A DNA stretch of 64,000 nt, from the NCBI RefSeq assembly GCF_003790525.1, contig NZ_CP033635.1. The stretch is one strand, 5' to 3'. Positions within the stretch are counted from its first letter, which is position 1. Every line of letters starts with the position of its first letter. The notes beneath the pieces were generated by a model that did not search any database, had not been told where the DNA came from, and was given only the letters and a program-made list of their open reading frames with translations. The translations under genes and the position numbers were made by a program. Shown here in pieces: positions 1-64,000 of this stretch. This DNA comes from Escherichia coli (GTDB lineage Bacteria > Pseudomonadota > Gammaproteobacteria > Enterobacterales > Enterobacteriaceae).

Positions 1-31933: not shown

Positions 31934-32965
31934 TCACTTTTTCTCTGGTTGTACTTCATGCCCTTGGCAGCCACACGACTCTCCTGTTCGTAAATAAAAC
32001 TCAAATTCAACGCGGCGAACTTCTCCATCCCAATTTTTCAGCATGTCAATTGCCGCACGGGCCATCTTATCGACAGGTTGTCGAACAGCAGTTAAAGAAG
32101 GGACGTTGTAAACCGATTCTTGTGTTGCATTAAAGCAGACCAGCGCAACATCTTCAGGAACGCGCAGCCCATGTTCTGCCAGGGCGCGTAAACAACCGAG
32201 AGCCTGTTGTTCATTCGTCGCAAACAGGGCGCGTGGCAGTTGGTTCTCAAGCATGCGTTTTGTCGCTTCGTAACCGCCGGCGCGGGTATAGTTGGTCGAA
32301 AAAATCCATGAGGGATTGACCACTAACGATGAGGCTTCCAGCGCCTGCCGCCAACCCCGGATACGATCCTGAGTATTCAGCATTTCACGTGGGCCGCAGA
32401 TGATGCCGATGTCGCGGTATCCGTGATCAATCAGATGTTGTGTTACCAGCATTGCCGCCAGTTGTTCATCAACCTGGATAACGCTGACGTTAAGTCCAGG
32501 ATCCACACGATCGAGCATGACGCAGGGGGTACCGCTCTCCTGAATCAAATTGATATAAGGATGGCGATCAACACTGGTGTAGATCAGCCCGTCAACCTGA
32601 CGGTGCAGCATATTATTAATGAGTTCACGTTCACGGCAGCTACTGTCGCCTGCGTCTCCCAGCAGGAGTACTTTGCCATCAGCAAAGGCTTCGTGCTGCA
32701 GAGCATGAGCTATAGAAGCGATAAACGGGTTCGAGATGTCCGGCACGACTAGCCCGTAAGTTTGCGTACTCCCTGAAGCCAGCGCACGCGCGATGCCATT
32801 GGGTCGATAACCGGTTTTCTTAATTGCCTGTAGTACACGTTGCCGAGTCGCTTCGGCAACGGGGCGCGGACCATTATTAATAACGTAACTAACGACAGCG
32901 ACGGATGTCCCTGCTTCTTTTGCCACGTCAGAGCGTGTTACGCGTTGTGAATGTGATTGAGTCAC
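31934..32965 (-). CDS. LacI-family transcriptional repressor
   Basis: N-terminal HTH (...VTRSDVAKEAGTSVAVVSYVINN...) and periplasmic-binding-protein-like effector domain. Confidence 0.85.
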   Translation of the reverse strand: MTQSHSQRVTRSDVAKEAGTSVAVVSYVINNGPRPVAEATRQRVLQAIKKTGYRPNGIARALASGSTQTYGLVVPDISNPFIASIAHALQHEAFADGKVLLLGDAGDSSCRERELINNMLHRQVDGLIYTSVDRHPYINLIQESGTPCVMLDRVDPGLNVSVIQVDEQLAAMLVTQHLIDHGYRDIGIICGPREMLNTQDRIRGWRQALEASSLVVNPSWIFSTNYTRAGGYEATKRMLENQLPRALFATNEQQALGCLRALAEHGLRVPEDVALVCFNATQESVYNVPSLTAVRQPVDKMARAAIDMLKNWDGEVRRVEFEFYLRTGESCGCQGHEVQPEKK

Positions 32966-33069
32966 GAAGCACCTACCTAATTGCGTTCAGAGTGATTTTT
33001 TCCAGACAGCATAAGGCGTTATGACCCAAAAATCTTTGGTAAAGAACGCGCATCTCACGTTCTCTGGCC

Positions 33070-34470
33070 TTAAATTGCATCCTCGGGTAAGTTGAGATCC
33101 CGCCCGCGAGTCTCTGGTGCAAAGAACGTGGTCACCAGTCCAATCGCGGCCATAAAGGCGAAATAGATAGCGATTGGCCACCAGTGTCCGTAAAACGAGA
33201 GTAGCGCAGAGGCGATAAGTGGCGCTGTCCCGCCAGACATAATGGAACCGAGCTCTTTTGCAAATGCCATTTTGGTATAACGATTAGTGACACCGAAAAG
33301 CTCAACGCCCCACGCAGCCTGAACACCAAAAATACCCAGTGAAGCAAGCCCCATCCCGGTAATGATCGTCGGGATAACAATCCACGGCTCACGGGAATCC
33401 AGCAGCATAAATGCTGGAAAGGCATACAGGATCAGTAACAGGCAGAACCAACGATAGATGATACGTCTACCGAATCTATCGGACAGCCAACCCGCCAGAG
33501 GAATAATGGCAAATCCCAGAACGGATGCAATAAGTACGGCTGCCGTGGGTACGGACTCATCTACCATTAGTACTTTAGCGACATAACCAATGATAAACCC
33601 CTGAGCGAGATAAGAAGGACCATTCTCACCTATGCGTAATCCGACCATAGTCCAGAAGGCACGGGTCCGTTTCCAGAAGCTACGAGTGTCATGTTGTTGT
33701 TGTGCTTTTCCCTCACGAAGAACCTTTTCTCGTTCAGCCTGCAGAAGGGCTTTTTGACGTTCAAAGACTGGTGTTTCGCGTATATGACGACGAATTAATA
33801 GAGCGGCAGCAGCAATAAGAATGCTACAAAGAAAAGGAATACGCCATCCCCAGTTTAATAAGTCATCCTTGTCCATTTGCAGGACGATGAGCCAAACCAG
33901 TGAAGCCAGTAATGTTCCGCTGTTCGACCCCAGACCAATAACAGATGAAACTAGTCCACGTCGTTTAACGGGAGCATATTCACCAAGCATCACAGTACCG
34001 CCTGAAAGCTCCGCGCCAGCTCCCAGCCCCTGAGAAAATCGAAGGATAACCAGACATATCGGTGCCCAGACGCCTATCTGGGCGTAACTGGGGATTAATC
34101 CTATTAGCATGGTCGACATGCCCATCAATCCAATAGTGATAACCATGACAATTTTCCGACCATGTTTATCGCCTATCCAGCCGAACAGTAATGCACCAAT
34201 AGGGCGGGCAATAAACCCAACAGAATAGGCGGCAAAGCTGGAAAGTAATGCTATGACGGGTGTCACCTCCGGAAAAAAGACATCGCCAAAGATAATACCT
34301 GCGGCAAGTCCGTACAGAGCAAAATCGGCATACTCCATTGTAGTGCCTAGCCAGCAGGAAAAGGTAGCTCTCCAAAACTCGCGACGTCCCTCGGGGGTTT
34401 CCAGACGCTCCTGAGCTGCCTGTTGGTTATCCACTAGGGGAACAGAGGATGATGGATGATGTGTGTTCAT
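33070..34470 (-). CDS. MFS transporter (metabolite:H+ symporter subfamily)
   Basis: 466 aa, 12 TM segments, MFS motif GxLxDRxGRR (GWIGDKHGRK / LSDRFGRR). Confidence 0.85.
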   Translation of the reverse strand: MNTHHPSSSVPLVDNQQAAQERLETPEGRREFWRATFSCWLGTTMEYADFALYGLAAGIIFGDVFFPEVTPVIALLSSFAAYSVGFIARPIGALLFGWIGDKHGRKIVMVITIGLMGMSTMLIGLIPSYAQIGVWAPICLVILRFSQGLGAGAELSGGTVMLGEYAPVKRRGLVSSVIGLGSNSGTLLASLVWLIVLQMDKDDLLNWGWRIPFLCSILIAAAALLIRRHIRETPVFERQKALLQAEREKVLREGKAQQQHDTRSFWKRTRAFWTMVGLRIGENGPSYLAQGFIIGYVAKVLMVDESVPTAAVLIASVLGFAIIPLAGWLSDRFGRRIIYRWFCLLLILYAFPAFMLLDSREPWIVIPTIITGMGLASLGIFGVQAAWGVELFGVTNRYTKMAFAKELGSIMSGGTAPLIASALLSFYGHWWPIAIYFAFMAAIGLVTTFFAPETRGRDLNLPEDAI

Positions 34471-34894
34471 AAGAACTCCTTGATATTATCTGTCAGATAT
34501 ACATCACAGGTAGATATCTTTCTTAAATCTACTCATGTAGATATTGTGTTTTATTACATATAAATAAATCTACTCGCGTAGACAAACCAGTCAATGGAAG
34601 TAAAATCGTGATAGAGATCACCCATAAGGTGTAAGCGCAAAGCTGGCGTTGTCTGTATCCCCGCTCCTGCCGGGCTAATTTACGCTTAAAACATCAGCAA
34701 TACACCAGCGTATTCAGTAGCGACAAGCATGAGTCACACTCAAACTCCCGACCATCACCATCCTTGAAAGGTTACAGATCCTGATATACCTGTGTTTATA
34801 ATTACCCTACTGTATTTTCATCATGAAACTGAATCGCTACACAGAGCTGTTTATCTGCAGAGTACAGGCTGGATATGGTTTATTATTACCGTAA

Positions 34895-36314
34895 GGTGTC
34901 AACGACGGATGAAAAGTGGCTCTTCCGCAACCTGGGTGGAAGAAAATGGATGAAACTTTCTGGTGAATAAAGATCTAAGCTGTTTTAAGTTATGGGCAAC
35001 GCAATGCACTCTCTTAAGACACTTCTACAGTTACCTTGCGGATGGAGATGCAGTCGACAAATTATTAGCTCTGACGGTATAACCCTCCATCTCCACGGAA
35101 AACGCAAAACAGCACAAGTCCTGAATGCTTTAAGCGTAGCGACTCTGTTCATAGTTATCGTCGGCGCCGGATACAGCATCTACCCTGCTTAGGGCAGACG
35201 CTATGGCTTGTATTTTCCGTCCGCCACTGGTACTGCCGTAACCCGGCTTGTTCACGTAAAATTTTTGCCGGGTCGCTTGCCCCCTTCGCCGGTTCACTCC
35301 CAGCATTCTTCACAGGTGTTACAAAATTTACAACATCAACTGGGATTAATAGCCGGAGGTGAGGCCGGGAAACAGGCAGCAACGGCAGTGGGGCTCCGTT
35401 GCAGTGCTGATACTCTTCTTCGCAGGGTTATTAATACCCCGGAGACGAAACAGTCAGGCGCGCCTCATGTCGGTATTGATGAGTGGGCGTGGCATCGGGG
35501 CTACCATTACGGTACGTTAATCGTCAATCTTTATACTCACCGTCCCCTCGTCCTGCTTCCCGGTTGCGATCAGAGTACGCTGGCGACCTGGTTCAGAAAA
35601 TATCCGGAAATACAGGTTGTCTCACGTGACCGTGGCGGAGTCTATGCGACAGCAGCACGTGAAGGTGCACCTCAGGCCAGACAGATAGCTGATCGATGGC
35701 ACCTGCTAAAAAATATTGGCGATGCGCCTGAACGAATGATGTACAGACAGATGCCTCTGATACGTCTTGTTGCCAGTGGGTTGTCACCAAAGAAATCACC
35801 TGAGCCAGAACTGTCTGTGCCTGTAGCATCGCTCCGTCGTCCGGAACGCCTTAAACAGCAAACCCGCCAAAAATGGCATCAGCGTTGGACAGAGGTTATG
35901 GCACTACATAACAAGGGATGTGGGTTCAGGGAAATATCCCGTATTACAGACTTATCACGTGTGACAGACAGTCTCTGGGTGTGTTCAGGAACATTCCCTG
36001 AAATGTCAACCCGGCCTCCAGAGCGAGGACTTATGGACCCATGGAAGGAGTGGTTAAAAGAGCAACGAGAAAGTGGTAACTTCGGCGCGTGGCTGCGAGG
36101 ATGGAAGCTGATGCTGCGGCTATATGTGAGGCAATCAGCAGTCGCTGGAATAATGGGGGGTGTCGAAAGTCATGTAAATCGGCTAAAAATGCTGAAAGGC
36201 CAGATGTATGGTCGAGCCGGATTTGAACTACTCAGGCAGAGGGTCATGAGTCCACTGGCATGAAAATCTCCATCCAGGTTGCGGAAGAGCCACTTTTCAT
36301 CCGTCGTTGACAGC
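34895..36314 (+). mobile_element. ISL3-family insertion sequence with ~40-bp terminal inverted repeats; transposase split by a frameshift
   Basis: Left end GGTGTCAACGACGGATGAAAAGTGGCTCTTCCGCAACCTGG is mirrored by its reverse complement at 36275-36314; transposase in two frames (34992-35192 and 35208-36263). Confidence 0.75.
34992..36263 (+). pseudogene. ISL3-family transposase, frameshifted (N-terminal 66-aa part and C-terminal 351-aa part)
   Basis: C-terminal part contains the ISL3-type core (...HVGIDEWAWHRGYHYGTLIVNL...); the N-terminal fragment is in another frame with a stop at 35192. Confidence 0.65.
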
Positions 36315-37098
36315 TTGGGGGGTAGTGCATCGGTACCTCTAGGTCAAAGGAGGTATTCATATCCATATTAACGACTTGAATATGTTGACAGTACTGATTC
36401 AGATTAACGAAAAACGACCGAGCTTCTCTACTACGCACCTCACCTATCCAGAGGATTGATGAGTATCCGCATCGGCTACGACGGTGCGTAACGATGAGCT
36501 TTGAACAGGGCAAACTCTTTCATGACCCGGCCTTGGCAGTACATCAATCAGACCCTGTGACCTCTATTTGCAACTGACGTTTGTCGATAGTATTGATGAT
36601 ATGCTAGTGCAGGGTAAGAAATTACGAAATATGTTTAATCGGCAAGATTTTGAGTAACGCCTCAACATGCTCAATGAGTCATGTGGTCTGATGAGCATAA
36701 GGCTTTAGCCAGCTGATATAATCCCGAACTATGCCGTAGTTAGGGCAAAGAATGCGGTAGACGGGTAGGCGTAACTGAACTGGAAATACCAGTATTGTTC
36801 ATTACGATAAGGTGCGAAGTAAAGCATCGTGAACGGCTTTAGCCTGTTTGCCACAAGAATAATGACCGTTTTCAATCGGTTTTAGGTGGATGATGAGGGG
36901 GATTTTACTCAGTAGGGACGACGTCAAAGCCTATCCAGAGATAAATGGAAAAGATAGTATTCGAAATTGAGAACGGTTGGGGTTGGTTATCGTTCTGTTT
37001 TAGCAACTAAACAATAACTCCCCAACCGTTATCATTTCCAGCACACGATAATCTGCAATGAACATTAAAAATTCACGGCGGCGGTCGCTTTCCTTAAT

Positions 37099-38061
37099 TT
37101 ACGTCTCCTCTTGGGAGTGGATAATATGGGTGCCTGTTTCGCCACGCAGTGCCGCGGACAGGCATTCAGGCGTGGTGATAATCACTCTTTTACCTCCACG
37201 TTCCAGGAACTCCAGACTGGCAAGAATCTTCGGTAACATACTCCCAGGCGGGAAGTGACCCTCCTGCATGTAACGGGCCATCGTTAGGACATCCACTGTA
37301 TCCAGTGCATGCTGGTTGGGTTTCCCAAAATGAATACTCACTTTTTCCACGCCGGTGGTGATCACCAGAATGTCGGCGTGAATTTCGCGAGCCAGTAGCG
37401 CGCTAGAGAGATCTTTGTCGATAACCGCGTCCACGCTTTGGTAATCCCCTGCGTCAGTACGCACCACCGGAATGCCACCGCCGCCCGCGCCAATCACCAC
37501 AAAGCCTTGCTGGATCAGAGTCTTAATGGCAGGTGCTTCGACAATACGTTTCGGTTCCGGCGAGGCGACCACGCGGCGATAGCCCCGTCCGGCATCTTCA
37601 ACAAAACGCCAGTCAGGGTTTGCCTTTTGTAGTTCATCACGCTGGTTTTCACTAAAGAATGCACCGATGGGCTTGGTGGGATGGACAAACCCCGGATCGT
37701 TTTTATCCACTTCCACCTGAGTCACCACGGTGACGGCTTTTTTCTCGCCGTGAGGCGCCAGCCGGTTGTTCAGCGCCTGCTGGATCAGATAGCCAATGCC
37801 GCCTTGCGTATCCGCCACACAGTTCGCCAGCGGCGTTAAGGGTAGCCCTTCGCGCTCGTGGGCTATCTCCGCGCGGCGTAAATCCAGACCGACCTGCGGC
37901 CCGTTGCCGTGGGTCAGCACAATGTCGTAATCGGAAGCCAGCATTTCCAGAACCGTATCGGCGACGGCCTTCACCGCCTCCGCCTGATGCTCAATCGACT
38001 GGCTGGCGTTATCTTTGATAATGCTGTTGCCACCAATGGCAACGACCACAAGTTCTTTCAT
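37099..38061 (-). CDS. yahI: Carbamate kinase-like protein (YahI)
   Basis: Amino-acid-kinase fold (VVVAIGGNSI..., ...THGNGPQVG...); position after yahG and length match K-12 yahI as recalled. Confidence 0.75.
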   Translation of the reverse strand: MKELVVVAIGGNSIIKDNASQSIEHQAEAVKAVADTVLEMLASDYDIVLTHGNGPQVGLDLRRAEIAHEREGLPLTPLANCVADTQGGIGYLIQQALNNRLAPHGEKKAVTVVTQVEVDKNDPGFVHPTKPIGAFFSENQRDELQKANPDWRFVEDAGRGYRRVVASPEPKRIVEAPAIKTLIQQGFVVIGAGGGGIPVVRTDAGDYQSVDAVIDKDLSSALLAREIHADILVITTGVEKVSIHFGKPNQHALDTVDVLTMARYMQEGHFPPGSMLPKILASLEFLERGGKRVIITTPECLSAALRGETGTHIIHSQEET

Positions 38062-38087
38062 AGAATTATCTTCCGTTTGCAGGCTAT

Positions 38088-39638
38088 TCAGGTCGTTTTA
38101 GTCTCTTCCTGCTCAGACGCAGCCACTGTTTCACGGCTATCAATAACATGCTTGAGGGCAAACATAGCAAGCATCATCAGGTAGGCCACAACAAACACAA
38201 TCGAGCTGCCTTCCGCAAAGCCAACCGCTGGGGAGTGAATCACGCCAAACAGCGATAACAGTGCTCCAAAGGATGCAGCTATCGCCCCGCGCAGCGGCTT
38301 ATTCATAATGGCAAAGATCGCAATGCATCCCCACAGCATGCTGGCCAGCGGTGCACCGCTTCCCAGATGCATCAGTCCATCGTAATAGACGCCTTTGCTG
38401 TGCAACAGGTCGCTACCAAGTTTCTCAGCGGATGTTCCGGCTGCGCCCATCACGCTGTTAACGATGGTCAATGCCCAGTTGGCGACCCATGGGAACAGAC
38501 AGATGAAAATAACGGGAACCTCGACTTTAGGAGTTTCTCGCACCACCTGATTGGCGGTTACCACACCGATAAAAACCAGAATTGGCACTATAGCAGTCAT
38601 GGGAATAATGGCGAGCATAAACGCGCCCAACCCAAACAATGGCACCAGGAACATAGTGATGCCTGATGCGAGGGTATAGCAGATACTAGCGCCCATAGCT
38701 TTCCAGCCTGCATGCCCAACATATACGGTTACCGGGAACGGATTACCCAGCATGCAACCGAGCATGGAGGCAAAGCCGTTCGCCATCATGACCTTACGGG
38801 TGTTGTATTCATCACCAGCCGCGTGCGCACTTTCAATGTTCTCGAGGTCAAAAATGTAGTTAGCCAGGCCCAAAGGAACTGCAGAAGCCAGATATGGCAG
38901 AGCGTGCGGCAAACCTTGCAGGAAGCTCCTTACATGAATTTCCGGCGGGTTGAAGCCGAAGGAAGACATCGACGCTTTAATGTCTTCCGGGCTTTGTAAA
39001 CCGGATATCCACGCTAGGGACGTACCAGCAATCAGCAACAGCAAACCGGTAGGAATATGGGGAAAAATCGGCTTCTTACCGAACCAGTTAATGAAGATCA
39101 ATAACAGGACGATGAAAGAAACTGTCGGCGCTTCGAACGCTTGCAGCATCGGGTTCATTGCCAGCAGTAATAACCCCAGTCCGGACAGACAAGAAAGCAG
39201 CACTGTACGCGGGATCATCTTGCGGATAGTCTCACCCAGGAAGGAGCCACCGACCAGGATCAACGCTTCGACAAAGCACCACACCAATCCTATCTGAATA
39301 GCAAAGTTGGCATCTTTGGTTTGCTGATAAACCGGCATCAGCACCAGGAATGTCACGGTAAAGATTGAGGGTGCGCTCGGTCCAGACGGCAGCGCCGTTA
39401 CATCGCTACGACCGGTTTTCTTCACCATCTGTAGACCAAACCAGGAGTAGCAGACACTGGCCGCCAGCACTGCAAGACCAAAGGCAGGCGCAATGCGTCC
39501 ATAGACAATTTCAGTAGGGATTCCGACGACAAAAATTAGCAGACCCATCATTGTCAGCAGGTTAGTCAGATTGTTGGTCATCAGTCCAAAGTAAGCCGCC
39601 CAGTCACCACGTTTCCATTCTAGTTTTATGCTGTTCAT
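38088..39638 (-). CDS. Putative inner-membrane transporter (family not assigned) between yahG and yahI
   Basis: 516 aa, at least 12 hydrophobic segments; occupies the position of the tiny yahH in K-12 (from memory). Confidence 0.55.
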   Translation of the reverse strand: MNSIKLEWKRGDWAAYFGLMTNNLTNLLTMMGLLIFVVGIPTEIVYGRIAPAFGLAVLAASVCYSWFGLQMVKKTGRSDVTALPSGPSAPSIFTVTFLVLMPVYQQTKDANFAIQIGLVWCFVEALILVGGSFLGETIRKMIPRTVLLSCLSGLGLLLLAMNPMLQAFEAPTVSFIVLLLIFINWFGKKPIFPHIPTGLLLLIAGTSLAWISGLQSPEDIKASMSSFGFNPPEIHVRSFLQGLPHALPYLASAVPLGLANYIFDLENIESAHAAGDEYNTRKVMMANGFASMLGCMLGNPFPVTVYVGHAGWKAMGASICYTLASGITMFLVPLFGLGAFMLAIIPMTAIVPILVFIGVVTANQVVRETPKVEVPVIFICLFPWVANWALTIVNSVMGAAGTSAEKLGSDLLHSKGVYYDGLMHLGSGAPLASMLWGCIAIFAIMNKPLRGAIAASFGALLSLFGVIHSPAVGFAEGSSIVFVVAYLMMLAMFALKHVIDSRETVAASEQEETKTT

Positions 39639-39750
39639 GGAATCTCCTTAACAGGTTAAGCATCGTTTGCGATCATGGAGATCGCCCAGCCCTGAAGGTA
39701 AACAACGTTTTCCGCTACTGTGGGGCTAACTGCGTTAGCCCCGGTTATTG

Positions 39751-41169
39751 TTATTGGCAGTAGTGGTCACGCCAGTTGAGGATCGCCTTTTCAAAACAAG
39801 TGAACGGCGGGTGAACAATTCCTGCGCCGATCATGCCGATCCCTGCGTCTTTGTGCGCAATGGCTGTGTTAATTACCGGCAGAATGCCTGTACTGCCTAC
39901 ACGTGTAATATCGATAGCGGTCGGTACGCCCATAAAACCAAGCAGGGGAATGGTGACGTTGGGGTTTTCTCCGAGAGTGATTTCTCTCATTTTACGTGAG
40001 AAATCAATAGCTTCCTCAACTGTTCCGCCCACCAGTGACACAATAGCTGGTGCCGTCGCCATAGCGAAACCGCCAACGCCGTAGGTTTCGGTAATTGCAC
40101 TATCACCGATATCACGTCCGGAATCCTCTAGCTTATAGCCCGCAAACATCGGCCCAATCACCTGCTGCGCCGGACCGGTAAACCACTGGCCCGGCAAACC
40201 GCTAATACGAAGACCGAACTCAACACCATTGCGTGCCATCGTTGTCACCACGGTGCTGTATTCAATGCCGTGCGCAGCGTCCATTGCGGCTTTACACATT
40301 GCCATCCATGTTGGTCCTGAGAAGTAATCACTACTGAGGACAAACTCGAACACCTCACGCTGCTGCTCAACAGGGTAGCCAGTCTGAATAATCCACGGCG
40401 TCAGCGTCTGAATCAGCAGCGCCGTCCCGGCGTTGTTGCGGTTATGGCACTCATCGCCCATATGCAGCGCCTGCGCTAACATCAAGTGCAGATCGATTTC
40501 GCCCGCCAGCTTCATAGCATCGCGCAACATAGGTCCCAGTACATCTCGCATCCAGTTAAGACGCTCTATAACGCTCTGGTCGTTAGCGCCCATACGCAGG
40601 ATCTTTGCCATCTGCTCGCTCATATTGGTATATGCGCGGTTTCCATAGGTTTTGTTCTCGACGATGTGCATAAACATCGATGCAGACGTGACACCCGCCA
40701 TTGAGCCGACACAGTCATGTTCGTGGCACGGAGAGAAGATGATTTCACCTGAAGCAGCTAGTTCGGCGGCATCATCCAGATCTTTCGCCAGTCCTTCAAA
40801 TACCAGAGCCCCGGTTACTGCGCCCTTCATTGCGCCGCACATTTTTTCCCAGTGGATTGGCGGCCCGGCGTGAAGGATAGTGTTACGGGTCATACCCGGC
40901 ACGACGTTGATCGCCTGATCATAGCCAATTAGCACAGGATGCGACTGGATAATGCGTTCCAGCGCCAGCTGATTAGCAGCTGCAATTTTGTCTGCCAGTG
41001 GTGAAGCGGCAATGTCGTCCAGTGCCGTTACCACTTGTATGTTTCCTTGGCCTGGCGGTGTCCAGTCAAGTTGGGTTACCGGTACATTCTGCTTTTTCAT
41101 GTCATCGCTGAACATTTCGATACCGACATTAATAACGTTCAGCGGCTGATTAAACAGTGTCTGGCTCAT
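39751..41169 (-). CDS. yahG: DUF1116-family protein (YahG)
   Basis: 472 aa; adjacent to an FdrA-like gene with overlapping stop/start (41169). Confidence 0.7.
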   Translation of the reverse strand: MSQTLFNQPLNVINVGIEMFSDDMKKQNVPVTQLDWTPPGQGNIQVVTALDDIAASPLADKIAAANQLALERIIQSHPVLIGYDQAINVVPGMTRNTILHAGPPIHWEKMCGAMKGAVTGALVFEGLAKDLDDAAELAASGEIIFSPCHEHDCVGSMAGVTSASMFMHIVENKTYGNRAYTNMSEQMAKILRMGANDQSVIERLNWMRDVLGPMLRDAMKLAGEIDLHLMLAQALHMGDECHNRNNAGTALLIQTLTPWIIQTGYPVEQQREVFEFVLSSDYFSGPTWMAMCKAAMDAAHGIEYSTVVTTMARNGVEFGLRISGLPGQWFTGPAQQVIGPMFAGYKLEDSGRDIGDSAITETYGVGGFAMATAPAIVSLVGGTVEEAIDFSRKMREITLGENPNVTIPLLGFMGVPTAIDITRVGSTGILPVINTAIAHKDAGIGMIGAGIVHPPFTCFEKAILNWRDHYCQ

Positions 41170-42716
41170 CAGCCTTCCTCCCCTTTAAATATAAATTCAC
41201 GTGCCAGTAATCCGGTGTTGGTGCTACTGCTTGCCCAAATAACCCCGGCATCGGTCAACATCTGACACTGTTTTTTCAGCGACGGTGTATCAAGGTCGGT
41301 TCCCAGCACATAGCCGAGGATCTCAAGCGGGCGACCGTCTGCGGCAGCAATTTCTTTGGCTTCAACAATTGTATCCAGCATCACTCCAACCGGATCTTCA
41401 TGTGATCCAAATCCAAGAATGAAGTCCATCACGATCACGCCAACTTCAGGATCCTGTGCTTCCTGCAAGAGCCGGGTAATGCGATTGGTGGGATCGATCA
41501 TCGGATGTGGTTTGCCGTTGGTAAAATAATCATCGCCGAAATCGAGGAAGGTATGCGCCACGCTACGGTTGAGATCTGTAAGGCGGAACGCCGGATTCGG
41601 GTGAATATTGCTATACACATCCGAGAGTTTTTCCATGGCAGTAAACATCGCTTCATCGCATAACGTGCCACCACAGAACAGGCCACGGATATACTTTTGT
41701 TGTGGAGTCAGACGGGAGCGAACCTCTTCAATCAGCTGCCAGTTGAGCGGATGCAAATCCAGACTCTCTTTTTTCACACCAGTCAACAGTACCGCTTTCA
41801 AGGCAGCCTCTTTAGTACCGCGGGCAAACTGTAGGCCTTCTTCATCCGCAGGGGTGGACTCACGTCCGAGGAAACACACCACCACAGGCTTGTGACAGGT
41901 GCGCGCACGTTCCAGCACCTTACGGGCTACCGCTGGTGCAGGAGGTTTGGATATAAGCGTAATGATCTCAGTTTGTGGATCGGCCTCCAGCATGCTAATC
42001 GCGTCAAGCATCATCAGGCCGCCAATTTTTTCACTCATATCGCGTCCACCTGTCCCAATCAGCTGGGAAATCCCGCCGCCAAATTCGTGAATGCGTACGC
42101 TCAGCTCCTGGCTACCCGTACCGGAGGCACCAATGATTCCGATGTTGCCGCGACGCACTGCATTGCCAAAACACAACGCTGCGCCGTTAATGATGGCGGT
42201 TCCACAATCAGGCCCCATCATCAACAACCCTTTTTCATGTGCCAGATGCTTGAGTTCCAGCTCGTCCTCAAGAGAGACGTTGTCAGAAAACAGCATAACA
42301 TTGAGGTTATTTTGTAGTGCCTGACGAGCTTCACGAGCAGCAAACAGGCCATTGACAGAGATCACCGCCAGATTACTCTCTGGAGCATGCTTCTTCGCAC
42401 TGGCAATCGTGGCATAGCGTGCTTCGTGCTGGCCTCCCTGTTCTTTATGCGCAAACAGCTCATCAATCGCTATTAGCGTCCGCTCGTTCGCCTCCTCGCT
42501 GGTACCTTTAATGACAATCATCAGATCGCCACTTTTCGCCTCTTCCAGCTCAGGGGTCAGCAGACCGAGATTCTTCAGCACCCCCTTATTCATCTCTGTC
42601 GCCATAGCAACAAATGCCTGCTCAACTCCATCAAGCTTATTTGCGCGCGTGGAGATAGACATCAGTGAAACAGAATCAAAATACGTGTTTTTTTTTACAA
42701 CTATCCTGATTGACAT
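41169..42716 (-). CDS. yahF: FdrA-like protein, CoA-binding/succinyl-CoA-synthetase-like fold (YahF)
   Basis: 515 aa; glycine-rich nucleotide/CoA-binding motifs (GIIGASGTG, GGRD). Annotated start overlaps yahE by 41 bp; start may be internal. Confidence 0.75.
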   Translation of the reverse strand: MSIRIVVKKNTYFDSVSLMSISTRANKLDGVEQAFVAMATEMNKGVLKNLGLLTPELEEAKSGDLMIVIKGTSEEANERTLIAIDELFAHKEQGGQHEARYATIASAKKHAPESNLAVISVNGLFAAREARQALQNNLNVMLFSDNVSLEDELELKHLAHEKGLLMMGPDCGTAIINGAALCFGNAVRRGNIGIIGASGTGSQELSVRIHEFGGGISQLIGTGGRDMSEKIGGLMMLDAISMLEADPQTEIITLISKPPAPAVARKVLERARTCHKPVVVCFLGRESTPADEEGLQFARGTKEAALKAVLLTGVKKESLDLHPLNWQLIEEVRSRLTPQQKYIRGLFCGGTLCDEAMFTAMEKLSDVYSNIHPNPAFRLTDLNRSVAHTFLDFGDDYFTNGKPHPMIDPTNRITRLLQEAQDPEVGVIVMDFILGFGSHEDPVGVMLDTIVEAKEIAAADGRPLEILGYVLGTDLDTPSLKKQCQMLTDAGVIWASSSTNTGLLAREFIFKGEEG

Positions 42717-43524
42717 AATTACCTCCGGACCTGTGGCTCAGGGCGCAGGCATCCGCCATGCCATACAGCATGTCGCATCCAGAACTTGAGCCTATATTTT
42801 TTATGTCAGTAACATATTGCGTAGAAATGGGTTGTGGCTCAGTAATAAATTGGTTCAGTAGCCGTCCGACTCTTTCCCGATAACGCTGATTAAATGCTTC
42901 CTCTAACGTTATTTTGCTGAGAAGCGTTATGTTATTTCCTGCAAGTTGTAATGCTGCTAAGAAATCGTATCTATACTTCCTTAGTGGATGTCCTTGAATA
43001 AATAAAATAGTGCTTAAACCTACTAAATAATCATCCGATGATGGCGTCAGCCCTATTCCAAGACCAATTAACTGGTTGACTGCCGCAGTGATGTTTTCTC
43101 CTGTACACAACGCCTTCAGCAAATTTTTTCGGCGGTTGAGTAATTGGCGAGAAATTTCCTGATAAAATGGATTGTCACCCTGGTACAGAAATAATGTGTC
43201 GTTGCTTCTTAGTTGTTGGCGGATAAACTCTTCCCAATGCTGCCAGCCGACTTTGGCAAGGCTTGCTGAATCAGATGTCCACCGTGGTATTCGCCACATC
43301 TGACAACCGGTTATTTCTATCCATTTATCATTTCCAACAGTTATTCCAGACCCGCTAAAATTGACCTGTTCACCGGGGTGAAAAAGGTCTTCATAATGTG
43401 TCAGTGCTAAACGACAACTGTTAGGTGCGTTATCACAATCCTCACTCAGTAACGTCAGCAGTCGCTGCTGTTCAGGTATTAACAGATTTACCGCATGGGA
43501 AAAAACCTGTTCAACCTGGCCCAT
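42676..43524 (-). CDS. yahE: DUF2877-family protein (YahE)
   Basis: 282 aa; position between the ankyrin gene and the FdrA-like gene as in the K-12 yahD-yahE-yahF order. Confidence 0.65.
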   Translation of the reverse strand: MGQVEQVFSHAVNLLIPEQQRLLTLLSEDCDNAPNSCRLALTHYEDLFHPGEQVNFSGSGITVGNDKWIEITGCQMWRIPRWTSDSASLAKVGWQHWEEFIRQQLRSNDTLFLYQGDNPFYQEISRQLLNRRKNLLKALCTGENITAAVNQLIGLGIGLTPSSDDYLVGLSTILFIQGHPLRKYRYDFLAALQLAGNNITLLSKITLEEAFNQRYRERVGRLLNQFITEPQPISTQYVTDIKNIGSSSGCDMLYGMADACALSHRSGGNYVNQDSCKKKHVF

Positions 43525-43609
43525 TCCCCGAAAAGTGAGAAACGCGCAGTCTGCGGTTAGTGCCCGAAAAGATTGCCGTGATAATATAGCGATAATCGTG
43601 CTCCTGTTG

Positions 43610-44215
43610 TCAGGCTCCAGCCGAAATCAGCAACTCGGCAATTTTGTGGTAGCCTTTTTCTCGCGCCAGCTCCAGCGGGGTTTTACCGTATTTATCCGTC
43701 ATGTGCGGGTTTGCGCCATGCTCAAGCAACAGTTTGACGATCTCCTGCTGCTTTTCACCGCCGTCATTCAGCACGATGGCCTCTAGGAGCGGCGTCCAGC
43801 CAACAAAATTAGTATGGTTGACATTGATATCAGTACGCATCAGCAATTCACGTACAATCTCGACATGGCCTTTTTCGCAGGCAGGTGTAATACCAACACC
43901 GCCAAAACGGGTTAGGCAATTAAGGTCGGGGTTAGCCGGTAATACCGTACGCAACAGTGTTAAATCATTATTCAGGCAGCCAATCAGGAAGGGATTAAAA
44001 CAAGTTTGATCTTGTTTATTAATATCAGCACCTGCGGAAATCAATAAAGAAACGCAGTCATAATGTTTATTCAGACTGGCAATAATAATTGCAGTACGCC
44101 CCTCGCGGTTAGTCGCATTAATATCAACCTTTTTATCAAGGCATGATTTTAATCCATCGGAATTACCTTGTTCTGCCGCCAGCAGAAATTCTGTAATGAG
44201 TTCTTTATTGGACAT
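43610..44215 (-). CDS. yahD: Ankyrin-repeat protein (YahD)
   Basis: 201 aa with repeated ankyrin motifs (...GRTAIIIASLNKHYDCVSLLISAGADIN..., ...GWTPLLEA...LLLEHGANP...). Confidence 0.8.
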   Translation of the reverse strand: MSNKELITEFLLAAEQGNSDGLKSCLDKKVDINATNREGRTAIIIASLNKHYDCVSLLISAGADINKQDQTCFNPFLIGCLNNDLTLLRTVLPANPDLNCLTRFGGVGITPACEKGHVEIVRELLMRTDINVNHTNFVGWTPLLEAIVLNDGGEKQQEIVKLLLEHGANPHMTDKYGKTPLELAREKGYHKIAELLISAGA

Positions 44216-44602
44216 AATCGATCTCCTGCTCTTTTTAAGATTTTACAAATATAACAAGCCAAGAATAGCAACAGAATGCATAGAGCACCATCCATTTAAA
44301 ATTTACTCATCATTAGACCATGAATTATTGAAACAAAATTAACAATAATAAGAGAGTGTGATATAGTTCAATATTTCTATTATAGCTGGGGATATTTTAG
44401 CCATTAATCCGCAGTCATATAAATAAAGGTGGTCTGCAGCACGGATAGCTGCCTGTAATTAAAATTCAGATGTGTGATTTCCTTCAAATTAAATGTAAAT
44501 ACGGTGTTAATTTTTTCAAAACTGATTGTCGGTTATAAGAATTACAAATACATTCAACAATCATCATGTTGTGTATGTGTATTGTCGCCAGAGGAAAGAA
44601 AG

Positions 44603-45532
44603 ATGAATTCAATATTTACGGAAGAAAACTTACTGGCATTTACTATGGCTGCCCGCTATAGAAGTTTCAGCAAGGCGGCGAAGGAACTGGGCTTAACCAC
44701 ATCGGCAATTAGTTACACTATCAAGCGTATGGAAATGGGGCTTGACGTGGTGCTTTTTACCCGAACTACCCGTAGCATTGAGCTGACCGAGCCCGGGCAC
44801 TACCTTTTTTGCAAAGCAACTGACCTGCTCAACGATTACCACTCCATCATACGTAGAGTTGATGCCATCGCTCAGGGAATTAAATCCCGGGTGCGCATTT
44901 GTATTAATCAACTGTTGTATACCCCTCAGCATACAGCTCGGCTTCTGCAAGTGCTCAGGGAACACTTTCCAACCTGCCAGATAGCTATTACTACAGAGGT
45001 GTATAATGGCGTCTGGGATTCACTCATTAATAACCAGGCTGATATCGCCATTGGCGCGCCCGATACGTTACTGGACGGTGGTGGAATTGATTACATTGAA
45101 ATCGGCATGATTCGTTGGTTGTTCGCGATTTCTCCGGCTCATCCGCTGGCGTTTATTCCTGAGCCCATTTCTGAGAGTCAGTTACGTCTGTACCCGAACA
45201 TCATGGTGGAAGACACTGCAAACACTATAAACAAAAAAGTCGGCTGGCTGTTACACGGGCAAGAGTCGATTCTGGTTCCCGACTTTAATACTAAGCTTCA
45301 GTGCCAGATCCTGGGGGAGGGAATCGGTTTTCTGCCAGACTATATGGTGCGTGAAGCGATGGAAAAGTCATTGCTGGTGACACGGCAGATCCACAACCCA
45401 CGTCAGGATTCACGAATGCTGTTGGCAACCAGGCATTCGGCAAGCGGTCAAGTCACTCAGTGGATAAAAAGAGAATTTAGCTTACAAGGAATACTGACGG
45501 GGATTTATCAGGATTTGATGCATCGAGCGTGA
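44603..45532 (+). CDS. yahB: LysR-family transcriptional regulator (YahB), divergent from yahD
   Basis: 309 aa from the internal Met with RBS; N-terminal HTH (...FTMAARYRSFSKAAKELGLTTSAISYTIKRME...) and LysR substrate-binding domain. Confidence 0.75.
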   Translation: MNSIFTEENLLAFTMAARYRSFSKAAKELGLTTSAISYTIKRMEMGLDVVLFTRTTRSIELTEPGHYLFCKATDLLNDYHSIIRRVDAIAQGIKSRVRICINQLLYTPQHTARLLQVLREHFPTCQIAITTEVYNGVWDSLINNQADIAIGAPDTLLDGGGIDYIEIGMIRWLFAISPAHPLAFIPEPISESQLRLYPNIMVEDTANTINKKVGWLLHGQESILVPDFNTKLQCQILGEGIGFLPDYMVREAMEKSLLVTRQIHNPRQDSRMLLATRHSASGQVTQWIKREFSLQGILTGIYQDLMHRA

Positions 45533-45873
45533 TGCACCGGATGGCAGTTTTACCTTTCGGTGCATCAATGAGATAAATGAAGGGCAATCAGTGAGATAAA
45601 TAACGAATTGGAGTGGGTTACATGGGTTCTGGTGAACAGAAATGAAATTCTTTTTCTCTATGCGATAGACAAATCGGGAATTGAAATCATCCCTACAGGC
45701 AACTCAGAATCTGGGGGCTGAAAACGCTACGAACCATCAGATTTGGATAATATTCATCACCGTTTCGGCCTGATTGTATCCAATCTGGAAGAAAAGTTTC
45801 ATGATTTTATGGGCGTTATCCTTATGGTGCTGGGCGACGAGAGTAATACTTCACGCCGGTTTTGTCGGATAAT

Positions 45874-45896
45874 CCAGAAATATAGGGGCAAATCCA
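45874..45896. mobile_element. Solo IS2 right-end-like terminus (23 bp)
   Basis: CCAGAAATATAGGGGCAAATCCA matches the IS2 right terminus except for one base; no IS2 body adjacent. Confidence 0.45.
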
Positions 45897-46141
45897 AACA
45901 GGAAAGATAGGGGGAGGGACGCGTTTCCGGCACAACCAGCGTTACGTCACCCTGCATTGTTAGTTACGAAAAGCGTACCGGAAACGCGGAACATTCTTTT
46001 AACACATTACAGGCATTCGCACACATCTTTTTTCTTCTTTGTGCTCTGAATACTGCAGTGCTCAATTAATATTAGCCACGTTTTACAGTAAGAACGGTAT
46101 CTGTTCTCTGATTCTTCCGGCGTCAACCCACAGTGTAATTA

Positions 46142-46571
<430 letters not shown>

Positions 46572-46634
46572 TCAGTCTGGTAACTATCGTAAACCGTTCA
46601 GTGGGAAGGATATCAAGAGCACTGTAGCTTTTTA

Positions 46635-46796
<162 letters not shown>

Positions 46797-47519
46797 TCAC
46801 TGGATTCCCGGTATGAGTAACTTTTATTAACGATAAGCCAGGCTATTTGTGCATTGGTGTTGAGGTGAGCATATCACCTCTGTTCAGGTGACCAAATTCA
46901 GTGTGCCATTTCAGTCTGTAATGCGCTGTGTGAAAAAGCTCACTGACAGTCTGAGTATTTGTCTGCAAAGGATGGAGGCCCGTCGAGGGTTCCTGAAAAC
47001 CACTGGTGCGCTGGCGAATAAGCTGACAAGAATCATCTGGCGTGTTTTGAGCGATAGTATTGATTTTAATATGCAGAAGGCCGTTGTGATGAATTAAATA
47101 AAAACAGCAAGTTATAGAAAATATTTTTAACTGAGTTTACATACACTGATGAGATAACGGCTACCGCCCCTGTAACAGTCTGAAGTTGATCTGGGTAATC
47201 AAATACCGGTGTAGTGATTAGGAAACAGGGCCCGGATAACATCATGGCGCAGGTCATTGAACCTACTAACGACGCCGGATATATGGTCGCAAACCGCATC
47301 GAACCAGTACTTGCCTCACCTGGGACGTCCATATATGCTCAACAAAAGAGAGCGTTCAGAATTCTAGCCTCACATCATACCTGAAACCGCGTCCCGACCA
47401 TAGATGATTTTATCGCCGGTTTTTTATAACAATTGTTATATTTCTGTAACAATCTTTCCGTAGACTCACGTGCATAAAAATGATTCCCCTTGAAATCGAT
47501 TTTTTGAAAGGAAACCGCA

Positions 47520-49499
47520 ATGGGCAGACCGTTAAAAACTTTATTCAAACGTGAGCATAGTGAAGAAATCAGTAACCCGAGCGATAACCGCGCGTTTTCG
47601 CAGGTGGCGGAAGTTTATTTGTCACGCCGCCGTCTGTTACAGGCCGGCACGGTCGCCGGTGCCGCGGCAGCGTTCCCATTTCTGCTGAAACAGGAAAACG
47701 CGCTGGCGAAAGTGGTCTCCAAAGCAAGCGGTAACCTCGGCAAAGCGACGACGCTCGGTTTCACCAGCCTGCCGGTTTCCACGGAAGATACCGTTATCGT
47801 GCCGGAAGGATACATCGCGAAGCCCTTCTACAAATGGGGCGACGCCACCGGGATTGCCGGAAATCTGCCGGTTTTTAAAACCGACGGTAGCAACACCACG
47901 GAAGAACAGGCGGCGCAGGCCGGGATGCACCACGACGGCATGGCGTGGTTTAGCCTGCCGCAGGGCGGGAACAGCTCCGATCACGGCCTGCTTGCCATAA
48001 ACCATGAATACATCGATAACGGTCTACTGTTTAAAGATGGCGATGCCAACTGGAGCGCCGATAAAGCTCTTAAAGGCCAGAACGCGATGGGCGTGTCGGT
48101 CATTGAAGTAAAAAAAGTGCCCCTGGGCTGGGAAGTGGTGCGCCCGTCATCGTTCGCACGCCGTATCACCGTTAACACGCCGATGAAAATCACCGGTCCG
48201 GCGCTGCATAACCCACTGATGCAAACAGTTGACGATCCGAAAGGCGAAATCATTCTCGGCACCATGCAGAACTGTGCCAACGGATTTACGCCGTGGGGCA
48301 CCTATCTGACGTGTGAAGAGAACTGGTCCGATATTTTCGTAAAAAAAGCAGAGATGAACCCGCTGGAAAAACGTTACGGTATCAGCGGGAGCGACGACTC
48401 TTACCGCTGGAACGAAGTGGATAAAAGGTTCAGCGTCGACGCCACGCCGAACGAGCCGAACCGCTTCGGCTGGGTGGTGGAAATCGATCCATACGATCCG
48501 CATTCAGTGCCGCGCAAGCACACCGCGCTTGGTCGCATCAAACACGAAGGCGCGGCGGTGACAATTGCCCCGGATAACCGCGTTGTGGTCTATATGGGCG
48601 ATGACCAGAAATTCGAATACATATATAAATTTGTCTCGGAAGGAAAATTCAACCCGCAGGATCGCAAAGCCAACATGCACCTGCTGGAAAAAGGCACTCT
48701 GTACGTGGCGAAATTTAACGACGACGGCAAAGGCGAGTGGCTACCGCTGGTGTTCGGACAAAATGGGCTCGACGCCAGTAAAGGGTTTGAAAACCAGGGC
48801 GACCTGTTGATTAAAACCCGTCTGGCGGCAGACGCCGTGGGGGCCACTAAAATGGACCGCCCGGAGTGGATTGCGGTCGATCCATATCACGCCGGCAGCG
48901 TTTACTGCACGCTCACCAACAACAGCGATCGCGGTACGGAAGGAAAAGCGCCAGTGGATGCGGCCAACCCGCGCGCCAAAAACGTTTACGGCCACATCAT
49001 TCACTGGCTGGAGCATAACGGCGACCCGACCGCGCTGCAGTTTGCCTGGGATATTCTTGTGATGGGCGGTCGCACCGATACGGACAAACCGGAAACCAAA
49101 GGCAGCATGAAGGGTGCGGAATTCGGCAGCGCCGATGGCCTGAGCTTCGATCACCGCGGCGTGCTATGGATCCAGACCGACGTGTCGTCATCAACCATCA
49201 ATAGTAAAGATTACAAAGGCATGGGCAACAACCAGATGGTGGCGACGATCCCCGGTACCAATGAGTTCCGCCGCTTCCTGACCGGCCCGCGCGGCTGCGA
49301 AATCACCGGCATCGCGTTCACTCCGGATAACCGGACGCTGTTTATTAACATCCAGCACCCTGGCGAGCCAAGCGAAGGGCTTAGCGATCCGCAGCATCCG
49401 ACGGCAGTATCAAGCTGGCCTGACGGCGATAAGGCTGGTCGTCCGCGCTCCTCAACTGTCGTTATCGTAAAAGCCGACGGCGGCATAATCGGCACCTGA
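47520..49499 (+). CDS. PhoX-family (DUF839) phosphatase with twin-arginine signal peptide
   Basis: 659 aa; Tat motif SRRRLLQAGTVAGAAAA near the N-terminus; length and composition fit PhoX-type alkaline phosphatases. Confidence 0.65.
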   Translation: MGRPLKTLFKREHSEEISNPSDNRAFSQVAEVYLSRRRLLQAGTVAGAAAAFPFLLKQENALAKVVSKASGNLGKATTLGFTSLPVSTEDTVIVPEGYIAKPFYKWGDATGIAGNLPVFKTDGSNTTEEQAAQAGMHHDGMAWFSLPQGGNSSDHGLLAINHEYIDNGLLFKDGDANWSADKALKGQNAMGVSVIEVKKVPLGWEVVRPSSFARRITVNTPMKITGPALHNPLMQTVDDPKGEIILGTMQNCANGFTPWGTYLTCEENWSDIFVKKAEMNPLEKRYGISGSDDSYRWNEVDKRFSVDATPNEPNRFGWVVEIDPYDPHSVPRKHTALGRIKHEGAAVTIAPDNRVVVYMGDDQKFEYIYKFVSEGKFNPQDRKANMHLLEKGTLYVAKFNDDGKGEWLPLVFGQNGLDASKGFENQGDLLIKTRLAADAVGATKMDRPEWIAVDPYHAGSVYCTLTNNSDRGTEGKAPVDAANPRAKNVYGHIIHWLEHNGDPTALQFAWDILVMGGRTDTDKPETKGSMKGAEFGSADGLSFDHRGVLWIQTDVSSSTINSKDYKGMGNNQMVATIPGTNEFRRFLTGPRGCEITGIAFTPDNRTLFINIQHPGEPSEGLSDPQHPTAVSSWPDGDKAGRPRSSTVVIVKADGGIIGT

Positions 49500-49521
49500 T
49501 TCTGTTTCATCCGTCATTAAA

Positions 49522-49549
49522 AACGCAGGCGCGGTTAGCCTGTGTTTTT
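49522..49549 (+). terminator. Probable intrinsic terminator downstream of the PhoX-like gene
   Basis: ACGCAGGC-gcggtta-GCCTGTGT hairpin followed by TTTTTA. Confidence 0.5.
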
Positions 49550-49960
49550 ATGGTAAAGTCCTGTCAGTCCGCGCGCTGGCTTCCTTCAACGCTTTGTCGT
49601 AATTTTTGTCAGTCTGCTCGTAGTCTGGAATGCCCGGAATTCCTCAACGCTATGCCACTGTTCAGGCGCGGTGTGATGAGAGTGGCGTCGCTGGGTTATG
49701 CCTTTCCGGGCACGATTCTGGCGATTGGTTTTCTGACTCCCTAAATGACCGCTGGCTGTCGGAACTACTGGATTACAGGGGGTTACCTTTAATGTCTGTC
49801 GGTGATTTGCTGTACGATGCGATTTCAGGCAATAGCCATCGGCGCACTTGATGTCCGGCTGGGACGTATACCAGCGTCACTGGAACAAGCCTCACGTCTG
49901 CTGGGAGAAAATGGTACAGGAACTTTTGTTCGGGTTCACTTTCCTGTGTTGCTCTGGTGA
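49550..49960 (+). pseudogene. Degenerate ABC-transporter permease gene fragments (iron/thiamine-type), multiple frameshifts
   Basis: Three frames carry permease-like pieces (...MRVASLGYAFPGTILAIGFL...; ...SSALLVFTDAMKELPVTLL...); the last is fused to a transposase fragment. Confidence 0.45.
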
Positions 49961-50328
49961 GCAGTGCCCTGCTGGTTTTCACTGATGCGATGAAAGAACT
50001 GCCAGTAACACTTCTTTATTCCGAATCGCTCTTCCGGACGATTAAGTATTGTTCATGGTGGCCGGAGAATGGTTTTCGAACCATAGATGAAGCCAGAAGT
50101 TGGTTAAGCAAGTTCACGCAATGGTACAACCTGGAACACAAGCACAGCGGTATTAAGTATGTTACTCCGGATGAACGCCATCGCGGAATTGATGCACAAA
50201 TACTGGAAGCCAGAAAAAAAGTTTATCGCGAAGCTCGCAAGCGTCATCCTGAGCGCTGGAGCAAACAGTTGCGTGACTGGGAACTCATTCAGGCAGTTTA
50301 TCTGAATCCAGAAAAAGAAGCGGCATAA
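49957..50328 (+). pseudogene. Transposase C-terminal fragment (DDE integrase-core type) fused to the permease remnant
   Basis: ...FRTIDEARSWLSKFTQWYNLEHKHSGIKYVTPDERHRG... resembles the conserved C-terminus of integrase-core transposases. Confidence 0.45.
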
Positions 50329-50699
50329 CGTAATTTTATTACATCAGGCGACAACTACCTTGAAAAACGCCGGAAATAACTGACTCTTTACCCGCAGCCA
50401 TGCAGTGGGCTTTTTTATATCCCCCCTTCACAAACTCTGCTCACTGGTTATACCGGTTCACCTTTCCGGCTTGTAACCGCATGCACTCTGGACTGCCAGT
50501 CAGCTCATGTATGTCTCTTCCTTAATTGTGTTCATGAACAGGTGACACCTTATCTCCTGACAGAATAAACAAATTTTATTAATTCTGCTCTTCGCCAGCC
50601 CACTGCTACCATCTGTCGCGACGGGGCATGGCTGCCTGCATGGCATGCATTTGTTGTGTCTGTGCTGACTGAATACGATAAAAATTTCTGGTTAATGAC

Positions 50700-50725
50700 G
50701 ATCGATATCATCGATCGATTCGATC
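50700..50725. promoter_or_regulatory. Cluster of three GATC (Dam) sites in a cgatcgat direct-repeat array, 90-115 bp upstream of the OMP gene
   Basis: GATC at 50700, 50713 and 50722 within gacGATCgatatcatcGATCgattcGATCgatttt. Confidence 0.4.
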
Positions 50726-50815
50726 GATTTTATTCGATTGAGGCTATCGCATGGCGGGTTTTAAAATGCACTGAGTACTGCTTGCAGCAACGGAGCAATA
50801 ACGGAGATAATTGAA

Positions 50816-51556
50816 ATGAAAAAGGTTTTTGCTGTTTCAGTGGTGGCCGCAGCCTGTGTATTTGCAGCAAATGCAGGTGCTGAGGAAGGTAAAAGCGGTT
50901 TTTATCTGACCGGTAAAGCCGGTACCTCTGTGGTGTCACTTTCAGACCAGCGTTTCCTGTCAGGAGATGAGGAAGAAACGTCAAAGTATAAAGGCGGCGA
51001 TGACCATGATACGGTATTCAGTGGTGGTATCGCGGCTGGTTATGATTTTTATCCGCAGTTCAGTATTCCGGTTCGTACAGAACTGGAGTTTTACGCTCGT
51101 GGAAAAGCTGATTCGAAGTATAACGTAGATAAAGACAGTTGGTCAGGTGGTTACTGGCGTGATGACCTGAAGAATGAGGTGTCAGTCAACACACTAATGC
51201 TGAATGCGTACTATGACTTCCGGAATGACAGCGCATTCACACCTTGGATATCTGCAGGGATTGGCTACGCCAGAATTCACCAGAAAACAACCGGTATCAG
51301 TACCTGGGATTATGAGTACGGAAGCAGTGGTCGCGAATCGTTGTCACGTTCAGGCTCTGCTGACAACTTCGCATGGAGCCTTGGCGCGGGTGTCCGCTAT
51401 GACGTAACCCCGGACATCGCTCTGGACCTCAGCTATCGCTATCTTGATGCAGGTGACAGCAGTGTGAGTTACAAGGACGAGTGGGGCGATAAATATAAGT
51501 CAGAAGTTGATGTTAAAAGTCATGACATCATGCTTGGTATGACTTATAACTTCTGA
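50816..51556 (+). CDS. Small outer-membrane beta-barrel protein of the Hek/Tia/Hra (opacity-like adhesin/invasin) type
   Basis: 246 aa; signal peptide MKKVFAVSVVAAACVFAANA; alternating-hydrophobic beta strands; C-terminal ...GMTYNF; RBS GGAG upstream. Confidence 0.65.
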   Translation: MKKVFAVSVVAAACVFAANAGAEEGKSGFYLTGKAGTSVVSLSDQRFLSGDEEETSKYKGGDDHDTVFSGGIAAGYDFYPQFSIPVRTELEFYARGKADSKYNVDKDSWSGGYWRDDLKNEVSVNTLMLNAYYDFRNDSAFTPWISAGIGYARIHQKTTGISTWDYEYGSSGRESLSRSGSADNFAWSLGAGVRYDVTPDIALDLSYRYLDAGDSSVSYKDEWGDKYKSEVDVKSHDIMLGMTYNF

Positions 51557-51634
51557 CGACACTGCTCCTGAACGATAATTGCGTATATTCTGTAATTAAG
51601 ATAATTGCATATCTTCTGCAATTAAACAGAAACA

Positions 51635-51670
51635 CCCTGCAGTCTATTGCTGCAGGGTTGTCTGTTATCT
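51635..51670 (+). terminator. Intrinsic terminator after the OMP gene
   Basis: CCCTGCAG-tctattg-CTGCAGGG hairpin followed by a T-rich run (ttgtctgttatctgtttt). Confidence 0.6.
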
Positions 51671-51737
51671 GTTTTACAGATAATTTCTGATTTTTATTAT
51701 CCTGTTCTCTTCATAATAATGTTGTCGATATACTCCG

Positions 51738-53240
51738 ATGAATATCAGAAAACTGTTTTGTCCGGGCGACACACCCCGGATTTTATTGTTTTTATTCTTT
51801 TTTGTTATTTCTGTGATAATCACAATTGCATGCGGATACACTGAGAAGAATGCCACAGGAAATGTGCTGCTTCTGTTTCTCCTTCTGCTCCTTGCACACA
51901 GAAATACCCTCACATCCATTACAACGCTGTTATTTCTGTTCTGTTGTGCACTGTATGCGCCTGCGGGTATGACGTACGGTAAAATCAACAACAGTTTTAT
52001 TGTCGCGTTGCTGCAGACCACGGCTGATGAGGCTGCAGAGTTTACCGGGATGATTCCTGTTTATCATTTTCTGGTCAGTGCCGCGATTCTGGTATTCATG
52101 GTGATTTTCTGGCGGACACACCACCGCGGTCACCGTAACTGGCTGGCACTGCTGCTGTTCGTATTATGCTCTGTAAACAGCTGGCCGTTGCGGATGGTTA
52201 AAGGAACTGTTGTGGGGACAACTGACACATTGCGTGAAATGCAACATTATAAACAACTGAGTCAGCACGGGGCTGACAACTGGAAAATCCTGCCGGGAAC
52301 ACCGTTATATGACACAATTGTTATTGTCACTGGTGAGAGTGTGCGCAGGGATTATATGTCGGTATATGGCTATCCCGTGCCAACCACGCCGTGGCTGAAT
52401 ACGGCTCCCGGTTTATTTATTGACGGCTATACATCGGCAGCAGCCAGTACCGTACCTTCCCTGAGCCGGACACTGATTTATGACTATGAGCAGAACCCTG
52501 ACTCCGGCAACAACGTGGTGGCGCTGGCAGCAAAAGCAGGATACAGCACATGGTGGATATCCAATCAGGGAAAGCTGGGGGAGCATGATACACGCATCTC
52601 TGTTATTGCTTCTGATGCGGAGCATACCGTTTTCCTCAAGAAAGGCAGCTTTGCTTCCCGTAAAACGGATGACATGTTGTTGTTACAGGAAACAGAACGT
52701 GCACTGGCGGATAAATCCTCTCCGAAGGTGATATTCCTGCACATGATTGGCTCTCATCCGAATCCGTGTGACCGACTTAACTCCTGGCCGAATCATTACC
52801 TGGAGCAGTATCCCCGAAAGGTTGCCTGTTACCTCGCCAGCATCAGTAAACTGGATAACTTTCTCGGTCAGCTTGATGGTATCCTTCGCCGGCATTCCCG
52901 TCATTTCGTCATGCTTTACTTTTCTGACCATGGGCTGTCGGTCAGCGACAGTGCTAATCCTGTTCATCATGATGGTCATGTGCAGGGAGGCTACAGCGTT
53001 CCCCTGATTATTACCGCCAGTGATATCACGTCTCATCAGTCCGTCAGCAGAAAAATCAGTGCCCGTCATTTCGCAGGTATTTTTCAGTGGCTGACCGGCA
53101 TTCGTACTGAAAATATACCGCCATTCAATCCGCTGACAGACGAAGATAATGAACCCGTTATGGTTTTTAACGGAGAGAGGAATGTACTGGCAGACAGTCT
53201 GAAACCACAGCCTCTGATTCTTCCGGTCAAGGGAAAATAA
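51738..53240 (+). CDS. Phosphoethanolamine-transferase-like membrane protein (EptA/OpgE sulfatase superfamily)
   Basis: 500 aa; N-terminal TM helices plus C-terminal sulfatase-like domain with ...IVIVTGESVRRDYMSVYGY... motif. Confidence 0.7.
   Translation: MNIRKLFCPGDTPRILLFLFFFVISVIITIACGYTEKNATGNVLLLFLLLLLAHRNTLTSITTLLFLFCCALYAPAGMTYGKINNSFIVALLQTTADEAAEFTGMIPVYHFLVSAAILVFMVIFWRTHHRGHRNWLALLLFVLCSVNSWPLRMVKGTVVGTTDTLREMQHYKQLSQHGADNWKILPGTPLYDTIVIVTGESVRRDYMSVYGYPVPTTPWLNTAPGLFIDGYTSAAASTVPSLSRTLIYDYEQNPDSGNNVVALAAKAGYSTWWISNQGKLGEHDTRISVIASDAEHTVFLKKGSFASRKTDDMLLLQETERALADKSSPKVIFLHMIGSHPNPCDRLNSWPNHYLEQYPRKVACYLASISKLDNFLGQLDGILRRHSRHFVMLYFSDHGLSVSDSANPVHHDGHVQGGYSVPLIITASDITSHQSVSRKISARHFAGIFQWLTGIRTENIPPFNPLTDEDNEPVMVFNGERNVLADSLKPQPLILPVKGK

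Positions 53241-64000: not shown

Follow-up and report, generated by a model that had tools for sequence, protein, structure and literature searches.

Within the window, the whole 64,000-nucleotide stretch of Escherichia coli DNA analyzed here, an ISL3-family insertion sequence occupies positions 34897 to 36312. The element, referred to below as the relic, reads TGTCAACG...CGTTGACA from end to end, and these ends are conserved across its relatives. An earlier note on this DNA, made from the sequence alone, had placed its limits at 34895 and 36314, within 2 nt of the conserved ends; the extra AAGG/AAGC bases beyond them represent similarity of the flanks by chance. The ISL3 core spans positions 34918 to 36291 and is 1374 bp long here, as compared with about 1722 bp when intact. 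To the left of the relic are MFS, LacI, and nucleoside hydrolase genes, and to its right is a yah-like cluster encoding carbamate kinase, xanthine permease, YlbE, FdrA, AllH, ankyrin, and LysR proteins. This location between an MFS/LacI module and a yah cluster, as described in the note, is borne out by the annotation of E. coli TUM9803, which is 99.9% identical to the window from 29477 to 48998 and from which the neighboring genes are named. The two assemblies are separated by an ~20-kb structural difference upstream. At the relic itself, identity to the TUM9803 locus is 100% over 1424 bp, and the identical stretch there carries the PGAP label ‘ISL3 family transposase, frameshifted’. PGAP flags the relic transposase as a pseudogene in every record inspected, and the element as found is an ordinary IS pseudogene that is already annotated.

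The transposase gene extends from 34992 to 36263 on the plus strand and comprises the two ORFs that the note had listed, one of 66 aa (34992–35192) and one of 351 aa (35208–36263). Its assignment to the ISL3 family also holds. Within the 351-aa ORF, both Pfam DDE_Tnp_ISL3 (E 1e-17) and NCBIfam transpos_ISL3 (E 2e-55, 188 bits with a cut-off of 180) are detected, and an ISL3-type DDE transposase is therefore recognizable, even though its gene is a pseudogene. Terminal repeats that start with GG are a defining trait of this family. The core of the relic has such GGCTCTT-type repeats, namely GGCTCTTCCGCAACCTGGGTGGA on the plus strand at 34918–34940 and its complement on the minus strand at 36269–36291, which agree at 22 of 23 positions. 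The pair is unique in the window and is conserved in all ISEc38-type relatives.

Among intact elements, ISEc38 is the closest relative. Its copy on pEC_RSHH22_1 measures 1764 bp, runs from TGTCAACG to CGTTGACA, and encodes one transposase of 539 aa (WP_075262665.1, annotated ‘ISL3-like element ISEc38 family transposase’), which provides the intact length against which the note had proposed that the two ORFs be judged. The ISfinder length of ISEc38, which we take to be 1722 bp, fits the core without its outer stubs (1764 − 42). The relic and ISEc38 share the transposase lineage (NCBIfam transpos_ISL3), core repeats of the form GG(C/T)TCTTCCGCAAC, and 21-nt outer stubs, and they align end to end except at indels. 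The relic differs from ISEc38 in the loss of 349 bp, in three 1-bp indels, and in a stop codon, and it has no functional transposase. Their nucleotide identity is 93.9% over 1270 aligned coding columns (94.2% and 92.8% in the individual BLAST pieces). By ISfinder convention, copies of the same IS share about 95% DNA identity or more. Because the relic falls short of this value, it would represent a sister lineage of ISEc38 rather than ISEc38 proper.

Composite terminal repeats and the setting of the relic

The terminal inverted repeats, reported in the earlier note as ~40 bp long and near-perfect, are real, with arms at 34893–34940 and 36269–36316 that are 48 nt in length and 96% complementary. 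Nowhere else in the 64-kb window does the 23-nt end motif occur, and 0.00 occurrences are expected from 100 shuffles. However, the repeats are not a single unit. Each 46-bp repeat combines the 23-bp ISL3 repeat with 21 bp that match the right terminus of IS100 (IS21 family) exactly, and the canonical ISL3 end (GG[C/T]TCTTCC…) begins 21 nt inside the conserved tip. Thus, the inverted repeats look 46 to 48 bp long because a 21-bp IS100 stub brackets the core on each side. This composite structure is the one uncommon trait of the element.

The left stub, TGTCAACGACGGATGAAAAGT (34897–34917, plus strand), lies just outside the canonical ISL3 end and matches the IS100 right terminus at 21 of 21 positions (22/22 by blastn) in three loci (L015, L009, and L012) where IS100 is annotated with istA/istB. 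The right stub (36292–36312, minus strand) is, by its identity to IS100, of the same right-end type in inverted orientation. Both relic ends therefore carry the IS100 terminus (TG...CA, with terminal-repeat sequence), the terminal 21 to 22 nt being identical at 22 of 22 positions. Only IS100 positions 1933–1954 find a match in the window, which holds neither istA/istB nor the internal repeat (L2/R2) nor any other internal IS100 sequence. What follows the stub is GATCCAC and the second internal repeat (L2/R2) in IS100, whereas it is the ISL3 repeat in the relic. The window holds footprints of IS100 rather than an IS100. Other ISEc38 copies carry TGTCACGAACGGTGCAATAGT, which is the IS100 left terminus. 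A separate solo remnant, recognized by a motif scan and by reading of the sequence, is located at 18957–18989 on the minus strand and consists of a divergent ISL3 right end (~9–45 nt, ..GGAAGAGCC) followed by an IS100-left-end-like 21-nt stub, ACTTTTGCGCCGTTCGTGACA.

On first reading, the stubs were taken to be an intrinsic extension of the ISL3 repeat, as they are present also in actinobacterial relatives. This interpretation was rejected on three grounds. Each end of IS100 has a terminal and an internal copy of AACGG..AA...TGATCCAC, a repeated IstA site that includes the inner part of the stub. Inside IS21-family ends there are simple insertions with 8-bp duplications, and related cores carry both stub types in either orientation. 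The stubs would instead be footprints left by ISEc38-type insertion into the ends of IS21-family elements, and the two stubs of the same type in the relic may reflect recombination between copies.

No target duplication was found for the relic, either of 5 or 8 bp at the two candidate boundaries or of any length outside the stubs. Of the 8-nt sequences beside the core, the left one is TGAAAAGT and the right one is ACTTTTCA, and the two are inverted rather than direct. The 8-bp direct duplication of the ISL3 family is present in relatives, as ACTTTTCA in L097, GTTTTTCA in L038, ACGTAATT in L051, and CAGATTAG in L047. Since the relic core lacks the duplication that its relatives have, we read the relic as a probable secondary, recombinant arrangement.

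No E. coli record spans the joined flanks (200 bp from each side) as an empty site. The right flank is common to about 100 ColV-type plasmids and several chromosomes, and the left flank (the MFS side) is present only in a few chromosomes. The yah-like genes for carbamate kinase, permease, DUF1116/YlbE, and FdrA travel with the relic on its right, and the plasmid copies of the relic, which are truncated by IS1, keep the same right flank and yah-like genes. The lack of an empty site and of a direct repeat, together with the linked right flank, suggests that the relic is a passenger at a rearrangement joint rather than a recent insertion. It would have been inherited passively together with the yah-like cluster, whether on chromosomal islands or on ColV-type plasmids.

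The most serious alternative is that the relic is non-autonomous yet mobile, being moved in trans by an intact ISEc38 transposase or, through its stubs, by IstA/IstB of IS100. Its compound ends have been preserved, with agreement at 21/21 positions in the stubs and at 22/23 in the core repeats, and intact ISEc38 copies circulate in E. coli. Moreover, a 100-bp probe across the junction of the 349-bp deletion has uninterrupted matches at 261 places (159 chromosomal and 102 on plasmids) in 187 records from 178 E. coli genomes. The deleted derivative reaches up to 4 copies per genome and is present at more places than its right flank, which is found at 162. Nevertheless, each of the eight relic copies inspected either has a flank in common with another copy or has been cut short by IS1, a target duplication surrounds none of them, and duplication of the surrounding island or plasmid segment explains the multiple copies. 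In addition, IstA requires two complete terminal repeats in vitro, which is more than the 21-nt stub (PMC10122671). On balance, we regard mobility in trans as improbable and favor passive inheritance of the relic.

Some observations concern what surrounds the relic. An outside flank (…catacaaa) adjoins its left end in CFSAN061770 and its right end in SMS-3-5 and an O111:H8 strain, so that the same flank is found at opposite relic ends (L011 versus L013/L016). The stub ends in TTGACA, a possible −35 element of an outward hybrid promoter facing the MFS gene. A promoter scan found no promoter there, and counts of promoter-like sites are no higher than in shuffled sequences. Today the relic would plausibly serve only to provide homology, or a joint for rearrangement, between accessory modules. 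The element itself is of little consequence, and its value lies in marking a recombination joint and a homology that is shared by ColV-type virulence plasmids and yah-like chromosomal islands.

The transposase pseudogene

The earlier note had assigned the two transposase ORFs to different frames. In fact, the start positions of both are divisible by 3, which places them in the same frame, and a tblastn search with the 539-aa ISEc38 transposase recovers both in one HSP and one frame, interrupted by a lone TAG at 35190–35192. There is no frameshift between 35190 and 35210, where the note had looked for one. The TAG is created in the shifted frame by a C-to-T change at 35190, where Ch1 and ISEc38 have CAG, and it is found only in the window and in TUM9803.

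The actual frameshifts, measured against ISEc38 and confirmed in an alignment of 12 sequences, lie elsewhere on the plus strand and cancel in pairs. The first is a 1-bp deletion at 35117/35118 that puts ancestral codons 43–103 out of frame and with them the zinc ribbon, which is Pfam Zn_ribbon_ISL3 at residues 40–84 of the intact protein. A 1-bp insertion at ~35298 (35296–35300), which is common to all other relic copies retrieved, restores the ancestral frame. The second pair begins with the 349-bp deletion at 36077/36078, beyond which the tblastn match moves from ISEc38 residues 1–362 to residues 480–539. The deletion removes transposase residues ~363–479 (about 116 residues), including the second HTH of an IstA-like module and part of the DDE domain; in the intact ISEc38 transposase, the DDE_Tnp_ISL3 domain is split (Pfam). 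A 1-bp insertion in a G run at ~36155 (36153–36158), evident in the alignment and from the tblastn frame changes, places the final 35 codons in the current frame again. With both pairs compensated, the TAG is the only interruption of frame 0 between 34992 and 36263.

Where an autonomous element has a single intact transposase ORF, the relic has a gene disrupted by a deletion of 349 bp, three indels of 1 bp, and a TAG stop. The substitutions are likewise altered in pattern. Omega is 0.35 between the relic and ISEc38, a value that mixes divergence before inactivation with later decay, versus 0.10–0.13 among intact orthologues. With the Tenebrionibacter copy as an outgroup, nonsynonymous and synonymous changes number 18 and 10 on the relic branch and 6 and 12 on the ISEc38 branch. 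Relic substitutions fall at conserved residues, in the HTH recognition helix and in the surroundings of the catalytic E. This pattern points to relaxed constraint. Other relic lineages have suffered further damage. Ch1 and CFSAN061770 have an extra G at 35928, and on ColV plasmids the damage comprises an insertion of 19 bp, loss of the 5′ end, and truncation by IS1. The copy that the note had suspected of being inactivated is indeed so, and its damage is heavier than the one frameshift envisaged there, with two compensating pairs, the 349-bp deletion, and relaxed substitutions. The gene has been destroyed by the −1/+1 pair that scrambles the zinc ribbon, by the 349-bp deletion with its accompanying +1, by the lineage-specific TAG, and by substitutions. 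The relic copy cannot make a transposase, and we infer that it is functionless.

Since the frame from 34992 to 36263 is open save for a single TAG, the common ancestor of the relics had an ORF of 423 codons. Pairwise compensation of frameshifts is somewhat unlikely by chance and could hint that a truncated product was under selection for a time. A domesticated remnant, in which the 351-aa or the ancestral 423-codon ORF encodes a truncated DNA-binding protein such as an inhibitor of ISEc38 transposition, would be in keeping with the compensating pairs, with the one long open frame of the relic ancestor, and with an omega of 0.35 rather than 1. Yet the lineages have since gained different disabling changes (the TAG, the +1 G, the 19-bp insertion, and the 5′ truncation), the zinc ribbon is scrambled, and the substitutions strike the HTH recognition helix and the region around the catalytic E. 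The mixed origin of the omega value and the shuffle-level number of promoter-like sites also weaken the case, and we consider domestication very unlikely.

Even harder to credit is that the two ORFs form an active enzyme by programmed frameshifting or as a split transposase, as in IS1 or IS3. Two consecutive ORFs on the same strand superficially resemble OrfA/OrfB, but they are in the same frame with a stop codon between them, and intact relatives in at least 10 species have one continuous protein of about 539 aa. Furthermore, between the −1 and +1 changes, the conserved zinc ribbon is encoded in no frame but the ancestral one, and 116 residues of the catalytic region are deleted.

Finally, the frame damage is real and not a sequencing error, because the four indels recur in other copies and the deletion junction is present in 178 genomes. 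All four are found in 6/6 other relic copies, which come from five further E. coli strains, and in 0/6 full-length relatives. The other copies are those of TUM9803, Ch1, and CFSAN061770 (chromosomes) and of p1ColV5155 and pVTB815v-1 (plasmids), the sixth (L001/L010) being the TUM9803 locus retrieved a second time. The option of a sequencing or assembly error in a transposase that is really intact, which the note had left standing and for which 1-bp indels in homopolymer runs such as the G run at 36155 are typical sites, has a negligible chance of being correct, given the same four indels in strains from different laboratories and on both chromosomes and plasmids, the 349-bp deletion junction in so many genomes, a TAG shared by the window and TUM9803 as different assemblies, and a PGAP pseudogene call in every record inspected. 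We are confident, then, that positions 34897 to 36312 hold an inert fossil of an ISEc38-like ISL3-family IS whose core is bracketed by IS100 right-end stubs.

ISEc38-type cores and the ends of IS21-family elements

The IstA-like module of the ISEc38 transposase comprises residues 303–398, which align with the first 104 positions of the IS21 transposase profile (E 1.6e-16) and with residues 9–101 of IS100 IstA (33% identity, E 2e-11). The equivalent residues of IstA form a tandem HTH by which the terminal repeats are bound (PMC10122671). Among species-representative genomes, a scan yielded 78 loci with relatives of the transposase, and in a tblastn search of these loci with IS100 IstA, 43 matches were limited to the N-terminal region of IstA and did not extend past its residue 130. 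In the window relic, the second half of the module is gone with the 349-bp deletion. A borrowed HTH module of this kind would direct insertion to IS21-type ends.

If such insertions occur, then a junction of the form ‘IS100 interior…GTGGATC-ACTTTTCA|GGCTCTTCC…’ is predicted. We searched for this junction and found it in 12 records. In E1433 (L097), an ISL3 core (3033–4564) is located inside the right terminal repeat of a mini-IS100, which consists of a left-type stub and 28 nt of right subterminal sequence. Here ACTTTTCA is directly repeated on both sides of the core and is then followed by TCCATCGTTGACA, a textbook 8-bp ISL3 duplication. In SMBL (L096), a complete IS100 carries the ISEc38 left end at the same position as in E1433. 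Given these insertions of the ISL3 core in the IS100 right end with an 8-bp duplication, ISEc38 proper is the ~1722-bp core and the stubs are remnants of IS100. The reciprocal junction, wherein the core right end and GCAATAGT are joined to the IS100 left interior, was not found in E. coli in the one orientation searched.

Similar insertions are present in other bacteria. In Rhodococcus koreensis (L038), the core is flanked by a duplication of GTTTTTCA, and the neighboring ORF matches positions 4–104 of NCBIfam transpos_IS21 (E 6e-11). The duplications are ACGTAATT in R. phenolicus (L051) and CAGATTAG in a Bryobacteraceae MAG (L047), and each of these copies has an adjacent istA-like gene detected by tblastn (25% identity over ~300 aa and 24% over ~230 aa, respectively). 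All three are thus insertions with 8-bp duplications directly beside IS21-family istA genes. Simple insertions into IS21-family terminal repeats therefore occur in three phyla, represented by E. coli, two Rhodococcus species, and a Bryobacteraceae genome. At a Chloroflexi locus (L059), istA is adjacent and the junction is not readable.

Nearly all copies in the Enterobacterales (74–91% amino-acid identity) carry 21-nt stubs starting with TGT[C/T]A. Several actinobacterial copies (~33% identity) have TGTCAACGACG…/TGTCGACGAC… stubs. A direct repeat outside the stubs was found for nine stub-core-stub copies. It is 6 bp long in L005 (CCTCTG) and 5 bp long in L018 (GCTCC), L022 (GGTGC), L029 (GTTTC), L030 (TGGTG), L044 (CGTGG), L048 (GACGA), L049 (CACGC), and L050 (GGAGT). 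In each of these nine, the two stubs differ in type, and the core may face either way relative to them. Where both stubs are of the same type, as they are in six copies including the window relic, there is no repeat. Duplications of 5 bp are reported for IS21-family transposition (PMC10122671), and an IS100 that sits in IS1 is correspondingly flanked by a 5-bp duplication, TTTAG.

These data are consistent with a model wherein long (~500–550 aa) ISEc38-type ISL3 elements, equipped with an IstA-derived tandem HTH within the catalytic domain, have the terminal repeat of IS21-family elements as their specific insertion target, and the interior of the target is lost where both of its ends are hit. 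We judge this model to have about an even chance of being correct. The 8-bp duplication would cover nt 14–21 from the IS21 tip. When both ends of one IS21 element are hit, loss of the interior, either by two insertions and a subsequent deletion or in one concerted event, would yield a stub-core-stub unit with one left-type and one right-type stub. The 5-bp duplication made by the IS21 element itself would stay behind around this unit. Copies with same-type stubs, including the relic, would be later recombinants. Alternatively, stub-core-stub units may be moved whole by IstA/IstB, which would also account for the 5-bp duplications. We disfavor this possibility, since the duplication-bearing copies have one stub of each type in nine of nine cases and same-type copies have a duplication in none of six, and since IstA requires two full repeats in vitro (PMC10122671).

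If insertion into IS21-family ends is indeed specific and directed by a captured IstA DNA-binding module, then ISEc38-type elements would be ISs that parasitize, and can erase, another IS family. They would offer a clear natural example of target specificity gained by domain capture between transposase families and a testable model of how one IS family inactivates another. Such a preference would also account for inconsistent reports of ISEc38 boundaries and repeat lengths. We found no description of ISL3 insertion into IS21-family ends in searches of the open-access literature, which yielded only resistome surveys with ISEc38 among their entries. IS4321 and IS5075, which belong to the IS1111 group and insert into the 38-bp terminal repeats of Tn21-family transposons, resemble the ISEc38 type in concept, in that an IS prefers a fixed position in the terminal repeat of another element. 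We know of no DNA-binding domain that these elements have captured from the family they target. They differ from the ISEc38 type in having an IS110/IS1111 transposase, no DDE-type target duplication, and a different target.

A full-length copy at a conserved chromosomal locus

A full-length ISEc38-like element of approximately 1765 bp, sharing 92-93% identity with the relic in the window, occurs in E. coli contig NZ_OZ040994.1 (positions 1928815-1930579). In that genome and in about 2,800 others of the species, which are most of the E. coli genomes where anything matches, the copy lies at a single conserved position on the chromosome, around 1.9-2.0 Mb. The annotation calls it a pseudogene and marks an internal stop. 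Of its two stubs, which are the outer IS100-type sequences beside the ISL3 core, the left is of the IS100 right-end type and the right is of the left-end type, and no target duplication was found at this copy.

Ancestral frame and a possibly exchanged flank of the relic

The two pairs of lesions in the transposase pseudogene of the relic (34992-36263), -1/+1 and -349/+1, each cancel within the pair, and the stretches that are read out of frame contain no stop. The ancestor from which every relic copy descends therefore carried an unbroken frame of 423 codons, which may be accidental or may reflect a passing period of selection.

The sequence …ccacagtgacggcatacaaa, part of an IS3-family ‘integrase core’ fragment beside IS256, directly borders the relic on the left in CFSAN061770 (L011:5001) and on the right in both SMS-3-5 and a strain of serotype O111:H8 (L013:3785 and L016:3785). 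The presence of the same flank at opposite ends suggests inversion or exchange via the near-identical compound ends, wherein the ISL3 core repeat is joined to a stub.

A second footprint and the surroundings of the relic

The window holds a second footprint of the same type of event as the relic. This solo remnant (18957-18989) consists of a divergent ISL3 right end, ..ATGAAAAT..GGAAGAGCC, followed by the stub ACTTTTGCGCCGTTCGTGACA, which is of the IS100 left-end type with three mismatches. IS3-like sequence is present to its right.

The window is distinct from the corresponding locus of TUM9803 (NZ_CP135671.1), where approximately 20 kb of the window (9525-29477) has no counterpart at the matching place. 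An IS256-like segment is repeated at 25630-26905, and the surrounding area, an integrative island rich in IS elements, carries DUF987, RadC/JAB, antirestriction, and DUF932 genes. Directly to the right of the relic, a frameshifted transposase fragment without either terminus (ColV plasmid annotation) lies on the minus strand at 36319-36526.

Junctions and similar ends elsewhere

A further IS100/ISL3 junction, in another genus and with another geometry, is present in Serratia sp. AKBS12 (L079, 1049-1653), where an IS100 IstB C-terminal fragment (98% identity) directly adjoins residues 389-539 of an incomplete ISEc38-type transposase. Several plasmids and one chromosome contain the right end of ISEc38 joined to a stretch of about 23 nt that is similar (85% identity) to the left subterminal sequence of IS100 (H261-H269; e.g., NZ_CP167126.1, 245987-246032). 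These junctions sit within IS66-family tnpC annotations and could represent either an additional kind of target or rearrangement.

In Rhodococcus phenolicus (L051, 1789-1835), IS21-family sequence just inside an 8-bp duplication, GGATCAGTCGCC…, is similar to the sequence with which the ISL3 core repeat begins, GGATCTGTCGCAC…. Two copies of the motif TCACGTAATT occur there, as L1/L2 repeats at the end of an IS21-type element would lead one to expect.

Follow-up and report, generated by a model that had tools for sequence, protein, structure and literature searches.

In Escherichia coli, AllFGH is an oxamic transcarbamylase that works with the carbamate kinase AllK (PMC11326118). Related genes are found in the yah locus of K-12 (yahB-yahC-yahDEFG-yahH-yahIJ), which is counted in the 'y-ome', and in an AllFG-type cluster of the ExPEC tkt1 island (PMC3349570, PMC12928451), whose proteins display ~46% identity to YahG and ~40% to FdrA (PMC12928451). 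We found no experiment on any yah-type cluster in the literature. Here, we analysed a 64,000-nucleotide stretch of E. coli DNA (hereafter, the window) that carries a yah-type cluster with a full-length permease gene, and we address its identity, origin, mobility, truncation and mosaicism, the families and fold of its products, and their possible function. Taken as a whole, its features are probably best explained by a mobile Citrobacter-type yah operon that spread in E. coli and would serve a carbamoyl pathway.

Gene content and family assignment

The cluster and its internal features are organised as follows:

37099-38061, minus strand: carbamate kinase gene (yahI-like), 320 aa
38088-39638, minus strand: permease gene, 516 aa
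39639-39750, minus strand: yahG-permease spacer with two hairpins (39721-39743 and 39669-39685)
39751-41169, minus strand: yahG-like gene (AllG/DUF1116 family), 472 aa
41169-42716, minus strand: yahF-like gene (FdrA/AllF family), 515 aa
42676-43524, minus strand: yahE-like gene (AllH/DUF2877 family), 282 aa
42688-42696, minus strand: A9 run inside the 41-nt yahE/yahF overlap
43610-44215, minus strand: ankyrin-repeat protein gene (yahD-like), 201 aa, first in the operon
44216-44602, no strand: AT-rich (GC 39-41%) control region separating the operon from the divergent LysR gene
44603-45532, plus strand: LysR-type regulator gene (yahB-like), 309 aa, transcribed divergently from the operon

The seven ORFs are intact and lie where a sequence-only reading of the window had placed them. 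That reading had likened their lengths to those of K-12 yahD/E/F/G/I, and they are indeed near-identical to the K-12 genes in this respect (YahI 316, YahG 472, YahF 515, YahE 287, YahD 201 and YahB 310 aa). Comparison with K-12 identifies true homologues of YahB/D/E/F/G/I, with 85/72/53/83/90/93% amino acid identity, respectively. K-12 YahC and YahJ used as tblastn queries gave no match anywhere in the window, in agreement with the lack of yahC between yahB and yahD noted previously. For the LysR gene, the mechanical ORF begins at a GTG at 44474 and the called start is at 44603. Promoter-like matches in the control region (44216-44602) were not more frequent than expected by chance.

The paralogy to allantoin-region genes (allFGHK) that the same reading had put forward holds as well. 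The YahF-like protein matches FdrA (NCBIfam PRK06091, 490 bits, cut-off 433) and shares 38% identity with AllF, the YahG-like protein is 46% identical to AllG and 95-96% to its Citrobacter counterparts, and the kinase, which matches NCBIfam PRK12352 carbamate kinase with 629 bits (cut-off 266), is 38% identical to AllK. The YahE-like protein carries the Pfam AllH domain (E=2e-22), with no match to AllH by BLASTP. Its gene is the fastest-evolving member of the cluster (74-81% protein identity to Citrobacter and 53% to K-12 YahE) and is missing in the Enterobacter, Leclercia, Lelliottia, Silvania and Aeromonas versions, making the subunit composition uncertain. The ankyrin gene co-occurs with the AllF/AllG/permease genes from Enterobacterales to Bacillales. 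The best NCBIfam matches of the LysR regulator, AllS (268 bits, cut-off 372) and PunR, are both under cut-off.

The presence of all three subunit families together with a carbamate kinase, the PGAP labels of the YahE-like ('oxamate carbamoyltransferase subunit AllH family') and YahF-like (FdrA) proteins, the rank of AllS as the protein most similar to the regulator, and a poultry gut rich in urate derivatives could suggest a second oxamate carbamoyltransferase with its kinase, i.e. a spare allFGHK serving the anaerobic use of allantoin/oxalurate, whose permease imports oxalurate or a related ureide. We consider this unlikely, since identity to AllF, AllG and AllK is so limited, AllH is not detectable by BLASTP, the regulator falls short of the AllS cut-off, and allFGHK is already present in E. 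coli. Moreover, the cluster never adjoins allDCE and its constant partners are the ankyrin protein, the permease and an AtzC-like periplasmic deaminase, which argues for a substrate different from that of allFGHK.

The permease and the yahG-permease spacer

The 516-aa transporter announced between the yahG-like and yahI-like genes was recovered at 38088-39638 on the minus strand. Its homologues, 65-95% identical from Citrobacter to Brevibacillus, almost always adjoin AllF/AllG genes, and the permease-YahJ pair is found by itself in Rhodobacteraceae. Searches against Pfam, NCBIfam and PDB sequences (the latter even by profile) gave no match, including to Pfam PF00860, which sets the protein apart from the NCS2/NAT family; hhalign against AdeQ reached only E=0.001 with 21% probability, and no match was obtained against YbbY. 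Foldseek with an AlphaFold model (pLDDT 78) matched SVCT1, UraA, SLC26Dg, BicA and AZG with a probability of 1.00. On the strength of this model, the permease, from an unnamed and highly conserved family, is predicted to have the 7+7-helix UraA/SLC23/SLC26 fold, a 14-helix inverted-repeat architecture shared with NCS2/NAT and AzgA transporters (UraA, UapA, SVCT1, AZG1/2) and with SLC26/SulP. Sources name the protein 'xanthine permease' or 'AGZA family'.

Concerning the spacer, both hairpins are found in the Citrobacter freundii complex with kept stems and variable loops. The gap is just 11-13 nt in Trabulsiella, Yokenella, Enterobacter and Buttiauxella, and the Providencia spacer differs in sequence. 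A search of the spacer against Rfam gave no match.

Citrobacter origin, capture and mosaic kinase gene

The boundaries and the genomic context of the cluster are defined by the following features, the ISL3 coordinates being mapped from the colinear TUM9803 record as annotated by PGAP:

34992-37064, plus strand: ISL3-family element, frameshifted transposase gene ending at 36263; left module boundary
37065-37098, minus strand: yahJ remnant, first 11 codons, start ATG changed to ATT
37379-38032, minus strand: gene-conversion tract in the kinase gene, E. coli yahI-type sequence inside the Citrobacter-type module
46218-46898, no strand: IS3-family transposase remnant; right boundary of the plasmid-shared segment
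55054-56238, minus strand: tyrosine integrase gene, anchoring the island with tRNA-SeC
56538-56632, minus strand: tRNA-SeC, anchoring the island with the integrase

The cluster is colinear with C. braakii (85.5% nucleotide identity) from the yahJ stub to 32 nt beyond the LysR stop, and homology to Citrobacter ends at 37065 on the left and 45564 on the right. In per-gene comparison, Citrobacter is the closest relative of each gene but the kinase, and the window copy falls inside Citrobacter in a neighbour-joining tree. These comparisons identify the cluster as a second, horizontally acquired yah copy (xenologue) from a Citrobacter-like donor. In the kinase gene, ~81 of the 92 informative sites between 38032 and 37379 are K-12-type, with Citrobacter-type flanks, and sliding identity in the tract is 92-98% to K-12 versus 72-87% to Citrobacter, a relation that is reversed outside. 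About 650 bp have thus been converted to E. coli yahI-type sequence.

In nearly all related loci, full-length yahJ lies directly 3' of the kinase gene. Alignment of the stub with C. youngae, one Citrobacter-like contig and K-12 indicates that yahJ was cut off here after 11 codons by the ISL3 element. The module is 100% identical to TUM9803 and lies within a ~61-kb island extending from setC to tRNA-Sec, with a tyrosine integrase. Segment 37048-46898 is also shared (99.8%) with pAPEC-O2-211A-ColV, where an insertion of mobile-element DNA with a Tn3-family transposase gene, among others, parts the ISL3 piece from the cluster (breakpoint 37048-37052). The C. freundii-complex-type operon (37065-45564) was captured between the ISL3 element and the IS3 remnant, and its present vehicles of spread in E. 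coli are conjugative ColV/IncF plasmids and, as in the window, the tRNA-Sec (selC) island.

The native yah locus and the ancestral layout

As the sequence-only reading had stated, K-12 has no permease at this position. Its yahG-yahI interval holds 'yahH' alone, 297 nt consisting of a four-copy REP/BIME array (PMC11551758), with no detectable permease remnant. The gene order LysR, then ankyrin-(AllH)-AllF-AllG-permease-carbamate kinase-YahJ, was found in every Enterobacterales relative examined, and ~70 Enterobacterales loci display the same order and orientation with yahJ nearly always last. Since all relatives examined bear the permease, the permease-bearing layout can be regarded as ancestral; K-12 genes nest among the permease-bearing Enterobacterales loci in a YahF+YahG tree.

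The suggestion of an 'undeleted ancestral form' is therefore valid for the layout, but not for the cluster itself, which is not the yah locus but an acquired copy in an island beside tRNA-Sec and on conjugative plasmids. Although gene families, order and lengths as in K-12 yahB/D/E/F/G/I and the ancestral layout could point to a native E. coli yah locus kept in its undeleted state, this reading is scarcely tenable. It is refuted by location, the cluster adjoining tRNA-Sec or being plasmid-borne instead of lying between pdeL and yahK, and by co-occurrence, as carrier chromosomes have the native locus too: where a chromosome has a single permease copy, yahGF is found at two places, which means that the cluster coexists with native yah. 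In addition, the window cluster is ~82% identical to native yah at the nucleotide level versus at least 99% among the 147 carrier records, its closest relatives are Citrobacter, its flanks are IS elements and its yahJ is truncated. A diverged native permease was not found in any E. coli genome, all 147 records obtained in blastn mode being at least 99% identical.

Distribution and integrity of the acquired cluster

At ≥99% identity, the cluster is present in only 141 of 5,426 complete E. coli genomes, in 106 plasmid and 45 chromosomal places that are all at least 99% identical. Carriers are mostly poultry-associated virulence plasmids of the ColV/IncF type. In PLSDB, 70 plasmids match at ≥99% (five being Klebsiella), and conjugation is predicted for most of the 86 plasmid records with a match. 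Poultry was the source of 33 of 60 sampled carriers versus 2 of 37 sampled hits of the native locus, a bias that hitch-hiking on ColV plasmids alone may explain.

Several carriers contain broken copies (IS50R in yahE of MDR_56, ISVsa5 insertions, A8 in EC19), which together with the truncated yahJ suggest that the module may be partly dispensable cargo. These independent lesions, the loss of yahJ, the IS debris at both borders, the mosaic kinase gene and a host bias that the plasmid backbone can account for would even be compatible with a decaying, selectively neutral cargo riding on ColV plasmids and the selC island. Such complete neutrality is rather improbable, since the window and most carriers have all seven ORFs undamaged, 145 of the 147 records show no difference over a 90-bp query spanning the A9 run, and the coding differences between four E. 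coli copies are 10 synonymous for 5 non-synonymous (roughly dN/dS 0.17, from small numbers). The module also persists in several chromosomal and plasmid contexts, including in Klebsiella.

The A9 run in the yahE/yahF overlap

The nine-A run described at 42688-42696 is present in the overlap, where it codes for V-K-K-N in YahF and K-K-K in the YahE tail. Relatives carry GTTAAAAAGAAC (A5GA2) at this position, and the run is a recent by-product of two point changes synonymous in yahF rather than a conserved feature. In many bacteria, runs of nine A/T are prone to slippage (PMC1088944), and the loss of one A would abolish separate YahF and create an in-frame YahE-YahF fusion of 784 aa, reminiscent of the natural 817-aa AllH-AllF fusion of Zophobihabitans entericus. 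One plasmid has A8. The run might consequently act as a functional switch, either by phase-variable yahF on/off or by transcriptional slippage giving the fusion. We hold this to be very improbable: all relatives are without the tract, three runs of nine A/T in the 64-kb window versus 1.7 expected (27 of 100 shuffles reach three) are not beyond chance, the same 145 of 147 records are invariant, and the sole A8 record has further yahE lesions and could be a sequencing error.

Proposed function

The operon encodes the ankyrin protein, AllH-like YahE, AllF-like YahF, AllG-like YahG, the permease and the carbamate kinase, with a divergent LysR gene. In the complete eight-gene form, the Tat-exported amidohydrolase YahJ, whose Tat motif is conserved and which resembles AtzC (E=2e-43) and cytosine deaminase, would modify an amino-N-heterocycle in the periplasm, and the permease would import its product. 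Additional deaminases adjoin the cluster in Neobacillus and Brevibacillus. YahEFG, probably with the ankyrin protein, would then act like AllFGH, presumably in the catabolic direction, with a ureido compound as carbamoyl donor and phosphate as acceptor, and the kinase would convert carbamoyl phosphate and ADP into ATP, NH3 and CO2. The likely function is to take up a deaminated N-heterocycle or ureide, to release carbamoyl phosphate by phosphorolysis and to form ATP. The chemistry could differ, given that AllF/AllG identity is just 38-46% and YahE lacks a BLASTP match to AllH. As no ring-opening enzyme is encoded in the cluster, the step from imported heterocycle to ureido compound is missing. 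The mobile copy without yahJ and the native locus without permease may complement each other. With its permease, the mobile copy is a useful, if unsurprising, lead to what the yah genes do.

Comparison with known systems

The chromosomal operon of the C. freundii complex (C. braakii, C. youngae, C. werkmanii) is identical to the window in gene order and orientation, colinear at 84-85.5% nucleotide identity over 8.5 kb (proteins 87-96%, YahE 74-81%), and has the two-hairpin spacer in common with it. The window copy differs by the loss of yahJ after codon 11, IS elements instead of pga/rcn genes on its flanks, the A9 run, a YahE longer by 6 codons and a kinase gene with an E. coli-type conversion tract. 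The K-12 locus displays homologous LysR, ankyrin, AllH-/AllF-/AllG-like and kinase genes in the same order (53-93% amino acid and 69-90% nucleotide identity), but has yahC, the REP array ('yahH') at the permease position, an intact yahJ and another chromosomal site.

E. coli allFGHK (PMC11326118) has the three subunit families and the carbamate kinase in common with the window cluster, and both likely perform the same type of reaction, from a ureido compound and phosphate to carbamoyl phosphate and an amine, then ATP. However, identity is only 38-46%, the H gene is first in the window and last in allFGHK, and ~40 residues at the C-terminus of AllF have their counterpart at the N-terminus of YahG. 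Unlike allFGHK, the window cluster is unlinked to allantoin genes and includes an ankyrin protein and its own permease, joined in the ancestral form by a periplasmic deaminase. Finally, the tkt1 island cluster (isochorismatase, yahE/F/G-like genes, carbamate kinase, NCS1 permease) encodes an isochorismatase-family hydrolase where the window type has the ankyrin protein and the AtzC-like deaminase, and its NCS1/CodB-like permease belongs to another family. Like the window module, it is an accessory AllF/AllG/kinase module of ExPEC and APEC, island- or plasmid-borne, and both types are found ~8 kb apart on pAPEC-O2-211A-ColV.

Location and spread of the yah-type module

The seven open reading frames recognised by inspection of the sequence are all present between 37099 and 45532, with lengths within a few codons of those of K-12 yahI, yahG, yahF, yahE, yahD and yahB. 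They form a module (named after the K-12 yah genes) with the following features:

37065-37098: stub aligning to the first 11 codons of yahJ
37099-38061, minus strand: carbamate kinase gene (yahI-like)
38088-39638, minus strand: permease gene, 516 aa
39639-39750: yahG-permease spacer, 112 nt
39751-41169, minus strand: yahG-like gene
41169-42716, minus strand: yahF-like gene
42676-43524, minus strand: yahE-like gene
42688-42696: run of nine A (A9) on the coding (minus) strand
43610-44215, minus strand: ankyrin gene (yahD-like)
44603-45532, plus strand: LysR regulator gene (yahB-like)

The permease gene lies between the yahG-like and yahI-like genes as described, and only 'yahH' separates yahG from yahI in K-12. 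Likewise, the reported absence of yahC was borne out, as K-12 YahC found no tblastn match over the entire window; nor did K-12 YahJ. What did not survive is the assignment to the yah locus itself. Nucleotide identity to native E. coli yah loci is only ~82% over the yahI and yahG-F-E stretch and, rather than occupying the native position (pdeL/yahB to yahK, in the betT-prpR region), the module is bounded by an ISL3 element and an IS3 remnant in an island ending at tRNA-SeC (56538-56632). Neither yahC, nor the REP-filled yahH interval, nor a yahJ gene accompanies it: the permease sits at the yahH position and yahJ is reduced to the 11-codon stub.

A megablast search of 37099-45532 against 5,426 complete E. 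coli genomes separated two classes of match. In 148 records, identity is at least 99% over the full length, while ~4,970 records match at ~82%, covering only yahI, yahG-yahF and part of yahE; this second class is the native yah locus. The module is thus ~82% identical to other E. coli yah loci versus at least 99% among 147 module carriers. With the permease gene alone, at blastn sensitivity, 141 E. coli genomes were recovered, always at 99% identity or more and in 106 plasmid and 45 chromosomal places, and a diverged 'native' permease was found in none of the 5,426 complete genomes.

The best match of the module is the TUM9803 chromosome (NZ_CP135671.1), a record with which the window is colinear. 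There, the module is part of a ~61-kb island running from setC to tRNA-Sec, which also holds a tyrosine integrase gene, toxin-antitoxin genes and abundant IS debris. The window itself has the make-up of a tRNA-anchored island, with an integrase gene (55054-56238) next to tRNA-SeC, IS debris and accessory genes, and this island is absent from K-12. On plasmids, the module is found amid IS1, IS100, ISL3 and Tn3-family elements, as in pAPEC-O2-211A-ColV. PLSDB holds 70 plasmids at 99% identity or more, including five of Klebsiella pneumoniae; of its 86 matching records, most are predicted to be conjugative. The module is metabolic cargo of the ColV plasmids of APEC/ExPEC and of a tRNA-Sec (selC) island. 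Of 60 sampled carrier records, poultry and other birds account for 33 and humans for 18; among 37 sampled native-yahI matches, 2 are chicken isolates. This poultry bias may simply follow the ColV backbone.

Several chromosomes with a single permease copy (e.g. MDR_56, EF5-18-41 and AR_0085) show two places for the yahG-yahF query, meaning that the acquired copy coexists with native yah; PK8566 has the acquired copy only. TUM9803 displays two places each for the permease, the yahG-yahF query and the A9 region, indicating two module copies. Its two places per record were consequently rejected as proof of native yah, and co-occurrence is argued from the single-permease-copy chromosomes instead.

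Other cargo was noted in the island. Left of the ISL3 element, 30163-34470 encodes MgtC/SapB, nucleoside hydrolase, LacI-family regulator and MFS transporter genes, which are common to TUM9803 and PK8566, are missing from the plasmid form and look like a separate nucleoside-utilisation unit. At 47520-49499 and 51738-53240, a PhoX-family phosphatase gene and an EptA-like phosphoethanolamine-transferase gene stand amid IS fragments.

Citrobacter-type origin and loss of the permease from native yah

A permease scan with one genome per species returned 80 loci. The closest permeases, at 94-95% amino acid identity, belong to Citrobacter youngae, C. braakii, C. werkmanii and other Citrobacter, followed by those of Trabulsiella, Buttiauxella, Leclercia, Lelliottia, Enterobacter, Serratia, Providencia, Proteus and Aeromonas, and then by those of Betaproteobacteria and Bacillales. 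When these loci were surveyed by tblastn with all window proteins plus K-12 YahJ and YahC, a single architecture emerged across Enterobacterales: a LysR gene on the opposite strand, then ankyrin, (AllH), AllF, AllG, permease, carbamate kinase and YahJ. The module shares this gene order and orientation, divergent LysR included, with ~70 loci that extend from Citrobacter as far as Proteus and Aeromonas; yahC was never present in the surveyed loci. The chromosomal neighbours differ between genera (pga/rcn in Citrobacter, nrd/ygaP in Enterobacter, pdeL/yahK in E. coli), so the operon has evidently moved repeatedly.

The stretch 37065-45564 is one colinear block, at 85.5% nucleotide identity, with C. 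braakii and a Citrobacter-like metagenomic contig. Gene by gene, identity is 84-89% to C. braakii/youngae versus 71-82% to K-12, with the kinase gene as the exception. In a neighbour-joining tree of YahF+YahG, the window copy falls inside the Citrobacter freundii-complex clade, and the native K-12 genes fall in a neighbouring Yokenella/Trabulsiella/Citrobacter group, nested among permease-bearing operons. By parsimony, this nesting indicates that the native E. coli locus lost its permease. The proposal that the permease-bearing cluster represents an undeleted ancestral yah locus is accordingly right about the loss and wrong about the module, which is not the native locus. The 420-nt yahG-yahI interval of K-12 now consists of four tandem REP units, in line with a y-ome survey describing yahH as 'filled with REP23 sites' (PMC11551758), and tblastn and blastn searches of this interval for a permease remnant gave chance matches only.

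The same junction varies among relatives. In the module, the yahG-permease spacer contains two hairpins (39721-39743 and 39669-39685), with conserved stems and variable loops, which are common only to the C. freundii complex. Elsewhere, the junction is an 11-13 nt gap (Trabulsiella, Yokenella, Enterobacter, Buttiauxella), a different spacer (Providencia) or the REP array (K-12). An Rfam scan of 36900-46000 gave no match for the spacer hairpins and one sub-threshold snoRNA match, taken as chance. Promoter and terminator counts are at the level of shuffled sequence, and operon boundaries are not supported by such matches.

Damage and mosaicism of the mobile copy

After the kinase stop codon, the 34 nt that align to yahJ run directly into the ISL3 element. 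The ATG of this stub is changed to ATT, and the KES..RREFL Tat motif is still encoded. As the plasmid form has the same yahJ/ISL3 junction, the truncation predates the spread of the module.

The kinase gene is a chimera. Compared in windows of 150 nt, its first two-thirds or so are 92-98% identical to K-12 yahI and 72-87% to Citrobacter; in the last third, the relation is reversed (73-77% versus 81-85%). Of the sites distinguishing K-12 from Citrobacter, ~81 of 92 are of K-12 type between 38032 and 37379, and both flanks are of Citrobacter type. On this site pattern, 37379-38032 is identified as a ~650-bp conversion tract from an E. coli-type yahI, which provides direct evidence of recombination between acquired and resident copies.

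Some copies have been interrupted further. The yahE-like gene of the MDR_56 chromosome (locus L096, 22926-25317) is split by IS50R, and in strain S51 and one plasmid ISVsa5 has inserted in the yahF/yahG region. The module was inactivated independently in these carriers. The coding differences between four intact copies, 10 synonymous and 5 non-synonymous, are compatible with purifying selection in what is a small sample.

The A9 tract

The nine-A run noticed at the yahE/yahF overlap does lie within the 41 nt shared by the end of the yahE-like gene and the start of the yahF-like gene. All 12 relatives examined have GTT AAA AAG AAC at this site (V-K-K-N of YahF), with A5GA2 or similar, and their YahE terminates at the TAA that spans GT|T AA|A. 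With GTA AAA AAA AAC, the window differs by two substitutions that are synonymous in yahF. They created A9 and abolished the YahE stop, so that YahE is six codons longer (…DSCKKKHVF) and the overlap has grown from 23 to 41 nt. A 90-bp query containing A9 is matched perfectly by 145 of 147 E. coli records. The EC19 p1 plasmid has A8, its fdrA being flagged as frameshifted by PGAP, and a second lesion in yahE; this A8 may be a sequencing error.

RNA-polymerase slippage becomes significant at nine A or T in many bacteria (PMC1088944), and the sense-strand run is placed where a one-nucleotide change yields a defined product. An A8 tract simulated in silico joins yahE and yahF in one frame (784 aa) and cuts the separate yahF frame to 17 codons; A10 truncates both genes. 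The same two domains are naturally fused in the same order in Zophobihabitans entericus, as a single 817-aa open reading frame (L059 4967-7420; P0122, P0123); this AllH-AllF fusion sits in an otherwise standard yah-type operon. Given the slippage-prone length, a minor YahE-YahF fusion product is conceivable. The tract is not conserved among orthologues nor, apart from the damaged A8 copy, polymorphic in length among isolates, and without conservation a programmed role is unlikely. The idea that A9 is statistically unusual was also rejected: the window has three runs of nine A/T where 1.7 would be expected, and three or more occur in 27 of 100 shuffles. The other two are at 3770-3778, near the 5' end of an open reading frame for a YaiO-like outer-membrane protein (3032-3805, minus strand), and at 13035-13043, inside open reading frame 12210-13289 (minus strand).

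Enzymes, regulator and permease

The module encodes members of the FdrA/AllF, DUF1116/AllG and DUF2877/AllH families together with a carbamate kinase, the combination known from the AllFGH oxamic transcarbamylase (OXTCase). The kinase belongs to the NCBIfam carbamate kinase subfamily PRK12352 (629 bits, cut-off 266). The YahF-like protein falls in the NCBIfam FdrA family (490 bits, cut-off 433) and is 38% identical to AllF, and the YahG-like protein matches AllG in BLASTP (46% identity, E=6e-119). Residues 12-53 of this YahG-like protein match residues 513-554 of K-12 AllF, at the C-terminal tail of the latter (E=1.4e-4). This homology implies that a short segment moved between adjacent subunit genes, which supports physical contact between the F and G subunits.

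The YahE-like protein, encoded by the fastest-evolving gene of the module, carries a full-length Pfam AllH domain (E=2e-22) and has no BLASTP match to AllH. AllH is needed for AllFGH activity. The AllH-like gene is missing from the yah-type operons of Enterobacter, Leclercia, Lelliottia, Silvania, Huaxiibacter and Aeromonas (L027, L030-L033, L036, L037, L042-L044, L046-L050, L052, L054, L057, L073 and L080 among the comparison loci), where the ankyrin gene abuts the AllF-like gene. The regulator is nearest to AllS, a LysR activator of the allantoin genes (268 bits, cut-off 372), and PunR (229 bits, cut-off 345), below the NCBIfam cut-off in both cases.

Sequence profiles failed to place the permease. 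It has no match in Pfam (even at E<=10), PF00860 Xan_ur_permease of the NCS2/NAT-AzgA transporters included, nor in NCBIfam, and a 25-sequence permease profile found no sequence match in PDB. One homologue has a precomputed PF00860 match; hhalign gave E=0.001 and 21% probability against AdeQ and nothing against YbbY. Only fold comparison succeeded. The AlphaFold model (pLDDT 78, pTM 0.72) displays the 7+7 transmembrane inverted-repeat fold of UraA, with SVCT1, UraA, SLC26Dg, BicA, UapA and AZG1/2 as the best Foldseek matches (probability 1.00, TM ~0.45-0.64). The permease is a divergent, unnamed branch of 7+7 UraA-fold transporters, and it is 65-71% identical between Enterobacterales and Bacillales.

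YahJ, missing from the window copy, is present in relatives and in K-12 (L002 4599-5981). Its twin-arginine signal peptide (S/N-RR-E/Q-F-L … A-x-A) is conserved from Enterobacterales to Rhodobacteraceae, and among proteins of solved structure YahJ is closest to AtzC (E=2e-43) and cytosine deaminase; the signal, together with AtzC as closest solved relative, predicts a periplasmic deaminase. In Rhodobacteraceae, the permease adjoins a YahJ homologue without AllF/AllG. Brevibacillus and Neobacillus have further genes beside the cluster, for a PucR regulator, an NCS1 permease, CDA-type deaminases and TRZ/ATZ-type aminohydrolases.

Discussion

AllFGH converts oxalurate and phosphate into carbamoyl phosphate and oxamate, and AllK then makes ATP (PMC11326118). 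By analogy with this reaction, a four-step scheme is most likely for the yah-type unit. YahJ would deaminate an amino-N-heterocycle in the periplasm, the permease would import the deaminated product, YahE/F/G would phosphorolytically remove the carbamoyl group from a ureido intermediate, and the kinase would harvest ATP, NH3 and CO2. The invariably linked ankyrin protein is probably an additional subunit or chaperone of YahE/F/G. The scheme has weak points: the unit encodes no ring-opening enzyme, and AllH is optional in some genera. Our survey of the literature on yahD-J and on DUF1116/DUF2877 function found no experiment on any yah-type cluster.

Each locus has what the other lacks, the mobile copy the permease and native E. 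coli yah the yahJ gene, and in carrier strains they may therefore complement each other. We are more doubtful of a fuller reading, in which the operon would be a complete and unrecognised catabolic route for an amino-N-heterocycle, running from AtzC-like periplasmic deamination through uptake by a new branch of UraA-fold transporters and AllFGH-like phosphorolytic release of carbamoyl phosphate, with the ankyrin subunit, to ATP made by carbamate kinase. The native E. coli copy would have been crippled by loss of the permease, and the mobile copy would restore the pathway with a borrowed native yahJ, giving poultry-associated E. coli a nitrogen and energy source in the avian gut. On balance, we consider this unlikely.

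These results do not overturn current understanding, and their value lies in a lead to the function of the yah genes. K-12 yahD, yahE, yahF, yahG, yahI and yahJ are uncharacterised, and K-12 is the wrong background for studying them, because its locus is derived, the dedicated transporter having been lost. The eight-gene unit retained by Citrobacter, Enterobacter, Providencia and others includes a predicted periplasmic AtzC/CodA-like deaminase and a permease whose family is unnamed. This unit offers a concrete experimental system, with candidate substrates narrowed to amino-/oxo-N-heterocycles and ureido products. Besides, gene conversion between acquired and resident gene copies is documented. 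The module genes are all annotated already by PGAP in more than 140 genomes, and our literature search found no paper on the module or its permease family.

Published work retrieved for yahD-J, for DUF1116/DUF2877 and for the module on ColV plasmids comprises only work on AllFGH and genome descriptions of a different AllFG-type cluster. The latter, an accessory ExPEC cluster of the tkt1 island (PMC3349570, PMC12928451), differs from the module. On pAPEC-O2-211A-ColV, a second AllFG-type cluster (L010 31388-33551), with a cytosine-permease-like gene, a small hypothetical gene, arcC and further genes, lies ~8 kb from the module and resembles that of the tkt1 island.

Finally, the module can be set against three known systems. 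Compared with allFGHK, it is a distant paralogue: its proteins are not orthologues of E. coli AllF, AllG and AllH, and neither allDCE nor any other all gene is nearby. Compared with K-12 yah, it is a homologue and not an orthologue. The nearest counterpart is the operon on C. freundii-complex chromosomes, and the window copy is a truncated, partly converted and IS-captured derivative of a close relative of that operon.

Follow-up and report, generated by a model that had tools for sequence, protein, structure and literature searches.

An intact phoX gene lies in the selC-associated genomic island of Escherichia coli within the window analyzed here (the whole stretch of DNA, 64 kb, to which all positions refer). 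The best explanation as a whole, to which we assign a probability of about 0.88, is that phoX is a self-contained, horizontally acquired gene that would be induced by PhoB and whose product would be exported by the Tat pathway and add an Fe3+/Ca2+ phosphatase to the PhoA enzyme of the host. The gene carries a RefSeq name already (WP_000533458.1, 'PhoX family protein'), and the identical protein sequence occurs on ~1000 contigs, where it is named 'PhoX family phosphatase' or 'secreted PhoX family phosphatase'. The features on which this reading is built are collected in Table 1.

Table 1. Positions of phoX, its regulatory and export signals, and the mobile elements around it.
Feature	Position	Strand	Evidence
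IS3-family transposase remnant, left of the phoX cassette	46218..46849	-	RefSeq annotation of the identical TUM9803 region
6.4-kb module travelling between islands	46861..53226		99.1% identity over 6377 bp to the Ecol_AZ159 island
Pho-box-like PhoB site (candidate), -35 position	47433..47450	+	best consensus match, cross-genus footprint
-10-like hexamer TAGACT	47461..47466	+	read from the sequence; T72, A73 and T77 conserved in the upstream alignment
Shine-Dalgarno AGGAA, 6 nt before ATG	47509..47513	+	G121, G122 and A123 invariant in the upstream alignment
phoX coding sequence, 659 aa, intact	47520..49499	+	ORF list, Pfam, PDB, Cronobacter alignment, RefSeq
Tat signal peptide, residues 1-63	47520..47708	+	TIGR01409, Pfam TAT_signal, orthologue conservation
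Intrinsic terminator hairpin, A-tract/stem/U-tract, bidirectional type	~49514..49553	+	fold, Cronobacter conservation
FbpB/PhnU-like two-domain ABC permease fragment, outside the phoX unit	~49596..50043	+	frameshifted, both termini missing
IS3-family transposase C-terminal (integrase core) fragment, cutting the permease on its 3' side	49957..50328	+	NCBIfam, RefSeq
Island tyrosine integrase	55054..56238	-	ORF list, RefSeq annotation
tRNA-Sec selC, attachment end of the island	56538..56632	-	ARAGORN, RefSeq annotation

Results

A full-length member of the PhoX family

The ORF list contains an ATG-initiated frame that coincides exactly with the coding sequence in Table 1. Its start codon is backed by conservation, given that AGGAA and ATG are kept across 17 enterobacterial upstream regions, while the DNA around them is not. 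A preliminary description of this DNA, made from the letters alone, had proposed that the product belongs to the PhoX/DUF839 family, and the Pfam search bears this out: residues 80-615 align with model positions 2-515 of 515 of PF05787 (PhoX), that is, end to end (553.7 bits; E=7.4e-166). PF05787 was formerly known as DUF839 and corresponds to COG3211. In a search of solved structures, residues 2-585 of Pseudomonas fluorescens PhoX (3ZWU) matched residues 70-658 of the query with short gaps only (E=1.7e-167) and with 47% identity across the mature domain. An NCBIfam search with the full-length protein gave no match; as this library seems to be without a matching PhoX model, the null result is not evidence against membership. 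The solved structure at 47% identity and the full-length Pfam match together settle the family, and the protein is a PhoX family member over its full mature length.

Conservation of the active site was judged by the cysteine ligand and by general invariance across 82 sequences. The alignment comprised the E. coli protein, 80 orthologues from other species (49-81% identical to the E. coli protein), and the 3ZWU chain. It contains 152 invariant columns, among them C252 in the motif QNCANG, which corresponds to chain position 179 of 3ZWU, and E343 in the motif KHE, which corresponds to position 273. TPWGTYLTCEEN, MDRPEWI, and IQHPGE form further invariant blocks. Cys179 of the P. fluorescens enzyme is reportedly its Fe3+-binding cysteine (Yong et al. 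2014, Science 345:1170).

One Fe3+ of PhoX is held by a cysteine thiolate; a second Fe3+, three Ca2+, and a mu3-oxo group complete the cofactor (PMC4223295). The earlier characterization of PhoX enzymes as Ca2+-dependent needs correction, since simple Ca2+ dependence does not describe a cofactor that also contains iron. PhoX has been reported to be an exclusive phosphomonoesterase of general range (PMC4223295), and characterized PhoX enzymes vary in the substrates they accept (PMC5768637). From its similarity to these enzymes, the E. coli product is most likely a periplasmic or secreted PhoX-family phosphomonoesterase. Our search of the literature on PhoX in E. coli islands and in Cronobacter found no experimental work on the protein of either organism.

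A conserved twin-arginine signal peptide

The N-terminus had been read as a twin-arginine signal on account of the string SRRRLLQAG (residues 35-43, nt 47622-47648), and prediction tools and conservation both agree. TIGR01409 matches residues 34-52 with 21.4 bits, above its curated cut-off of 16.7, when the N-terminal 75 residues are searched; the match to Pfam TAT_signal is weak (E=0.016). The layout is that of a Tat signal, with a long conserved n-region, the motif S35-R-R-R-L-L-Q of the S/T-R-R-x-F-L-K type, an uncharged and weakly hydrophobic h-region rich in alanine and glycine that spans approximately residues 39-56 (L39-L56), a lysine at position 57, and A61-L-A63. Both arginines, R36 and R37, are kept in 100% of 81 orthologues, S35 in 96%, and L40 in 91%, and the two alanines of the AxA motif are found in 74% (A61) and 85% (A63). 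Signal peptidase I is likely to cut after A61-L-A63, as judged by the AxA rule. The n-region also holds a strongly conserved motif, N19-x-S-x-N23-x-x-F-S27-x-V, located 8-17 residues ahead of the arginine pair. Tat export has been shown for PhoX proteins and explained by the insertion of iron in the cytoplasm (PMC4223295, PMC3197622), and the signal peptide suggests that E. coli PhoX depends on the same pathway.

A candidate Pho box and a terminator of its own

The top-scoring site in the 200 bp upstream of phoX, TTGTTATATTTCTGTAAC, matches the E. coli Pho box consensus CTGTCATAWAWCTGTCAY at 14 of 18 positions. Allowing three or fewer mismatches, we found no Pho box in the 64-kb window, and sites with four mismatches occur six times over both strands, which corresponds to one site in about 21 kb of single strand. 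At this frequency, the Pho-box-like site alone is only suggestive, and we accepted it after inspection of the cross-genus footprint. Scanning of 38 enterobacterial orthologues gave, in almost every case, a best site that conforms to nTGTTATAAAwnTGTAAC and precedes the start codon by 66-84 nt on the same strand. When 16-17 of the enterobacterial orthologues were aligned, GTTAT-N6-TGTAA was the sole invariant upstream block besides positions of the -10 element and the ribosome-binding site. The site is identical in Cronobacter, and near-canonical boxes of the CTGTCAT type are located upstream of several orthologues from Neisseriaceae, Pasteurellaceae, and Wohlfahrtiimonas.

In promoters of the Pho regulon, an 18-bp Pho box composed of two 7-bp repeats, 11 bp apart, replaces the -35 element and is placed ~10 bp before the -10 element. 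The region upstream of phoX fits this classical arrangement, with the Pho-box-like site in the position of the -35 element, followed after 10 bp by the hexamer TAGACT. A generic sigma-70 scan reported no -35/-10 pair upstream of phoX, which is expected given that the Pho box stands in for the -35 element. The conserved site and its placement point to control of phoX by PhoB.

At the other end of the gene, the claim that phoX has its own terminator holds: a U-tract hairpin lies past the stop codon (dG -19.2 kcal/mol; z = -3.3 vs shuffles), and a matching hairpin is present 3' of Cronobacter phoX. A pattern scan placed the hairpin of the E. coli gene on the minus strand.

The transferred unit and its Cronobacter relatives

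The 90%-identity cluster of E. coli PhoX takes in PhoX from five Cronobacter species. That of C. sakazakii is 96% identical, likewise has 659 aa, and aligns with 0 gaps. At the DNA level, C. malonaticus and the E. coli locus share 92% identity over 47430-49549 and nowhere else in 46001-51000. The homology begins 3 bp before the Pho-box-like site and stops 50 bp past the stop codon, just beyond the terminator; in Cronobacter, the point at which it starts comes directly after the terminator of the gene before phoX. These limits define the transferred unit as exactly promoter, gene, and terminator. The G+C content of phoX is 56% compared to 48% for the window. The E. coli and Cronobacter genes are separated by a dS of 0.34 and a dN/dS of 0.06, a low ratio that mostly reflects the history of phoX before its transfer and is no proof of selection in E. 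coli.

While the protein, the Pho box, and the terminator hairpin are shared between the two genera, the genomic context is not. Cronobacter phoX is chromosomal and sits between a cluster for inositol catabolism with an MFS transporter and a methionine-type ABC transporter, and on its downstream side are found a 340-aa protein of unknown family and the methionine-type transporter. The E. coli gene, in contrast, is represented by the promoter-gene-terminator unit only, placed between IS3 remnants in tRNA-associated islands.

phoX travels within a mobile module

The placement of phoX in an accessory region near selC, as put forward in the preliminary description, is correct. The order of selC and the integrase gene, with the core genes yicJ and yicI beyond selC on the far side, places phoX in the selC island; K-12 MG1655 carries only yicT and setC after selC and no island. 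RefSeq annotation was transferred from the identical region of TUM9803 (offset 27999), which labels the IS3 fragment downstream of phoX as 'integrase core domain-containing protein'. In NCBIfam, this fragment matches transpos_IS3 at profile positions 316-368 of 369 (E=5e-11).

phoX is part of a 6.4-kb module that contains an IS remnant, phoX, the permease fragment, the IS3 fragment, a gene for an Adr/OmpW-like outer membrane protein, and a gene for a CptA-like phosphoethanolamine transferase. In Ecol_AZ159, the module occupies a tRNA-Phe island (pheV-type, on the yqgA-speC side). Other selC islands show homology only from position 50797 of the window on and are without phoX.

Full-length phoX is present in 98 of 5426 complete E. 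coli genomes (1.8%). Among the matches listed, full-length chromosomal copies are 99.3-99.9% identical, and many carriers come from chickens or other poultry or from human patients. One more diverged full-length copy (94% identical) is located on a 71-kb plasmid beside IS3 elements. On plasmid pJNE25-005_2, phoX adjoins a gene annotated as 'esterase-like activity of phytase', which is also found in the tRNA-Phe island. E. coli B strains and many plasmids carry a 112-bp relic of phoX.

The neighboring permease fragment is rearrangement debris

A decayed ABC permease had been noted after phoX and proposed to be what is left of an associated uptake system. The fragment itself is real: its motifs are split over two reading frames, for example RLGRIPASLEQASRLLGENGTGTFVRVHFPVLL and ALLVFTDAMKELPVTLLY, and both of its ends are missing. 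NCBIfam returned weak matches to PhnU2, ModB, and CysW permeases, and in RefSeq it is annotated as a pseudogene, 'iron ABC transporter permease'. It shares 69% DNA identity with nt ~1085-1531 of an intact permease gene of 1689 nt (562 aa), which occurs in a few E. coli genomes within an operon for binding protein, permease, and ATPase.

The proposed link to PhoX was rejected. The fragment lies outside the homology with Cronobacter, which ends at 49549, and the neighbors of phoX in Cronobacter are different. Moreover, when the reconstructed permease peptide was used in a tblastn search of 82 phoX loci, it had no relative within 8 kb on either side of the gene at any of the 80 loci from other species, and matches were confined to the two island loci of E. 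coli. By comparison of these loci, the fragment is debris of rearrangements and no partner of PhoX.

Discussion

The closest enzyme of solved structure, P. fluorescens PhoX (PDB 3ZWU, 4A9V, 4A9X, 4ALF, 4AMF), shares with the E. coli protein the family, the length of the mature domain, and the 47% identity from end to end, and the equivalents of Cys179 and position 273 are conserved together with about 150 other positions. Tat export and the Fe3+/Ca2+ cofactor are features of the P. fluorescens enzyme (PMC4223295) that are predicted for the E. coli protein. The two proteins differ at approximately half of their residues, and the P. fluorescens chain has seven cysteines where the E. coli protein has four.

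PhoX of Campylobacter jejuni is controlled by PhosS/PhosR, not PhoBR, and is the sole alkaline phosphatase of that organism. It can be likened to the E. coli protein by its description, in a gut pathogen, as a PhoX-family phosphatase that is translocated by Tat and linked to phosphate starvation (PMC3197622). In E. coli itself, the job predicted for PhoX is already done by PhoA, a Pho-regulon periplasmic phosphomonoesterase, which nevertheless has an unrelated fold and belongs to the core genome. PhoA is exported by Sec. Its active site contains two Zn2+ and one Mg2+ and operates through a phosphoserine intermediate (PMC4223295).

How acquired phoX might function in E. coli can be outlined from these comparisons. 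Under phosphate starvation, phosphorylated PhoB would bind the Pho box that stands in for the -35 element and activate transcription. The PhoX precursor would fold and take up iron in the cytoplasm, TatABC would export the folded precursor by means of the S-R-R-R-L-L signal, and signal peptidase I would remove the signal peptide at the AxA motif. The mature protein, a six-bladed propeller whose cofactor would hold two Fe3+, three Ca2+, and an oxo group, would hydrolyze organic phosphate monoesters either in the periplasm or extracellularly, and the released phosphate would be taken up by the Pst system of the host. PhoX could, in this manner, serve as a zinc-independent supplement to PhoA, and might thereby confer a fitness benefit on its carriers.

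The rivals to this explanation are all minor. A protein with the PhoX fold could have a role narrower than, or different from, general phosphate scavenging, with nucleotides, lipid or LPS phosphates, or phospho-compounds of the host as possible substrates, and work in concert with the neighboring envelope or phytase-like genes. The Adr/OmpW-like and CptA-like genes in the shared module, the phytase-like esterase gene next to phoX on pJNE25-005_2 and in the tRNA-Phe island, and the substrate range varying among characterized family members (PMC5768637) are all in keeping with such specialization. However, other strains have the genes for the outer membrane protein and the transferase at selC but lack phoX there (the homology starting at 50797), and Cronobacter phoX is adjoined by neither of these genes nor by a phytase-like one. 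In addition, the conservation of the Pho box argues for control by phosphate starvation, and PhoX enzymes are general phosphomonoesterases (PMC4223295). We consider a specialized role improbable, and it is yet more doubtful that phoX is an intact but idle passenger of IS3 rearrangements, poorly expressed or matured in E. coli. In favor of this rival, phoX is flanked by decayed IS3 elements and by the dead permease fragment, its carriers make up only 1.8% of complete genomes, copies are seen to decay (the 112-bp relic of E. coli B strains and of many plasmids), and the upstream junction is only 3 bp from the Pho box. The last point is countered by the Cronobacter locus: with the terminator of the preceding gene directly upstream in Cronobacter, the complete Cronobacter promoter region has been kept. 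The frame is also intact in 98 genomes and at no fewer than two island sites (at least two), the chromosomal copies listed being 99.3-99.9% identical, and a diverged copy persists on a plasmid. PhoBR and TatABC, on which expression and maturation would depend, are core functions of E. coli.

Export by Sec, or a cytoplasmic PhoX with an arginine pair arising by chance, has a next to negligible probability. The n-region is unusually long, with the pair at 36-37, and the Pfam TAT_signal match reaches only E=0.016; TIGR01409, however, scores above its cut-off, and the pair is kept without exception in orthologues that are as little as 49% and at most 81% identical to E. coli PhoX. The weakly hydrophobic h-region rich in alanine and glycine and the lysine ahead of the AxA motif likewise argue for Tat, and Tat dependence has been published for PhoX homologues (PMC3197622, PMC4223295). 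We therefore retain the reading of phoX as an acquired gene for a PhoB-induced, Tat-exported phosphatase that would add to PhoA.

A more far-reaching proposal joins two separate ideas, namely that the 2.1-kb phoX module is carried by IS3 elements and owes its spread to a benefit in zinc-restricted niches, and that the n-region motif marks a step preceding Tat export. We regard the two jointly as a long shot. If true, the module would have been mobilized recently from a Cronobacter-like donor and would have reached plasmids as well as islands at selC and tRNA-Phe in avian and in extra-intestinal E. coli, and its spread would have been favored because a zinc-independent iron/calcium phosphatase helps in host niches where zinc is restricted. 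Separately, the motif N19-x-S-x-N23-x-x-F-S27-x-V would mark an undescribed proofreading or iron-loading step before export.

phoX as found here is an ordinary, already annotated accessory gene of a family with a solved structure and a described mechanism; its importance beyond correct annotation is small, and it opens no new question. For the biology of E. coli, it means that a minority of strains (the 98 carriers among complete genomes) possess what appears to be a second alkaline phosphatase, structurally unrelated to PhoA. This enzyme most likely relies on iron and calcium rather than zinc and would leave the cytoplasm in folded form via Tat. Its presence could disturb phoA-based reporter or phenotype assays in carrier strains. 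For the PhoX family, the E. coli locus offers a tidy case of a gene that has crossed genera with exactly its own regulatory signals.

A conserved motif ahead of the twin-arginine pair

The n-region of the PhoX signal peptide comprises 35 residues, which is unusually long, and includes a conserved motif that spans the Enterobacteriaceae, Neisseriaceae, Pasteurellaceae and others. Among the 81 orthologues aligned, conservation reaches 99% at N19 and S27, 96% at N23, 86% at V29, 81% at S21 and 80% at F26. Given that n-regions of signal peptides are normally not conserved, the motif might constitute a site for a chaperone or for proofreading.

The cassette junction and the surrounding island

The perfect 14-bp palindrome ATAACAATTGTTAT straddles the joint between island DNA and the Cronobacter-like phoX cassette and extends into the left half of the Pho box-like site. 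Cronobacter lacks its left arm, so the palindrome probably arose by chance where the two sequences were joined.

Overall, the selC island is a mosaic, either half of which is matched over >80% of its length by only one complete genome. It carries phoX together with a 1274-aa ORF annotated as an S6-family peptidase, as well as genes for an Adr/OmpW-like protein and a CptA-like protein, the latter two of which occur in selC islands with phoX and in ones without it. To the left of the IS3-family remnants, the island also holds a set of clustered genes similar to those for the oxamate branch of the allantoin degradation pathway.

Coordinates of the features discussed (positions in the window; L-numbers denote comparison loci with their own coordinates)
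Feature	Position	Description
S6-family peptidase	21663-25487	SPATE-type autotransporter protease, by annotation of matching genomes
Oxamate-branch-like cluster	37099-45532	carbamate kinase, xanthine permease, YlbE, FdrA, AllH-like protein, ankyrin-repeat protein, AllS/PunR-like LysR regulator
Palindrome	47426-47439	
n-region motif	47568-47606	residues 17-29
phoX piece kept as relic	48382-48493	internal, 112 bp
Adr/OmpW-like protein	within 50816-53240	outer membrane beta-barrel protein, 246 aa
CptA-like protein	within 50816-53240	phosphoethanolamine transferase, 500 aa; EptA and MCR models only distantly related
phoX relic	L088:4001-4112	BL21(DE3) chromosome
phoX relic	L089:4001-4112	IncFII plasmid
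Plasmid phoX locus	L087:7085-10683	pJNE25-005_2
tRNA-Phe island	L001:6125-7468	listed with the phytase-like gene and ugpB

Other occurrences of phoX in E. coli

An internal piece of phoX is kept elsewhere in E. coli as a relic of 90-93% identity, which carries the annotation of a partial 'alkaline phosphatase'. Its neighbour is an autotransporter gene in ~370 E. coli records, among which are B/BL21 strains and many IncF plasmids; this suggests a separate, older acquisition of phoX that has since decayed.

Full-length phoX (94% DNA identity) is present on the 71-kb E. coli plasmid pJNE25-005_2, where it adjoins a gene annotated as 'esterase-like activity of phytase family' and IS3 transposase genes flank both sides. 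The same phytase-like gene, along with an orphan ugpB, is found on the phoX-bearing tRNA-Phe island of strain Ecol_AZ159. Together, phoX, the phytase-like gene and ugpB could form a loose set of phosphorus-scavenging genes.

What the first reader, a model, noticed from the sequence alone, without database searches (positions are those of the whole stretch)
50700..50725. Three clustered GATC sites upstream of the Hek/Tia-like outer-membrane protein gene: candidate Dam-methylation phase switch
The sequence gacGATCgatatcatcGATCgattcGATCgatttt places three Dam sites within 26 bp, about 90-115 bp upstream of the start codon of a surface adhesin/invasin-type gene. Clustered GATC sites in regulatory regions underlie epigenetic ON/OFF switching of E. 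coli surface factors such as Ag43 and Pap, via competition between Dam and OxyR or Lrp. The density and direct-repeat organisation here are unlikely to be incidental.
Basis: partly seen in the sequence, partly recalled or inferred. Interest (0 to 1): 0.6.

Follow-up and report, generated by a model that had tools for sequence, protein, structure and literature searches.

The report
Candidate Dam/OxyR switch before hek-type adhesin gene
Three Dam methylation sites in front of an E. coli adhesin/invasin gene form a conserved DNA element that closely resembles the OxyR-binding operators of known epigenetic on/off switches. This suggests, but does not prove, that the whole Hek/Hra/Tia adhesin family is switched this way, which no paper I found reports.

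Summary
GATC sites start at 50700, 50713 and 50722, at -116, -103 and -94 from the ATG (50816) of a 246-aa outer-membrane protein. That protein is 96.7% identical to pap-linked Hek and 63% identical to Tia.

Site density alone is weak evidence: about 33% of random placements give such a cluster somewhere in 64 kb. The case rests on three other results.

- **Motif match.** GATC1 and GATC2 form GATCGaTatcAtCGATC. This is an exact match to the Dam-sensitive OxyR half-site frame (ATAGnTnnnAnCTAT with two GATCs 13 bp apart) of agn43 and P22 gtr.
- **Conservation.** The triad sits at the same offsets upstream of tia, Hra2-like and other alleles, and of Salmonella and Yersinia homologues, while the flanks diverge. 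GATC columns are 0.99 conserved against 0.76 for the rest.
- **Position.** It lies just upstream of, or overlapping, the conserved predicted promoter (-35 at 50738-43, -10 at 50762-67).

My best reading (confidence 0.55) is a Dam/OxyR-type epigenetic switch. OxyR binding, undermethylation and ON/OFF behaviour are all untested. The Pap/Lrp type is rejected. Fur, a hairpin terminator and repeat slippage are weak rivals. I found no paper linking Hra-family genes to Dam or OxyR. I class it as a new member of a known kind.

The parts
50700..50703 (.). GATC1 (Dam site), 5' end of half-site HS-1
   Evidence: Conserved in 13 of the 14 cluster-bearing promoters compared. Lost as GATT in L028 and as GAAC in the decayed L004 type.
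50713..50716 (.). GATC2 (Dam site), 3' end of HS-1 and 5' end of the overlapping half-site
   Evidence: It lies 13 bp from GATC1, the same spacing as agn43 GATC-II/III and gtr GATC1/2 and GATC3/4 (PMC2909390). In the WP8-S18 type it has mutated to CTATC, which raises the half-site to 9/10 of the OxyR consensus.
50722..50725 (.). GATC3 (Dam site), 9 bp after GATC2
   Evidence: Conserved in the Hek, Tia, Hra2-like and Salmonella promoters; lost in L015.
50701..50715 (.). HS-1: ATCGATATCATCGAT, OxyR-type dimer half-site (LTTR box ATC-N9-GAT)
   Evidence: It matches 8/10 of ATAGnTnnnAnCTAT, the same score as gtr OxyR(A), gtr OxyR(C) and the second agn43 half-site. Only 20 of about 64,000 window positions score 8 or more. 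Across alleles most of the variation falls at the consensus 'n' positions; T6 is invariant among the E. coli and Salmonella alleles (C in Y. similis) and position 10 is A or G.
50714..50728 (.). Second, overlapping 8/10 half-site, ATCGATTCGATCGAT, which contains GATC3
   Evidence: Present at 7-8/10 in the tia-type promoters.
50733..50747 (.). HS-3: TTCGATTGAGGCTAT, candidate promoter-proximal half-site 17 bp after HS-1, overlapping the -35
   Evidence: It scores 7/10. HS-1 + N17 + HS-3 scores 15/20, the single best tetramer score in the 64-kb window. P = 0.0015 in shuffles of the 230-bp upstream region. It is only weakly conserved in tia, by my hand count of about 5/10.
50738..50767 (+). Predicted sigma-70 promoter: -35 TTGAGG (50738-43), 18-bp spacer, -10 TAAAAT (50762-67)
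   Evidence: The TTTTAAAAT block and the -35 position are conserved in all aligned alleles. The transcription start has not been mapped; this is an inference.
50676..50685 (+). Conserved upstream block CGATAAAAAT (CGATAAGAAAT in the tia type), function unknown
   Evidence: In tia-type loci it forms the -35 (TCGATA) of a second promoter-like site whose -10 (TATGAT) overlaps GATC1. The window version of that -10 is poor.
50691..50709 (.). Fur-box-like sequence (14/19) overlapping GATC1. It belongs to a rival reading only.
   Evidence: Present in the window, L002 and L003 types, but scores 13 or less, at other positions, in the tia, Hra2-like and Salmonella promoters.
50803..50806 (+). Ribosome-binding site GGAG
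   Evidence: Invariant in alignments A1 and A3.
50816..51556 (+). Hek/Hra1-type outer-membrane adhesin/invasin gene (246 aa), the presumed regulated gene
51634..51658 (+). Terminator-like hairpin after the OMP gene
51738..53240 (+). Phosphoethanolamine transferase gene, the usual downstream partner of the OMP gene. It probably has its own promoter-like site (51673-51700).

Best explanation
The three GATCs are the methylatable core of a conserved operator for a LysR-type tetrameric regulator, most probably OxyR. The operator sits at the promoter of the Hek/Hra/Tia-family outer-membrane adhesin gene.

Proposed mechanism, by analogy with agn43, gtr and opvAB:
- After replication, OxyR and Dam compete for the operator.
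- If OxyR binds, it shields GATC1-3 from Dam, and the unmethylated, OxyR-bound state is inherited.
- If Dam methylates the sites, OxyR can no longer bind, and the methylated state is inherited.
- The two states would give different transcription from the adjacent promoter, producing ON and OFF subpopulations for a surface adhesin/invasin.

What is shown:
- The sites exist.
- GATC1 and GATC2 fit the experimentally validated Dam-sensitive OxyR half-site frame exactly.
- The triad is conserved at fixed offsets across the family.
- It adjoins the conserved promoter-like elements.

What is inferred:
- OxyR is the protein that binds.
- Methylation blocks its binding.
- The outcome is bistable.

Which state is ON cannot be read from the sequence. 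I lean slightly towards OxyR-bound = OFF. The best tetramer model (HS-1 + N17 + HS-3) overlaps the -35, like gtr OxyR(BC). Alleles that have lost the operator also keep intact coding sequences.
For: 1. **Motif.** GATCGATATCATCGATC (50700-50716) is the only exact hit to GATCGNTNNNANCGATC in the window. In the frame ATAGnTnnnAnCTAT it scores 8/10, equal to P22 gtr OxyR(A) and OxyR(C) and to the second agn43 half-site. PMC2909390 reports that OxyR binds those gtr half-sites, that GATC methylation abolishes binding, and that the GATC pairs start 13 bp apart.
2. **Specificity.** In the 41.7-kb P22 genome the relaxed pattern hits only the two gtr half-sites. Among all fetched loci it hits only agn43, gtr and the Hra-family promoters.
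3. **Tetramer model.** HS-1 + N17 + HS-3 scores 15/20, the top score in 64 kb. P = 0.0015 in shuffles. For comparison, agn43 scores 14/20.
4. **Conservation in E. coli.** GATCs sit at -116/-103/-94 in the window, L002 and tia, and at nearly the same offsets in L010, L024, L025 and L029. Hra2-like alleles have four GATCs at -126/-113/-104/-95.
5. **Conservation beyond E. coli.** A Salmonella homologue (52% identity) has GATCs at -126/-113/-104. A Yersinia similis homologue (39% identity) carries an agn43-like operator.
6. **Column conservation.** Across 14 distinct promoters, GATC columns are 0.99 conserved against 0.76 for the other columns (permutation p < 1e-5).
7. **Prevalence and position.** The promoter type occurs in 1665 of 5426 complete E. 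coli genomes. It abuts the conserved -35/-10.
8. **A telling natural variant.** In WP8-S18, GATC2 is lost through the one substitution that improves the OxyR consensus (CGAT to CTAT, 9/10).
9. **A second gene context.** The same 13/9-bp triad occurs upstream of a fimbrial subunit gene in a metagenome contig.
Against: - No experimental data of any kind exist for this locus. I found no methylome, OxyR binding or expression study.
- A complete four-element OxyR site is not consistently conserved. The second half-site differs in position (N7, N16 or N17) and in quality between alleles. In tia the best tetramer score is only 12/20.
- ATC-N9-GAT is a generic LysR-type box, so another regulator could use it.
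- CGATCG repeats generate palindromes and overlapping registers automatically. This inflates matches to any dyad-symmetric consensus.
- The promoter and transcription start are predicted, not mapped.
- Several lineages have lost one or all GATCs (L003, L004, L015, L028, L031), so the element is dispensable.
- The conservation statistic uses related sequences that were chosen because they carry the cluster.
Confidence: 0.55

Rival explanations
1. The element is a conserved operator for a different DNA-binding protein, either another LysR-type regulator or some other dimer that recognises ATCGAT-type dyads. The GATCs would then be a by-product of the recognised sequence. Dam methylation might modulate binding or be irrelevant, and expression would be conventionally regulated rather than phase-variable.
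For: ATC-N9-GAT is the generic LTTR box, and it scores 6/6 here. The second OxyR half-site is inconsistent between alleles. Conservation shows that the element is functional but does not identify the protein.
Against: The module moves between unrelated islands and genera with different neighbours, so the regulator must be a core factor. OxyR and Dam fit that requirement. The frame, including T6 and A10, matches the validated Dam-sensitive OxyR half-sites exactly. The Yersinia homologue carries an agn43-like operator.
Confidence: 0.2
2. The cluster acts through SeqA or hemimethylation, not through a competing regulator. Closely spaced GATCs would bind SeqA after replication or change promoter strength when hemimethylated. 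That would couple expression to the replication cycle without heritable states.
For: Three or four GATCs spaced 9-13 bp apart, with 22 bp (about two helical turns) between the outer sites. It is established knowledge that SeqA binds pairs of hemimethylated GATCs.
Against: This does not explain conservation of the non-GATC positions of the half-site frame (T6, A/G10, and the G and C flanking each GATC). It does not explain the 13-bp pair shared with OxyR operators. It does not explain the WP8 variant, which loses a GATC but improves the OxyR consensus.
Confidence: 0.08
3. The self-complementary CGATCG repeats form a hairpin followed by a T-rich tract. This would act as an intrinsic terminator that insulates the OMP gene from upstream (IS or integrase) transcription, or as a structured 5' leader.
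For: The scan flags ATCGATCG-att-CGATCGAT + TTTTATT as terminator-like in the window and in L023. The window RNA folds at -19.3 kcal/mol with z = -2.4, and the Hra2-like RNA at -17.4 with z = -2.5.
Against: The tia version folds at only -8.2 kcal/mol (z = -0.4) and L004 at -9.0 (z = -1.0). The stems have about 50% GC. There are no compensatory changes to test. Any tandem CGATCG is automatically palindromic. GATC1, which lies outside the main hairpin, is equally conserved.
Confidence: 0.06
4. A Fur box overlapping GATC1 makes this a Fur/Dam switch of the sci1 T6SS type.
For: GTTAATGACGATCGATATC (50691-50709) matches 14/19 of the Fur consensus. The same score is reached at 0.01% of window positions and in 0.65% of shuffles. 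A precedent for an overlapping Fur/Dam switch exists (PMC3145626, listed).
Against: The match is confined to the window, L002 and L003 promoter type. Tia, Hra2-like, Salmonella and Yersinia promoters score 13 or less, and at other positions. It covers only one of the three conserved GATCs.
Confidence: 0.05
5. The cluster is an incidental imperfect (CGAT)n microsatellite with no regulatory role, or a slipped-strand contingency repeat.
For: TRF calls a (CGAT)x8 imperfect array. A 4-bp unit deletion in L004 and a 9-bp unit gain in Hra2-like alleles show past slippage. By density alone the cluster is not improbable.
Against: The triad is preserved at fixed offsets between alleles whose proteins are only 52-63% identical and whose flanks are unalignable. 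Uninterrupted runs are only two units long, too short for high-frequency slippage.
Confidence: 0.04

Closest known systems
agn43 (flu, Ag43) Dam/OxyR phase-variation operator of E. coli
   Same: Three GATCs lie within about 40 bp. Two of them are 13 bp apart and form G-ATCG-nTnnnAn-CGAT-C, an OxyR half-site (L007 437-453). The regulated gene encodes an autoaggregating surface adhesin carried on horizontally acquired DNA. The Yersinia similis Hra homologue carries an operator nearly identical to that of agn43.
   Different: In agn43 the operator lies at about -3 to +33, downstream of the -10 (my reading of L007), and OxyR is purely a repressor. Here the triad lies about -74 to -49 from the predicted start, upstream of or overlapping the -35. 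GATC spacings are 13 + 9 bp rather than 19 + 13. OxyR binding and switching are demonstrated for agn43 but not here.
gtr (P22, LT2, PT4) O-antigen glucosylation operons: Dam/OxyR switch with three half-sites (PMC2909390)
   Same: The half-sites are GATCGgTaacAaCGATC and GATCGcTtgtAtCGATC, with the GATC pair 13 bp apart. They lie upstream of and overlapping the -35. N17 spacing between half-sites resembles the window's HS-1/HS-3. The window's HS-1 (-73 to -59) and HS-3 (-41 to -27) roughly correspond to gtr B (-77 to -63) and gtr C (-45 to -31).
   Different: gtr has four GATCs in two pairs 51 bp apart and a perfect central half-site without a GATC. That allows alternative AB (activating) and BC (repressing) occupancy. 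Here there is one pair plus one or two extra GATCs 9 bp apart, and no perfect half-site.
opvAB (STM2209-2208) Dam/OxyR switch of Salmonella (PMC4856963, PMC3350482; abstracts seen)
   Same: It is an OxyR- and Dam-controlled ON/OFF lineage-forming switch on a horizontally acquired envelope locus, with several GATCs inside OxyR sites upstream of the promoter.
   Different: Four OxyR sites are described there. I did not compare the sequences directly.
pap-family Lrp/PapI/Dam switch
   Same: Dam-dependent control of an adhesin. hek-type loci are physically next to pap (papX in L023).
   Different: From established knowledge, the Pap type needs two GATCs about 102 bp apart inside Lrp sites, plus PapI and PapB homologues. 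Here the spacings are 13 and 9 bp, and there is no Lrp-consensus match at the sites.
sci1 T6SS Fur/Dam switch of EAEC (PMC3145626)
   Same: A GATC lies inside a regulator box at a promoter. The window type has a 14/19 Fur-like match over GATC1.
   Different: The Fur-like match is not conserved across the family.

Membership tests
Dam/OxyR epigenetic switches (agn43, gtr, opvAB class) | [quoted passage not shown] | tested here: met
   Three GATCs at 50700, 50713 and 50722, at -116, -103 and -94 from the ATG.
Dam/OxyR epigenetic switches (agn43, gtr, opvAB class) | GATCs embedded in an OxyR dimer half-site (ATAGnTnnnAnCTAT), typically as a pair 13 bp apart | tested here: met
   HS-1 is ATCGaTatcAtCGAT, 8/10, in the same frame and with the same score as gtr A, gtr C and the second agn43 half-site.
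Dam/OxyR epigenetic switches (agn43, gtr, opvAB class) | A second half-site at N7 or about N17, giving a full tetramer site | tested here: inconclusive
   The window scores 15/20 at N17 (best in 64 kb) and 13/20 at N7. Hra2-like and Yersinia alleles have two half-sites scoring 7-8/10 at N16, and Salmonella scores 15/20 at N7. Tia reaches only 12/20.
Dam/OxyR epigenetic switches (agn43, gtr, opvAB class) | Operator overlaps or adjoins the promoter, so that occupancy changes transcription | tested here: inconclusive
   Met for the predicted promoter (-35 at 50738-43, -10 at 50762-67). No mapped transcription start is available, and a second promoter-like site exists upstream in tia-type loci.
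Dam/OxyR epigenetic switches (agn43, gtr, opvAB class) | OxyR binds the unmethylated site and methylation blocks binding | not testable with these tools
   Needs a gel shift or footprint. No ChIP or binding data were found in the literature searches.
Dam/OxyR epigenetic switches (agn43, gtr, opvAB class) | Undermethylated GATCs in vivo and heritable ON/OFF subpopulations that depend on dam and oxyR | not testable with these tools
   The methylome papers I checked give no site-level information for this locus.
Pap-type Lrp/Dam switch | Two GATCs about 102 bp apart within Lrp sites, with papI/papB-like regulators | tested here: not met
   Spacings are 13 and 9 bp. The best Lrp-consensus match (11/15) is at the -10, not at the GATCs. 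No regulator gene is adjacent in the window.
Fur/Dam switch (sci1 type) | Fur box overlapping a GATC, conserved with the regulated gene | tested here: inconclusive
   A 14/19 match in the window-type promoter, but no conserved equivalent in other family members.
Slipped-strand tetranucleotide contingency locus | Long uninterrupted tandem repeat tract | tested here: not met
   TRF finds an imperfect array with 79% matches and 20% indels. Uninterrupted CGAT runs are only two units long.
Intrinsic (rho-independent) terminator | Stable GC-rich hairpin plus U-tract, conserved among homologous loci | tested here: not met
   Flagged by the scan, but the stems are 50% GC. Folding is no better than shuffles in tia (z = -0.4) or L004 (z = -1.0).
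Hra family of outer-membrane adhesins/invasins (Hra1, Hra2, Tia, Hek, Hes; PMC5539235) | A roughly 245-aa beta-barrel OMP with high identity to named members | tested here: met
   96.7% identity to the pap-linked hek-type OMP and 63% to RefSeq-annotated Tia. Pfam OMP_b-brl is recorded for its homologues.

The most novel reading that the evidence does not exclude
A single portable Dam/OxyR epigenetic phase-variation cassette controls essentially the whole Hra family of adhesins/invasins: Hek, Hra1, Hra2, Tia and probably Hes. The cassette consists of a GATC pair 13 bp apart in an OxyR half-site, plus one or two GATCs at 9-bp steps, next to a TTTTAAAAT -10. Its promoter type is present in about 30% of complete E. 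coli genomes. It also occurs before homologues in Salmonella and Yersinia, and before at least one chaperone-usher fimbrial operon. This would be a new and very widespread member of the class after agn43, gtr and opvAB. It would mean that invasion and autoaggregation phenotypes attributed to these proteins are expressed by only a heritable subpopulation.
Probability: 0.4. Interest if true: 0.72.

Novelty: new member of a known kind. Interest (0 to 1): 0.62.

Why it matters
Hek, Hra1, Hra2, Tia and Hes are studied as adhesins, invasins and autoagglutinins of ExPEC, ETEC, EAEC and STEC. In the library available to me, their regulation is essentially undescribed, and no paper links them to Dam or OxyR.

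If the conserved GATC triad is a Dam/OxyR switch, several things follow.
- These virulence factors would be phase-variable.
- That would affect how adhesion and invasion assays, vaccine-antigen choices and expression studies are interpreted.
- It would add a widespread example to a class with few characterised members (agn43, gtr and opvAB are the ones I compared), present in about 1,600 of 5,426 complete E. coli genomes.
- Natural variants offer ready-made locked alleles: the WP8 CTAT variant, the GATC1 loss in L028, the fully decayed L004 type, the IS5 replacement in L031, and the hek loci where a 122-aa ORF separates the operator from the gene.

The prediction is cheap to test with existing long-read data.

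Tried and rejected
- **Lrp/Pap model.** Rejected on spacing and on the lack of an Lrp match at the sites.
- **Other regulator consensus scans** (CRP, IHF, PhoP, FNR, Cra). Only weak matches, none convincing; I did not check them in other alleles.
- **Known RNA families.** No credible Rfam hit in 50300-50900. The only match was IS102 at 19.7 bits against a gathering score of 46.
- **Genome-collection scan for relatives.** It returned only 6 loci because the peptide patterns were narrow. I supplemented it with a homologue search and 8 contig look-ups.
- **Literature.** Seven full-text searches and 12 papers were opened. None gave data on methylation, OxyR or phase variation for any Hra-family gene. 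'HEK' hits were the cell line. Bhargava 2009 and Mancini 2011 are not held.
- **Metagenome motif scan**. Most of the 120 hits, in a truncated scan, are loci with a median of 58% GC, most of which I did not inspect and which I presume to be chance matches. Five encode Hra-family OMPs by tblastn, one is agn43, and one lies before a fimbrial gene.
- **The 52-aa ORF at 50656-50814** overlapping the cluster, and the minus-strand ORFs. I treated them as spurious: they are mechanical ORF calls, and the indels among the aligned promoters make a conserved reading frame unlikely. I did not check the frame directly.
Full report
**1. The observation**

The window reads gacGATCgatatcatcGATCgattcGATCgatttt, with GATC at 50700, 50713 and 50722. 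A 246-aa ORF starts at ATG 50816, so the first bases of the sites lie at -116, -103 and -94. TRF confirms the repeat organisation: imperfect (CGAT)x8, a 13-bp unit x2.3 and a 9-bp unit x2.1.

By density alone the cluster is not remarkable. Placing 199 GATCs at random in 64 kb gives at least one 3-in-26-bp cluster in about 33% of trials. It is nevertheless the only such cluster in the window, and the three sites are the only GATCs between 49390 and 54146. The case therefore has to rest on what the sequence is, not on how dense it is.

**2. The gene and its surroundings**

The ORF product is 96.7% identical to the outer-membrane protein encoded next to papX in an ExPEC strain, which is the hek arrangement. 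It is 94-96% identical to other E. coli alleles and 63% identical to RefSeq-annotated Tia. It therefore belongs to the Hra family (Hra1, Hra2, Tia, Hek, Hes) as defined in PMC5539235.

The window is a mosaic island at tRNA-Sec (selC, 56538-56632) with an integrase, IS fragments and accessory genes. In nearly all loci examined the OMP gene is followed by a phosphoethanolamine-transferase gene (51738-53240 here). Between the two genes lie a terminator-like hairpin and a separate promoter-like site.

**3. What the triad looks like**

GATC1 and GATC2 form GATCGaTatcAtCGATC. I fetched the two best-characterised Dam/OxyR operators for comparison.

- The K-12 agn43 region contains ACGAtcaatatCTAT-N7-ATCGtTtatAtCGAT, with GATC-II and GATC-III 13 bp apart.
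- The P22 gtr region contains tGATCGgTaacAaCGATCa, then ATAGaTaaaAaCTAT, then tGATCGcTtgtAtCGATCa, with N17 spacers.

PMC2909390 reports that these gtr blocks are OxyR dimer half-sites. It also reports that the GATC pairs start 13 bp apart (-110/-97 and -46/-33), that OxyR binds them, and that methylation abolishes binding.

The window's pair fits the same frame exactly: ATCG/CGAT in place of ATAG/CTAT, with T at position 6 and A at position 10.

- It scores 8/10 against ATAGnTnnnAnCTAT, the same as gtr A, gtr C and the second agn43 half-site. Only 20 of about 64,000 window positions score that high.
- The 17-mer pattern GATCGNTNNNANCGATC has one exact hit in the window, against 0.09 or fewer expected even with one mismatch allowed.
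- In the whole P22 genome the relaxed pattern hits only the two validated gtr half-sites. Among all loci fetched it hits only agn43, gtr and Hra-family promoters.

A second 8/10 half-site (50714-50728) overlaps the first and contains GATC3. A 7/10 half-site (50733-50747) lies 17 bp after the first. That combination scores 15/20, the best in the window, with P = 0.0015 in shuffles of the upstream 230 bp. agn43 scores 14/20 on the same scale.

**4. Promoter**

The only promoter-like site between the cluster and the ATG is TTGAGG-18-TAAAAT (50738-50767). The TTTTAAAAT block, the -35 position and the GGAG ribosome-binding site are the other conserved blocks in alignments of diverged alleles.

Taking a start near 50774 (an inference), the triad spans about -74 to -49, and the 15/20 tetramer model spans -73 to -27, overlapping the -35. 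This resembles the gtr OxyR(BC) repressing configuration. A compact N7 model would end at the -35, like classical OxyR-activated promoters (established knowledge).

In tia-type loci a second promoter-like site (TCGATA-16-TATGAT) has its -10 overlapping GATC1, which would give an agn43-like geometry. That -10 is poor in the window. The direction of control therefore cannot be decided from sequence.

**5. Comparative evidence**

This is the strongest evidence.

| Locus or allele | Protein identity to the window OMP | GATC positions relative to the ATG |
|---|---|---|
| tia (L006) | 63% | -116, -103, -94; flanks barely alignable |
| L002, L010, L024, L025, L029 | about 62-90% where measured (L024 90%, L025 62%, L010 about 63%) | same 13/9-bp triad, at or within 1-2 bp of the same offsets |
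| Hra2-like alleles | 57-62% | -126, -113, -104, -95 (a 9-bp unit carrying an extra GATC); two 8/10 half-sites N16 apart |
| Rare Salmonella enterica homologue | 52% | -126, -113, -104; 15/20 tetramer at N7 |
| Yersinia similis homologue | 39% | GATC pair plus a third GATC, in a region nearly identical to the agn43 operator |

The commonest hek/hra loci at first seemed to lack the triad. They in fact carry a tia-like triad promoter about 650 bp upstream. It is followed by a degraded copy of the ancestral ribosome-binding site and start codon, then an inserted 122-aa ORF of unknown function, then hek.

The Hra2/tia-type promoter query matches 1,665 of 5,426 complete E. coli genomes, 879 of them over at least 80% of its length. 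The window-type promoter is in about 65 genomes.

Across 14 distinct cluster-bearing promoters, the twelve GATC columns are 0.99 conserved against 0.76 for the other 48 columns (permutation p < 1e-5). Within the half-site, the consensus-specified positions (0.95) are more conserved than the 'n' positions (0.84). This statistic has two caveats: the sequences are related, and they were chosen because they carry the cluster.

**6. Natural variants**

- The WP8-S18 type has lost GATC2 through CGATC to CTATC. This is the one substitution that moves the half-site towards the OxyR consensus (9/10).
- L028 has lost GATC1 (GATT). L015 has lost GATC3.
- In L031 an IS5 has replaced the promoter.
- The L004 type (75 genomes at 72% identity) has lost all three sites through two substitutions and a 4-bp unit deletion, while keeping an intact coding sequence.
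- A separate subgroup (P0034, P0040, P0069; 52-74% identity, located next to a BamE/OmpA-like gene) and a Providencia homologue have no cluster.

The element is therefore ancestral to a large part of the family but dispensable.

**7. Rivals**

- *Fur.* A 14/19 Fur-box match overlaps GATC1, but only in the window-type promoter.
- *Hairpin or terminator.* The window and Hra2-like versions fold better than shuffles (z about -2.4). The tia and L004 versions do not (z = -0.4 and -1.0). Any CGATCG repeat is palindromic by construction.
- *Lrp/Pap.* Excluded by spacing and by the absence of a motif at the sites.
- *Slippage.* The uninterrupted runs are too short.
- *SeqA.* Cannot be excluded, but it does not explain conservation of the half-site frame.
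- *Another LysR-type regulator.* This is the most serious alternative, because ATC-N9-GAT is a generic LTTR box. However, the module moves between islands and genera, so the regulator must be a core factor.
- *Known RNA.* No Rfam family matches.

**8. Beyond the family**

Most hits are loci with a median of 58% GC, most of which I did not inspect and presume to be chance matches. It also recovered several informative loci:

- five loci encoding Hra-family OMPs by tblastn;
- the agn43 operator itself (L112);
- a contig (L036) with the triad and a tia-like upstream flank, which ends before any gene;
- a contig (L053) in which the same 13/9-bp triad lies about 240 bp upstream of a chaperone-usher fimbrial major-subunit gene.

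**9. Literature**

Full-text searches combining Hek, Hra1, Tia or heat-resistant agglutinin with GATC, Dam, OxyR, phase variation or unmethylated sites found nothing on regulation of these genes. The methylome papers I opened give no site-level data for this locus. Within the held library, the proposal appears to be unreported.

**10. Verdict**

I consider it well supported (about 0.85) that the triad is a functional, conserved cis-element at the promoter of Hra-family genes. That it is an OxyR operator whose occupancy is set by Dam methylation, and so a phase or heterogeneity switch of the agn43/gtr/opvAB kind, is the best-supported mechanism (0.55). That part rests entirely on sequence resemblance and conservation.

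I class it as a new member of a known kind of system. It has a somewhat different layout (13 + 9 bp triad upstream of or overlapping the -35) and an unusually wide distribution. It can be tested directly with existing long-read data.

Noticed in passing
L023:1535-2293, L005:766-1523, L030:901-1658 (hek-type loci; not in the window): In pap-linked hek and the commonest hek/hra loci, the GATC-triad promoter lies 170 bp upstream of an inserted 122-aa ORF (WP_001275820/22) that has no NCBIfam match. It is followed by a degraded copy of the ancestral RBS and start codon (GGAGATAACTGAGCTTAAAA). hek follows with a second, triad-less promoter-like region. hek may therefore be read from two promoters, only one of them methylation-sensitive.
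   Followed up: partly
L053:1724-1965 (minus strand), metagenome contig OIEQ01000005.1: The same GATC triad (CGATCGATATACTCGATCGATACGATCGAT, spacing 13 and 9 bp) lies about 240 bp upstream of a chaperone-usher fimbrial major-subunit gene (NCBIfam PRK15210, 232 bits). It is divergent from an MgtC/SapB-family gene. This suggests the cassette is used by other surface structures.
   Followed up: partly
L012:2236-2290 (Yersinia similis Y228): The upstream region of a 39%-identical OMP homologue is nearly identical to the E. coli agn43 OxyR/Dam operator (AACGATCAATA...TTATCGATCGTT...ATAAG). It has three GATCs at -196, -183 and -165.
   Followed up: partly
window 1646-2943 and 25619-26916: Two direct copies (98.5% identical, 23,973 bp apart) of an IS256-like element. 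The 401-aa transposase matches what the TUM9803 record annotates as IS1414.
   Followed up: partly
window 56538-56632 (-) and surroundings: tRNA-Sec (selC) lies about 5 kb downstream of the OMP gene. In the related record a tyrosine integrase and a TPR protein lie between them, so the window is a mosaic selC-associated genomic island. The window is not collinear with strain TUM9803 over its first ~50 kb (same-offset identity 0.56), although 50330-51700 is 100% identical.
   Followed up: partly
window 51634-51700 and 51738-53240: A phosphoethanolamine-transferase gene (CptA/EptA-like, 500 aa) follows the OMP gene here and in most alleles. It is preceded by a terminator-like hairpin and by its own promoter-like site (TTTACA-16-TATTAT). 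This conserved two-gene module moves between islands.
   Followed up: partly
window 50691-50709: A Fur-box-like sequence (14/19) overlaps GATC1. It is present only in the window-type promoter variants, not in the tia or Hra2-like promoters.
   Followed up: yes
L003:1578-1600, L028, L031, L004 (E. coli variants): These are natural 'locked-state' candidates. WP8-S18 has GATC2 changed to CTATC, which improves the OxyR consensus. Strain 2014C-4135 has GATC1 changed to GATT. In strain J6 an IS5 replaces the promoter. The WP2-W18 type has lost all three GATCs through two substitutions and a 4-bp repeat-unit deletion.
   Followed up: partly
L036:13840-13900 (metagenome contig Ga0209547_100129): A triad with a tia-like upstream flank (TTCGATAAGAAAT...GATCGATTTTGTCGATCGATACGATCG) but unrelated downstream sequence. 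The contig ends 450 bp later, so the downstream gene is unknown.
   Followed up: no
window 50656-50814 (+): A 52-aa GTG-start ORF spans the GATC cluster and ends at the OMP start codon. Indels among the aligned promoters make a conserved frame unlikely, although I did not check the frame directly. It is probably not a gene.
   Followed up: partly

Follow-up and report, generated by a model that had tools for sequence, protein, structure and literature searches.

Hra-family adhesins (Hek, Hra1, Hes and Tia) are virulence markers in ExPEC, EAEC, ETEC and LEE-negative STEC. The phenotypes described for these proteins comprise heat-resistant haemagglutination, autoaggregation, and adherence or invasion, and Hes cloned alone in HB101 gives haemagglutination, aggregation and adherence (PMC5539235). 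Two described islands carry a member of this family together with a gene of the kind analysed here. SE-PAI has the order integrase-shiA-sulphatase-tia-subAB, with the transferase gene listed as a ‘sulfatase’ without a function, while module I of LAA, which lies at pheV, has the order int-sisA-sulfatase-hes, with hes beside ORF4, again a ‘sulfatase’. An independent paper has in addition described tia as unusually diverged beside a conserved sulfatase ORF. On the side of the enzyme, the relevant K-12 protein is OpgE, the phosphoethanolamine (PEtN) transferase of OPG (PMC3818809). Since the gene pair is already on record for SE-PAI and LAA, the finding reported here is less novel than an earlier note on this DNA had implied.

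We analysed a 64-kb stretch of Escherichia coli DNA (hereafter, the window), in which a known virulence-island gene pair, encoding an adhesin and a transferase, lies in a selC island, at the end nearest the integrase (Table 1). The locus is mostly ordinary. Both open reading frames were found where the earlier note had placed them, and its proposal of an island at selC was borne out by a tRNA-Sec gene and an integrase. Beyond the selC/integrase end lie yicJ and yicI, as read in a 100%-identical genome. Directly past the transferase stop codon begins the 3' remnant of a YhbX-like gene, which matches residues 473-529 of K-12 YhbX at 42% identity (tblastn) and whose DNA aligns to the 3' end of an intact 557-aa YhbX-like gene in the selC island L015, the YhbX-like gene having been displaced in the window. 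The neighbouring TPR gene shares 92% identity with the equivalent gene of the L015 island, and also adjoins a tia-transferase pair at pheU.

Table 1 Features of the adhesin-transferase locus and the adjoining part of the selC island, in window positions
Feature	Position	Strand	Basis or details
Conserved upstream element of the adhesin gene	50676-50767	+	CGATAAA box, GATC triad, -35-like and -10-like sequences
CGATAAA box	50676-50682	+	Within the adhesin upstream element
GATC sites	50700, 50713, 50722	+	Spacing 13 and 9 bp
-35-like TTGAGG; -10-like TAAAAT	50738-50743; 50762-50767	+	Promoter-like scan match
Hra-family adhesin gene	50816-51556	+	246 aa; ORF call, Pfam OMP_b-brl
Terminator-like hairpin past the adhesin gene	51634-51658	+	-26.3 kcal/mol, z = -6.1; T-rich tail next
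Promoter-like site TTTACA-16-TATTAT	51673-51700	+	Consensus match only, 10/12
PEtN transferase gene	51738-53240	+	500 aa; ORF call, Pfam Sulfatase and EptA_B_N
YhbX-like transferase gene, 3' remnant	53275-53439	+	~57 codons; selC island backbone; tblastn
TPR-repeat protein gene	53599-54642	-	347 aa; island backbone; annotated tetratricopeptide repeat protein
P4-type tyrosine integrase gene	55054-56238	-	NCBIfam PRK09692, E 1e-94; annotation
tRNA-Sec (selC), island attachment site	56538-56632	-	ARAGORN

The adhesin possesses a signal peptide, ends in ...TYNF and hence in a C-terminal Phe, and matches the Pfam families OMP_b-brl (E 5e-21) and Opacity. It shares ~90% identity with an Hra1-type protein, 88% with Hes, 84% with a Hek-type protein and ~62% with an Hra2-type one, where Hes was picked by the published hes primers and the Hra1-type is the allele with the published hra1 primer site, named alleles being assigned from published primers and published identity values and not from the reference genes hra1 of E. 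coli 042 and hek of RS218. Its close clusters bear the NCBI name ‘adhesin/virulence factor Hek’. By sequence comparison, the protein belongs to the Hra family and is an allele of its Hra1/Hek/Hes subgroup. This agrees with the earlier assignment to a Hek/Hra/Tia type (62-90% identity to family members); of the more specific suggestion, that the gene might be tia or a relative, only the second half survives, as identity to proteins named ‘invasion outer membrane protein Tia’ by NCBI is 62-63% and dS against a tia allele is 1.47. Its signal peptide and its first loop are both distinct, and a 92%-identical cluster (P0004) has them too.

An AF2 model of the adhesin (pLDDT 85.6) has 8 long strands, with NspA, OmpA, Ail, OmpX and OmpW as its best PDB matches in Foldseek, and the sequence also matches Opa60. 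The model thus predicts an 8-stranded beta-barrel with four long external loops, which is the architecture of the family. By analogy with characterised relatives, these loops would mediate agglutination, autoaggregation and adherence. The earlier note had set against its own assignment the possibility that the protein groups with the housekeeping barrels OmpX and OmpW; matches of this kind were marginal, both for OmpW (20 NCBIfam bits against a cut-off of 287; Pfam E 4e-4) and for Ail_Lom (E 0.48).

The product of the second gene combines a Pfam Sulfatase domain (E 9e-37, residues 193-446) with a weak match to EptA_B_N (residues 44-172) and five hydrophobic segments within residues 6-155. Residues E200, T238, H335, H340, D397, H398 and H411 align to the same residues of EptA, EptB, EptC and OpgE; the first six are invariant across 39 homologues and H411 is nearly so (at least 90%). 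An AF2 model (pLDDT 88.5) matches EcEptC, full-length MCR-1 and NmEptA. Judged by its membrane and sulfatase domains and its catalytic residues, the protein is a membrane PEtN transferase of the alkaline-phosphatase superfamily, whose intact Thr/Zn active site would face the periplasm. It had been described beforehand as an EptA/OpgE-type sulfatase-superfamily protein shorter than the core enzymes, and it is: 500 aa, against 547 for K-12 EptA, 563 for EptB and 577 for EptC, with OpgE at 527 and YhbX at 541. The Shigella flexneri plasmid O-antigen PEtN transferase Lpt-O (Opt; 506 aa, pSFxv_2) shows no similarity to it and belongs to the LTA-synthase family.

The fold and active site are as in EptA, MCR-1 and EptC, the top NCBIfam and PDB sequence matches are CptA/EptC, and the source annotation of some homologues reads ‘lipid A phosphoethanolamine transferase’. 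Taken by themselves, these data would suit an EptA-, EptC- or MCR-like PEtN transferase acting on lipid A or the LPS core, which makes the surface less negative, confers resistance to polymyxin and cationic peptides and resides in the island as an independent fitness gene. We consider this unlikely. The source names are automatic annotations, and among the K-12 paralogues OpgE comes nearest, with a full-length identity of 31%, as against 22-23% for EptA, EptB and EptC, where the match to EptA and EptB extends over the catalytic domain only. NCBIfam scores fall far under every lipid A or MCR cut-off (CptA, 110 bits against 404; EptB, 51 against 493; EptA, 37-56 against 561-660). A phylogenetic tree places the transferase away from EptA, EptB and EptC, in a clade (98% bootstrap) that is sister, with 88% support, to an OpgE clade (98%). 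A core orthologue of EptA, EptB or EptC (CptA), which the earlier note had named as the outcome that would speak against it, is rejected on these scores (36-110 bits, cut-offs 404-660) and identities. The protein is not an OpgE orthologue either, as it falls in the sister clade and E. coli retains its own opgE.

The transferase clade is thus an uncharacterised one, sister to OpgE. Because identity to EptA/EptB is only 22-23% and the protein clusters with OpgE, lipid A is the less likely acceptor, although a 31% identity to OpgE is not enough to tell what the acceptor is. By analogy to OpgE, its nearest characterised relative, the enzyme would most likely transfer PEtN from phosphatidylethanolamine to a glycan of the periplasm or the surface, and not to lipid A.

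Of 5426 complete E. coli genomes, 2974 (~55%) have a detectable copy of the transferase gene, and in only 1450 does this copy reach a query coverage of at least 80%. Broken copies are many: the K-12 pseudogene yjgX, a remnant counterpart of the intact window gene (~92% nucleotide identity), copies with IS insertions, as in TUM9803 and elsewhere, and fragments of 326-445 aa that form large clusters. In the literature, yjgX turns up only as an integration site for engineering and, in a defensin screen, as a false-positive control. Such frequent truncation and interruption would be expected of a decaying passenger that has no present function and is kept by its position between the integrase and a selected adhesin. 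Intact copies, however, are under purifying selection (omega 0.11-0.23, dS up to 0.24) and keep all catalytic residues; the exact 500-aa protein is found on 180 contigs, its 90% cluster has 8941 members, and chromosomal genes of the family are conserved in other genera, making a mere passenger decidedly improbable. Selection on the transferase is nonetheless not universal, because many E. coli copies are truncated and K-12 yjgX is a pseudogene.

The two genes are separated by a spacer of 181 nt. The terminator that the earlier note had placed here is present as a terminator-like hairpin, whose stem is conserved and whose loop is variable in other E. coli loci. Between this hairpin and the transferase gene lies the region's best promoter-like site, 38 nt 5' of the start codon; a search by eye for PhoP/PmrA-type boxes 5' of the gene gave none that was convincing. 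As the stretch between the genes holds a terminator-like hairpin and a promoter-like site, both of them consensus matches, the transferase is probably transcribed separately from the adhesin, and read-through co-transcription across the spacer may occur.

Adhesin and transferase genes make up a discrete 2.5-kb module (~50700-53240): homology of the window to the pheV and leuX loci is confined to ~50700 to ~53225. The pair is present at a query coverage of at least 80% in at least 1368 of the 5426 complete genomes. Its sites are selC, pheU, pheV and leuX, and the transferase is found behind tia, hra1 and hes alike. In a Salmonella pair both genes have diverged, the OMP standing at 54% and the transferase at 56.5%. 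Comparison of the window with the tia locus gave a dS of 1.47 for the adhesin and 0.11 for the transferase, with a jump in identity at the 3' end of the OMP gene, a sequence pattern in which the adhesin allele is swapped by recombination on a near-invariant transferase backbone.

Very tight synteny with sharp block edges, across four tRNA sites, three or four adhesin types and Salmonella, raises the question of whether the two proteins act together, with the Hra-family adhesin, or some other surface protein, receiving PEtN from the transferase and adhesion or antigenicity being tuned thereby. The PEtN transferases PptA and Campylobacter EptC modify proteins, namely pilin and FlgG, and another selC island has an unrelated YhbX-like PEtN transferase in the equivalent slot near an Hra2-like OMP. 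Several observations nevertheless render a functional pair very unlikely. Homologues of the transferase at 39-53% identity (Erwinia, Pantoea, Enterobacter lignolyticus and an STEC plasmid) have no OMP neighbour, and some Salmonella and Providencia Hra-like genes have no transferase. A 97%-identical transferase lies beside adhesins that are only 63% identical and differ mainly in their external loops, so that there is no co-variation. Hes acts alone in HB101, the K-12 transferase copy is a pseudogene, and the two genes appear to be separate transcription units. A 195-aa ORF behind a Salmonella Hra-like gene was tested as a possible transferase remnant and is not one, and a K. pneumoniae paper on ‘post-translational modification of fimbriae’ deals with histidine oxidation, not PEtN.

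Because the transferase has relatives in places where no such OMP is found, and cloned adhesins act by themselves, the data establish linkage of the two genes and stop short of functional coupling. The same division applies to the idea, raised beforehand, that the transferase is co-selected with the OMP, which is supported as regards very tight synteny but not as regards functional dependence. As a whole, the locus is probably best explained as a conserved two-gene surface module of an Hra-family adhesin and an OpgE-like PEtN transferase held together by shared island residence. The 2.5-kb block would move as a unit among P4-type islands at its four tRNA sites, its linkage being best read as joint residence in the stable core of the island, perhaps with a shared surface-remodelling benefit; adhesin and transferase would not form an obligatory enzyme-substrate pair.

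Upstream of the adhesin gene, we identified a conserved element in which three GATC sites precede promoter-like hexamers. The triad has the shape GATCG-N7-CGATC (50700-50716) plus a third ATCG. In every Hra-family locus examined from E. coli and Salmonella its spacing is invariant, although the coding regions are 50-60% diverged. The palindrome occurs once in the window, against 0.09 expected. Its half-site form, ATCG-N7-CGAT, is also found in the regulatory regions of flu (agn43) and of P22 gtr, the latter compared by reading directly, and the adhesin upstream region and the flu regulatory region share a 55-nt local similarity with a score of 42, against 16 +/- 2.5 for shuffles. A complete OxyR site would have two half-sites with four elements phased at about 10 bp; here the third element, ATCG, follows after 7 nt and the fourth is shifted by 1 nt or degenerate, leaving the second half-site imperfect. 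BLAST of the element against phage sequences gave no match. A scan for the triad in one genome per species gave 114 loci. Most of these were chance matches from unrelated phyla, and only seven, enterobacterial or E. coli-like, were informative. In Rahnella, Yokenella and Citrobacter, the same ~85-nt cassette of putative switch and promoter lies 5' of the gene for an unrelated exported protein of 151-154 aa, and Pfam and NCBIfam searches with the 154-aa protein behind the same element in other genera assigned it to no family.

The sequence of the element is similar to that of the OxyR/Dam switches behind phase variation of agn43 and gtr, and the element is apparently undescribed; our literature search found no paper that connects OxyR or GATC with hra1, hek or tia (the ‘hek’ of a Dam/UPEC paper denotes HEK-293 cells). 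The adhesin would have its own promoter, with the putative switch just 5' of the -35, and since a conserved three-GATC element of OxyR/Dam form occupies this position, ON/OFF phase variation is predicted. We tentatively raise the broader possibility that hra1, hek, hes, tia, hra2-like genes and the window allele share an agn43/gtr-type OxyR-Dam switch and encode phase-variable adhesins, and that the same cassette drives the 151-154-aa protein.

If the element is a real Dam/OxyR switch, adhesin expression would be heterogeneous, with a bearing on adhesion assays, serology and vaccine ideas. The module also points to a widespread candidate envelope-modifying enzyme, with a gene detectable in over half of complete E. 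coli genomes, whose acceptor, whether OPG, LPS, another glycan or a protein, could have consequences for resistance to antimicrobial peptides, for antigenicity or for how the adhesin functions. Overall, these data offer a testable extension of known biology and no change of paradigm.

When set beside the systems described previously, the adhesin has the features of Hra1, Hra2, Hek, Hes and Tia, that is, 62-90% identity, an 8-stranded barrel with conserved strands and variable external loops, and a home on tRNA-associated pathogenicity islands, but it equals no named allele exactly. The adhesin-transferase pair recurs in SE-PAI and LAA, oriented as here with respect to a P4-type integrase and a tRNA gene, and in LAA the transferase gene is likewise 1503 nt long and the spacer likewise 181 nt. 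The present locus differs from both in its position at selC, not pheV, in having a TPR gene in place of shiA/sisA, in the absence of subAB and in its adhesin allele. K-12 yjgX, in the leuX island KpLE2, belongs to the same family and lies beside a P4-type integrase at a tRNA gene, yet it has lost its 5' end, is frameshifted and has no adhesin gene next to it, whereas the window copy is intact. With OpgE (YbiP), the osmoregulated periplasmic glucan PEtN transferase of K-12, the window enzyme shares similarity over its full length, an architecture in which TM helices precede a periplasmic sulfatase domain, and the catalytic residues; unlike OpgE, it belongs to a separate, well-supported clade, is island-borne, coexists with the core opgE and is 27 aa shorter. 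Finally, the upstream element has GATC pairs 13 bp apart in the same palindrome as the agn43 (flu) and Salmonella/P22 gtr switches, and three GATC sites as in agn43. It differs from these OxyR/Dam switches in its imperfect second half-site, and it is placed 5' of the -35, as in gtr, whereas the agn43 element lies downstream of the start site.

The two genes picked out from sequence in an earlier note, encoding an Hra-family adhesin and a phosphoethanolamine (PEtN) transferase, were both reproduced exactly, on the same strand, by ORF listing, within an island that reaches leftward by tens of kilobases. In strain TUM9803, a complete genome 100% identical across the pair, yicJ, yicI and yicH lie past the tRNA gene, and the insertion site is therefore selC, as that note had placed it. 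TUM9803 (L001 14605-15922) was the only genome with full identity over the pair. The transferase gene is intact in the window, whereas an IS3-family insertion at its 3' end in TUM9803 removes the last codons, leaving 488 residues; IS1 or IS1414 insertions were seen inside the gene in other genomes. The backbone tetratricopeptide repeat (TPR) protein, conserved at 92% in other islands, gave a weak NCBIfam match, under cut-off, to SctY, a type III secretion chaperone (E 1e-5). A block at 47520-50328, consisting of a PhoX-family phosphatase gene and two remnants, lies upstream of the pair, and also precedes it at pheU in strain 26561 (L002).

Features of the window, and loci in other genera that carry the upstream element
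Feature	Coordinates	Strand	Remark
PhoX-family phosphatase gene	47520-49499		upstream of pair
Iron ABC permease remnant	~49596-50043		after PhoX gene
IS3 integrase-core fragment	~50041-50328		after permease remnant
Triple-GATC element, GATCGATatcatCGATCGATtCGATCGAT	50700-50728		upstream of adhesin promoter; conserved region 50676-50767
Adhesin ORF	50816-51556	+	246 aa
Predicted hairpin	51634-51658	+	intergenic, conserved; -26.3 kcal/mol, z = -6.1
Promoter-like site	51673-51700	+	intergenic; best of region
Transferase ORF	51738-53240	+	500 aa
YhbX-like gene 3' remnant	53275-53439	+	directly after transferase stop
TPR protein ORF	53599-54642	-	347 aa; downstream of pair
P4-type integrase	55054-56238	-	NCBIfam PRK09692, E 1e-94
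tRNA-Sec	56538-56632	-	downstream of pair
Element + 151-154-aa protein, Rahnella laticis	L086 3762-4440
Element + 151-154-aa protein, Yokenella	L143 4181-4840
Element + 151-154-aa protein, Citrobacter sp.	L121 4469-5390
Element + 151-154-aa protein	L111, L101

The adhesin is an allelic variant of a known family, as the proposed Hek/Hra/Tia assignment implied. In Pfam it matches OMP_b-brl (E 5e-21), with weaker matches to OmpA_membrane and Opacity and marginal ones to OmpW and Ail_Lom. Homologues called 'invasion outer membrane protein Tia' by NCBI are 62% identical to it, and nearer clusters (82-94%) are named 'adhesin/virulence factor Hek'. Named alleles were assigned with the help of PMC5539235, in which Hes and LAA are defined: the protein taken as Hes (P0177) matches the published hes primers, beginning MIEIKKVIV and containing NQRLID, and the published hra1 cloning primer is present in loci L005 and L006. 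The window adhesin is 90% identical to the Hra1-type, 88% to Hes, 84% to the Hek-type, 62-63% to Tia and 62% to the Hra2-type, so that the suggestion of 'tia or a relative' holds for a relative but not for tia itself. Cross-identities among these alleles agree with the published matrix, in which Hes is 90% identical to Hra1, 86% to Hek and 65% to both Tia and Hra2 (PMC5539235). An AlphaFold model (pLDDT 85.6) shows eight long strands along with a signal helix, and the PDB structures closest to it are NspA, the OmpA barrel, Ail, OmpX and OmpW; Opa60 was the top PDB sequence match.

The second protein is, as suggested, an EptA/OpgE-type transferase, with a Pfam Sulfatase domain at residues 193-446 (E 9e-37), a weak EptA_B_N match at residues 44-172 and five hydrophobic segments filling the first 155 residues. 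Among its five K-12 paralogues, OpgE is 31% identical over 493 residues (234 bits) and YhbX 32% over the catalytic domain only, while EptC and EptB (23%) and EptA (22%) are more distant. NCBIfam scores (CptA 110 bits, EptB 51, EptA 37-56, MCR <35) all fall far under cut-offs, and core ept orthology can be set aside. A neighbour-joining tree places the protein in a clade (98% bootstrap) of ~500-aa proteins from Salmonella, Erwinia, an STEC plasmid, Pantoea, Enterobacter lignolyticus and Aquitalea, with the OpgE clade as sister (88%) and YhbX, EptC, EptB and EptA apart. Residues E200, T238, H335, H340, D397, H398 and H411 align with catalytic or metal-binding residues of solved enzymes, and are invariant in 39 homologues except for H411, which is nearly so (>=90%). 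In structural comparison, the AlphaFold model (pLDDT 88.5) resembles the periplasmic domain of EcEptC (E 6e-19) and, along its whole length, MCR-1 and NmEptA. Intact alleles, with omega values of 0.11-0.23, are under purifying selection. In K-12 the corresponding gene is the pseudogene yjgX at leuX, of which the window copy is an intact version. OpgE places PEtN on osmoregulated periplasmic glucans (PMC3818809), and our literature search found no experimental papers on the clade of this widespread, intact OpgE-like enzyme.

The two genes form a discrete module that recurs at several sites. By megablast, the adhesin was found in 1236 of 5426 complete E. coli genomes and the transferase in 2974 (5076 places, many copies truncated); by the more sensitive blastn, the contiguous pair at >=80% coverage was found in 1368, in some of which the adhesin is annotated tia. 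It adjoins P4-type integrases at selC (the window), pheU, pheV (including LAA) and leuX, and the stretch separating it from the integrase may contain a TPR gene, sisA/shiA or an AAA protein, or be empty. Sliding-window identity delimits homology to the pheV and leuX loci from ~115 nt before the adhesin start codon to the transferase stop (~50700-53225). A YhbX-like remnant follows that stop, and an intact YhbX-like gene (557 aa, 65% identical to YhbX) occupies the same slot in another selC island (L015 15470-17143), an island with a gene for an Hra2-like OMP and a 92%-identical version of the TPR gene; the module therefore took the place of most of a backbone gene that had been there before it. 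This alternative island (L015 10001-19958), built on the same integrase and TPR backbone, contains an H-NS-like gene, the Hra2-like OMP, next a WYL-domain gene and three ORFs of 359, 523 and 88 aa, which lack known domains and are possibly a defence cassette, and after these the YhbX-like transferase. In one Salmonella lineage the pair is present too, its OMP having diverged to 54% and its transferase to 56.5%.

Tight physical linkage is shown, and the co-selection raised in the earlier note is supported to that extent, not as far as functional dependence. That the adhesin is the substrate of the transferase is, in our judgement, very improbable. The transferase beside tia is 97.2% identical to the window copy while the adhesins there are 63% identical (dS 0.11 vs 1.47), with an identity jump at the adhesin gene's 3' end; this pattern suggests that old adhesin alleles recombined onto a young, conserved backbone, and the two genes do not co-vary. 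Each also occurs unpaired: transferase homologues of other genera and of an STEC plasmid (39-53% identity) lack such an OMP neighbour, and the transferase is missing beside some Hra-like genes of Salmonella and Providencia. Hes is functional when cloned by itself in a laboratory strain (PMC5539235), and the K-12 transferase copy is dead. The hairpin, which fits the terminator proposed between the genes, together with the promoter-like site, points to their separate transcription. In the K-12 core (L026 1451-3598), ompX, encoding a small barrel, and opgE are adjacent and convergent, an echo of this arrangement that is probably coincidence.

The transferase is the usual neighbour of Hra-family adhesins, and earlier descriptions of particular islands already record the arrangement: SE-PAI as integrase-shiA-sulphatase-tia-subAB, the 'PAI-0' core as 'sulfatase ORF plus tia', and LAA with ORF4 next to hes. 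Published islands list the gene as a sulfatase, function unassigned, and one survey, using the names 'YjgX or YhbX', placed putative PEtN transferases at all occupied pheU, pheV or selC sites that it examined. The earlier note was essentially right in observation and interpretation, but the biology was already known and annotated.

About 95-115 nt before the adhesin start codon we noted a GATCG-N7-CGATC palindrome followed by a third GATC (spacing 13 and 9 bp). In all E. coli and Salmonella Hra-family loci examined (Hra1-type, tia, Hra2-like and two Salmonella lineages), its spacing is constant, as is its position between -88 and -126 relative to the start codon, in DNA otherwise poorly conserved; the exception is the pheU locus of strain 26561 (L002 10121-10129), where the third GATC is mutated to GATA, which, if the switch is real, could represent a locked variant. 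When one genome from each species was scanned, most GATC-triad matches were due to chance, and the same ~85-nt element, -10 included, was also found in Rahnella, Yokenella, Citrobacter and Pseudocitrobacter, upstream of a 151-154-aa exported protein. This protein, unrelated to the adhesin, has a signal peptide and the motif WTSGWGQGVSEF, and no Pfam or NCBIfam family was found for it. We hypothesise that Hra-family adhesins may be phase-variable through a candidate OxyR/Dam switch; a full-text search found no papers tying hra1, hek or tia to OxyR or GATC. The palindrome occurs once in the 64-kb window vs 0.09 expected, and local alignment with the K-12 flu (agn43) region scored 42 vs 16.2 +/- 2.5 in shuffles (0/2000 as high). 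The fourth OxyR element in the adhesin upstream region is imperfect. The palindrome form is shared with the regulatory regions of flu and, twice, of P22 gtr, both described Dam/OxyR phase-variation switches (review PMC13076061).
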